Assembly (NCBI GenBank): GCA_003427395.1
Contig: BFEA01000023.1
Span: forward strand, 1,878,539 to 1,942,538
Source of the DNA: Chara braunii
Taxonomy: Eukaryota > Plantae > Charophyceae
Reading direction: 5' to 3'
Length of the DNA stretch: 64,000 nucleotides
Below, one piece after another: positions 1 to 64,000 of the stretch (positions are counted from its first letter, which is position 1; each line of letters starts with the position of its first letter). Under the pieces are notes generated by a model that did not search any database, was not told the origin of the DNA, and was given only the letters and a program-made list of their open reading frames with translations. The position numbers were made by a program, and so were the translations under genes.

Positions 1-23
1 GTGTGTGTGTGTGTGTGTGTGTG

Positions 24-58
<35 letters not shown>
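1..58. repeat. (GT)n microsatellite
   Basis: direct. Confidence 0.95.
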
Positions 59-60
<2 letters not shown>

Positions 61-1015
61 AGGCCGTTAACCCCTAACCTTATTGTACCCATCTGATTCC
101 ATCAGCATTTGAACATTTTATATGCTTATCAACAGCTAAAAGTGTGCCACATCAATATAGCCACATGGGCTGGCTGCGTCAACACTATTTCAGCAACACA
201 TAGGATGTAAGACTGGGTGCAGAGGTGCAGATGCCAACAGGCAATGGAGAGAACCCCCGAGAAGAAAGAAAAAAGACAAGCACACATTCGAAAGCAATTA
301 CTTAGGGGCAAAATACTAAAGTAGCCTACATAGTGTTCTCACAAAGGAGGAAAGATCAGGAAACTTTATAGTACATGGTCTTAGAGAAGAACAAGTGCTC
401 AACTGACAAGTGTGAATAAGTTATCCAATTAGGTAGAAAGTACTAGAAAGTACTAGAAACTTAGAAAGTTGAAACCTGAGTGCTGGATGAGATATCTGGA
501 CGGATGTCAGGGATATAAATTTCACAAGGTTATCGTGAATTTTCGAGAGAGCAAAACCCGAAGATATGCTGAATTCCACAGACAAAAAAAAAAAGGTTTA
601 TAAAGAAAATACATGAGCTAGATGATCTTCTGCATCTGGGTCGAGGAGTGTCCAAATACAGTTGAATGTCCACGCATTCTTTTCCTGAGACGTCAAGGAC
701 TCACCTCGAAAATCTGTCGGCGTTCTTCTTTTTTGTTTTTCTCTTTTGTAAGGAGTACTAAGGACGATGGACTTGAGATATTATCATCCAACTAACCGGG
801 TACCCGGTAATTCATAGACATTGATTTCTTTCATATAGTCCCATTTGGATTCGTACTCGGAACTGTATTTCAACTGTCCATCAGTTCCGCAACTAAGCTA
901 GGCCTGTTTGATCACCGCCGTTCTTTTTCTTCCGTTTGCCTACCAGCTCACAAAACTGACCCAGCCATTCAATTGACCAGACCTCAATCGTGTTCAAGTT
1001 AAACAAACTTTATAA

Positions 1016-1294
1016 CTAGGCTACCAGCCGGGCCGCCCATGTCACCCTATTTTCCCAGGCGGCCCGGGCGTGCAAGGACTAGGAAAGGTCCCAGCCAAAA
1101 AAAAAAAAAAAAAAACGAAAACACTATGTTATGCAAAAAAATAAACTCAACAACTTATGCCTCAGGGTCACATCGAAATTCTTTACCAAAATTAAAATAA
1201 AAATTTTAATTGAAATGTATTTTTATTTCTTTATTTTTTTAATATATTTTTGGCCAGGCCGGGCAAGTGGACCCGGGCCACTCTGGTAGCCTAG
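1016..1294. mobile_element. hAT-like MITE, family 1
   Basis: TIR CTAGGCTACCAG...CTGGTAGCCTAG; 8-bp TSD CTTTATAA (1008-1015, 1295-1302). Confidence 0.9.
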
Positions 1295-1402
1295 CTTTAT
1301 AATGATTATTAATAAAATAAAGCAATACCACACAAAACCTGTGCATAAAAAGACATTCCCACGCAAGCAATGCATGCACACATGATGAGCCACCTCGCTT
1401 AC

Positions 1403-1596
1403 CCATTCCTTCTTGAGCGCGAGCTCCTCTCTAAGTTCCTTATTGGCTATCTGCAGGCGTTGATTTTCCTCCTCCAACTTCTTGACGGACTCTTTACTTT
1501 CTTGCAGCAAAGCTTTCACTTGCTCGAGATTCGTCGTTGCTTGCCGGTTCGCCTGATTTAAAGACCAGATTTCCTCCTGCAGCTGCTGGGTGTGGA
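1403..1596 (-). CDS. CNTRL: Centriolin-like protein, exon 4 (coiled coil, VHTQQLQEEIWSL...LALKKEW); gene probably continues beyond window start
   Basis: GCAG acceptor in phase 1 matching exon 3; TGG|GTAAGC donor; heptad E/K/Q/L pattern as follows the LRRs in centriolin. Confidence 0.8.
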
Positions 1597-2155
1597 CTGC
1601 CCAGAATACAAAGACACCACCACCATCATGAAAATAGTAAAATACCAATCGCCCGTGCCAATCATCGTAAGCAAAGGGGAACTTTCAAGGGTTTGTTTTT
1701 GTTATTTCGACTGCTCTCTGGCACCTAATTGCTGCCAGATAAATGCAGGTGTGGTCGTACTTGCAGTCAGATGCATCCAGGAAAGTCTTAAGTTTGAAAA
1801 AGCTCTGAGGGAGGAGGGCGAAAGAAAGGATATTTGCATTCTTATCCTTTTTCAACTTTGCAGAATGCCACAAAGAGAGAGAGAGAGAGAGAGAGAACAA
1901 TATCCCTCTCAAATACAATGGACTGACTGTGCTTATGACCGAGAGAGAGAGAGAGAGAGAGAACAATATCCCTCTCAATGGATTCTGTTTGCGCAGAAGT
2001 TAAACAAATACAATGGACTAACTGTGCTTATGACCGTCTGGCGTGCAAGATGTGCATTCAAAAAAAAAAAAAAAAAAAAAAAAAANNNNNNNNNNNNNNN
2101 NNNNNNNNNNNNNNNNNNNNNNNNNNNNNNNNNNNNNNNNNNNNNNNNNNNNNAA

Positions 2156-2330
2156 ACAGAATACATTCGGTTTTCTGCAGGCAAAAGCAGTCCCACAATC
2201 CCAACAAACAGAATACATTCGGTTTTCTGCAGGCAAAAGCAGTCCCACAATCCCAACAAACAGAATACATTCGGTTTTCTGTTTTCCGCAGGCAAAAGCA
2301 GTCCCACAATTAAAAAAAAAAACAGAATAC
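2156..2330. repeat. ~50-bp tandem repeat (3 copies) next to a gap
   Basis: AACAGAATACATTCGGTTTTCTGCAGGCAAAAGCAGTCCCACAAT repeated. Confidence 0.85.
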
Positions 2331-2348
2331 AATAGAGCATCACAACAC

Positions 2349-3490
2349 TTAAACAAAAACGGCCTTAGAAAGGATCACTCTTTCCAAATTGGATGGCTTG
2401 ACCCGAATAGGAAAATATTCCAGGTCGACCACAGACACCTCAAAGAAGGCAAGAGAACTGTCCAAGGCTAGGAGCCCCTCATCTTGTGCTATGGTCTTAG
2501 AGAAAGGACCGCTCTGAGCTCGTATCGATATCACGAAGGGCAGACTCAAGTTTTGTCTGCCTCTGTGTTCGTGCGGACCATTGGCAGAACAGGATGTTCC
2601 AGTACAGCTTGCCTATGCCCCGGCTGTCGGGAACAGGTGGGGATAAGGGTCTGCTCTCACAGTCCTCAGAACTGCAAAGCCGCCTGATTCAGGAATGTGG
2701 TCTAGGGTACAGTTCCACTACCATATTCCCCCAAACATAATGCATATGGGTTGTATTTGAGTTTTAGGGGGGAAAAATGATGACTCAAAACATATATGCA
2801 TTGTATTTTAACATTCCAACTGTTCGAATAACGACACACATGTGTTGCATTCAAATAGAAGCAACGTATGTGGTGTATTTGTTTGCAACACATACGCAAC
2901 ATGTGCGGGGGAAGACAGTAGCCGCAGGGTAAGACGGAAAATAGACACCCACCTTGCTATGTGACCACCCCAGCCCGTGAATAGCGGAGCTCGGGCATTG
3001 CATGTTTCCTTGCCGTTTTTGTGCTTACCCCTGATGTCCATGCCCCTCCGAAAATTAATAGCCCAGGTCCGAAAATTAATGGCCGTTTTGTGCTTACCCC
3101 GCATTCCATCACTCAGCCTTGTCTCTTCCCCAATGAAAGAGCTGCTCGAGACAAGGGCCGGATAGACCACGCAGTAAAGAAAGGCCAGTATATTTGGAGA
3201 CAGGCATGGTGAGGGTGAGAAAGGGGCCAAAGGGGGAATTCCAAATAAAGTGTTTTGGCACCTTTACCGACTTACATGAGGGGATTTCCCCAGCTGTGCC
3301 ACACATTTTTTTTCTTCACGAAGAGATCGCCTGCTTTCCAGCTTCTATCGGTTCTGTCAGTTTGCACTCGTCCGACGGCTGCCTTTTCAGTAGTCATTAG
3401 ACTGAGGAAGGCTGAGGACGGTCTCAAGTATTTGCTAGAGTGCCATGAAACGACATCCCAACTTGGCCATTCGATCAGGCAATGCCCCTG
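2349..3490 (-). mobile_element. Highly degenerate LINE ORF2 fragments
   Basis: remnant peptides (RSWKA, HFIWN) resembling the post-RT region of L1-like ORF2; no intact frame. Confidence 0.3.
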
Positions 3491-4391
3491 ACATGACGGT
3501 GTCAGGCCATCCAAAGTAGCAAAGAGGGGGGGGGAACGGCCGAGCTTGGCCATTCGATCAGGCAATGCCCCTTAGATGACAAAGAAGGGGGGGCTTTGCA
3601 CACTTGATGAAATTACGGGAATTTGCCAAAGTGAGTTCAATGGAGCACAACTCAAATTCTCATTCATAAGAATGGGATGGATGTTCATCCATGCATCCAG
3701 ACCACACCTCATTCCTAGGAATTCGCTGTGTACCTCAAAGGCTCAAACATCATGATTTTTTTCTCACGACTTTTTTGTTTTTTCTTTCAGAGAAAGCACA
3801 TTTGGACTTACAACGCTCCCCCATCGGATCGCGAAGTATCGTATGGCTGGAGAGCACCATCATACTCCGCCAAACCTCACCTGTCATTTTCTTCTTTTTA
3901 TGCACTTCCCCACACCTGCAACACAGGTAGATTGAAGTCATATACTATGGCTAGTGGCGCCATGCCCCCCGAGGGGATCGCAAAGGAGAATGGAGAAAAC
4001 TACTCCCTGCAAACAGCACTGTACCTTTCTTCGCCAGTTCGCTAAGATCACCTGTAGCACTAATTCGGAGAAGTTTAATATCTGATCCGTGGTCCATCGG
4101 ACCACACGATATTAAATTATTTTTCTTCTGGGCCACGGGAAAGAAAAAAAAAAGCACTGTACCAACTGGTCTAGCTCAGTTGGTACACCCATGAACTATT
4201 GAACCACACCCCTGAATTCAAATTCCAATTGAACCAGATGAGTACAAAACTCTGAATTTACCTGGGGCCGCTGGTTGCACCACATGATATTAAATTAATT
4301 TTTCTGGGCCGCAGGAAAAAAAAAAAGCACTGTACCAACTGGCCTAGCTTTCAGTTTGTACACGCATTAACTGTCAAAATACACACCTGAG

Positions 4392-4659
4392 CTAGGCTAC
4401 CAGAGTGGTCCGGGGTCACTTGCCCGACCGGGCCAAAAACAATGAAAAAAATATTAAAAAAAAAAATAAACTTTATTTTTTTTTCGAAATGTGGTGCAGA
4501 ATTTCGATGCGACCCTGAGGCAAAAGTTGTTCAGTTTATTTTTCTGCATACCATAGTTTTTTTCCGGATTTTTTTGAATTTTTTTCTTTTTGCTGGGACC
4601 TTCCCTGGTCCTTGCACGGGCCGGCCACCGGGACCCGGGCGGCCCGGCTGGTAGCCTAG
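4392..4659. mobile_element. hAT-like MITE, family 1
   Basis: TIR CTAGGCTACCAG; 8-bp TSD CACCTGAG (4384-4391, 4660-4667). Confidence 0.9.
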
Positions 4660-4813
4660 CACCTGAGTTAGAAAACTCCGAATTTAAATGGGGCCGGTTG
4701 GACCACATGATATTAAATTATTTTTTTCTGGGCCACGGTGGTGGGAAAAAAACAGCACTGTACCAACTGGCCTAGCTCAGTTGCTACACCCATTGTTGAA
4801 TTACACACCTGAG

Positions 4814-5527
4814 CAGGGTTGCCAGGCCGAACATACGGAGGCCCCTAAGCTGACCCCCGAACGTTCGGGCGTTCGGGTCCCCGTGAAAGGGTTCGGACCC
4901 CGCAAAAAAATATTTCGGCACCTAAATATTATTTGGTTTTTCTGAATTTTTTTGTGTGAGTTCTTTGTGATGTAAGGTATCTCCCTGTTAATTTTGAAGC
5001 CATTCTGTTCATCCAAAAAAACATGAAAAATCGGCAAAGATGGTGGTGTCAAAACTTGCTTGCCCACTCGCTAATTTGTTTTTTATCTCTTCTGACTTTT
5101 TGTTTTTCCTTTATTTCGGGGCATGAAAAAAAATATTATTTTTTCAAATTTTATTTGTAAATTCTTTATTTTCTCATGGCATTTGTCACAGCCAAACAAA
5201 AACGAAAAATCGCCAAAGATGGCGGTGTCAAAAACGTGCTCGCCCACTCAATAATTTCATTCTCGTTTGTTTTCCCCTAATTTTTATCATTATTATTTAT
5301 TTTTAGTAGTTGATTTTTATTTCAAATTTGGCAAAGAATTTGGATGTAACGTTGAGGCAAATGTTGTTTAGTTTATTCTCATGCATAACATATTATTTTT
5401 TCAGTTTTTTTTTTTTTTTTTTTTTTGGGTCCTTGGCCGAACGTGTCAAGAGACCCCAACGTTCGGGCGTTCGGGTTCGGGCGTTCGGGTTCGGGCGTTC
5501 GGCCCATCCCGAACGCCGGCAACCCTG
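4814..5527. mobile_element. hAT-like MITE, family 2
   Basis: TIR CAGGGTTGCC...GGCAACCCTG; subterminal (C/G)GTTCGG repeats; 8-bp TSD CACCTGAG (4806-4813, 5528-5535). Confidence 0.9.
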
Positions 5528-6169
5528 CACCTGAGTTCAAATTTCAATTGAACCAGATGAGTAGAAAAATATGATTTTACCTGGGGCAGGTCGAACCACA
5601 TGATATTATTTTTATTTTTTCTCTGGGCCACGGAAACAAATAAAACAGCACTGCACCAACTGGCCTAACTCAGTTGGTACACCCATGAGCTTTTGAAATA
5701 CAGACCTGAGTTCAAATGTCAATTGAACCAGATGAGTAGAAACTTAGAAAACTCTGAATTGACCTGGGGCCGGTCAGATGATATCTCACTGTCTGCCCTT
5801 TCTCAAAAGAAAGAAATGAAAAAAAAAAAAAAAAAAAAAAAAACACTGTTTCATGCCAACAGCACTGAATCAACTGGTCTAGCTCAGTTGCGACACCAGT
5901 GAACTGTTGAAAAAACAGACCTGAACCAGGTGAGTAAAAAACTCTGAATTTACCTGGAGCCGGTCCAGATGCCATAACAAGGTTGTCCGCCCTTTCTCGG
6001 AAAACGCAGAAAAAGAGAAGGCAAGACCAACTACGGAAAAAAGGAAGGCAGGTAGAAGGAGCCCAGGAAATCCCCTCCTAAAAAAAGGGAAAGGATCAGC
6101 CCCAGTTCTGACTGCACTGCGACCACAAATATCCAATTAGTAATACCAAGACCAGGTCTCATCCAAAAT

Positions 6170-7095
6170 GAGATGCCAGTGTGACTCAGCAGTGGCAAGT
6201 TCGCTTTTTCCCGACCGCAAAGGCAGCAATTTTTCCTAAAAAAGGCCGTAGAGCATACTCACGCTAGGATTTTCCTGAAGGATGTCTCTTATGGGACCGT
6301 GACTGGGTGTTGTTGGGTGACTTACCGGACAATCTGCAACTCAACAAGGGTTCGGGCTACGTTGCCCAAGCTGCTCGGGCTGTAGGCTGTGACGTTATTT
6401 GGAACGGCAGGAACATGTTTGAGGGCTTGGAAATGTCTAACAAAGAAATCAGAGCTGTGTTTTGAGGCTCCCTGCGACGCATCGTTCAGGCAGATTGGCG
6501 GAGAAAAGGTGGATCGAGATCAGGAGCCTGGTTTGGCTCAACATGGGCCCTGGATGGGAAATTAGCAAGCTTCCAGGATGGTAAGTTAACTTTGGGAGAT
6601 TGGTTTTGGGCTAGGTAGCAGACAACGAACCTGAGCACTCGGTTAAACTTCCACAGGAGGAAGGCAGGAGGGTTTAAGAGAATTGAGGAAGGAGCGCTAC
6701 CTTGGTCCTATTCTGGTCCGACGGGACTCGGCTGCCGCTGTAGGCAGCATCGTGCAAGAATTAGGATTCAATAGTTTTTCAGGATTGTGGGGTTTTGCAG
6801 GCTCGCAGCTCTTATTTTTGGGGGTTCCTGGTTTGTTCCGGTTTTCGGCCTGGTGCTCTTTGTTACCAGGGGTTGGGATTTCAGGGCAGCGGCCCGGCTT
6901 TGGCCATTTCTGTCCCTAGCTATTTTCCAGACCCTTGTTTGGTTTTCTGTGATAAAAATTGGTAAGCAGGAGTCAGTTCTATGATTCAGCCAACTGGCTG
7001 TAAGCTAAACCGGCTGATGCTGCCGGGATAACTCCGGGTTGAATTGTGAGGTCCACGGCCTCTGGTCCTTGTTTCGGAATATAAAGTAAAGATTG

Positions 7096-7123
<28 letters not shown>
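6170..7123 (+). mobile_element. 5'-truncated L1/Tx1-like LINE 3' end with poly(A) tail
   Basis: remnant VIWNGRNMF and ADWRRK as in the 23.4-kb LINE C-terminus; A-tract 7096-7123. Confidence 0.6.
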
Positions 7124-7126
<3 letters not shown>

Positions 7127-7635
7127 CTTTCCTGAATATATCTAACTGCAATTACAGATAGAGCTGTCAGGGGATACTCATACCAAGACCTTTTCTCACA
7201 AAATCTGCAGCCTCTTTTTTTTTTTGGTTTTCTGGTACTTTGCAGCCAGGTGAGTGAACCACCGCACTACGGATTAGAAAAAAAAAAAAAAAAAGAAACC
7301 GCACTACTCACCCCACCTCAATTTTCTTGGCGAGCACTCACCTCTAAAATACTCAACAACATGTCAGCGCCAGACACACCCACCACATTCATATCCAGAT
7401 CGACACACCTGGATGGTTGCTGTGTGATGGTTCACTCACCCCACCAGTTCCTAACTGCAGTGACCTGGTCCAATAGTGAGTGTCCTTACGTTCCGAGGAG
7501 TACACAAAGACAATACTGTCAAATCACCGTGAAGGGTGAGCGCCGTAATGTCCCACCACAAATCACCTGTTGCAGGCTGGGAAAACGAACAGTGAAGTGA
7601 GTAGTGACCATGCACTGAGTTTCCCCAAAGCTCAA

Positions 7636-7688
7636 TGTTTGTTTGTTTGTTTGTTTGTTTGTTTGTTTGTTTGTTTGTTCGTTTGTTT
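7636..7688. repeat. (GTTT)n microsatellite
   Basis: direct. Confidence 0.9.
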
Positions 7689-8699
7689 TTTGTGAACACA
7701 CACACCCAGCCCCTTCTATGGGCACCAGTCCGGTTGCTTTTCCCCAGCAACACATGGGTCAAGGAAAACGAGTTTTAATCCTGTCCATTCCCACCTTTTT
7801 TATTTTTGTTTCGTTTCAGACAGGATGTCATGCTCAATGGTTAACAAGATGTCCGCGCCCTCCTGCAAAGCCGGAGACTATTTTAGGAAACATCATGCTC
7901 ATTGAGCCTCCTTATACGGGACTTTTTTTTTTCTTTGTTCTCTTTTCGGGGGGACTACGGAACTCTTTTTTGCACACCATGGCCTGAGGAGCATGGAATT
8001 CATTTTCAAAACTGCAGCCATTGGATGGATGATTTATGATCCAATGGAAATCAATTTCACTCCGATTTTATTATTTCAGAGATACTGTCCCATGCCTGTC
8101 ACACAGTCTTGCATCGACACAATCTGCATGTTAGTTGGACCTCCCTCCAGAGGTAGCTACAAATTCCTATACCGGCTCGGCAGGTGGCCACAAATTCCTA
8201 TACAAGCGGAGAAGCCCCGGACATTACGGCCTGTGGGATTCCATTTTCCCTTTATCACCTTTTGGGCGAGATACCCCACCACTTTCACTTAAACCACCGG
8301 CAACCCGCCCAGCTTGCCTGCATGGGCCGCAGATAAGTTTACCCTAATGGATGTCAGCACCTCCAGCGAGGGTGCAACAAATTAAGCATTTTTCTTAACT
8401 TCTTCAATCTGCAAAAAGTCAGCGACTTGAGGGATCCTACTATAAGGGAAAATTATTGAAAAAAAAAAAGAAAAAAAAAGTTTGGCCTGTCAAAAGGGAG
8501 GCGCAGCTACTGGCAAATGCTCGGTCCTTGTATTAGCCAGGCCCCCACCGGCAGCCCCAACCCTGCACCCTAAACCACCAGGGCAAAGGGCAAGCATGCA
8601 GTTACCTCCCTCCACCGAGAGAGGTAACCTCCCTTCATCAAGAAAGCTAGATAGCTATGCTTAAAAGGGTCCACTGTATAGCCTTAGAAATAGTGGTAG

Positions 8700-10900
8700 G
8701 TATAGGAAGGTGAAAGAATTTGAGAGCAGAATATAGTGTAGTGTAGAGAAAACAAACAAAAAAAAGAAAAAAGAAAAAGTATTCCAGTGCAAATACGACA
8801 AATGTCTGCCAATGCCAGGCCCAAACCCCCTGATGGTTCAGTAGTCAAGGTTGGTAAAAGCGAGCTTTGGGAAAATGAGGCTCGGAGGTGCTGGACTTCC
8901 CGGTGGCTTAAACCACCAGTGATCATCCCAGCCTTTGAAAATCACAGGGCTGGGGAAAGGCTCAGAGTTTCGGAGTGCCCGTCGCAAAAAAGCTAGCGGC
9001 ACCAGGGAAACTTCGCACCACGGCAGGTTCGATTTTTTGCAGGTCCAGACAAAAATCCACAACAGGAAAAAGAGGGACCACTATCCTCAAGAATATGGAA
9101 TGCTGTGTCCAAGCCTCGGATCGCACTTTCTCACGGGAGTTTCAGGCAGTAATATTTTCCAGGCAGATATATGGTGCAGGAACGGTTGTTATCAAAAGAC
9201 CAGAAAGAACAACACCGAGAGTTCTCTCACCTTGAGTAACTGCCCCCCTACTATTGGCCTGGCTTCACCCTCCCATACCACCTCCTCCATCCAGCACCAG
9301 TGTTTTCTTCGCTCCGGGAAGGTGGGATAAGCCTCTAAAAGCAAAGAGAGATGGAATCCCACATTACTTACCAGCTTTGCTACAAAGAAGTGAGCAGCAC
9401 AGGCAGGAAAAGACCACCAGCTTTGCCTGCTACAAAGAAGTGAGCAGCACAGGCAAAAAAAAAAAACACCAGCGGCAAAAGTTTTCGGAGGTGGTTGGCC
9501 TCAAATTCGCTTCTTCAACCACCAGTCCCGCCGAACACTTTCGCCCAACGCTCGATTTGCCTGCTTCCTGTCTACCGAACTCTTCCGTTGCAAGGGCCTA
9601 CCGAGCACCACCACCCTTTTTGGTCCCATAGCCCGAGCCATTCTGTGGCCCAGTGTTAACTGGTGCCTACTCACAGGTAGCTGGGCAGGGTACTGGTAAG
9701 GGATGGATATGATTGTATTAGAAAGTAAAAAAACAAGGAGCCTCCTTTTCACCTGACCTGACATCACAACAGGGTCCTACCTTACGGAGCTACCTTACCT
9801 TCTTCCCCCGAACATAACACCACATCATCATGAACATCTACAACATTACTAGCCATATTCTACAGTCATGATGCCTGGGGCATCAAGGGGAGACGGAAGT
9901 CAGTCCAGCAGGCCAGCTATTCAATCCAGAAGGCCAAATTGACCAGCAGCTCCATGTCCACCAGTACAGAATTGCCCGAACTCAACTCCAACCTGATCCT
10001 ATCCAGACGAACCATCAACATCTGCGGTCTACTAGTCCTGCCAGCTCTTTTTCTTTTCTTTTCGATAGCAACCATATTACCCAAAGCCTCCATTGAATTG
10101 TGTCATGGATAAGCCTGAGTTCTCCGATCATGGTTCCAAGAATTGCTCGAATTTCTCGAGATAGGGCCGCCTACAGAGTGCCCTCTTGCAACCGGGGCAC
10201 ATAGGACAAAGCACATATCCTACGATCCTCTCCCTCTATCCCCCCAAGTGACTCAAATCTCCTGCAGCGAAACCTGAGCAATACAAGGAGCTTTCCCCAG
10301 CTGATGTCTCGCTTTGACCTACAACCGACCGCACTATTCCCACTTGTTCTCCAGAAAGGATGCGTGAACCCAGTAGGCCAAACTGACCAGCCTCCCCGCG
10401 TACATCACGACAATATCTGGCAAGGGTGCAGGACAGTGGTGGTCTAAAAGGAAATTCCACCCGCAGCCATCTTTTGCTGAACCTTGGGCAGCCTGATCAC
10501 AATTCGATGTCAGTAATACGAGCTGCGGTTTTCATGGCCCATAAAGGCAGCCAACCTGACTACCAGACAATGCAGATCATTCTGGACGCAGGACACACCA
10601 CACCTAAAGCACCTGCCCCTCTTCTTTTTGAAGGCAAGCGCTGTCCTAATTTAAATGGGACCAAAAGACCCACTTCACACAGTCCTACTGGCATGTTCTA
10701 CCAGCAACGCCTGGGATGGCCTCCAAATTCTGCAACAATGCACAAGGGGGCTGCAGGGCCTTCCATCAGCCACCCATCAGCAAGCAGTGGCGGTCATGAA
10801 AACAGACTGCGGCCATTGCCCTGGAGTGACCTGGAATATCCAACCACAACTGCAACAGTTCAGGCCAGAGACCCAGTTTCTTCATTCAGCTGCTATTCGC
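8700..10900 (-). mobile_element. Very degenerate LINE RT remnant
   Basis: decayed D.ISW..L (~10300) and RG....GGPIS (~10170) resembling the KAFD.V.W and RQGCPLS motifs. Confidence 0.3.
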
Positions 10901-11500
10901 TTTCAAGGTCACCCAAAGCTTGGTGAATCCAGTGGAAAAAAAGAAAGGTTCAACAAAATAGGTTTTTAGCTCTCATCAAGACTGAAGTTTTTTTTACTTT
11001 TTTTATTATAACTTTTTGCTCTCATCACGACTGAAGTTTTTAGCTCTCATCACGACTGGACGCTCTTTGTTGCCTGGAAAAGGGCCATCAAGACAGCCCT
11101 CACCCCCCCCGCAGTCCAAACTGGCTGGTCACTGCGACGCCTGGTGCAGAAAAGCCTGGGACGCGAAACAAGTGTCTCCTCTTGCTAGGCAGCTATCCTT
11201 CCTCTCTCACGTCACATGAAAACTTCCCCTTCCATAGGCACAGTGATGTTTGGACAAACACTGATGTCGCCCTGCAGGTAGATAATCATGCAACACGGCG
11301 ATGGCCACAAGCAGCGAGGTGGAAGGAGAGGAGATAGCCACTGCTCAGCGAGGCACAAACCACCGGGGACTGATTACCATCATCCCAGTGGCGATGACAG
11401 CCCAATTACAACTCCTGCTCCAGTCATCTAGCACCCAGGGTGAGTTCTTGTGGGTTAAGCAGTCCATTCGGATTCAAAACATCTTTCACTGTTTTCTTTG

Positions 11501-11706
11501 GAGAGAGAGACAGAGAGAGAGAGAGAGAGAAGGGGAGAGAAGGGAAAAGAGAGAAGAGGGGAGAGAGACAGAGAGAAGGGGAGAGAGAGAGAGAAGGGGA
11601 GAGAGAGAGAGAAGGGGAGCGAGAGAGAGAAGGGAAGAGAGAAAAATAGAGGGAGGGAGAGAGAGAGAGAGAAGGGAAGAGAGAGAGGGAGAGAGAGAGA
11701 GAGAGA
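11501..11706. repeat. AG-rich compound microsatellite
   Basis: direct. Confidence 0.9.
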
Positions 11707-14386
11707 AACAACACTCCTTCCATTCTGGGGAGTGGAAATCCAGTTCACCACAACCGGAAGGAAAAGTAAAACGAAGTAACCCACAAACGCTTCTCCCAAT
11801 CGAGGTAAGAGAACCAGAGCCACTGCTTCCAAGGGACACTTCCTGAGTGCTAACTATAGGGCCAGCAGCGTTGATTGCCTTCCCAAGGAAAGACCGACTC
11901 CCAGTCCTCTCTGACCGGTAATCCCATTTGCACATCCACGTCTCGAGACCACTACTCCCCACATTAGCGTCTGGCGACCACCCAGACCTCCTCCGGCGTT
12001 CATGAAACGTCTAATGACAGCACCAGTACCACCAACTTCATCTGCACTGCCTGCAACCCAAGTCACCTCTCCCCATTCACATGCATAGTCACCTCTCCCC
12101 ATTCACATGCATACTAAAGGGAGGTCCAATCTCTGATCTTGTAACAGGGCGTAAGGAACACCCAAAAACGCTCAATGTGATAGCAGGGCGTAAGGAACAT
12201 CAGGCCTCAGAGCAGGTAGATTAGAACCGCCACGCATCAAAAGACATCCCAGATCAGCCTGACCACCCTCCTCTCCCACGCTCCCTCCCCAGAAACCCAA
12301 GGAATTTCCCACAAATTCCTCCTGACCTTCCCCCCAACCCGGTTCTTCCTCACCCTCCACTACCACTTTTGTATCCAAAAAATCACCCATCAAACCCTTT
12401 CTTCCATTCCCCTCTGCAATCCCCTTCCCTTTCCACTCATGTTTCAATCTGACCGTCAACCCCTTTCGCCCCCTCCCCCCTCCCAACCCTCCCCAAGCCA
12501 GAGTTATCGGACGTATCATTAAAAGGATGAGATGATGAGCCCTTCCCCTTTGACGCATCCCCTCCCCCAGTACCCATATCCAGACCACCAACCGAGCGGG
12601 AGAAAGGCACCCTCCCATCCGCAGCAACTCTCCTTCCCCTCGATCACCACCCAAAGACTAAAAACCCTACCTTGCGATCTTAATCAAAGTTCTATCATAC
12701 AGTACAGTCGTCATCTTCCTCATGAACATTCCCGCTCATCATCTACTGACAGGGCTGACGAGCTCCTCTCAAGGAGCCTTCAGATCCAAGATATCATTCA
12801 ACCAACACCACGAGTATCTACTAACATCTACTATTACAGGGATTGAGCAGTTCCTAGTGTTGCCAGATGACCAGCATCGCCATGAAATTCTCAGACCGGA
12901 CGGCGGGGTGCCATCCGTGCTTCTCTGGGATGAGTTCTTCTCTTTCTCTTTCCCTCTCTTCTCTGCTCTTTCTGTTCCGTGACATCATTTGACCTTTGTG
13001 ATTGCTTGAAAGGCTATGTGTCTTATCCTCGGCATGCTGGTGGTCTAAGGTGTCAAGCAAAAGGTTCGGCAACACTAGATAGCTTTCCAGACCACTAGAA
13101 AGGTTTGATCCATCACTACAATGCCGGTGGTGTGAAGTCAAGCGAGGGGTTCTGCAACATAGCTTCAAGAAGACTGATGAATCACCACTGCCACCTCTTT
13201 TGTCCATTCACGGCCCTGAATTTGCCGAATATTTGGCCTCAACAACCCTCCAAATATCTCCGCCGGCTTCCCATTATACTACTACTATCCCCGTTCACCC
13301 TCCCGTCACCATCGCTTGAGTTGCATCAGACTTGAGCCCACTCTCCTCGTCCTCCCACCCCTCCCTCTCACTCCCTCCTTCCTCTCCCCCCTCCCCCCCC
13401 TCATTCTCCCTTTCCTCCTTCCTCCCCCTCCGGTCTCCCTTCCCGGCTTCCTCCCCCTTCCCTCTTTCCAACCCAATTCCAACTTCTCTAAGCAACAAAA
13501 CCGACCGCGCATTTCTATCTGTCGCCATCCCATAAGGCCATGCCAGCGGGTATCCCACCCTCTTCCACCTCCTCTCCCTCCTCTTCCCTCCTTCCTATCC
13601 TCATCCTCCAGGTCCTCGTTCATCTCCCTGCCCTCGATAGTAATATGCTCTAATATAGCACGTCAGTTTAGTATCATCGCCATCAAACACTATCGCACAG
13701 TTGGCAAGTCGGCATCCCAATCGTCGCTCCTATGACATAGCAGTACTTCCGACTGTGGTCTTCTTCATTAATACAAGTACTGGAAGCAATAAAACGGCGC
13801 ATTCTATCTGTCGCCATCCCATAAAGCCATACCAGCGGGCATCTACACCCCTCGGAGTATCATCATGATCCGCAGGATCAGCAACACAACCATAGCAGTA
13901 ACGAAGAGCATCAAACTCTCCGTCGGTCGTCAACTACTCGTCCCCCATCCTTCCTTATTAGAATCTCAAAAGAATCTAGTCTTATCCGCGCCCCAGGCCG
14001 ATGACCACAGCATCGTCATCGCCCCCCGCCCCCCACCCCACCAATCCTTCCTTATCCGGAACCCAAAAACAGATCCGAGACCAAATTCATACCTTTCTTC
14101 AGTCGCCACCCACCCAACCCAAGCCCAGAACCTAAAACACCAGGAGCGCACCCTTTTCCCTCTTCATTCTGCACAAGACTACCATCCTGCCCTAAACCCA
14201 GAACCCTAAACCCCTCCAAAAAACAAAACCCTTCACCAAAGCCCCAAAATCTTGAAGTCAGGCCATGCACCACCAAAAACACACACCTTAAACCCTGAAC
14301 CACATATTCACCCGCAATACAAACCGAAAGCTCTGCAGGTTATGAGAACATACAGTATTTAAAAACGACAACGACTCAACAACATA

Positions 14387-14387
14387 A

Positions 14388-14425
<38 letters not shown>
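14387..14425. repeat. (AAT)n microsatellite
   Basis: direct. Confidence 0.9.
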
Positions 14426-14426
<1 letters not shown>

Positions 14427-14463
14427 CAAATTACAGAAGACGAGAATAATCGCGATCACATAC

Positions 14464-14650
14464 CAGGTCCAAATCTTGCGATGCATTCAACCCTCTCGTC
14501 CGCAGGAACGACGTCACCGTCCAGCACCTCCAACGTCCGCAAAGAATAGACCAAAAACCCTCTACAATGAGGCAGAGAAGAAATAGGATTGCCTTGAACG
14601 GTTAGGCTAGCCAAGTTCTTCATTCCAGCAAGCTTCTCGAATTCCGCGAG
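14464..14650 (-). CDS. CNTRL: Centriolin-like protein, exon 3 (last LRR and LRR cap, LTVQGNPISSLPHCRGFLVYSLRTLEVLDG...ARF)
   Basis: TGCAG acceptor phase 0, G|GTATGT donor phase 1; LRRcap motif NP...P.....L..L..LDG. Confidence 0.9.
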
Positions 14651-15639
14651 CTGCATGACAAATGCACCCAATACCACATCCATTCATGCAACGCTGTTAT
14701 GAAACAGTTACGCAGGCAACGACCACCCCCCCCCCCCCCCCCCTCCCACATATAAAACACGAACGCGCGCGCGCACACACACACGTGCGCACTTGCACAG
14801 AAAAACGCGTGGAAATTCTGGACTCAGACTCTACGGGCATTTCGGTCTCCATATGAGATGAAAAAACCTTTCGCACTCGGGCTGACGCTCAAACATGGAC
14901 AGGATAGGAACGGAATCTTTCTTCCCTAGCAACGCTCCAGGTTGCTCAGCCGTGAAGGGGAGCAATGCCATGGTCATGGTTGGGTTGCCTGCATCTAGCG
15001 ATGCAGACTGGTTTGGTTGGGGGACAAGCCAACGTTCGAAATCACACGGCGTATTATGGCATCCGAAGAACACCCCGCCTTTGGATACACAACTCCCATA
15101 AACCCGGGAGCAAAAATGTCACTCTCAATACATGCAGGCAGCAAATCTTTTTTTTTTTTTTTTGAGGAAAACGTCCCCGCCAGTGTTAGTGGTCCTGATA
15201 AGAGTAGACACCACTAGCACCTGGGGAGAGGCTCCAGGCAGCAAATCACCAAAAAAAGACAAAACTTTTTCACAAAGTAGGAAAAGGAAGCAGGACCGCA
15301 CACGTTCTTCCCTATCCACTTGAACGATGCGGACAGATTTTTCTTAATCCCCTCTTTAAGCTACATTCTTCTCTCAATTTCACCGGACAGATTTTTTTTG
15401 TTTTCACCTTCTAGGAGGTCTCTTTCTGAAAAAAAATATTGAACTGACCAGAACAAATTCAACAGACACTGCATTTGATCTTATTATGCCAAAAGGCCAA
15501 GAAAGGTATGATTCTGGGAGGTCTCCGTCAATAGTGGATGGGTAAAACTCCAAACATATATATGAATGCTGTACTGTCACCCCAGAGTTAGCAGTGGCCG
15601 CTGGTTTAAAAAAAAAAAACACAAAAAAAAAACAGTTAT

Positions 15640-15923
15640 CTAGGCTACCAGAGTGGCCCAGGATCACTTGCCCGGTCCGGCCAAAAAAAAAAAAAAAAAA
15701 AAAAAAAAGAAGTTTAACTTTATTTTTTAATTATTTTTTGGGTAACGAATTCCTATGTGACCCTGAGGCAAACGTTGTTCAGTTTATTTTCTGCATAACA
15801 TAGATTTTTTTCAGATTTTTCCGAATTTTTTTTTTTTTTTTTGGATGGGACCTACTTTGGCCCTCGCACGGCCGGGCCGCCCGGGCAAACAAGGTCACCC
15901 GGGCGGCCCGGCTGATAGCCTAG
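15640..15923. mobile_element. hAT-like MITE, family 1 (older copy)
   Basis: TIR CTAGGCTACCAG...CTGATAGCCTAG; internal similarity to 4392-4659; TSD not exact. Confidence 0.8.
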
Positions 15924-16169
15924 AGTATTATCCATTCTTTCTGCTTGTGTGGCACCGTCTCTTCAGCTCTTCCTTATTCATTCTTCAGTTTCATTTATTA
16001 TTATTTCTTTCCAGTTTACAAGTGTCAGCTCTTCCATCTCTTTCCTTTCACTTTTCAGTGAAATCTTTCATTTCTCCCCAAGTACACAGGCAATCAGCCA
16101 TGAGAAGAACAAGACCAAGAGAGCGCTTCAAGAAGAAAGAGCGGCAAGTTCGTTGCCTTGGGGTCCTAC

Positions 16170-16439
16170 CTCTGCAATCTTGTTCCGTCCCAATCGTAGG
16201 AGCCTCAACCTTCTTAAATACAACAAAGACCTCGGAACTTGTTGCAGCCGGTTCCCTGTCAGATTCAGCTCCTCTAGTCTCTCAAGACCCTCTATACCAT
16301 CGAGTCGGCTGATATGATTGTCTGCCAGAGAGAGAACCGTCAGCCTCTTGAGGCAGCCCACGTTGTCCAGTCTAGTCAACAAGTTGCACGAAAGGTCCAG
16401 CCGATGCAGGTTGACAAACGCGTCCAGGTTCTCGATGCG
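16170..16439 (-). CDS. CNTRL: Centriolin-like protein, exon 2 (SDS22-type LRRs, RIENLDAFVNLHRLDLSCN...GRNKIAE)
   Basis: TGCAG acceptor, GAG|GTAGGA donor, 90 codons, four LxxLxLxxN repeats. Confidence 0.9.
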
Positions 16440-17069
16440 CTGCATATACGCAACAAAAAAGAAAGACAAACACGAAGGACAAGAAACGGGGACGATATTA
16501 AGCACGCCGCTTCCTGTCGACTTCCTTCCAAAAAAAAAAAAAGAAATGGGGACGAGAGAGATATGCGGGGCAAACGGGAGAGAAGGAGAATGGTCAGTGA
16601 TCCTATTCATAGTAATTCGAAGAAGAGGCAAGAGCACAAGATAGACAGAAAACAAGCAGGAAGCTGCCACGGCAACATCGATCCATTATCCACGATCAAC
16701 ACATCTAATACACTGTCAGTATATGCCACACCCCAATCCAATCCCCCCTCAATTACTGGTGTGAAAGACCAAGGTCCTTCGCTCAACTTCTTTTTTTTTT
16801 TTCCGGAAACACCCCCCTCGGGGCGAGATGCCACTGGCAAAGAGGGATTTGATCAAGTACCTGAATCTGGATGTTTATGCGCAGATGCAGAAAAACGGAT
16901 CACTCGCGGATTTCCGCACAAACACGTCCAGTTTCAGGCTTTCAATCCAATCCCGGTTCCTGGTGGGATCTCGCCGTCGGACTTCCTTTCATCGCAGAAA
17001 ACCAATTACCAAACATGGAAGATCTGCAAAGAAATCATCTGCAAAGAAAACAATGAACCCCAGGAAAAG

Positions 17070-17073
<4 letters not shown>

Positions 17074-17164
<91 letters not shown>

Positions 17165-17165
17165 N

Positions 17166-17236
<71 letters not shown>
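17074..17236. repeat. (CT)n(CA)n compound microsatellite
   Basis: direct; similar compounds at 18862-19000 and 20429-20580. Confidence 0.95.
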
Positions 17237-17238
<2 letters not shown>

Positions 17239-17922
17239 ACGAAGCAATCGAACAAACATCCAAACAACCAGTTGAATAGGATAAGGCATAATCCAATGAA
17301 GATCGCCCAATTGAAACGGAGTACCCTCTCTCCACTTACTTCCTCATCGAGAAAACGGACTTCCTTCATCACAGAACACCAATTACGAAACATGAAAATC
17401 TACAGAGAAACAATGAACCCCAGGAAAAAGGAAAAACAACAAACAAACGAACCAACCGAACAACCAGTAGATCCAAACAACCAGTAGGATAAGGCATAAT
17501 AATCCAATGAAGATCTCGACCAACGGAAACGGAGTACCCTCTCTCCACTTATTTCCTCGTCGAAAAAAAGCAAGAACTCGAAATTTGTCACCATCCTCAG
17601 GTAAGAGGCCTGGCAAAACAGACAAAAGTTTCCTCAACAAAAAAAAAAAACGAGTGAAGCGATCAACAATGTGGTGACGTGTCAATCAGTTACGTGAACG
17701 CATGTAGAATGACAAATAAATAAGCAATCGGGAATCGCGAAGAGGGAAAAGATTCCTTATGAAAAAAAAAACGAGGTCGTCAAGCAGATCAGTCGGACAT
17801 CTCGCAAACAAAAAATATGACGGTGAGTAGTGGAGCGAGGCCCAATGTCTAGCGGAAGATCCATTCTCCTTTGTTTTTTTTTGTTTTTTTTTTTTTATCC
17901 ATTCTCACTTTGCTCTTTCGGT

Positions 17923-18425
17923 GAGCTGTGAGCGAGGCCCAATGTCTGACCCGCTAATGTCTGAGATATCCCGCCAGCCTGCATTTGGTCGTTCGCACGA
18001 AGAGATGCAGATTAAGCACCTGCCCGTCTTCACCGTCAAGATGCACACGGCGTTGCCTATCCAAGACATACCACCGATCCGCCAGCAAAGTGAGATCCAT
18101 TCACTTTACTTTGATGAGCTGCGGGGCGAGGCCCAATGTCTGATCCGCTAATGCCTGAAATATCCCGCCAATCTGCATTTAGTCGTTCGCACGAACGTAC
18201 AGATTATTCACCTGACTGTCTTCACCGTCAAGATGCACACGGCGTGGCCTATCCAAGGCATACCACCGATCCGCCAGCAAAGTGAGATCCATTCTCAATT
18301 TACTTTGATGAGCTGTGGGGCGAGGCCCAATGTCTGATCCGCTAATGCCTGAAATATCCCGCCAGTCTGCATTTAGTCGTTCGCACGAACGGATAGCCTA
18401 TCCTAGACATACCACCGATCCACCA
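17923..18425. repeat. ~193-bp tandem repeat, ~2.6 copies
   Basis: GAGCTG...GCGAGGCCCAATGTCTGA(T/C)CCGCTAATG at ~17923, ~18116, ~18309. Confidence 0.85.
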
Positions 18426-18861
18426 GTCAAGTAACAAACCCGGGATCTATCAAAATATAATTCAAAGGCAGAACTTCGCGACATTGGTAAAATTACCAAT
18501 CACATTTTCGATAGGGCGTCTCGCTGCCATGCCATTGATGCAGAATCATGCTTACAGGCATTTAGTAGTAAATAGAAGTAGTTCCAATCCCGTGGAACTA
18601 CCTAAGAAATCGAGGATTAGCCTCCTTCCTGAAGAAAGCAGGGAAAAAAGGCCTGCCTGCCTCTACATATTCACAAAGGAGTCTAACTATTTTCATAATC
18701 AAGAAAAAAGCTCAAACACATATACATTGAAGTTAATCACAGGTCCCTCAGACTGATGGTGACGTAGATGATTAGAGCGGTAGCGACTATCGGTCTGCCT
18801 TGCCGCCTATTGTCGATGTGGAATCGTGGCCGCACCGGATCGCGCTGTCACCAGTCGATGG

Positions 18862-18948
<87 letters not shown>

Positions 18949-20425
18949 TGTGTGTCTCTGTCTGTGTGTGTGTGTGTGTGTCTCTGTCTGTGTGTGTGTG
19001 TGTACACGTAAACTTGCATGTACATATATAGATCTATATGTATACATATATGGACACATGTACATACATCAATATAAATTTATGTATGTCCCTCTGTCAG
19101 CCGATTTATAATCCCCGAACGTTCAACTAGCCGGGAAAGTGATAGAGCCACGTCGCCAACCTCAACTCTCGATTGTAACAGCAAGAAATTTACACCAATG
19201 GGGCCGATAAAATGAAAAACCGCCTCGATCGACGTGAAAGCGATCTAGAGAAGGCACCGTCACCGACAAGGGCCAGCAAAGAAAATATCATCACGGGGCA
19301 TCCGGCATCACTCTAATATCTTGCAGATTAAACCCGACAAAAACAGTTGCTCACCCTTCTTGACCTTAGCCAAAGCGTGGAACATGTTGGCCACCCCACG
19401 TAGACCAAGCGGTCCACGTAGGATCACGGCCCATGGAACTAAGCAAGCAATTCAGCTCATGAATGCAACGACCACCTTGGACCACAATTACAGCACAAAT
19501 TCACAACCAATCCCCATTTACCTACCAAGTGGGACCAGGGCTGCGGTAATGGAACGCGCTGCACACCCCACGCGGGTCAGGATAGGTTCGCCTGCTCCAC
19601 GCAGGCAACCACGGAATACTCACCATGACCGGGCGCCGTTCAAGCAAGCAGTCGGTCATCGAACTACCACAAGCGAACCACCCTCGCGGACTACTGTCTT
19701 CACCCGACTACAACGTACGATCATTATTGCTGTAACTAGACTGAAAGTTGCCCCAAATACAGCCATAATGACCGTCCGTCGTATAGGGGTGAAGACGGTA
19801 GAAGACGCCGATGGGATGCGTCCGGCTTAGGGGATGCATGACTTCATGACGCTGCTGCTATGGCTGCTGTAAGAGGACGTTCGCCGCCTCCTGTCTTGTC
19901 GAGACATGGCTCGGGCCGGCTGCAATCTGATTCGAGATTCTGCAAGCATAAACAAAACGAGGCACGCTTCGAACACATAGAAAGCCGCTTTTCTATTTTC
20001 TCGACACGTGGGGGATCTGCGGGCGAACAGCCGCCTCCTATTTTCTCGACACGTGAGACTCGGGCAGGCTGCGATCCATCCGCTTTGAGATTCTGCAAGC
20101 AACGCTTCGACCACATACAAAAGACGAGCAGCATGGCTGCTTGAAAGCATCTCCACACGCGAGTTCGAGCACTCCCTCAGCTATTTTTTCTAGGCAACTC
20201 CACCCATTCGTCTTACGCGTGTAAATACGGCGTTAGAGAGCAGGATTTCCTACGATCACGTTAACGTGATGACCGCGATATCTTTTTGCTTCTGCTTTCA
20301 GGAAGCAACGAACAGTAACAAGTCTCCTTTGGTCTCCATCTGTGGCCTGAAGCTCGGGAAAGGGATTGTAATACGTATGTGCGTAGACAAAATGCCTTTC
20401 CAGGCAAGCAAAGGTGGAAAGGACC

Positions 20426-20499
<74 letters not shown>

Positions 20500-20882
20500 N
20501 NNNNNNNNNNNNNNCACACACACACACACACACACACAAACACAAACACACACACAAACAAACACACACACACAAACACACATTGTGTACACAAGCAAGC
20601 GCTCTCTCTTTCTCTCCTTCATCACGTACACAGATCGTATTGTCCATTTCATAACGCAGACACATATCATTCTTTTTGCATGACTGACAACAAGAGATGT
20701 ACGTTCCATCTTGCCGCACACGCTTACGCGCGCGCACACACGCACACACAATTCCTTCTGTTTCGTTACCCCACAAGCTCACAAGCACGAGGTGCTACGG
20801 TGTAAAAGCGCCCAGCACCCGAGAACAAGAAGAGATTGGACATCACAGACAGATATACAAGTACGGCGAGACGGCCAGAAAC

Positions 20883-21005
20883 CTTAATCCTTCCCCTTCT
20901 GCCATCTGCGTTGCGGATAGCCAGTGTAGTCACTTCCTTGGGATCCCGACCGGCCGTGATTTTCTCCAGCAAGTTGCTCGTCATGTACAGCACAGAGTTT
21001 TCCAT
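20883..21005 (-). CDS. CNTRL: Centriolin-like LRR/coiled-coil protein, coding exon 1 (MENSVLYMTSNLLEKIT...GRRGRIK)
   Basis: ATG in GCCATGG context at 21005; 41 codons then AAG|GT donor; resembles the centriolin N-terminus as I recall it (YIT..LIKKLT...KKFK|YIENL); phase 0 fits exon 2. Confidence 0.8.
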
Positions 21006-23189
21006 GGCGTCTCTCGGAAATTCTCTTTCCTCACAAAGTCAGTCTATCAGCCTCCCTCCCAACTCCACTCCGACGTCACAATAGCGGCACCGCGTTTCCA
21101 CTCGCCTCACCACTTCCTCAACCTGTCTCCGCTTCCCTCTCCGCAGTTACTCTGCAGATTCGCGGCCTACTCGGACTATCATGGATTCGTCCTCACCACA
21201 TTTACCTTCCCTATCCTACGGTACAGGGCATTGTCGCAATCGACCAATCCACATGCCATGCACCTGCTCAATGCGCGAGCCATCGGACTCCCATCAATCC
21301 TCTCTCTCACTCTCTCTCTCTTGATCATTCCGCATGTCATCCAACTTCTCAACGCTCGGTGTTAAAAAGCACACACCACAGTCGGCAGCTCTTCACCATT
21401 GCCTTCATCCCCCACGATTTCATCTTCTTGAAGTTGACGACACGTGGCACTGCACTAAACCCGAACGCTTTCTATCCTCTACTCCGAGGTTGGGATGTCA
21501 CACTCGCCTGCACGCCTCATTCTCTGTCTATCGTTCTCCAGACATGATCCCTATATTCTACTCCCTCAACAAGACCTGCTGCACACGAAGGTACTCTCTC
21601 TTGTTCAAGGTTTCGGCATTTGGTCCATGATGGATACATGGCGCGAGACAAGCACTGCACATCATTTCGATTACCTCCCTTCAAGACTTCAGGCATGTTG
21701 CAGAGAGCATGTCATCGCTCAAGATTCCGTAGCTCGCCCATGGCCCATATCTCGTACAAGGAAAACAGTGCACACTATTCTCGGGCAATGCATATTCTGC
21801 GACCACCGTCTATACTGCAAGAAGATGTTGCACATTCGCCGACTTCCTACCTTCGTCCGATCTCTCGTCCTCAGCGTCTCGGTAGGCGACCATCACACTG
21901 CCCTTCTCGTCTGCTCCATGTTCGGATTTATGAAAAACAGTGACGGCTGTTCTACAGACGAAGCCCGACTGGGTCACCAGATGAAGCAACAGCTTTCCCC
22001 CCAGTCTACACCGACACCAACCTCCCACTCTCCTTCGCTGATATCTATCCAGCATGGACTGTGAACAAAACTCCAACAACGTTAAGGTCAATCGATTGAC
22101 CATTTTATCAACCAATCAACCAAGCAAAACACCGATCCCACAGTCAACTCAATGAATATAAGTAACGGATGGATCAGAAGTCCATCAATCAATCACACAG
22201 TCGCCTGTTCATTCGATTGACGGACCATCAATCTATACAAGTCCGCTTTGGCAAAGTCTCATCATCAACGCGATCTTCATCTATATACACTCTCCTCTTT
22301 CGGCCTGAAGCCTACAACGAGTGGTACGGCATTCTACCCTTCGTCCGGCGAGCAGCCTATATAGTAGTTGATTGACAGGCAAGTAATCATAATAAGCCAA
22401 GACGGGGACTACCGTTTCTTAACACTCTCACGCGCAAGCGGGCATATCCGACCAGACAACACCCGCGGACCCCAGGAGACAGGTGAAATCGCCCGCACTC
22501 GGCGGATCCTCGCTCTGCCGCACGGCGCCAGTTTTTTTCTTTTTGGCGCTTAACGGACGGTTTTCGCTGAGATTTTCGGGGCGTTCCCGCGCACTGCGCT
22601 GTATGTCGGAGATTCGAATTCGAATCGACCCCGCTCCCCGTCACTGCTGTCAGCGGATTTGGCCACTCATCAGACCCCGGCGGTTGCTTTCTGGGGCCGG
22701 CAAGTCGCCTGTGAGACGGCGCCGGCAAGGCCAAGCCCAGCGCTGTGAGACGACCGCGGAACGGACGAAAGTCTTCGGCTCTCTTTTTTCCCCTTTTTTT
22801 TCCCCTTTTTTTTTCCCCTCTTCTTTCCCGCCTCGTCGAAGGGGAACGACCCCTTCGACTGTTCATTTCTGTTCAAGGGGACTCCACAGCTCCAAATAAC
22901 CGATTCATATTCCGTTTTTGGTACGGGAGGCAGCGAATTACAACGCGGGTTCAAGCAGTCTACTCCGTCTTGGGGTGGAGAAATATGTACGGAAATAGCG
23001 CATGGTCTTCCGTCTATACCTCGATCTTGTCCTTGCCCTGGGCCAGATGGCATTAGGGCGTCTACCTTGCTGGCAAACACATCGGAGAGGTCGCAAGGTC
23101 GCGTGGCTGAAAACGGGAGCTCAGAAGAAAAGAATAAAAAAAGGAAAATTAAGAAAAAAAAGAAAAAGAAAAAGAAAAAAACGGGAGCT

Positions 23190-24150
23190 CACAATGACAA
23201 GCCGACAGAAGGGACCCTGTGCCTGCTGTCGTTTGGATGTGATGAGTTGACTACCCCTGAACCAGGGCACAGACAAGAGCTCACTCAGGGAACACTGTCG
23301 AAGAGACTGACCGTAATTGCGGCCCAGCCCAGCTCAGCTCATCCAGGAAAGTCCTCCTGTGAGGGCACTCACACCGACTGCTACATCCAGAAAGAGGGTG
23401 TCAGTGTAACTGGGCCTGGGAAACCACAAATCATTTATGGCATGCCTGCCCCCTATCGCGGAGAGTGTGGACCTGGTGGGAACGATGGTGGAAGCAGATC
23501 ACAAAAGACATTTTTCCATGGAACGAAAATTGGGTTCTGCAAGGAATCCTACCGGCGGGGCTGTCTGCGACAGTGGGTTGGGGGTATGTGGCTCAGGTCA
23601 TCAGAGGTATCATTTACGGGGTCATCTGGGCTGACCGTTATGAACAGGTGTTTAGAAACTCCCATCTTTCGCTGAGAGCCATAATCAATAAAGTAAAGGC
23701 GGAAATTCGACATACCATCATAGCAGACTGGCGGAGACGATCCCAAAAGAAAACTAGTGTAAGATCAGTGGGGTGGTTCTCGAAAACTTGGAATTTGAAT
23801 GCTCAGTTGGTCCTGTTTAAACCCAATGGTGCTTTTCAGTTTCCCTCGTGGTTGCTGAAAGACGTGGGATGAGAGTTTGAACCCCCTGGGGTTGTCTGTT
23901 ACCATCAGGGATAAATAGTGGTAGTGGTAGATTTGCAGTCGGACCGCATTAGGTCCTTTCATAGGAACTAGCTGAGGATCAAGTTCGTGTGTGGTTTCTC
24001 GGGTCCCTTGGGGTCTCGTAAAAAGCGAAACTGGGTAAGGCTCCCAGATTTTATTTTGTTTCCGGGCAGACTGTGAGGACCCCGGCCTCAGGTATTTGTC
24101 CTGATTAATGAGAAGCCTTGGGCACTGGGCCCTGTTTTAAAAAAAAAAAA
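23190..24150 (+). mobile_element. 5'-truncated L1/Tx1-like LINE (ORF2 C-terminus, 3' UTR, poly(A))
   Basis: CCHC-type CQCNWAWETTNHLWHACP (~23400-23455), then GVIWADRYEQVF...IIADWRRR...FSKTW; A-tract 24139-24150. Confidence 0.75.
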
Positions 24151-24274
24151 AGAAAGAGCGTGCCCTAACACTCTCCGCTACTCACCAAATGTGCAAAATG
24201 AGAATGGGACACGGAAATTCCAATTTCCACGGTGCTCTATTTTTTCGGTGCTTTCTGCCGGAGACGCAGTTTCT

Positions 24275-24376
24275 TGCATGGGTCCGGAGGAGATAAAATA
24301 GGAAAAACACAGAGCCTTGATGATGCCAGATTGCTCAGAAGTGAGTCATAGAGTTGGGGCTGCAGGCCCACACACC
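24275..24376. repeat. Split direct repeat B2
   Basis: 102-bp near-identical copy of 24798-24899. Confidence 0.9.
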
Positions 24377-24408
24377 GCGGGAAAATCGAGGGTGGGCGGG
24401 TCCGCTTC

Positions 24409-24791
24409 GCCAAAATCTGGCGACGAAAACGTCTCGGCCTCTGAGCAGACTGGTGCCTGTGGTGTGACTGCAGGTTCGCTTATGCGATGGGCGCAGCTGC
24501 TGGCGGACGAAATCCCGAAGCCGCTCCGCGTGAGACAAACCAGCCTGCTACGACCGGTCCTGTGCCGGTCACTTATACACTCGCTGCTCCTGGTACCAGT
24601 GGTTGCCGGTCCTCCGAGGGGCTCCTTCCCGCAGGGTGAGTTCCGCTGAAACCTCCTTCGCCGATCTTGGTTCCACCAGCTCGCAACCGTAGATCTTGAA
24701 AATTAAAGAAATCAAATCATTTAGAAAAGTAGGCTCGACTTCGAATCGGAACCCACCGAGTAGGTACCAACTGCATGGGCTGGAGTACGAC
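24409..24791. repeat. Split direct repeat A2
   Basis: near-identical to 37806-38283 apart from a 95-bp internal indel. Confidence 0.9.
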
Positions 24792-24797
24792 AACAGC

Positions 24798-24899
24798 TGC
24801 ATGGGTCCAGACGAGATAAAACAGGAAAAACACAGAGCCTTGATGATGCCAGATTGCTCAGAAGTGAGTCATAGAGTCGGGGCCGCAGGCCCACACACC
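24798..24899. repeat. Split direct repeat B1
   Basis: copy of 24275-24376. Confidence 0.9.
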
Positions 24900-25825
24900 T
24901 CCTAGACCTCCCAAAATCCCTCCATCATCCCACAAATGACGTGTCATCTTGCAGGGAGTGGTGGAACGAGCGAATGAGTGATGGAAGCTGGAGGCAAAAG
25001 CGAGCGACGTCGGAAATAGCTGGAAGTTATCAAACGGGGCTAGAATGGAGTAGCAAGCTAATAGAGGAGTTAGACCAAGAAAGCGATGGCGAAATGGAAT
25101 GAAGAAATTACTGTTTGGATTGAATGAGTGGTTAAAATGAAATGGAGTGCGCAGGAGTTGTATGACATGCAATGATTTGGATGTTCTTTCCTTCCTAAGT
25201 AGCCAATGGTTAGTGGAAATTGAGAGCAGGTGCCGAACTACCGATAGCGATTGCGAACCAATAGTGTCACCATCCACTGTAGATGTGGTGGTGAATTGCT
25301 TAAGTGGTGCCTTTAGATTGCTTGGTAGGGAGGAAGGGGATGATCCTTGCCAGGGTAGTCGGGTAAAGGCGTTTCGGAAAGCGTACAGAGAGTATGGGTT
25401 GGCGAGAGGGGTTACGGAGGAGTCAGCGCGACCGGTGGTTTGGGAAAAACTGAAGGTTGTGATCGAATATACATGATGCAAGATAAAGGTGCTAATAAGG
25501 ATGAGAGAGGCGGAGACTTATCGAGATGCCGCTATGTTCTTATATTTGTGGGAGAGCTGGTAGCGATGCGGGGAAGGTTTGCGGTTGCAATATAAAGAGA
25601 TTGATATTGGGAATTGCCTTGTACGACCAGGATATACTAAGACAGATCTCTATGGAGGTCGATTTCTCATAAGGTTAAAGAAGGCTGAGGAAGGCGAAGA
25701 GACTTTTTTGCGCATTCTGCCAGAGCTGATAATTGTGTATGAGAGCCTGGGGGTGGATTTGCGATTTGGTTATTTGTTTCGGGTTGATCGTGGGGTTAAC
25801 GCACTTGTGAGCGATGAGGGTTTGA
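24843..25825 (+). pseudogene. Tyrosine recombinase, predicted spliced (exon 24843-24863 plus 24955 onward); in-frame stops; C-terminal H-x-x-R/Y region missing
   Basis: core-binding-like PSTVDVVVNCLSGAFRLLG...DPC...ARPV; YRDAAMFLYLWESW*RCGEGLRLQYKEID (catalytic R region); TKTD; GYLFR. Confidence 0.8.
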
Positions 25826-25829
25826 ATTT

Positions 25830-27355
25830 TTTATGTCTTATCTTCTGGAACCCTGATTCTTTTTTAGTGAGAATCAATCGTAAAACCCAGGAATCTAATG
25901 GATTGTGAAGGAAGAAAGGAATATTTGTTAAGACTTAAAAAAAAAATGAGGTTGTGGAGGAGGGAGACATAGTTGAAAGATTGTCAAAGAAGAAGGGGAA
26001 GGTTTGGTTTGCTAGAGCAGAGTCATCGATATATGAGGTAATAAAAATATGGCGGAGGCGGAGTTATGCCATAATTTCTTGCATTACTGTAGTAAAGATC
26101 CAACATGCGGCGGATATGCCAAAACATAGAGTTCTGAATTGGTAAGTGGTCCCTTCTCAGGAGAAGGCAAGGTAAGGTTTGTGGTCAAGGTGAACCTGAA
26201 TATGGTAGTATCCATTTTTAATATCAAAACAGGTCAGAAAGTCTTGTGTCGGAGAACCAAAAAGTGGGGCTACCAGGTCATTGATGGATTCATAGTGGAA
26301 TTATGGAAAGGATAGGAAGAGGTTAACAAATCTAACATCTAGGATGAATCTGGTTTTGAAAAAGTTTTTGATAGCGAAGACTGGATTGATAACCAGAGGG
26401 TTAGGGGAAGGTTCGATGACACCATATGAGAGTAGTTGAGAAATTGAAGAGGTGATGAAGCTATTATGGTGAGGGAGAAGGGAGTGGTTGGGGATTGAGG
26501 TAGGTGGGGGGTTTTCACACAAGAGGACTCTTTTGAAAGCAGAGGCTGAATAAACATTTTTTACCATATGCCTGACTTCGATAATCTTTTTAACAGGGAT
26601 ATGCTTAGTACCAACAAAATTGAGTTTGACTCCATGCTGGCTCCATTGGAGAACAGAGTGAGAATACCTTCTTGAGGAGGAAGAAAGGAGAAGTGACCAG
26701 TTACTGAAGTACTAGTGCGAAGGAGAAGCGACAAAAAAGTGGTTTGGGTTGCGGAGCCAAAAGGTAGGTTCTTGAAGGGCGAAAGAGGCAAGGCGGAGTT
26801 GCGAGACTGTATGAGTGGAAGAGAGGCTGTCTCTTATACACATCTAGATGTGTATAAGAGACAGGGGATATGCTTAGTACCAACAAAATTGAGTTTGACT
26901 CCATGCTGGCTCCATTGGAGAACAGAGTGAGAATACCTTCTTGAGGAGGAAGAAAGGAGAAGTGACCAGTTACTGAAGTACTAGTGCGAAGGAGAAGCGA
27001 CAAAAAAGTGGTTTGGGTTGCGGAGCCAAAAGGTAGGTTCTTGAAGGGCGAAAGAGGCAAGGCGGAGTTGCGAGACTGTATGAGTGGAAGAGAGGTTTGA
27101 GAGGATTGATGGAATAGATGGGAGATGGAAAGGCGACTCATTAGTCCGAATGTCTGACGGGATCTGCTGGAGAGGAAGAGTGGTTACTCTTGGATTCTGA
27201 GTCATGGTGAGGACGCTTAGAGGAACGGTTGAAGTCGTTGCCCCTGTCTGACTTGTCTTCATAATGACACTTTGAAGAGGATTTCTTGAAGTCATCTGAC
27301 TTGTTATTGTCGTCCTTCTTTCGGATGGAAAATGGGTCTGCTTCCGACTTGCCAT
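25830..27355 (-). pseudogene. DIRS-type pol (reverse transcriptase); stops present, RNase H not found
   Basis: SVLQWSQHGVKLNF; LLSYGVIEP; RFILDVRFVN; FDIKNGYYHI; QFRTLCFG; SYIDD (26022-26033); PSQSIRFLGFTIDS. Confidence 0.9.
26827..26864. other. Nextera mate-pair junction adapter (assembly artefact) between two copies of a 231-bp segment
   Basis: exact CTGTCTCTTATACACATCT-AGATGTGTATAAGAGACAG; flanks 26596-26826 and 26865-27095 match. Confidence 0.97.
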
Positions 27356-28893
27356 ACCTGCAATAATAAAAAAATAGAGAGAGATGGATAAGTCCATGAA
27401 CGCGAACGACGTGGACCTACTTAGCGGTCCAGGGCGATAAACCTTTTGATATCGGGCGACTGCCCTTGTGCTTACCTAGAGTAGTCCCTCCTTGCGATGT
27501 TTAAGCAATAATTGTATTATGACTCGATAATGGGAAGTGTTTTCTCCATGCCCTCGCGGATGACCTTGTTAAGGGCTGACGTTGTCTCCGTGAAAATCCT
27601 ATGATCGATGCAGTTCTTAGCCACTGATGCTACTCGAGTTGCAAAGTCACTGACCATAGCCCTGCCAAATGGATAATGGTGGTAGTTGAGGTTGATGGTG
27701 TAGAAACAAATGACTGTAGCGACTTGGTGGTGCCAAGCAGGGGCGCAAAACATCTTGTACCAAACTTGGAATTCATCGTATGAAGGGCCAGACTTGTCGG
27801 CGATACGGATTTTGATGGCTTCCATGTCAGAGAGTAGGTTTCGATAGAGTTCATTGGTGGCTTGAGTCTCCTCTTCTTTCTTAGCAAGTTCCTTCATTAA
27901 GGCCTCCGCAACTGACTTGGTCTCGCTTTCTTGCTTAAATAGTTAAATCTTGAGTTTCTCGAAAAGTTCCAAGGAGACCGTTTGGGCAGGGGGGTGAGAT
28001 GTAAGGTGGGGGCTGGAGTGGTGTGCTGAGACTGCAGAGAGTTGAGGGAAATCGGAGGGGAAGAGGTCAACAAAAATTTTTTCCAGAATTAAATAATCAT
28101 TCTATAGTAAAATTACATTCTAAATTTCAAATTTTCATTCCATCTTAAAAAATATCATTACAATTTTAAAATTTTCCGTCTTACTTGAAAACTTTCCTTC
28201 CAATAATGGGGTATCCCTTCTTATTTGAACTGGATGCTAGAGATGAAATGAAAGTCTGGATGAGTTCATGAAATATATTTTAATTAGACTGATATTCTAA
28301 GTAAGGATTTTTAATTATAAATAGGTTAATCCAATCTAAATTAGAAGATATTTGTTGTAGTAGAATGAAAGTTTAATTAAAACATTTCATAAATTCATCC
28401 AAACTTTCATTCCATCTTGAACAAATAGATGTAGTTGGAAGGGAAAACTCATATTGAGACGGAAATTTATCAAATAAAGCTGAAAATTTTAGAATTTGAC
28501 AAACATTAGAATGATAATTTATAAATATGAAGGATTTTGTTTTTATGAAATATTTTTTCAACTTTCATTTCTCGTGAGAATTTTTCTGTTGGTGATAGGA
28601 AGATGGGGGGGGGGTGTTCTGGGGAATGGTGGAAGTAGAAGAGAGAGAGAAGTACGGGGGGAGATTGATTTGATTTTAATTGCTAGAGTGTTGACCTTAT
28701 ACTGAGTTTGAAATTTGATTGGAATGATTAAGAATAGTAGCTTTCGGGGGTCAGGAATGGCAGGGTTGAGGCATTCAATGATCTTAACAGGGGTGTAGAT
28801 AGGTGGAAAGATGGGTAGGACAACAAGAACCTCAGCCCCGGTGAGGGAGAGAGGACCAGAGACATTGAGGTATGCTAAGAGCATGAAGTCCAT
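27141..28893 (-). pseudogene. gag-like ORF upstream of and overlapping pol; split by a MITE, a frameshift and a predicted 118-nt intron (27358-27475)
   Basis: ATG directly after TTTTCAG; Pro-rich linker then helical MKELAKKEEE...; AG|GTAAGC spliced to TTGCAG| gives a 72-codon open charged tail. Confidence 0.55.
28068..28591. mobile_element. Non-autonomous TIR element, family 3 (CAAC...GTTG, 2-bp TSD)
   Basis: ends CAACAAAAATT / AATTTTTCTGTTG; TSD GT. Confidence 0.85.
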
Positions 28894-29082
28894 CTGAAAA
28901 CACAAACAAGAACATAAGTTAGGAGAGGGGATTAATTAATGGTGTTTTAATAGGGCTAAAAAAATTGACTTGGTAAGACATGATTCTAGAGGAATTCTCT
29001 CCCTCTCCCTTCTTTCTCGATTTTTTTTTTTTTTTTTTTTTTTTAAGACATAATTTTTTTTTTTTCTCTTTTTTTTTTTTTT

Positions 29083-29129
<47 letters not shown>

Positions 29130-29539
29130 GGTTCCGCCCATAAAGGAAGTTGAATATAGATAAAATAGTTTCCTTGAGGAATATGAGTAAGTTCATCATA
29201 ATGCAGAAGTATTGCTAAGAAAACGGGGTAGATTGATGAGATTACAAACGCGAGGTATTTAATTTTTTATTTTTATTTTTATTTTTAAGGTTAGGATCTC
29301 ATTTTTCATTCAGACTGATCACCAACTTTTACCATTTTCGGACTTAAACCTAGTAATAGGCGTGAAGGTTATAAGTGAGAAGAGGGAAAAAAAAAAAAAT
29401 GACGCAGGCTACAGGTAGGGTAATGGAGGGAAGTAGAAAGGATTTAAGAAAAGTGTCATAGAGGAACGGAATAGTCAAGGTAAGGGTCATGATAAGTTTG
29501 AAGCACAATAGTTCCTAGTGACTGAATGCCCGTCATTTA

Positions 29540-29571
<32 letters not shown>

Positions 29572-29599
29572 CATATATATATATACATATATATATATA

Positions 29600-30353
29600 C
29601 AGGGTCACCAGCCCGTACGTACGGAGGTCCACGGGCAGACCTCCGTACGTACGGGCGTTTGGGGTCCCGTACGGGGTCCGAACCCGACGGCGTTCGGCCC
29701 CCGCCAAAAATTATTTCGAGGTTTAAACATTATTAGTTTTTTCTAATTTTTGTTTTTTGACTTTTCTATGATGTGAGGTACATGCCTATAAATTTTCAAG
29801 GCATTTGGATAAGCCAAATAAGAATTAAAAATCGCCATAGATGGCGGTGTAAAAACGTGCTCGCCCACGTATTTTTTCACTTTTTACTTTTTGTTTTCAC
29901 TTTAGTTCGGGGTCTAAACAATTTTATTATTTTTTGAATCTTTTTTAGTGGGTTTTGTATTATGTGAAGTACACATCTGTAAATTTTCAGGGCATTTAAC
30001 TATGCCAAAAAAAAATAAAAAATCGTCAAAGATGGCGGTGTCAAAAACATGCTTGTGCACACACTAAATTTAATTCTCTTTTTATTTTTATTTATTTTAT
30101 TATTAGTATTTGTTTTTCGTATTTTATTTTTATTTCAAATTTCGTAAGGAATTCGGATGTAATGCTCAGGCAAATCTTGTTCAATTTAGTTTTATTCATA
30201 ATACATTTTTTTTTCAGATGTTTTTGATGACTTTTTTTTTTTTTTTTTTGGGTCCGCGTTCGACCCGAACGGCCGAACGCATCCCCAAGGGGTCCCATAC
30301 GTTCGGGCGTTCGGGTTCGGGCGTTCGTCCCGTCCCGAACGCCGGTTACCCTG
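29600..30353. mobile_element. hAT-like MITE, family 2, inside (TA)n
   Basis: CAGGGTCACCAG...CCGGTTACCCTG; flanked by TATATATA on both sides. Confidence 0.85.
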
Positions 30354-30415
30354 TATATATATCTATATCTATCTTTCTATATATATATATATATCATCGT
30401 ATATATATATCTATA

Positions 30416-31881
30416 CAGGGTTACCAGCCCGTACGTACGGAGGCCCCCGGGCGGACCTCCGTACATTTCGGCGTTCGGGGTCCCGTAGGGGGTCCGAACC
30501 CGACGGCGTTCGGCCCCCGCCATAAATTATTTAGGGGCCTAAAAATAATTTTTTGTTTCTGATTTTTTTTTTTATAAGTTCTCTATCACATGACGTACAT
30601 GCCTATAAATTTTTAAACCATTCAGCTTAGCCAAATAAGAATTAAAAATCGCCAAAGATGGCGGTGTCAAAACGTGCTCGCCCACACTTTTTTTCACTTT
30701 TTACTTTTTGTTTTCACTTTAGTTCGGGTTNNNNNNNNNNNNNNNNNNNNNNNNNNNNNNNNNNNNNNNNNNNNNNNNNNNNNNNNNNNNNNNNNNNNNN
30801 NNNNNNNNNNNNNNNNNNNNNNNNNNNNNNNNNNNNNNNNNNNNNNNNNNNNNNNNNNNNNNNNNNNNNNNNNNNNNNNNNNNNNNNNNNNNNNNNNNNN
30901 NNNNNNNNNNNNNNNNNNNNNNNNNNNNNNNNNNNNNNNNNNNNNNNNNNNNNNNNNNNNNNNNNNNNNNNNNNNNNNNNNNNNNNNNNNNNNNNNNNNN
31001 NNNNNNNNNNNNNNNNNNNNNNNNNNNNNNNNNNNNNNNNNNNNNNNNNNNNNNNNNNNNNNNNNNNNNNNNNNNNNNNNNNNNNNNNNNNNNNNNNNNN
31101 NNNNNNNNNNNNNNNNNNNNNNNNNNNNNNNNNNNNNNNNNNNNNNNNNNNNNNNNNNNNNNNNNNNNNNNNNNNNNNNNNNNNNNNNNNNNNNNNNNNN
31201 NNNNNNNNNNNNNNNNNNNNNNNNNNNNNNNNNNNNNNNNNNNGCTTTCAAACAATTCCGAAAAAAAACTATGTTATGGAGAAAAATAAACTAAACAACA
31301 TTTGCGTGGGCACTACATCCAAATTCTTTACCAAATTTGAATTAAAAATAAAATATATAAAATAAACATTATGATAAAAATAAGAAAAAATAAAAAGAGA
31401 ATTAAAATGAGTGAGTGTGCCAACACCTTTTCGACACCGCCATCTTTGCCGATTTTTAATTATTTTTTGGCATAAATGCCCTGAAAATTTAGAGATATGT
31501 AGTTTACATAATCAATAACTCATTTAATTTTTCTCAAAAAATAATAATTTTTTTTGGCCCCGAAATGAAGTGAAAACAATAAGTTAAAAATGAAAAAAAA
31601 ACAAAATAGTAAATGGGCGAGCACGTTTTGACACCCCCATCTTTAACGATTTTTAATCTTGTTTTGGCTAAGCAGAATGACTTCAAAATTTATAGACTTG
31701 TAGGTTACGTCACAGAGAACTCAAAAAAAAAAATTAAAAAAAAAACACTTATTTTTAGGCCCCGAAATAGTTTTTGGCGGGGGCTGGACCTGGAGTCGTT
31801 CGGCCCCCGAACGGGACTCCGAACGCCTGAACGTTCGGCGGCCAGCCCGGGGGCCCCCGAACGTTCGGTAAGCTAACCCTG
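30416..31881. mobile_element. Family 2 MITE copies on both sides of an N gap (30416-30730 forward; 31244-31881 inverted)
   Basis: CAGGGTTACCAG start; ...GCTAACCCTG end; shared internal GATGGCGGTGTC motifs. Confidence 0.75.
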
Positions 31882-31885
31882 TATA

Positions 31886-32648
31886 CAGAGTCACCAGCCC
31901 GTACGTACGGAGGTCCCCGGGCAAACCTCCGTACGTACGGACGTCCGGAGTCCCGTACGGGGTCCGAACCCGACGGCGTTCGGCCCCCGCCAAAAATTAT
32001 GTCGGGACCTAAAAATAATTATTTTTTTCTGAATTGTTTTTCGTGAGTTCTCTATGATGTGACGTACATGCCTGTAAATTTTCAAGTTATTTGGCTTAGC
32101 CAAATTAGAATTAAAAATCGCCAAAGATGGCGGTGTCAAAACGTGTTTGCCCACGTATTTTTTCACTTTTTACTTTTTGTTTTCACTTTAGTTCGGGGTC
32201 TAAACAATTTTATTATTTTTTGAAACTTTTTTAGTGGGTTTTGTATTATGTGATGTACGTATCTGTAAATTTTCAGGGCATTTAGCTAAGCCAAAAAAAA
32301 TGAAAAATCGCCAAGGATGGCGGTGTCGAAAACATGCTCTCGCACTCACTAAATTTAATTCTCTTTTTATTTTTATTTATTTTTATTATTAATATTTGTT
32401 TTTCGTATTTTATTTTTATTTCAAATTTGGTAAGGAATTCGGATGTAATGCTCAGGCACATCTTGTTTAATTTATTTTTCTCCATAACATATCTTTTTTT
32501 CAGATTTGTTTGATGAACTTTGTTTTTTTTTTTTTTTTTTTTTTGGCTCCGCGTTCGGCTCGAACGGCCGAACGCATCCCCAAGGGGTCCCATACGTTCG
32601 GGCGTTCGGGTTCGGGCGTTTGGCCCGTCCCAAACGCCGGTTACCCTG
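31886..32648. mobile_element. hAT-like MITE, family 2
   Basis: CAGAGTCACCAG...CCGGTTACCCTG; collinear with 29600-30353. Confidence 0.85.
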
Positions 32649-33059
32649 CCTGTATATATATATATATATATATATATTCAGCGAAAGAGTAAAGGAAAAC
32701 ATAATAAAAAAAAACATAATGAAAATGAAGAGTAATTATTCAAAATTCTTAGGAAACACTGATAAACTTCATCCTTTGAATTTAGTACCGCTTCCCCCTT
32801 CTACTATTTTCTCTATAATTTTTTATTTCTTTTTTCGATTCAAACATCCTGGTGCAAGGGCTAAGCCATATTCTTAGGGGAGTTGAGGCATAGGAGATGC
32901 ACACTATGAAGGTTAACCTTATTCGACAGAAGAAATTATTATTTAAAAAAGTTGATTAACCCTTCTCTTTTTTTTTTCTTTTTTTTTTTTTAGCTTATCC
33001 CAGACGAAGATTGTAAAGATGTAAGGATGGGAAAAATGGGTGACTGGTTGGGGGGTGCT

Positions 33060-33278
33060 CTACCAAACCATGTCTCGAACTTTAGAAAAGAGGAGGGTGA
33101 TGAAGAGGAGTGGTGGGGTTAGAAAAAAGATAACGAAGGTAAAACAAAAGAGTTGAAGGAGTTTAAAGGGAAAACATATTATAAGAAAATGGTTTCTTGA
33201 TAAGGAGATCGTCTTGAAAAGGACTATAAAGGGGGTGAGAGCAAAGATATTCGTAACTTTGTCAAGAATAGGGTCCAT
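33060..33278 (-). CDS. Accessory 72-aa hydrophobic ORF of the DIRS-like element (possible membrane peptide)
   Basis: CCTAAC branch, TTTGTTTTGCAG acceptor, ATG 5 nt later; long Phe/Leu/Ile stretch. Confidence 0.45.
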   Translation of the reverse strand: MDPILDKVTNIFALTPFIVLFKTISLSRNHFLIICFPFKLLQLFCFTFVIFFLTPPLLFITLLFSKVRDMVW

Positions 33279-33437
33279 GATGCCTGCAAAACAAAGCTGG
33301 GAGTTAGGGAGATGCGGAATTAGCTTTTGTTTATACTAAATAAACACATGATGCATCAACCTTTTTTTTTTTTTTTAATGAGAGATATAGATCTCCTTAC
33401 TTTTATTATTATTTATTATTATTATTATTATTATTTT

Positions 33438-34665
33438 TTAACACTTGCATGAATAACATGATGAAGTAGCATCAACAAGGAAGATTCTTCCGATAAACCC
33501 GTAGCTCAGAGCACAATTAAACAAATAACACCATTGAATTGATCCTGTTATGGTGGATTGGAGGTTTGCTTGCCCGTTGCGTGCCGGCTGGTTTAGCAGA
33601 CTAGAGGTAATGATTGCTGACAAGGTACCAAGGTCGTGACATCGATCAGAAAGGTTTTTTTTTTTTTTTTTTTTTTTTGGGTCCGCGTTCGCCCCGAACG
33701 GCCGAACGCATCCCCAAGGGGTCCCATACGTTCGGGCGTTCGGGTTCGGGCGTTCGTCCCGTCCCGAACGCCGGTTACCCTGTATATNNNNNNNNNNNNN
33801 NNNNNNNNNNNNNNNNNNNNNNNNNNNNNNNNNNNNNNNNNNNNNNNNNNNNNNNNNNNNNNNNNNNNNNNNNNNNNNNNNNNNNNNNNNNNNNNNNNNN
33901 NNNNNNNNNNNNNNNNNNNNNNNNNNNNNNNNNNNNNNNNNNNNNNNNNNNNNNNNNNNNNNNNNNNNNNNNNNNNNNNNNNNNNNNNNNNNNNNNNNNN
34001 NNNNNNNNNNNNNNNNNNNNNNNNNNNNNNNNNNNNNNNNNNNNNNNNNNNNNNNNNNNNNNNNNNNNNNNNNNNNNNNNNNNNNNNNNNNNNNNNNNNN
34101 NNNNNNNNNNNNNNNNNNNNNNNNNNNNNNNNNNNNNNNNNNNNNNNNNNNNNNNNNNNNNNNNNNNNNNNNNNNNNNNNNNNNNNNNNNNNNNNNNNNN
34201 NNNNNNNNNNNNNNNNNNNNNNNNNNNNNNNNNNNNNNNNNNNNNNNNNNNNNNNNNNNNNNNNNNNNNNNNNNNNNNNNNNNNNNNNNNNNNNNNNNNN
34301 NNNNNNNNNNNNNNNNNNNNNNNNNNNNNNNNNNNNNNNNNNNNNNNNNNNNNNNNNNNNNNNNNNNNNNNNNNNNNNNNNNNNNNNNNNNNNNNNNNNN
34401 NNNNNNNNNNNNNNNNNNNNNNNNNNNNNNNNNNNNNNNNNNNNNNNNNNNNNNNNNNNNNNNNNNNNNNNNNNNNNNNNNNNNNNNNNNNNNNNNNNNN
34501 NNNNNNNNNNNNNNNNNNNNNNNNNNNNNNNNNNNNNNNNNNNNNNNNNNNNNNNNNNNNNNNNNNNNNNNNNNNNNNNNNNNNNNNNNNNNNNNNNNNN
34601 NNNNNNNNNNNNNNNNNNNNNNNNNNNNNNNNNNNNNNNNNNNNNNNNNNNNNNNNAAAACAACG

Positions 34666-34697
<32 letters not shown>

Positions 34698-34939
34698 GAA
34701 AGGTCGCATAGATCTAATGAATATTGAAGGAATGTCGTTGACAGGAGCAGCTGGCATAATGCTATGCATGACTAAACCAAAAAAGAAGAGGGAAGAAGGA
34801 AAAAGAGGAATTGGGACCGAGTTCGTTCCATGAGCGTGAAGGAAAACTGTTGTAGTTCCTCAATCAGCGACATCATTAATGAATTTTGATCGAAAAATTT
34901 TCGAGCTTTGATGCAAATTTGACATGCACCGATATTCAT
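33438..34939 (-). pseudogene. Accessory Cys-rich/hydrophobic ORF (~150 codons) split by an insertion
   Basis: removing 33656-34704 (8-bp duplication AGAAAGGT) gives one frame MNIGACQIC...SCYSCKC with a single internal TAG. Confidence 0.55.
33656..34696. mobile_element. Insertion, mostly N gap, containing a family 2 right end (to 33782)
   Basis: flanked by AGAAAGGT duplication (33648-33655, 34697-34704). Confidence 0.5.
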
Positions 34940-36285
34940 AACCTAAGGAGCGCTAGCTATGAAGAATCTCAGGCCAATGGCCTATTTAGCAGTCCCATGA
35001 AATATTATGGATTGCTGCCTATAAGAAGCTAGCGCCTAATCCAGGCTCCCACGAAGGCGCTGGGGGAACGATAGCTCTTTGAGCCTCTATGAAGTCACTC
35101 GAGGCCGAAGGCCGAACGCCGAAGGCCGAAGGCAACTCACAAGAGCTAGACACGAAGTGTTGAGGTAATGCGTACTATTATAGAAACAGTGTGTGAACCA
35201 CGCTTCCTGAAATGTTCAAGTAGTAGCCAATTTGGTACATCAATACATCTTTCTATGCTGATACCCATCTTTCTGATGTTTACTAGCTTTTTATTGTTTA
35301 TATTTATATCCGTATCATTCCCTTCCCTTTTTTTTTTTTTTTTTTTTTTTTTATGGTTGAACTAAGATTCTTGCTTAGCATACTAAGCTAAGATAAAGAA
35401 GGGAGAGCGGGGTGGGAGCCTAGGTAGTGCTTCAGTCCCTACCTGTTCGAGTTTTTTTTTTTTTTTTTTTTGAGGGTTGCAAGGTTGCTTGGTCTGTGTC
35501 GTTAAATAACTATATTTGTTGCTCGACCTTGACTACTGAATACGTCAATCTCTCCTCTTTTTTTTTTTTTTTTTTATAATATGCAAAATGTTATTATCTT
35601 GCAGTTGTTGCAAAATGAAAGTTACTTTGCTTAGCCAAAGAAATGAGAAGTAACAAACACATGGATGATTCAAGGTTGGGCCAAAGAAGAGATTACTAAG
35701 GCAAAGGATTTGTGGGGAAAATTGAGGGAGTGAGGAAAACACCAACCCAGTGGACTTACGAACAAAGGAGGGACTCAGAAATGCAGGAAACCGATCAATA
35801 GTGAGCACGATTGAAAATGCTTAAATAATGCGAAAAACCCTCGAGTTGTATTCGTACACATCCTGATTAAAACTCCTTATTATTTTCATTTATACTCCCC
35901 TTTTGATTTTTTTTATTTATTTTTTTTAACAAGAGACCCGAAGGATAATTCCGCATACATAGTTGATTTAACTCTCTTTTCTTACTCATTATAACGCGAT
36001 GGGTCATTCATTAATCGATGATCAACAAAGATAAGTGAAAACAAAAAGAAACGAGGGTAACAAATCAGATTTTCAATTAACTCCGAATTAAACAGAGAAG
36101 GAGAGGAAAAATCCTCTTAGATGCTTTTAGCAACTTATTAAAATTCATCCATACAGGAAGGTAACAAGTTTAGGGAGGGAGACAGAGAGAGCGAGTAGGT
36201 CTATGGAGAAGGAGGAAGAAGGTGAAGAGATGGAGGGAGAAAAGGAGGAAGAGGAAAAGGAAAAAGAAAATGAGAAAATCCAAAT

Positions 36286-37613
36286 TTATGCAGATCTTGG
36301 GTTTGCGCCGTTGCCTTTGGGTTTTGGGGATTGAGATGAGGAGGGAGGTTTCATTACTAGTAAGAGGGGTTGGAGTGGAAGAGGGGGAGGTGATGGGGAA
36401 TCCGAGGAGGAGGCTTCCTCAATCTCCGATCTTCCAGACTTCTTCTTTCTAGTGGGCATCTGAGGTGCCTGCTTCCCCTTCCTCTTCATCACTAATTATC
36501 CTATGCCTAAAGCACACTTCTTATAACCCTTCCTCGAGGAAACAAACAACCAAGGATAGTCTGTCACAAATGGCGGCGAAGGTTCCAACAGCAGAGTCGG
36601 ATGGAATACGTAATCAGGCAGCTTGCCGCACGCCTGCTTCTTCAGGTAACGGAACCAGGGTCTTGGACCCCAATCTGCAAGCTTCTCAACATGAAGATCC
36701 GGAACAGCCTCGTCGCCAAGGGAGCAGAAAAAGTTCTTGAAGAAAGCGGCGACCGGGAAGGCGAGGAATGGCGACATTGCCACCCCAGGGAGGTTCTGCA
36801 GCAAGGTTATAGCCCTTCCCCGACCCAAGATTGCGCCGATCTTGAGCTGATCTTCGCAATGCACATGGCAAAACAGAAGAAGTTCGCTGAAATATCCCGA
36901 GCGCTCCTGATTTGGAATTCAGCCAGGTCGAGATGGACTCTCAACAACTCCCGCGAAGATAGGGAAGAGAGGGGGCGCGAATCTACAACGAGATGGTTGA
37001 AGATTGTAGGCGAGAAAAGTGAATGGGAAAGTAGTTCAGCCGCGTGCTTCCTCTTTATGATGAAGAGATTCCTTTGATTATCTTGGAACGTAAACGAGGC
37101 TGCTGAAGAAACATACTCAACGACATCCTGAACGTTAAGTAGATCTCCGTAGGTTCGTTCGGTGGTACGACTCTGAATTTTGAACAGCGATGCGGGAAGA
37201 AGCAGAGGAAGGAGGAAGAGGTGAAGAGGAAGAAGGGAAGCAGTAGGCGGATCAATAACAAAAATGTGCTCGAGCGCAGGATCTGTGGAGATGGGGGGAG
37301 AAGAAAAACATGACGACGGGGAGTCGATGAGGGAGGAAAATTCCTCGCGGAGGGAGCCAACGGAGATGGGGGAGAGAGAGTGAGGAAGAAGGTGGGCGGG
37401 ATAGTGGTGCTTCAGAAAGGGATCGTAGGACGACGGGGAGTCGATGAGGGGTCTGTCACGAGGAGGGGAATGAAAGAAGATGGTGGGGAAGGAATGGCGG
37501 GGCGATGAGGAGGACGAATTGGGGGAGGGAGGGATCGAGGAGCTTCTGTGGTTGGGAGGGGAACCAGAGACAACAGAAGTGACGGGACCCAGGGAATGGG
37601 GAACAGGGTCCAT
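36286..37613 (-). pseudogene. First ORF of the DIRS-like element (268-aa open part 36807-37613, Ser/Pro-rich N-terminus), function unknown
   Basis: long ORF just inside A1; further open segments 36496-36864 and 36286-36492 may continue it. Confidence 0.5.
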
Positions 37614-37805
37614 ACCGGCTGAAAAAGTAGAGGGGGAAAGACTTACCGGGAGTTAAATAAGCAGGGGAAGAATTGACTGACCGACTGGCAGATGAATCGG
37701 CCGTAAAGACTGGGCTAGGGGAAAAACAATGACTGCGAATAGGAAAGCGGAAAGGATAAGCGTGAAGGGGGAAAGGCTGGCGGAGTGAGACGAGGGCAGC
37801 CCCTG

Positions 37806-38283
37806 GCCAAAATCTGGCGACGGAAACGGCTCGGCCTCTGAGCAGACTGGTGCCTGTGGTGTGACTGCAGGTTCGCTTATGCGATGGGCGCAGCTGCTGG
37901 CGGACGAAATCCCGAAGTCGCTCCGCGTGAGACGAACCAGCCTGCTGCGACCGGTCCTGTGCCGGTCACTTATACACTCCCTTTTCCTGGTTCCAGTGGT
38001 GGTCGGTCCTCCGAGGGGCTCCTTCCCACAGGGGGAGTTTCGTTGAAACCTCCTTCGCCGATCTTGGTTCCACCAGCTCGCAACCGTAGATCTTGAAAAT
38101 TAAAAAAATCAAATCATTTAGGAAAGTAGGCTCGACTTCGAAACTGAAGATCTGCGGGGTAAAAACCTCCAAGAGGCAGTTGGATTGAAATAACTGGTGG
38201 GTCCTAGTGTCTTATCCAAAACCCAGTGATGGTTGAATTGGAACCCACCGAGTAGGTACCAACTGCATAGGCTGGAGTACGAC
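37806..38283. repeat. Split direct repeat A1
   Basis: GCCAAAATCTGGCGACG...GGCTGGAGTACGAC shared with A2. Confidence 0.9.
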
Positions 38284-39916
38284 GGTTGCAGGGTCGGACG
38301 ATATTCGTGCAATTAGTCTGTGCTGACGTCACCACTCTCTCCCTCGTTTTTGTCGGTGTAGGGACCTGGGACTCTTCTCCTCACCATAGGCTGTGCTATG
38401 CTGTGTACCGTCTGTGGGATACCAGCGGGGTCAGGGTAGATGACCGCCTCTCATTGGGCTCGCACTGGGCTTGTGCTTCCTCGCCATACATGGATTTTCC
38501 TTCTGCCAAGTGTTACACCGACCAAGCTCTCCGTGAGATCAGGGTTGTTGACCTTCTCTCTGCGCAAGAGATCAGGGCCGTTGACCTTCTCTCTGCTGAA
38601 GAGATGACTGCCAGCCAGAAATGACGGGAGGTGAATGAGCAGGTATAACCCTCCCCCCCCCTCCCTCCCNCTTCACCTGGGCGGATGAAATCTGAGTGTT
38701 GATTTGCCTCTAGTTACTGGACGCTTCATACTATAACCATTATTATTATCTTTTCTTTCTATAGATTGAATCATTAGGTATTTCGGTCTTGAGAAGTGTC
38801 GGGAACATGGCAGGTGTCGAACCACCTCCTGTAATCTCTTCGAAAGACAAATAACGGATCCAGGGAATTGTATCACAGTGCTATATAAACGGCATCCTTC
38901 CACCCCGTTTGGCCCCATCCACGTCGAAGTAGGGGATGACTATGTGAAAGTCACAGTCAACGCGGAGCTGTACAAAATCCAAGCAGAATGGTTGCCGGAA
39001 CATGCCGTTACCGTTCAGTTTGGAGATGAATCTTCCTCGGTGTCGATGAACCTTAAAAAACGCTTGGTTCGTATCTACGAAAATGGTTGGGCTACCGCTG
39101 CACAAAATGGTATTGGCCCAATAAAAAAGGGGCATATTTCACAATGAGGGGCGAAACCTAATAACTTACGTAACCCCTTCGAAAGAAATTGCAGATTGGA
39201 TGAGGAAAGTGGCGGAGACCAATATCGAACTAGATGAAGTTACACATAAGATTGCTTTCAGACCACGGATGACAGAGTGCGAACTTTGGGAGTGGAGAGA
39301 GGTAGCCTGCCACCGGTTCTTTTGGATTCGGTGTCAGCAGGTGCCGATAGAGGTTCTCCCTCTGCTCTAAGGGGCCACTACAACGGTGGGCTAATTAAAG
39401 AATACCCTGTGTTTAAAGATAAACTGAAACCGGATCTAGCCAATGCCCGCTTAGACCTCGAGTCCGCAGCTCGACTGCACTATAAGAGGTATCTAGTAGT
39501 GGATTTGGGAATGAACGGCTACATGAAATTGGAGGTGGTCTATGCCGAGACCCCATGGTGTCCGGCGTGCAGACGACATTTTCATTCTGAAGGAGATGAG
39601 GTTTGTGCCTCTAAGGGCAAAACATCGTATGCGAAAGCCGTCCAATCGAAGGGCGAACAGGGAACTAGTTTCAAGAACAAGAAGGATGGTGAGAATGTGA
39701 AAGGAAAGGGAAAAGGACAGAAAAGGAAGGAGAAGGTAAGAGAGAAGGGTAAGGAAAGACCGGGTCCAGGGAATGGAGAAACAAATTCCTCCCCAAAGAA
39801 AGATGGGAACAAGGAGAAAGATGGGATGAAGGAGAAACAAAAACACTTGAAGGGGGAAGGAGGTCGGCAAGGCGACAAATAGGATTTAGGGAAGACCATG
39901 GGAAAAGCCCAGACGG

Positions 39917-40437
39917 TAACATAAAAATTTTCCAGAATTAAATAATCATTCTATATTAAAATTACATTCTAAATTTTAAATCTTCATTCCATCTTCAAAA
40001 ATGTCATTCCAATTTTAAAAATTTCCTTCTTACTTGAAAACTTTCCTTCCAAGAATGGGGTATCCCTTCTTATTTGAACTGCATGCTAGAGAGGAAATGA
40101 AAGTTTGGACGAGTTCATGAAATATTTTAATTGGATTGTCATTCTAAGTAAAGATTTTCAGTCATAAATAGGTTAATCCAATTGAAATTAGAAGATATTT
40201 GTTGTAGTAGAATGAAAGTTTAATTAAAACATTTCATAAACTCGTCCAGACTTTCATTCTGTCTTGAACAAATAGATGTAGTTGTAAGGAAAACCCATAT
40301 TTAGACGGGTACTTATCAAATAAAACGGAAAATTTTAGAATTGGACGAACATTGGAATGATAATTTATAAATATGAAGGATTTTTTTTTTTTACAATGTT
40401 TTTTCAACTTTCATTTATCGTGGGAATTTTTCTGTTG
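39917..40437. mobile_element. Family 3 TIR element inside LINE ORF1
   Basis: TAAC...GTTG; TSD GG confirmed by the empty site CAGACGGAAAAGG at ~52171. Confidence 0.9.
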
Positions 40438-41789
40438 GGAAAAGGAGGGAAAGGGAGGGAAGGTGAGGGACAAGGAGGGTTTTCCTATGGAAGAAGATCA
40501 GGAATAGGATAAGAAGCAAGAGGGAAGATAAAGCAACAATCTCCCAGACGGTGCAGGGAAGAAGATGAATGAAGATTTCACGCCAATCGGAAGGGAAAAA
40601 AGAAAATGAAAAACTAGACTGGATGAAACAGAGGAGGATAGAAATGAAGACTTTATCATAAAAGGCAACGAGATTGTCCTCATAAAGGTGAAGGAACGAC
40701 CCCAGATCAAGGGTACCTCGCCCCCTCCCCCTGTTCGGAATAGGAAGAAGGGACCGGAAAGAAAACCCGGTCTCCGGAAAGGATCCCACTTAGTTTCTCT
40801 TCATCGCAAATTACGGAGAACGACATGTATGCCTCCTCAGATGAAGAGACAGACCATGACTCGGATCTCAAACTTAAAATGCTATATAACCTCAAATCTA
40901 TGAGATCCCCGCGCTCCCCATCCCCGCCTCGAGCCCCGTCGGGGTCGAAAAGGGACGAATATCAGTCAGTAGACAGTCGTAGTTTGACCCAGGAACAACG
41001 GAAAAACCCGCCCTGACAAAAATACATGACACCTCTTCGGTAGGTGTATCAACCTAAAGAGACAGAAGGCTTGCAAGAAGACCTCGGCACGGTCGACATC
41101 TGAGGGGACGTCTGCTGAGATATCTCCCCGCCACACAGGGAATACTGGGGGAAAAGGCGAGAGTACATTTCAAAGGCCAGCAATCTCGAGTCCTTGGCGG
41201 ACCCATGCCGACATTGCAAAAGAAGGATAAAGGAAAAGGCAATTATAATTCCTTTGGTGGTTACCTCCTCCATGTATGACCCCATGATTTTGACCAACAT
41301 CGACAAAGATGAGGTTTTGTCATTCAAGTTGTCGAGGATTCCCATCACAGCCCCGCCGTTTGATTCACTTCGGGTCTCTGCTACAACAAAAAATATTCTC
41401 GACGATAATGATATACGCTCCATATTGCCTATCCCCAAGCAGGGCCGACATATTGCCCACGAATGCTCATGGAAGCAAGGTTCTCTTTCACATAGCATGT
41501 CTGGCTCTGCAAGCCAGTTCAAATGTAATACGTGCTCAAGACATTTATTGGCTTCCTTTGTCTTGACTCTTGGATATAAATGCGGATTCTCTGAAAGACA
41601 TTAACGTGCATGAGGGATGTTTTGCCCAAGAGGTGCCAGATTGGTTACATTTTACTGACGCAACAACAAACTTCAACGCAAGGATGACCCAGCAGAATGA
41701 GTTCCTCCCTCGTCAGAGAGGAAGAGGAGTAGTAACCAAGAAAACGGAGTGCAGCCGTATCCAAAATTCACGCGGCAGGGGGTCAGGTC

Positions 41790-44700
41790 ATGGATCTACC
41801 AAGTATAATCAGACTGGCAACCTAGAATGTGTGTGGGTTTGGGGATAATAATAAAAACTTCAAAAAGTCGAGATTCAAGTTGTGGCTGCATTCGCAGAAC
41901 GTGCAGATAGCATGTCTTCAAGAAATGAAGTTAAACAGAGATAAGTTGAATGCTATCCATCAATGGTGGGAAGACCCTCAGGTTTGGTCCCCGGCAGTAG
42001 GATCAAAAGGGACGGGTGGTCATATTGGTGGATAAAAACTTTAGACATCACATTAGTAGATTAGTATCATGACAATGAGGGTCGCTGGGGGCGTGGATTA
42101 AATTCATCATAAGTATGAGGATTGGGTCATTATGACAGTTTATGCCCCAGTTGACTACCCTACCCGTTTGGTCTTTTTAGAAGATCTCCCCTCTTACCTG
42201 CCAAACACCGAAAATGTAATTATCTGTGGTGACTGGAACACCGTGTTAAACCCAAGCTTGGACACTCTTACAGCCAAACCTTCGGCGACTGATTCGGTGA
42301 TCTTAACCTCCTTCTGTGACATTCAAAATCTAACAAATGCCATCAGGGTCTTTAACTCACAGGAACATAGGTTCACATGGTTTGGCCCTCCACCGACCCA
42401 TAACACCCTAACCCGGAGAAAACGTCTAGATTTTTTTCTGCTCCGGGGCGATCCATGGGACCGAAACATATGGTGCGGTATAAAACCTACGTCCCTTTCA
42501 TGCCATCACCTTGTTCTGCTGGATATACTCCCTAAGAACACAATTGACCGCCACCGCCCTCTGTTCAGACTGAATATAAACTTGTTGAAAGACCCCGGGG
42601 TTATTGCATGGGTCAATTTACACATGACAAACAGGTTGGCGGCCAGGAGTTGTTTACAAACTATCTCCAGCGGGCGGACACGTATATCGTTATAGTGAGA
42701 GAGAGACTCATTATTTTTTTTGAGAATGAAAGCTGCAAGAAAAAAATAGAAAGATTGTTTTTTGACAAATCGATTACCTATGCAGAGGCACAAATGGGTA
42801 AAGACCCGTTTTCCGATCTTCATTGGTCCATTATCCGAAAAAATTCATTGTCTCAGCAAGAAGCATTAGAAATTCAAAGGTAATCAGAATAAATATAACA
42901 ATTAAATTTCAGACGGATTATAGGTTATGATAGGATGACAAAGTTGATTTTCCGTTCTCTCCTTCAGAGTCAACCCAGACCCTTGATAAGGGAACTAGCG
43001 CACCATTTTGATACATCTGCATCAATAGCAGTAGATACAGAGGAAATATGTAGATACGCTTTAGAATATTATAGAGACATTGTCTCTACCTGAAGACCGT
43101 TCGAACCCCCCCCAACACGATATGTCAATAACTCATCCTTCTGGAATCTCTCGTAGAAGGTTATTTCATCCTCGACAACTTCTGATTTGGACAGACTAGT
43201 GGAAAAAGTTGAACTACTAGTAGCAGTCAAGATCATGGCTAAAGGCAAATGCCCAATCTTAGACAGACTTCCGATTGAGCTGCTTTTAGCAACATGGAGG
43301 ACTTTTGCTCCCTTCCTATGCTCATTATATAATGAGACCCTTCAAACGGGCAGGTTTCCAAAAGGGTTTACTCAAGGAATGATTTCACTAATGTATAAAA
43401 AGGGAGACAAAAGGGACATATGCAACTGGCGCCCGATCTCCGTATTGAATGTCACTTACAAATTGTTTGCAAAACTTTGGCCTTGCGTTTGGTCAAACTC
43501 CTCCCGGATTTGATAGGTTAGGAGCAAGGAACTTTTGCTAAGGGCCGATCAATATATGAGAATATTACAGCAACAATTCAAGCCCTATAAGTGATAGTAA
43601 AGGAAAAGAGAGATGTTGCAGTTCTCCTCCTTGATATGGAGAAGGCCTACGACAAAGTGGGTCGGAGTTTCGTCCATACCACACTTAAAACGATGTTTTT
43701 TGACCCAGGGTTTCAATCTTGGGTAAATGCCAACTATGAACACACTACCTCGGTAGTAATTGTCAATGGGAGATTGTCCGAGGAATTTCAACCGACAAGG
43801 TCTTTGCAACAGGGGTGCCCACTGACCCCCCTCCTTTTTGTCCTTCAGTTGGAGATACTGCTTGACAACATCAGAAAAAACATGGTTATCAAGGGCCTCA
43901 ATTTATGTCCGGGTATTGAATGAAAGAAAGGGGCTATAACAGATGATCTGGCGGTAGCTTGTGATAACATTTTAACATCTTTAAGTGAATTAAGAAAGGT
44001 TATAGATACTTATTGTATATTATTGGGAACTTCCATTAATTGGGACAAATCCAACTTTTTTTTTTTTTTTAGTGTGGATTGGGGGTTGAAGCGGGTTCCG
44101 ACAAATTCGTGAGACCGCTTTTTGGGAGTACAAGTTTCATTATCTGACTGCTCTAATGTCCAAGACTTCATTCTTGCAGATAAGGTGGTGGCTAGAATTG
44201 CGGGCTGGAAATGCAATTTCAAGCTTTCTTTGTTTGGTCCAGCCTTGGTAATCATGTCGGCGACTTTTTCTCTACTTTGGTTTCCACTCTCAGTTCATCA
44301 GTTGGGAAAAGGAGCCCACTCAAGAATTAAGACAGATGCGACTCGCTAAGGTGGTGGCCAGAATTGCGGGCCGGAAACGCAATTTCAAGCTTTCTTTGTT
44401 TGGTCGAGCCTTGGTAATCACGTCGGCGACCTTTTCTCTACTCTGCTTTCCAATCTCGGTTCATCGGTTGGGAAAAGGAACCCACTCAAGAATTAAGAGA
44501 GATGCGACTCCCTACCTATGAAAACCCTCAGCCCTCCAACAAGGTTTCAATTAGAGGGTCGCATGGGAATCAGTGGCTTTAGCACAAGGACAAGGGGGTC
44601 TGGGGTTGATAGACCTAGTCCAACAAAATATGGCCCTACTCTACAAATGGGTTATTGTGGCTGCGTTCGGACCACGCTCCAAATTGGGTCCGCCTGGTAG

Positions 44701-46367
44701 AATACATCATGGCCAAAAGTGGGATCTAGTGAGACATTCAGACGTATGGCCTTGTCCGTTTATCCCTTCATTTTCCACCAGGAGACCTAAGTCTAGGCTG
44801 CGGCGTAGTGTTTTAGGGGTCTGGCACAAACTGTTTCTTCAGGTCCTTTGACCTCCGGAGACAAGAAGGGAAGTTTTCAATCAGATATTATTTGAAAACC
44901 CACTAATTAAAACGGCAAAAGAAACCTGGCTTAAGGCAGATGGGAGCTAAGACTCCTTTGGGAAAAATGGGTAGAGAAAGGAATAGTGCATATTAAAGAT
45001 ATATGAGATGAGATAACAGACGACTGATTATCAATAGCCAAACTTAGGCGGAAACTGACATGGCTCCAGAATGTGGAGGAAAATTACCACTTAGTTCGTT
45101 TCTGCATTTCTAACTTACTAGAGTGCTCTCCTATCAGCAACGATAGAACATGGCGAGGGGGCTTGGATAGTAGACCCCAACAACAGACAAGAAGTTATGA
45201 GAATACTAGGACCAAATCTACTACAAGGAATAAGAACGCAAGTCTGGACCCAGAAGCCTGGGTCAAGGCCTCCTCTGCTACTGGTGAAATAAAAGGACAG
45301 AACCATCCCTACTTAAGTCGGCTTCCAGGAGTGCAGAGTGTGGCTCAGACCCTCTACTGAAAAGAAAAGGAGAAGGTCTCCCTTGTGTCAAACGATGCAC
45401 CCAAAGAATAAGAACGCAAGTCTAGACCCGGAAACCTGGGTCTGGGCCCCCTCTGCTGTTGGTGAAATAAGAGGACAAAACCATCCCTACTTTAGTCGGC
45501 TTCCAGGAGTGCAGAGTGTGGCTCAGACCCTCTGTTGGAAAAGAAAAGGAGGAGGTCTCTCTGGTGTCAGAAGATGCATCCTATCTGCAATTTGAAGCCC
45601 TGGTCTATGGATGGAATGGGGTGTTAAGACCTGATGTCCCCACCCCGGTTTGTAACTATAAGCCCAAGATTTAAGTCCAAGTTATGAGGACATCAGTAAA
45701 TAAGCAACCCGTAAAGACCGCTGCAGAACGGCTCTCAAAGGAGTTAGGCTTTTTCTTGGGGAACTTGGACCTTTTCGGTTTATTGCAGGGGCTGAAGGGG
45801 ATGGTCTCCCAGAAATAGGTCAGTCTGGCCTGGCTACAGTTGTTGCTGGTGACACCGTCGGCTACGTGGTTGGCATCTAAGGGAATAAATATTAGAGAAC
45901 AATGCGCCCGTTGTAATTGAGGATGGGAAATATAATCTTGGATATGGTGTTACTGTCCTTGTTCTCTTAGGATTTGAGAGTGGTGGAAGGAGAAATGGAA
46001 GCAGGCAACATATAATAGCTTTCCTTGGTCACAGGAATGGATACCATACGGAATGACATACCCAACTCATGATTTTTCTAAAGGGATGATTTACATTGTT
46101 CTGGCTTGTAGAGGGGCTATCATGGAAGCAATCTGGAAGGCTTGCAATAGAGCAGTTAAAAAAGAGGAAATGTCCCTTCAAAAGCTTACCATCTATGGTA
46201 TGACTTCGGTAAGACAGACGATCCGGACAGATTGGCATTCTGCTCGGACCCAGAAAGAAAATGACAGATATTGGTTTTTTCAAACATGGGGAAAAATGAC
46301 CAACGTGGTGACTATCTCATCAGATGGTCACTTAACTCTTGCAGAGTGGCTCTTCCAAAGAGGATAA
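41790..46367 (+). pseudogene. LINE ORF2 (APE endonuclease, RT, C-terminal Cys region), copy 1
   Basis: NVCGFG, ACLQE, VYAP, ICGDWN, RLDFFL, NWRPISVLNVTYKL, LDMEKAYD, SLQQGCPL, TDD; many stops and frameshifts. Confidence 0.92.
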
Positions 46368-46898
46368 GTAAATTGAACACAGTCCAAGGAGCAGAAGTAG
46401 GCCGCGATTAGGCCACCAGTTTCCTTTTTAGTAAGGATAACGTACCATAGCGCATGTTGTTGAGCTGTGAAAATGGTTTGCTAGAGTTTTGCATTTATAG
46501 GGTGTATGATGTATGCTGGATAAATGGAGAGTAGGAAGATAGAGGATTAATGTGGTTTTCTAGGATTTGTTTACACCGTAGTCCACAAGTACGTAGATTT
46601 TGGATTGACTCCTCTTACGTCTTTGTTAAGTAATTAGCTTAGATACTATAGGTTTCATGAGGCGCAAAAACGAAACCGAGTTAACTCCGATTTGAATTGT
46701 GAGGTCCTCGACCTCATTTCAACTGATGTTTTGAAATAAAATTGAGTTAAAAAATAAATTAAAAAAAAGAATGAATCCTGAGCTAGAACATGGTAAGATG
46801 TGTTTGTCTTTCGTGGGTTTGGTGAGTAGTGGAGCGAGGCCAATTGTTTTTTTTTTTTCTTGATAATACTCATCTATCTCATCCTCTCGCTAGCCTAT

Positions 46899-48108
46899 GG
46901 GCCTTGTTCCACTACTCGCCATCCGCCACCAGTCGTGGCGAGGAATGAAGAGTGGTATTTTCCCAAATTTGTGGTGGAAAACGATGCGTGCCTCCATGTC
47001 GTGGCCCACGCCATACGCATTGTGATGTTTATCCCGGCTTGAGTACCGGTTTGCGGCGGATTGCAGGATGATGGAACGGTGACATCATTTCGCCACAGCC
47101 TCGTCGTGGGACTGGTACGACCCACAAAATCACTCCATGCGCGACGATACCTTGCCAATGCTATGAGATAGGTGCGCTCGACTGTTAGGGCCGCGGTTTT
47201 AGTAAAAATTGCCACACGATGCCTCTCGTGGAGGCTGCCTCCTACCGCCCTCCACAAAATGTCGTGACAGGAAGGGAAAACGCACTCTTGGTTAACGACC
47301 ACCTGAAATTTCAGAATGAAAGATTCTGAAGTGGTCTGAAACCGCTGAAATGGCCTGAAGACACTTCAGGTCATTTTAGAAGTTTCGGGTGGTTTGCAGG
47401 ACAAGTTTTATGTTTGTTTTTTTTTTGCATGTTTTTTCAGCCACTTCATGTCATTTAAGGAATTTCAGGTGGGGACTTGAAACCGCTGAGGTGGTTGAAA
47501 CTTCTGAATGGGGTTTTAGGTACCCCCATCCAAATGGTTGGATGGGGGTACCTGAAACCCCTTTCAGAAGCTTCAGCCACTTCAGGACATTTCAGGAATT
47601 TCAAGTGAGGACCTGAAACCACTGAAGTGGTTGAAGCTTCTGAAAGGGGTTTCAGGTTACCCCATCCAAATGGTTGGATGGGGGTACCTGAAACCCCTTT
47701 CAGAAGCTTCAGCCACTTCAGGTCATTTCAGAAATTTCAGGTGGGGACTTGAAACCGCTGAAGTGGCTGAAGCTTCTGAAAGGGGTTTCAGGTACCCCCA
47801 TCCCACCATTTACAATGGATCAACCTGAAGTGGTTGAACTGCCTGAAGGCGGTTTCAGACAACCCTATATATAGATCCACACACAATCCGAAAGTGTAGT
47901 AACCTGAAGTGGCTGAACTGCCTGAAAGGAGACCTAAAAATATATGCACCCATTAGCCATCTCTCGGAAAACGAGGCTTCGTGGCGACCGACTGCCAACC
48001 CTATTTTTCTATAATTTCTGACAACGTTTGTTTTCTGGCGATTGGCAAGGCAGTGAAACGAACGTGCCTCCGCCACCTATGGCGGACGACAAATGTGGAA
48101 CGAGGCCC
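46899..48108. mobile_element. PIF/Harbinger-like MITE with a nested insertion
   Basis: TIR GGGCCT(T/C)GTTCCAC; 3-bp TSD TAT; matches 58625-59144. Confidence 0.75.
47283..47965. mobile_element. Non-autonomous element, family 4 (CAC...CTCTC ends, 8-bp TSD, internal inverted repeats)
   Basis: TSD GGAAAACG (47275-47282, 47966-47973); empty site at ~59001; many TGAAGTGG / CCACTTCA motifs. Confidence 0.85.
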
Positions 48109-48459
48109 TATGTGTAGTACGGGGGAACACCAACCAACCCAGATCTCTCGCTAGCCCACGAGGTAGGTTGGCACTACAGCAGTGGTGCAATAACAAGGTT
48201 GTATTAGTCCCTCATCATGGTAATGAGGGGTGGGCAGGCATTGCCGATGGGGGAAATCAGTTGTACTAACACCGAGCAATGACTAGTCACTGCACCTCCC
48301 CCTACCCCCCCCCCCCAACCCCACATGGCCGTGTCTAATGGCCAATATTGTCACTGCATAGCAATTAACAACATCAGCCACAGTCCTCCTAATGCTGTCA
48401 TGGGGGAATAACGGGTTATCTCTAGCTGGTAGAACACCAAGCTTGCCCAGACACATACA

Positions 48460-48532
48460 TGAGGCCAGTAGGGATTGAACCCACGACCTCCTGAATGCAA
48501 CTTATGTACCTTACCAACTGTATTAGACTCAA
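48460..48532 (-). other. tRNA-derived SINE head or tRNA pseudogene (second copy 59493-59565)
   Basis: A-box-like TAATACAGTTGGTA and B-box GGGTTCAATCCC at tRNA spacing; stems degenerate. Confidence 0.55.
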
Positions 48533-48836
48533 TTGTGGAAGCTTTGCCTTTTGTCACTTTTTTCATGCTATGTCTCCCAATATCACCAAGGGACTTTATT
48601 TTTTATTTTTTATTTTTTTAATCTAAATCATAGAGGGGCACACCTCCAAGCATCCTCAGGATCGAGGTCCTGCTTGCATGATGACTCCGTTCTATTGCAC
48701 AGGTTTGTTCCAAATAACGTACGAAATTGGCGGGTGGTGGATGATGCCAGATCGCACAGAAGTGAGTCGAGGAGGTGGGCCACAGGCCCGCACGCCGTGG
48801 AAAAGTCGAGGGTGAGTGAGCCGCTTCGCCAAAACC

Positions 48837-50815
48837 ATGCAGGAGAAAGGACTCGACCTTTTCCTATTAACCATGACTGTGAGGGTTGCCTGAGTGTATA
48901 GCACAAACACCCACCTTAGGACCTGCAGACCGAAATTGATGTGCTTAAGAGTGACTTTCACAAATGAGCAACCTAGTTTATCATAGGTTTGTTAAAGGTC
49001 TAAGGCCAGCGTTACCATATTCATGGTGCTTATACTAGTTATTTCTAACGCTTCCACATTTGTGATGATGTTGTCGAAAATTGAGTCTCCCCTGATGAAG
49101 GCACCTTATTCTAGTCCCACGAGGTTTGGTAAGAATATGTCTAACATAATCGCTAATGTTTTGGCCAACAATTTATATGACACATTGAGTAGGGTAATTG
49201 GTTGTCAATTTCTTATTTCATGTTTTTCTCTCTTTTTATACATCAAGGATATATTTTTTTTAGTCAAGCATGTTGCCAGAGGCTTCATTATAGATCTTAA
49301 GACGTTATAGTGCAAGTTCAATCCAAAATGTGGAGTATAATTGAAATTGAAATGTTGGGGAAATTTCATGAAAATATATTTTTACATTGTCGTTTTATAT
49401 GTTTTTTATTATTTTTTTGGATTTTGTTTTTCCAGTTAGTTAGTATGGGCTCCACTCTACGAATTGGTGGCAATTCTGATTAAAATGACCTATTGGTTTT
49501 CTTATACTGGCATGGCAAGTGGTATGAAAATTAGGGTTTTCGTTAACCTTCTCTCCTCCACCGGTGGACCATCTCCCTCTGGCGATAAACCTAGTGCCAT
49601 TTGATCCTTAGCTTGCATCAGTTCTTTGAGACTAATCAGTTTGTCCAATTCATTTTTTTCCGTTTGAGTCACAACTACCTTAGTAACTTCCTAGAATGAT
49701 GAAAATACTTCAAATTGTATGTCAATTTTCAGTGGTAGTCTTCTTGATGTTAAGATGTCCTGAAAATAGATTCAGGCGTGTTCACACATCCCATTTAAGG
49801 TTTCAGGCACAGAGACCTACCTCGAAAATGGATGTGCCAACCTTTTCATCGGAGTATGTTTACTTTTTGGTAAGAGTCTTTGAAATTGTTTTTTGGTTAC
49901 CCTGTCAGCTATGATTAATTTATCAATTTTAACTCTCTCTATCCATTCTTCAATTTTTTTGACTTTAATTGTTTCCTATCGGTTCATGTACTCAACCCTT
50001 TTCATTAGCCAATAGGCCTCCGAAATGGGGTGGACAATTGCTTTCTTTTCTGCATTCATTATCAATGATAAACATTTATGGTCCTCTTTTTATTTTGAAA
50101 TACCATGATTTTGGAGAAGATACTTAAGCCATTGGGGATTTCTCTGAGGCAACAGTCATACCACTGCGATTCATATTTAAATAAGTCTTTGTCCTTTTCT
50201 GAGTCAGTGCAATTTGGTCTTTGACCCAGTCTCAAACTCCTTCATCCTCTAGAATGAAAGCGTTGAGTCTGGAAAAAAATGGGTCCCTCTCCGCCTCTTT
50301 AGAACGGTGTAGGGAGACCAAAATCAAACTATGATCAGATAGTGAGTCATGACTAACTTGTACTTTGGAGAGAAGATGGAATGAAAGTCTGGATGAGTTT
50401 ATGAAATGTTTTAATTAAACTTTCGTTCTACTACAACAAATATTTTCTAATTGAGATTGGATTAATTTATTTATGACCGAAAATCCTTATATAAAATGAC
50501 GTTCCAATTAAAATATTTCATGAACTCATCCAGACTTTCATTTCATCTCTAGCATGCAGTTCAAATAAGAAGGGATACCCCATTATTGGAAGGAAAATTT
50601 TCAAGTAAGACGAAAAATTTTAAAAGTAAAATGATATTTTTGAAGATAAAATGCAAGTTTGAAATTTAGAATGTAATTTTACTATAGAATGATTATTTAA
50701 TTCTGGAAGATTTTTCTGTTGAGAGAGTCTCTATGGATATATCGGAATGTTTCCTGGGGGTTCAAATCTCCCTGATGAAAACGACGCAGGTACATGATGC
50801 TATACTGGTGGAAAG
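48837..50815 (-). mobile_element. Second L1-like LINE ORF2 fragment (end of APE to RT), with nested pieces
   Basis: LSDHSLILV, GDGPPVE, ISLMYKK, PITLLNVSYKLLAK, GAFIRG..IFDNI; partial copy at 59880-60635. Confidence 0.8.
50373..50721. mobile_element. Family 3 element, inverted and truncated
   Basis: reverse complement of the left part of 28068-28591; ends TTTTTCTGTTG. Confidence 0.8.
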
Positions 50816-51042
50816 TCTCTCTGCGCAAGAGATCAGGGTCGTTGACCTTCTCTCTGTTGAAGAGATGACTGCCAGCCAGGAACGACGGGAGGTGAATGAG
50901 CAGGTATAACCCTCCCCCCCCTTCCCTCCCTCTTCACATGGGTGGATGAAATCTGAGTGTTGATTTGCCTCTAGTTACTGGAAGCTTCATACTATAACCA
51001 TTATTATTATCTTTTCTTTCTATAGATAGAATCATTAGGTAT

Positions 51043-53574
51043 TTGGGTCTTGGGGAGTGTCGGGAACATGGCAGGTGCCGAACCACCTCCTGTAATCTCT
51101 TCGGAAGACAAATAACGGATCCGGGGAATTGTATTACAGTGCTATATAGACGACATCCTTCCACCCCGTTTGACCCCATCAAGGTCGAAGTAGGGGATGA
51201 CTATATGAAAGTAACAGTCAACGTGGAGCTGTACGAAATCCAAGCAGAATGGTTGCCGGAACATGCTGTTAGCGTTCAGTTTGGAGACGAATCTTCCTCG
51301 GTGTCGATGGACGTTAAAAAGCGCTTGGTTCGTATATACGAAAATGGTTGGGCTACAACTGCACAAAATGGTATTGGCCTAATAAAAATGGGCTTATTTC
51401 ACAATGAGGGGCGGAACCTAATAACTTACGTAGCCCCTTCGAAAGAAATTGCAAATTGGATGAGGAAAGTGGCGGAGACCAATATCGAACTAGATGAAGT
51501 TACACATAAGATTGCTTTCAGACCACAGATGACAGAGTGCGAACTTTGGGAGTGGAGAGAGGTAGCCCGCCAGCGATTCTTTTGGATTCGGTGTCAGCAG
51601 GTGCCGATAGAGGTTCTCCCTCTGCTCCAAGGGGGCCACTACAACGGTGGGCAAATTAAAGAATACCCTGTGTTTAAAGATAAACTGAAACCGGATCTAG
51701 CCAATGCCCACTTAGACCTCGAGTCCGCAGCTCGACTGCACTATAAGAGGTATCTAGTAGTGGATTTGGGAATGAACGGCTATATGAAATTGGAGGTGGT
51801 CTGTGCCGAGACCCCATGGTGTCCGGCGTGCAGATGGCATTTTCATTCTGAAGGAGATGAGGTTTGTGCCTCTAAGGGCAAAACATCGTATGCCAAAGTC
51901 GTCCAATCGAAGGGCGAACAAGGAACTAGTTTCAAGGACAAGAAGGATGGAGAGAATGTGAAAGGAAAGGGAAAAGGACAGGAAAGGAAGGAGAAGGTAA
52001 GGGAGAAGGGTAAGGAAAGACCGGGTCCAGGGAATGGAGAAAAAAATTCCTCCCCAAAGAAAGATGGGAACAAGGAGAAAGATGGGATGAAGGAGAAACA
52101 AAAACACTTGAGGGGGGAAGGAGGTCGGCAAGGTGACAAACAGGATTTAGGGAAAACCATGGGAAAAGCCCAGACGGAAAAGGAGGGAAAGGGAGGGAAG
52201 GCGAGGGAGAAGGAGGGTTTCCTATGGAAGAAGATCAGGAACATGATAAGAAGCGAGAGGGAAGACAAAGCAACAATCTCCCAGACGGTGCAGGGAGAAG
52301 ATGAATGAAGATTTCACGCCAATCGGAAGGGAAAAAAGGAAACGGAAAACTAGACTGGATGAAACAGAGGAGGATGAAAATGAACACTTTATAGTAAGAG
52401 GCAACGAGATTGTCCCTCATAGAGGTGAAGGTATGACCCCAGATCAAGGGTGCCTCGCCCCCTCCCCCTCTTCGGAAGAGGAAGAAGGGACGGGAAAGAA
52501 AACCCGATATCGGTAAAGGCTCCGGCTTAGTTTCTCTCCATCGCAAATTACGGAGAACGACATGTATGCCTCCTCAGATGAAGAGACAGACCATGACTCG
52601 GATCTCGAACTTAAAATGCTATATAACCTCGAATCTATGAGATCCTCGCGTCCCCATCCCCGCCTCGAGCCCCGTCGGGGTCAGAAAGGGACGAATATCG
52701 GTCAGTAGACAATCGTACTAGTTTGACCGAGGAACAACGGAAAAGCCCGCCCTGACAAAAATACTTGACACCTCTTTGGTCGGTGTATCACCTCTAAAGA
52801 GACATAAGGCTTGCAAGAAGGGGACGTCTGCTGGGATATCTCCCCGTCACACAGGGAATACTGGGGGAAAATGCGAGAGTACATTTCAAAGGCAAGCAAT
52901 CTCGAGTCTTTGGCGGACCCATGCCGACATTGCAAAAAAAGGATAAAGGAAAAGGCAACCAAATGAAATTATAATTCCTTTGGTGGTCACCTCCTCCCCG
53001 TATGGCCCCATGATTTTGACCAACATCAATAAAGATGAGGTTTTGTCATTCAAGTTGTCGGGGATTTCCATCACAGCCCCCCCGTTTGATTCACTTCGGG
53101 TGTCTGCTACAACAAAACATATTCTCGACGATAATGGTACATGCTCCATATTGCCTATCCCCAAGCGGGGCTGACATATTGCCCACGAATGCTCATGGAA
53201 GCAAGGTTCTCTTTCACATAGCATGTCTGGCTCTGCGAGCCAGTCCAAAGGTAATACATGCTCAAGACATTTATTGGCTTCCTTTGTCTTAACTCTTGGA
53301 TATAAATGCGGATTCTCTGAAAGACATTAACTTGCCTGGGGGATGTTTTGCCCAAGAGGTGGCAGATTGGTTACGTTTTATTGACGCAACAACAAACTTG
53401 AACGCAAGGATGACCCAACAGGATGAGTTCCTCCCTCGTCAGAGAGGAAGAGGAGTAGTAACCAAGAAAACGGAGAGCAGCCGTATCCAAAATTCACGCG
53501 GCAGGGGGTCAGGTCATGGCTCTACCAAGTATAATCAGACTGGCAACCTGGAATGTGTGTGGGTTTGGGGATAA
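51043..53574 (+). pseudogene. LINE ORF1, copy 2 (421-aa open part 51043-52308)
   Basis: knuckle-like WCPACRWHFHSEGDEVC; K/E/G-rich linker; Cys/His-rich C-terminal part; overlaps the ORF2 start. Confidence 0.75.
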
Positions 53575-56500
53575 GATTAAAAAATTCAAAAAGTCAAGAT
53601 TCTAGTCATGGCTGCATTCGCAGAACGTGCAGATAGCATGTCTTCAAGAAATGAAGTTGAACAGAGATAAGTTGAATGCTATCCATCAATGGTGGGAAGA
53701 CCCTCAAGTTTGGTCCCCGAAAGTAGGATCAAAAGGGACGGGTGGTCATATTGGTGGATAAAAACTTAGACATTACAATGGTAGATTAGTATCATGACAA
53801 TGAGGGTCGCTGGGGGCGTGGCTTAAATTCATCATAAACTATGAGGATTGGGTCATTATGACAGTTTATGCCCCGGTTGGCTACCCTACCCGTTTGGTCT
53901 TTTTAGAAGATCTCCCCTCTTACCTGCCAAACACCGAAAATGTAATTATCTGTGGTGACTGGGACACCGTATCAAACCCAGGCTTGACACTCTTACAACC
54001 AAACCTTGGGGGGCTGATTCGGTGATCTTAACCTCCTTCTTTGACGTTCAAAATCTAACAAATGCCTTCAGGGCCTTTAACTCACAGGAACATAGGTTCA
54101 CATGGTTTGGCCCTCCACCGACCCATACCACACCAACCTGAAGAAAACGACTAGATTTTTTTCTGTTCCGGGGCGATCCATGGGACCGGAACATATGGTG
54201 CGATGTAAAACCTGCGTCCCTTTCATGCCATCACCCTGTTCTGCAGGATATACTCCCTAAAACCACAGTTGACCGCCACCTCCCCCTGTTCAGACTGAAT
54301 ATAAACCTGTTGAAAGACCCCGTGGTTATTGCATGGGTCTATTTACACATGACAAACTGGTTAGCGGCCAGGGAGTTGTTTACAAACTATCTACAGCAGG
54401 CGGACACATGTATCGTTATAGTGAGAGATAGACTCATTACTTTTTCCAGAATGAAAGCTGAAAAAAAAAAAAAAATAGAAAGATTTTTTTTTGACAAATC
54501 GATTACCCATGCAGAGACACAAATGGGTAAAGACCCGTTTTCCGATCTTCATTGGTCCATTATCCGAAAAGATTCATTGTCTCAGCTGGAAGCATTAGAA
54601 ATTCAAAGGTAATCAGAATGGATAGAACAATTAAATTTCATAGGGATTATAGGTTATGATAGGATGACAAAGTTGACTTTCCGTTCTCTGCTTCAGAGTA
54701 AACCCAGACCCTTGATAATGGAACTAGCGCACCATTTTGATACATCTGCATCAATAGCAGTAGATACAGAGGAAATATGCAGATACGCTTTAGAATATTA
54801 TAGATACATTGTCTCTAACCGAAGACCGTTCGAACCCCCCCCAGCACGATATGTCAATAACTCATCCTTCTTGAATCTCTCGTAGAAGGTTATTTCATCC
54901 TCGACAGCTTCTGATTTGGACAGACCAGTGGAAGAAGTCGAACTACTCGTAGCAGTCAAGATCATGGCTAAAGGCAAATGCCCAGGCTTAGACGGACTTC
55001 CGATTGAGCTGCTTTTAGCAACATGGGGGACTTTTGCTCCCTTCCTATGCTCATTATACAATGAGACCCTTCAAACGGGCAGGTTTCCAAAAGGGTTTGC
55101 TCAAGGAATGATTTCACTAATGTATAAAAATGAGACAAAAGAGACGTATGCAACTAGCGCCCGATCTCCGTGTTGAATGTCACTTACAAATTGTTCGCAA
55201 AACTTTAGCCTTGCCTTTGGTCAAACTCCTCCCGGATTTGATAGGTTAGGAGTAAAGAGCTTTTGTTAAGGGCCGATCAATATTTGAGAATATTACAGCA
55301 ATAATTGAAGCCCTATAAGTGATAGTAAAAAAAAAAAGAGACGTTGCAGTCCTCTTCCTAGATATGTAGAAGGCCTACGACAAATTGGGTCGGAGTTTCA
55401 TCCATACCACACTTAAAAAGATGGGTTTTGGCCCGGGGTTTCAATCTTGGGTAAACGCCAACTATGAACACACTACCTCGGTAGTAATTGTCAATGGGAG
55501 ATTGTCCGAGGAATTTCAACCGACAAGGTCTTTGCGACAGAGGTGCCCACTAACCCCCCTCCTTTTCGTCCTTCAGTTGAAGATACTGCTTGACAACATC
55601 AGAAAAAACACGGTTATCAAGGGCCTCAATTTATACCTGGGTATTGAATGAAAGAAAGGGGCCATAAGAGATGATCTGGCGGTAGCTTGTGATAATATTT
55701 TAACATCTTTAAATGAATAAAGAAAGGTTATAGATACTTATTGTATATTATTGGAAGCTTCCATTAATTGGGACAAATCCAACTTTTTTTTTTTTTTCGA
55801 GTGTGGATTGGGGGTTGAAGAGGGTTCCGACAAATTCGTCCGACCGCTTTTTGGGAGTACAAGTTCCATTATCTGACTGCTCTAATGTCCAAGACTTCAT
55901 TCTTGCAGATAAGATGGCGGCCAGAATTGCAGGCTGGAAACGCAATTTCAAGCTTTCTTTGTTTTGTCGAACCTTGGTAATCACGTCGGCGACCTTTTCT
56001 CTACTCTGGTTTCCACTCTCAGTTCATCGGTTGGGAAAATGAGCCCACTCAAGAATTAAGAGAGATGCGACTCGCTAAGGTGGCGGCCAGAATTGCGGGC
56101 TGGAAACGCAATTTCAAGCTTTCTTTGTTTNGTCGAGCCTTGGTAATCACGTCGGCGACCTTTTCTCTACTCTGGTTTCCACTCTCAGTTCATCGGTTGG
56201 GAAAATGAGCCCACTGAAGAATTAAGAGAGATGCCACTCGCTACCTATGGAAACCCTCAGCCCTCCAACAAGGTTTCATTTAGAGGCTCGCATGGGAATC
56301 AGTCGCTTTGGCACGAGGACAATGGGGTGTGGGGTTGATAGACCTAGTCCAACAAAATCTGGCCCTACTCTGCAAATGGGTTACTGTGGCTGCGTTCGGA
56401 CCACGCTCCAAATCGTGGGTCCGGCTGACAGAATACATCATGGCCAAAAGTGGGATCTAGTGAGACATTCAGACGTATGGCCTTGTCCGTTTATCCCTTC

Positions 56501-58081
56501 ATTTTCCACCAGGAGACCTAAGTTTAGGCTATGGCGTAGTATTTTAGGGGTCTGACACAAACTGTTTCTTCGGGTCCTTTGACCTCCGGAGACAAGAAGG
56601 GAAGTTTTCAATCACATATTATTTGAAAACCCACTAATTAAAACGACAAAAGAAACTTGGCTTAAGGCAGATGGGAGCAGAGACTCCTTTGGGAAAAATG
56701 GGTAGACAAAGGAATAGTGCATATTAAAGATATTGAGATGAGCTAACAAACGACTAGTTATCAATAGCTAAACTTAGGCGGAAGCTGACACGGCTTCAGA
56801 ATGTGGAGGAAAATTACTAGTTAGTTCGTTCCTGTATTCCGACTTACTGGAGTCCTCTCCTACCACGGCGAGGGGGCTTGGATAGTAGACCCCAACAACA
56901 GACCAGAAGGCCTGAGAATATTAGGACCAAATCTACTACAAGGAATAAGAACGCAAGTCTGGACCCGGAAGCATGGGTCTAGGCCTCCTCTGGTACTGGT
57001 GAAATAAGAGGACAGAACCATCCCTACTTCAGTCGGCTTCCAGGAGTGCAGAGTGTGGCTCAGACCCTCTGCTGGAACAACAAAGGAGAAGGCCTCCTTA
57101 GTGTCAAACGATGCATCCAAGGAATAAGAACGGAAGTCTGGACCTGGAAGCCTGGGTCTGGGCCCCCTCTGCTGTTGGTGAAATAAGAGGACAGAAACAT
57201 CCCTACTTCAGTCGGCTTCCAGGAGTGTAGAGTGTGGCTCAGACCCTCTGCTGGAAAAGAAAAGGAGGAGGCCTCTCTGGTGTCAGAAGATGCATCCTAT
57301 CTGCAAATTGAACCATGGTCTATGGATGGAAGGGGGTGTTAGGACCTGATGTCCCCACCCCGGTTTGCAACTATAAGCCCAAGATTTAAGTTCAAGTTAT
57401 GAGGACATCAGTAAAGAAGCAACCCGTAAGGACCACTGCAGATCACTCTCAAACGAGTTAGGTTTTTTCTTGGGGAACTTGGACCTTTTCGGTTTATTGC
57501 AGGGGATGAAGGGGATGGTCTCCCAGAAATAGGCCAGTCTAGCCTGGCTACAGTTGCTGCTGGTGACACCGTCGGCTACGTGGTTGGCATCTAAGGGAAT
57601 GAATATTGGAAAACAATGCAACAGTTGTAATTGAGGATGGGAAATATCATCCCATATATGGTGTAACTGTCCTTGTTCTCTTAGGATTTGAGAGTGTTGG
57701 AAGGAGAAATGGAAGCAGACAACATATAATAGTTTTCCTTGGTCACAGGAATGGATACTATACGGAATGACAGACCCAGCTCATGATTTTTCTAAAGGGA
57801 TGATTTACATTGTTCTGGCTTGCAGAGGGGCTATCATGGAAGCAATCTAGAAGGCTTGCAATAGAGCAGTTAAAAAAGAGGAAATGTCATTTCAAAAGCT
57901 TACCATCTATGGTATGACTTTGGTAAGACAGACGATCCGGACAGATTGGCATTCTGCTCGGACCCAGAAAGAAAATGACAGATATTGGTTTTTCCAAACA
58001 TGGGGAAAAATGATCAATGTGGTGACTATCTCATCAGATGGTCACTTAACTCTTTCAAAGTGGCTCTTCCAAAGAGGATAA
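53516..58081 (+). pseudogene. LINE ORF2, copy 2
   Basis: LATWNVCGFG, KCPGLDGLPIE, SLRQRCPL, same C-terminus WLFQRG*. Confidence 0.9.
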
Positions 58082-58624
58082 GTAAATTGAACACAGTCCA
58101 GGGAGCAGAAGTAGGCCGCGATTAGGCCACCGGTTTCCTTTTTAGTAAGGATAACGTACCGTAGCGCATGTTGTTGAGCTGTGGAAATGGTTTGCTAGAG
58201 TTTTGCATTTATAGGGTGTACGATGTATGCTGGATAAATGGAGAGTAGGAAGATAGAGGATTAATGTGGTTTTCTAGGATTTGTTTACACCGTAGTCTAC
58301 TAGTACGTAGATTTTGGATTGGCTCCTCTTAAGTCTTTGTTAAATAATTAGCTTAGATACTATAGGTTTCTTGAGTCGCAAAAGTGAAACCGAGTTAACT
58401 CCGGTTTGAATTGTGAGGTCCTCGACCTCATTTCAAGTGATGTTTTGAAATAAAATTGAGTTAAAAAATAAATTAAAAAAAAAGAATGAATCGTGAGCTA
58501 TAACATTGAAAGATACACCGCCATATTTTTTGTCTTTCGTGGGTTTGGTGAGTAGCGGAGTGAGGTCAATTGTTCTTTTTTTTTCTTGCCAATACTCATC
58601 TATCTCATCCTCTCGCTAGTCTAT

Positions 58625-59144
58625 GGGCCTCGTTCCACTACTCGCCATCTGCCACCACTCGTGGCGAGGAATGGCGAGTGGTATTTTCTTAATTTTGTGG
58701 CGGAAAACGATGTGTGGTTCCATGTCGTGGCCCACGCCATATGCATTGTGATGTCTATCCCGGCCTAAGTACCGGTTTGCGGCAGATGGTGGGATGAAGG
58801 AACGGTGGCATCATTTCGCCACAACCCCGTCGTGGGACTGGTACGAGCCACAAAATCACTCCATGCGCGACGATACCACGCCAATGCTATGAGATAGGTG
58901 CGACCGACTGTCAGGGCCGTGGTTTTAGTAAAAATTGCCACACGATGCCTCTCGTGGAGGCTGCCTCCTATCGCCCTCCACAAAATGTCGTGACAGGCAG
59001 GGAAAACGAGGCTTCGTGGCGACCGACTGCCAACCCAGTTTTTCTATAATTTCTGACAACGTTTGTTTTCTGGCGATTGGCAAGGCAGTGGAACGAACGT
59101 GCTGATGCCACCTATGGCGGATGGCGAGTAGTGGAACGAGGCCC
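58625..59144. mobile_element. PIF/Harbinger-like MITE
   Basis: ~30-bp TIR GGGCCTCGTTCCACTACTCGCCATC; TSD TAT. Confidence 0.8.
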
Positions 59145-60636
59145 TATGTGTAGTACGGGGAAACACCAACCAACCCGGATCTCTCGCTAGCCCACGAGGT
59201 AGGTTGGCACTATAGCAGTGGTGCAAGAGCATGGTTGTACTAGTCCCTTATCATGGTGATGAGAAGTGGGCAAGCATTGCCGATGGGGGAAATCAGTTGT
59301 AGTAGCACCGAGCAATGACCAGTCACTGCACCTCCCCCTATGCCCCCCCAACCCCACATGGCTGTGTCTAATGGCCAATATTGTCACTGCATTGCAACCA
59401 ACAACATCAGCCATGGTCCTGCTAATGCTGTCTTGGGGGAATAACGGGTTATCTCTAGCTGGTAGAACACCAATCTTGCCCAGACACATACATGAGGTCA
59501 GTGGGGATTGAACCCACGCCCTCTTGAATGCAACTTATGTACCTTACCAACTGTATTAGGCTCAATTGTGGAAGCTTTGGTTGCCTTTTGTCACTTCTTT
59601 CATGCTATGTCTCCCTATGTCACCAAGGGACTTTGTTTTTTTTTTGTTTTTTTTTAACCTAAATCATAGAGGGGCACACCTTCAGTCCCAAGGATACGAG
59701 CATCCTCAGGATCAATGTCCTGCTTGCATGATGGCTCTGTTCTATTGCACACGTTTGTTCCAAATAACGTACGAAATTGACGGGTGGTGGATGATGCCAG
59801 ATCGCACAGAAGTGAGTCGAGGAGGTGGGCCGCAGGCCTGGGAAAGTCGAGGGTGAGTGAGCCGCTTCGCCAAAACCAGGTAGGAGAAAGGACTCGACCT
59901 TTTCCCATTAACCATGACTGTGAGGGTTGCCTGAGTGTATAGCACAAACACCCACCTTAGGACCTGCAAACCGAAATTGATTTTCTTAAGAGTGACTTTC
60001 ACAAATGAGCAACCTAGTTTATCATAGGTTTGTTAAAGGTCTAAGGCCAGCGTTACCATATTCATGGTGCTTATACTAGTTATTTCTAACGCTTCCACTT
60101 TTGTGATGATGTTGTCGAAAATGGAGTGTCCCCTGATGAAGGCACCTTGTTCCAGTCCCACGAGGTTGGTAAGAATAGGTCTTAGCCTAATCGCTAATGT
60201 TTTGGCCAACAGTTTATATGACACATTGAGTAGGGTAATTGGTTGTCAATTTCTTATTTCATATTTTTCTCCCTTTTTATACATCAAGGATATAGTTTCT
60301 TTAGTCAAGCATGTTGCCAGAGGCTTCATTATAAATCTTAAGAAGTTATAGGGCAAGTTAAGTCGAGACTGTGGAGTATAATTGAAATTGAAATGTTGGA
60401 AAAATTTCATGAAAATATATTTTTTGCATTGTTGTTTTATATGTTTTTTATTATATTTTTTTAGATTTTGTTTTTGGAGTTAGTTAGTATGGGCTCCACT
60501 TTATGAATTGGTGGCAAGTTTGATTAAAATGACCGATTGGTTTTCTTATAAATGGGATGGCAAGTGGTATGAAAATTAGGGTTTTCGTTAACCTTCTCTC
60601 CTCCACTGGTAGACCATCTCCCCCTGACGATTAACA

Positions 60637-61762
60637 TGTGCGTCGTTTCGTATGGAACTTTGAAACGATTTCCTCGGTCATTGAAGCTGAGGCAAGTCGA
60701 TAAGAAAAAAATGATTAATGCATGCACGTTGTTCCGACACTCGCTAAACGACAAGGATTAGTAGCAGTACCCTCCGACCGCAGAGGTCACGGTTGAGGGT
60801 CCAACTGAGTAAAAACAATCCTACACACCACCTCGGTTGTGGAGAAAGATCAAGCCTTAAAGGTATGGGGTGTGTGCCTTGGCAGAACGCAAGTATAAAA
60901 TTAAGGAGTCTGAAAATTTTAGAAACCTCGTGACCGCGGAGGTCGAGGGGTCGGTTTAAATAGTGTTGAGTCAGGCAAACCTACGACATGCACATAGACT
61001 TAAGTGTCTGTACGTTTTTAGTCAGATTAAATTAACATAGGCCCTGACCATACGGCTGGAGCAACCACAAAGACCCAGAAGTCTACAACAGCCAAGCTAC
61101 GACATTCGCCAGAGCTAAATACCTCGCAGAAACCATGATTGGGCTAAGGCCACTGGTCGGACTAGGCCCCTCCGCTCTACTTATACAAGAGTTATCTCTC
61201 ATTTCCCCTTCTACCAAAAATGAGAGTTAGCTCAATAGGTTTCGGTGCGGGTTAAGGATCAAAGGACATGGGGATCAAATACATCCGACCTCCGAGCTAG
61301 CTCCTTTTCGCAAGGAGCTCAGCTGTAGCCTCACGAGGATCTTGTTTTGACCCTGAATTTGGATGGCAGAGCTTGAACCCGTGACCTTTGTATTAGGATC
61401 AGTTATGGTTAGTTGGTTAGTTTAGACTTGAGCTCTAGCTTCACAAGGACCCGACAACAAAGCTTATTATTAGTAATAATATTTATACTTCTTCTTTTTT
61501 ACTCAGAAAAGGAGCTAGCCCAGTAAGTTATCACTTAGGCGGTTCACCAAACAGACTCATAGATTGATCCCCGACGACAACTGGGCTAGTTCTATTTTTG
61601 CTTGAGAGCCCTTGTTCGGCCTTATCTCACTGCATGGGTCGAGATTTGAACCCATGTCCATCGGGATAGAAGTTAGTTAGTCAGTTAGTTAGTCAGTTAG
61701 TTAGTTTGTTGTCGTTTTTCTTTCCTTTCCGACCTCCGTGCCCAACAGTTGGCATCACGGGT
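60637..61762 (+). mobile_element. Probable 5' LTR (TG 60637 to CA 61747) and PBS-like TGGCATCACGGG; decayed internal region follows
   Basis: begins exactly where the duplicated LINE fragment breaks; AACA-GT-TGG junction; no second LTR in the window. Confidence 0.5.
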
Positions 61763-62342
61763 TAGGTAGTAGATAATTTATTTATTTATTTATTTATTTC
61801 TTATCCCGTCAGATTTTTTTTATATATTATTTTCCTTCTACGAGATTTTGTACCTGCAACCAAATATTCCACATTGATAGATCTGTCCTAGATTCAAGGG
61901 CAGATTTGTTCGAGAATAGCTACAACTATCTTCGACGAGTAAGCCGCGACCGCCGTCTGTTCGACCCCACCAGGAGCAGGGGAAGGAGATCGTGGAGCCC
62001 GTCGAACTCGGGCGAAGTTAGAGGAAGGGCAGAGCGTGGGGAGACGGAGATGATCGCGGGGGCGATGACGCTAGCGCGACGGAGGACGAGCAGAAAAGGG
62101 AGGTGGAGATGGTGCCCACGTGGAACATAAAACTGAGTAGTGCATAAAGAAGAGTGCAAGGAGCAAGAACGGGCGGGAGATGCCAAAGGAGAAGCGCGCG
62201 GTGGAGAATAGAGAAGGTGCATGTGATATGGAAAGAGTGAAGTGCAGTGGAAAAACGGTGAGCATACGATGGGAATACGACATGCTTACGACGAAAGAGA
62301 AAGGAGGGGGCAACCTGCATGCGGATAGAGGGCCGCTCACTT

Positions 62343-62814
62343 CACAAGCGGTTATCGGGTAGCTGAAAATTTGAGAATCAAAATTATGAAGTGAGAGTTT
62401 TTGGCAGTCTGAAAATCCTGAATGGTCCTGAAGTGGTGAAAGGTCCGAAAACCCTGAAAACCACCTGTTTAGGCAGGCTGCATCCTGAAGTGGTGAAGGA
62501 AGTCCTGAAGTGGTCAAGTGAGAGTTTTGGGCAGTCTGAAAATCTTGAATGGTCCTGAAGTGGTGAAAGGTCCGAAGACCATGAAAACCACCCTTCACCA
62601 CTTGAGGATGCAGCCTGCCTAAACAAGTGGTTTTCAGGGTCTTCGGATATTTCACCACTTCAGAACCATTCAGGATTTTCATACCGGAATGGTCCTGAAG
62701 TGGTGAAAGGTCCGAAGACCCCGAAAACCACTTGTTTAGGCAGGCGGCATCCTGAAGTGGTGAAGGGTGTCCTGAAGTGGTGATGAAAAATACGACTGTT
62801 GTTAACCTTCTCTC
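62343..62814. mobile_element. Non-autonomous element, family 4 relative
   Basis: TSD GCTCACTT (62335-62342, 62815-62822); ends CACAAGCGGTTA...TTAACCTTCTCTC; TCCTGAAGTGGT repeats. Confidence 0.85.
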
Positions 62815-64000
62815 GCTCACTTGTGTAGATCACGCTTGGAGAATGATGCGCACCGGATGCAACGTGGGCAGAAGGAGGAAGGACGCTGCATGCGAGGAGA
62901 TATCGTGATCGTATGTGAAAGGGGAAAGAAGAAGAGGAAGATAATGAAGAAGAAGAAGGAGAAGAAGAAGAAAGAAGGGAAGAGGAAGACGCACTTGGCC
63001 ATGCTGTCGATGATGACGATGTTTCGGGTGTGGATTCTCGAACCTTGTGTTTGAGATACAAGAGACTTTCTGCACATGCTTTGGGTGGTTTCCAGTTTGT
63101 GAAGGATAGGCGTGTCGTTTTCTGGTGGTCGACATAAGATTTTGCAGCGCCGTTCAAACCTTGAGTCGTCTCTCTCAAAGGACTTTCACGACAACTTGCT
63201 TGTCGCTGGCGGCGGTCGCGACTATCCAGGCTTTCCAATGATGTGGTGCTGGCTTGTGGACCGTGACGTTCACCCTCGCTCATCCTCTTGTGATGATTGG
63301 TCCCTGATCGCCAGCGGCAATCTAGTTGGCAGTCATTTGCAGGTGGTGGATGCGGTGGTGCCCAGTCATTTACTCTCAACTCCACCACTCTCATCCCGTA
63401 GGTTTCGAGAGAACGGTTGCAGCTTGTTGTGGTGGTGTCTTCGTGTCTGCGCTCATAGCGGCTCATTCCGTTCGGGATAGGAGTTATCACAACTTGGTAA
63501 GGGGGTTCTGCACTCTTTGCCCTCCGAGTAGTGCCAGAGATCGATGGCGTTGGTGTCTTGGTCGTGCATCCGCCACTTGTCATATGCGAGGGTGAAGACT
63601 TGTCAGATGGGTGAGGCATCCGCTGATGGCGTCGTAAGGTTAGCCGTCATCCACCCAGCTTGTTTGGATGAGCATATATGCCTGTTGTGCTCTCCATGTT
63701 GTGGTGTCGGTGTGTTGTGCATGGTGGCCGATCGTGTAGCGTCTCAGAGTGAGAGAGAGAAAACATGTAAGTCTCCAATCGCGCGAATGATCTCATGGTA
63801 CTTTCGTTGATAGTATGAACAAAATTGAAATTTACCACTAAACCATAGAAGTATACATTACTATGTGCGTGTGTGTGTGTGTATGTGTGTGTGCGTGAGA
63901 GGGAGAGAGAGAGAGAGAAAGAAAGAGAAGAAAGTGTCCATGCGGGGGCTTACCAACTATTCTTGAACAACTCCCTCACCTCGACTTTATTGCATCGGAC

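Follow-up and report, generated by a model that had tools for sequence, protein, structure and literature searches.

Among tyrosine-recombinase retrotransposons, PAT elements are separated from Ngaro and VIPER by a methyltransferase domain (MT), which follows RNase H. Ngaro and Viper usually lack ORF overlap (PMC3266345). The 'novel' PAT form of Daphnia pulex has A1-B1-A2-B2 repeats, RT and an inverted YR, with internal repeats immediately ahead of the 3′ terminal repeat (PMC4157794), all of which it shares with the element studied here. The same source gives split direct repeats also to kangaroo (Volvox) and TOC3 (Chlamydomonas), and an inverted YR to kangaroo; the internal repeats of kangaroo, however, lie between MT and YR, whereas B1-A2 of our element is found beyond the YR, beside B2, and the YR of TOC3 runs in the sense direction, unlike the inverted one here (PMC4157794). 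Our element differs from the Daphnia PAT in its extra ORF1, its long pre-gag spacer and a likely intron at the gag stop; the word 'intron' occurs nowhere in PMC4157794. In the main texts of the papers searched, we found no description of the way in which Pol is produced by PAT-like elements.

The window analysed here, 64,000 nucleotides of Chara braunii contig BFEA01000023.1, holds a 14.0-kb PAT-like tyrosine-recombinase retrotransposon of the DIRS order, now decayed, whose YR is inverted and which carries one additional ORF towards its 5′ end. Its main parts, and the sequences that interrupt it, are as follows (window positions throughout).

37806 to 38283, minus strand: repeat A1, the 5′ element end; 94.5% identity to A2 across 343 nt
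24409 to 24790, minus strand: repeat A2, pair of A1
24798 to 24899, minus strand: repeat B1; 95% identity to B2
24275 to 24376, minus strand: repeat B2, the 3′ element end, pair of B1
25971 to 27355, minus strand: pol, RT domain with several stops (RVT_1, E=2.2e-10)
25120 to 25800, plus strand: tyrosine recombinase, N-terminal part only (phrog_1 integrase, E=6.2e-05; matches the inverted ORF of relative L005 at E=4e-09)
26596 to 26864, no strand: assembly artefact, in which an exactly duplicated 231-nt stretch is joined by a 38-nt adaptor-like palindrome, with a pile-up of library reads at 26827-26865
28068 to 28591, no strand: MITE of 524 bp within gag, with a 2-bp target duplication; about 90% identity to 39918-40446, empty site near 52176
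29596 to 33787, no strand: MITE cluster, copies of about 800 bp set among TA microsatellites and including an N gap; related copy at 4814-5528
about 34918 to 35200 (ends approximate), no strand: dispersed repeat foreign to the element; difference rows at 34968-35180 have 11-20 contigs each

The first-pass annotation had described a DIRS-type element with split direct repeats and an extra 5′ ORF, and this is borne out by the two repeat pairs (A1…B1-A2-B2), the RT, the inverted YR and ORF1, with gag and pol on the minus strand and the YR on the plus strand. A1 has about 90 nt more than A2 (about 38238-38149) and carries a TATA-like motif at 37974. MITEs, gaps and the one assembly artefact, whose palindrome is presumably of the Nextera mate-pair type, account for about 5 kb of the element. 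The MITE clusters occupy 29596-32677 and 33657-33787, and between them lies an island of the element's own sequence (32678-33656). The 28.9-36.5 kb region also contains N gaps of 513 and 869 nt, and 47 RNA reads diverge at 34918, the approximate edge of the dispersed repeat.

The pol reading breaks down beyond about 25970, and RNase H and MT were not found in the window pol, this region being missing from the decayed copy. In the best full-length relatives, RH- and MT-like regions come after the RT, with an MT match in the clade relative L001 (phrog_111, E=1.9e-05). The RT tree was a quick one with unnamed rows only, and the window branch in it is long; the window RT had no match in a homolog search among longer proteins or among viral contigs. 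In alignment, the window YR keeps the box I Arg, while H-x-x-R and Tyr are missing. Atlas neighbours of the L005 YR homolog are Phage_integrase at 0.97-0.98. A structure model from the YR alignment was too poor for use (pLDDT 40), Foldseek gave no match at E ≤0.001 (weak Cre rows only), and a PDB sequence search gave no match. The window copy is dead and partly deleted, and so serves as a pointer, not as a working model.

A 118-nt intron likely lies at the end of gag, in a position shared with distant relatives, and involves the following features.

27472 to 28894, minus strand: gag-like ORF, assigned by position only; a branch motif and acceptor 28894 stand directly before ATG 28893
27358 to 27475, minus strand: likely intron, 118 nt, phase 2; donor AG/GTAAGC on the gag stop, acceptor TTGCAG
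27138 to 27357, minus strand: post-acceptor frame, 71 open codons, K/D/S/N-rich; continues the gag register after the predicted splice and overlaps the pol start

The window gag is split by the 524-bp MITE, has two internal stops and ends with the TAA inside donor 27475. With the MITE and its target duplication discounted, the reading register still shifts by one base between its two halves, and its stop at 27519 is absent from most other copies. Searches found no Pfam gag match, no match among homologs (lengths 107-343) and, for window gag or exon 1 against the gags of the relatives, no significant match (best E 0.03). Both gag (28893) and pol (27355) start at most 2 nt from a strong acceptor, as had been proposed. 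The pol ATG lies 2 nt past acceptor 27358, is +1 relative to the spliced gag frame and, with the assembly artefact discounted, is in the RT frame.

Among seven RT-clade loci with a visible gag end, four (L001, L005, L008 and L010) have a GTRAG donor on the gag stop; L002 has GTAAAC there, and L006 and L017 have no donor. In these loci GTRAG falls on 15 of 165 long-ORF stops, giving a binomial p of ~0.002 with kinship ignored. In all three relatives whose pol is intact, the pol ORF has its first acceptor-like AG in phase 2, matching the donor, and the predicted gag-end splice would fuse Gag to Pol in frame in L001, L005 and L010. A putative ORF1-to-gag intron is phase-compatible in L005 and L010 and incompatible in L001. 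Splicing seems to be a genuine property of the element's lineage. Since the gag-end intron site matches that of distant relatives, splicing likely controls the element's output of structural and enzyme proteins.

Other copies were compared in 86, 98, 93 and 79 contigs from four DNA runs (two samples, one study), and their DNA speaks for an intron at the gag end. The indels listed at a frequency of at least 35% are one of 3 nt in pol and two of 2 nt at 27364 and 27368, both inside the likely intron. One divergent copy aligned over 27171-27363 and again over 27453-27570; the 89 letters between are replaced by 88 unlike ones. Where the post-acceptor frame overlaps pol, 18 differences are listed, nine of them at third positions of the post-acceptor frame and five at those of the pol frame; beyond the overlap, five of ten differences are at pol third positions, all silent. 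These codon-position counts are small and by themselves not significant. No stop is gained in the post-acceptor or pol frame, and the third frame has several; the 40 of 78 difference rows that were listed leave the donor GT, the acceptor AG and the pol ATG untouched. A precise loss of the 118 nt was absent from the DNA contigs among the three joints listed, and no copy derived from spliced RNA was found.

Upstream of these genes lie the leader and the extra ORF.

37614 to 37805, minus strand: leader, with donor GTAAGT 37646, donor-like GTCAGT 37681 and pyrimidine-rich acceptor 37619
36288 to 37613, minus strand: ORF1, additional ORF without assigned family; its first 268 aa are open, and a second frame with one stop continues to 36288

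The donor CG/GTAAGT at 37646 had been placed correctly, 33 nt before ATG 37613. Three sites had been overlooked: donor 27475, acceptor 37619, which sits 5 nt ahead of the ORF1 ATG, and the second donor-like site at 37681. An intron from donor 37646 to acceptor 37619 was considered and dropped, as its 28 nt are too short for an intron. The absence of ATG from 38110-37614 was likewise dropped as evidence, because it is within chance (32% of shuffles are also ATG-free). We infer that the two frames of ORF1, about 440 codons in total, are one broken gene. A contig 82% alike covers 36811-37735 of this region. ORF1 had no match in Pfam, in a homolog search (lengths 147-469) or among viral contigs, an Atlas search with residues 105-268 gave no usable match, and its structure model was of low confidence (pLDDT 39).

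We regard as evenly poised a scheme in which this is a PAT-like family that makes Gag and Pol via splicing, with a gag-stop intron and leader-spliced mRNAs. Because donor 27475 overlaps the gag stop, RNA left unspliced at the 118-nt intron would yield a short Gag, and spliced RNA would yield Gag with a 71-aa charged tail. Leader-to-gag and leader-to-pol mRNAs are plausible, predicted from motifs and frames: leader donor 37646 would be joined to acceptor 28894 for gag and to 27358 for pol. Such subgenomic mRNAs are the most likely route because gag and pol both sit a long way downstream of ORF1 and of numerous ATGs, and because the pol frame is +1 relative to spliced gag. The proposal of one donor serving many acceptors is incomplete: acceptor 27358 is strong, as proposed, and has its own local donor, 27475, lying 118 nt upstream on the gag stop. 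Translation of pol from a leader-spliced subgenomic mRNA would be a foamy-virus-like route, and the template for copying would be full-length RNA that retains the intron. The 28.9-36.3 kb region would consist mostly of AT-rich spacer and of sequence inserted later, and would hold no more than one or two further small genes, the ORF at 33278 being the first candidate.

A reading that keeps the gag-end intron but has Pol made as a Gag-Pol fusion, as predicted for the relatives, is in our judgement unlikely; the fusion would be reached via occasional use of the weaker AAG at 27348 (10 nt downstream) or a +1 shift, with ATG 27355 incidental. The same splice joins gag in frame with pol in L001, L005 and L010, and 27348 alone of the four AGs tested would link gag to the pol frame in the window. 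Retroelements need a low Pol-to-Gag ratio, which a weak second acceptor would supply. An AAG right behind a strong CAG is, however, a poor competitor as an acceptor. The post-acceptor frame is open and shows more third-position change in the overlap than the pol frame, and ATG 27355, with its G at +4, is untouched by the differences listed, all of which speaks against a fusion. The related idea that the window copy is merely frameshifted from a spliced fusion was rejected: the DNA contigs of other copies show no frameshifting indel, none of 1 or 2 nt reaching a frequency of 35% at 27357-26982.

An ordinary PAT-like element that does no splicing, with overlapping ORFs, internal promoters or reinitiation and with motifs arising by chance in pyrimidine-rich DNA, appears quite unlikely. 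In three RNA runs, sampled at 6-13% of each, gag and the intron were covered at a depth of 0-0.24, with at most 0.16 per read direction in the donor bin, and at that thin cover no spliced read was seen over the element; 15 of 461 joints were listed, none from 37647. In favour of this reading are the missing junction and the commonness of acceptor-like sites on the C/T-rich sense strand (25 listed). A search of RNA runs with 34700-38150 listed no holder and is uninformative on expression. ORF overlap is implied to be usual for DIRS/PAT in PMC3266345. Against these points stand the intron-like divergence of copies at 27358-27475 and the donor-on-stop pattern in four relatives.

The remaining reading is that of the first-pass annotation, a complex-retrovirus-style splicing programme in which successive ORFs open after acceptors. 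The accessory cassettes that still bear on it are these.

35775 to 35863, minus strand: claimed cassette, weak acceptor, 28-aa ORF from 35861; not supported as a gene
35304 to 35388, minus strand: claimed cassette, 25-aa poly-K ORF from 35381 that ends in an A-run and is preceded by a good pyrimidine tract
33060 to 33284, minus strand: best accessory candidate, 72-aa hydrophobic ORF from 33278, with branch motif, strong acceptor and good ATG context
28936 to 29215, minus strand: claimed cassette, weak, 87-aa ORF from 29199, 36% Lys

All eight quoted AG/ATG pairs exist where they were placed, and CCTAAC branch-like motifs precede 33284 and 28894. The six accessory ATGs, though, open ORFs of 28, 25, 55, 72, 5 and 87 aa, and about six accessory proteins are unsupported, with the ORF at 33278 alone reasonable. 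AG 34943 and ATG 34939, start of the 55-aa ORF, fall inside the foreign dispersed repeat. ATG 32891 after AG 32904 opens only 5 aa; this pair lies, with acceptor 33284, on the island between the MITE clusters. The lysines of the 29199 ORF stem from A-runs of 41, 14, 12 and 24 nt. The 35381 ORF continues in another frame beyond its A-run; it is perhaps the first part of a longer ORF that has decayed and is interrupted within that 25-nt run. The 33278 ORF has a best 19-residue hydropathy of 2.3 and no match in a Pfam search. ORF1, 33278 and gag start with ATGGAC and pol with ATGGCA, all at most 5 nt from a strong acceptor; of the five weak starts, only 29199, whose second ATG falls outside the scoring, has G at +4.

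A chance test over 5,378 element-own bases and 200 shuffles, with thresholds fixed after the data were seen, separated strong pairs from loose ones. YAG with an ATG within 15 nt occurs 25 times on the sense strand, 39 times on the opposite strand and 15.1±3.6 times in shuffled sequence. When the tract must be 70% pyrimidine or more, six pairs are left in sense against one opposite and 2.2±1.5 shuffled (6 of 200 shuffles reach six), and those with a branch motif, at least 65% pyrimidine and an ORF of at least 50 aa number two, against none opposite and 0.04 shuffled (0 of 200). A few strong pairs thus rise above chance; the full set does not add up to eight cassettes, and loose pairs are commoner on the antisense strand. 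Summed DNA contig depth was 10-39 over 28870-29336, 33073-33539 and 35408-35874, compared with 104-171 in gag and 121-143 in ORF1. The accessory region may be absent or divergent in other copies, although depth is not copy number and repeat letters were skipped, so that we leave these depths out of the evidence. That one leader donor feeds eight acceptor-ATG cassettes for about six accessory proteins, Gag and Pol is very improbable: the sites all exist, strong pairs are enriched over shuffles and, the copy being old, intact relatives could have longer ORFs, as the reading past the A-run at 35381 illustrates, but some ORFs have only 5, 25 or 28 aa, one start belongs to another repeat, one ORF derives from A-runs, and L001, L005, L008 and L010 have a single ORF ahead of gag (on contigs that may stop short of the 5′ end).

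A bolder version of the preferred scheme is doubtful as a whole. In it the PAT-like clade would remove the gag stop by splicing, the window family would reuse the acceptor for an extended Gag and a separate Pol, leader-spliced mRNAs would serve gag and pol as well as one to three accessory proteins, and ORF1 would be a CERV/Rev-like exporter. A gag-stop donor with a phase-matched acceptor at the pol start specifies an exact junction to be sought in existing RNA-seq, a cheap test in the hosts of the clade.

The nearest parallels to the scheme lie in other retroelements. Foamy viruses, whose pol expression is the parallel for the route proposed here (PMC3196705), are LTR/integrase retroviruses; in the window the leader-to-pol junction is predicted, and its acceptor 27358 also has a local donor. 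In Cer1 of C. elegans, PMC10309623 reports that the accessory protein CERV is made from a spliced mRNA and is required for the export of unspliced genomic RNA; Cer1 is an LTR element, and by analogy with it ORF1 might act as a CERV-like exporter. If our scheme is true, RNA that still carries the intron has to be exported by these elements, just as unspliced RNA is by retroviruses and Cer1. In plant Ty1/Copia elements, splicing near the gag end (shGAG) sets the Gag-to-Pol ratio, the spliced RNA giving Gag only and the unspliced RNA Gag-Pol (PMC5580714); the logic predicted in the relatives of the window element is the reverse. If that holds, a splice-made Gag-Pol fusion would join frameshifting, readthrough and Copia-type splicing.

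The 14.0-kb element is, with little room for doubt, a PAT-like tyrosine-recombinase (YR) retrotransposon. Its repeats are ordered A1…B1-A2-B2, and its layout agrees with the Daphnia PAT form carrying an inverted YR and differs from that of kangaroo, as both are described in the available text of PMC4157794. Neither the catalytic end of the recombinase nor the RNase H/MT part of pol could be found in this copy, and ∼5.2 kb of the span is foreign material.

38283 to 24275, minus strand: whole element, 14.0 kb
38283-37806, minus strand: repeat A1 (A1 and A2 94.5% identical over 343 nt)
near 34918-35200: dispersed repeat, foreign to the element
29596-33787: MITE clusters, foreign to the element
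inside gag: MITE of 524 bp, foreign to the element
within the element span: N gaps, counted among the non-own sequence
26699-25971, minus strand: reverse transcriptase (RT), translated through its stops (RVT_1, E=2.2e-10)
26596-26864, in pol: 269-nt artefact (231-nt exact duplication plus 38-nt adaptor-like palindrome)
25120-25800, strand opposite to pol: front part of the tyrosine recombinase (phrog_1, E=6.2e-05)
24899-24798 and 24376-24275, minus strand: repeats B1 and B2, 95% identical

The stretch 26596-26864 is an assembly artefact, its palindrome presumably a Nextera mate-pair junction. A-runs of 10-41 nt are strongly sense-biased in the element's own spacer (28.9-35.6 kb; 11 A-runs vs 1 T-run). 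Two segments, 48740-48834 and 59790-59875, match the A2/B2 junction region (24319-24415) at 76-81% and are possibly remnants of a related element. Outside the element lies a tandem duplication (38555-49590 and 50816-60635; block of ∼11-12 kb, 91-95% identity). Its ORF fragments resemble LINEs on visual inspection, and its first copy holds a MITE (39918-40446) that its second lacks.

The intron at the end of gag is likely real. Its donor, AG|GTAAGC at 27475, was overlooked in the first-pass annotation and lies 118 nt before the acceptor at 27358; the TAA within it is the stop codon of the gag-like ORF, and excision of the 118 nt would prolong the gag reading by 71 open codons, which overlap the start of pol. 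Other copies were examined as DNA contigs (79-98 per run; four runs, two samples, one study). The segment 27475-27358 behaves in them as expected of an intron, in that both listed 2-nt deletions fall inside it, the sole listed exon indel is of 3 nt, and one copy retains both flanks with the first 23 and last 6 intron bases around an unlike interior of nearly equal length. The donor GT, acceptor AG and pol ATG are untouched by the 40 differences shown (38 further are not shown). Within the overlap, 9 of 18 changes fall at third positions of the post-acceptor frame, versus 5 in the pol frame; of the 10 changes past it, 5 are silent and at third positions of pol. Exact intron loss was not seen in any of these contigs.

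The pol ATG lies 2 nt after acceptor 27358, at +1 relative to spliced gag, and these contigs show no compensating indel; the gag-end splice would thus miss the pol frame, and Pol would need another route. Gag itself would be out of reach for scanning past ORF1 (an extra 5' ORF, ATG 37613) and the spacer. Judged from sequence features, the simplest single answer is most likely leader splicing of both genes, a reduced form of the first-pass model of one leader donor (GTAAGT, 37646) serving eight acceptor-ATG cassettes. Joined to 28894, this donor would give the gag mRNA and, joined to 27358, the pol mRNA, with intron-keeping RNA as the template. We would put leader-spliced gag at roughly even chances, and leader-spliced pol is somewhat more doubtful. 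RNA depth is <1-fold over element-own parts and at most 0.16 in the donor bin (three poly(A) runs of another study, 6-13% of each read); no junction was observed, and at such depth this is no negative result. Alternatively, Gag and Pol could be fused through the AAG at 27348.

Fusion is also what is predicted for three relatives. A profile of RT hits gave 86 loci, and a quick tree of 89 rows was built with one locus per near-identity cluster. One 46-row group of this tree (SH-aLRT 98) contains the RT of the window, on a long branch, together with L001-L006, L008, L010 and L017, and most other loci fall outside. Upstream ORF, gag, pol and inverted YR are present in L001, L005 and L009/L010, gag being assigned by position (that of L005 has a zinc knuckle). 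Among seven group loci with a visible gag end, GTRAG lies on the stop in four, against a background of 15 in 165 long-ORF stops in these loci; one has GTAAAC there and two have nothing. In the pol ORFs of L001, L005 and L010, the earliest acceptor-like AG shares phase 2 with the donor, so that a spliced RNA would encode a Gag-Pol fusion; the pol ORF has its first Met 123 (L001) and 92 (L010) codons in.

Several other features of these loci were recorded. Short tandem repeats occur in the interval between upstream ORF and gag (L001:776-1121, L008:4389-4661, L010:833-1077), the stop of the upstream ORF coincides with a GT donor in L005 and L008, and at L017 ∼480 an ATG lies 2 nt after a pyrimidine-rich CAG where the gag region begins, resembling the window's acceptor-ATG starts. 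In the other RT clade, the pol ORF follows immediately and in frame after a long upstream ORF terminating in TGA-CTAG (L023:2570, L037:810, L077:4339), a context of leaky-stop readthrough; TGA-CTAG also occurs at L050:943 and L059:814. DIRS-type RTs on contigs of prokaryotic bins (L080-L086; Sansalvadorimonas, Poribacteria, Stappiaceae, Nitrosopumilaceae and others) are probably eukaryotic host contamination.

The six or so accessory proteins of the first-pass annotation are very improbable. Its donor, AG and ATG coordinates were all correct on rechecking; the ORFs behind the six ATGs are only 28, 25, 55, 72, 5 and 87 aa, that of 55 aa starting in a different repeat and that of 87 aa owing its 36% lysine to A-runs. 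With thresholds chosen after the data were seen, the sense strand has 25 loose AG-ATG pairs and the opposite strand 39; strong pairs number 6 vs 1 (2.2±1.5 in shuffles), and the two with a branch motif and an ORF of at least 50 aa exceed all 200 shuffles. G at +4 and a strong acceptor at most 5 nt away set four starts apart, namely those of ORF1, 33278, gag (28893) and pol (27355); the acceptor of ORF1, 37619, was absent from the first-pass sites. Together with a donor-like GTCAGT and a TTTAAC branch-like motif, it could delimit a 63-nt leader intron for ORF1 (37681-37619, minus strand) enclosing donor 37646. No relative of ORF1 was detected by Pfam, homolog search, Atlas or viral contigs.

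Introns have been noted in some fungal YR elements. Our literature search, which did not extend to the original descriptions of kangaroo and TOC3 or to the 2015 YR review, brought up no account of gag-pol splicing for DIRS or PAT elements in the text available, and a prior description is possible. The word 'intron' is absent from PMC3266345, PMC4157794 and PMC6681497, the intron mentioned in the accessible part of PMC7192593 is an engineered marker, and the portions available of PMC9940879, PMC8226300, PMC9341512, PMC12477816 and bioRxiv 10.64898/2026.05.21.726589 add nothing further on the question. Splicing programmes are already known in other retrotransposons, namely Cer1 CERV (PMC10309623) and Copia shGAG (PMC5580714), and the proposed leader-to-pol route would resemble foamy virus pol expression (PMC3196705), as far as the available text of these sources describes them.
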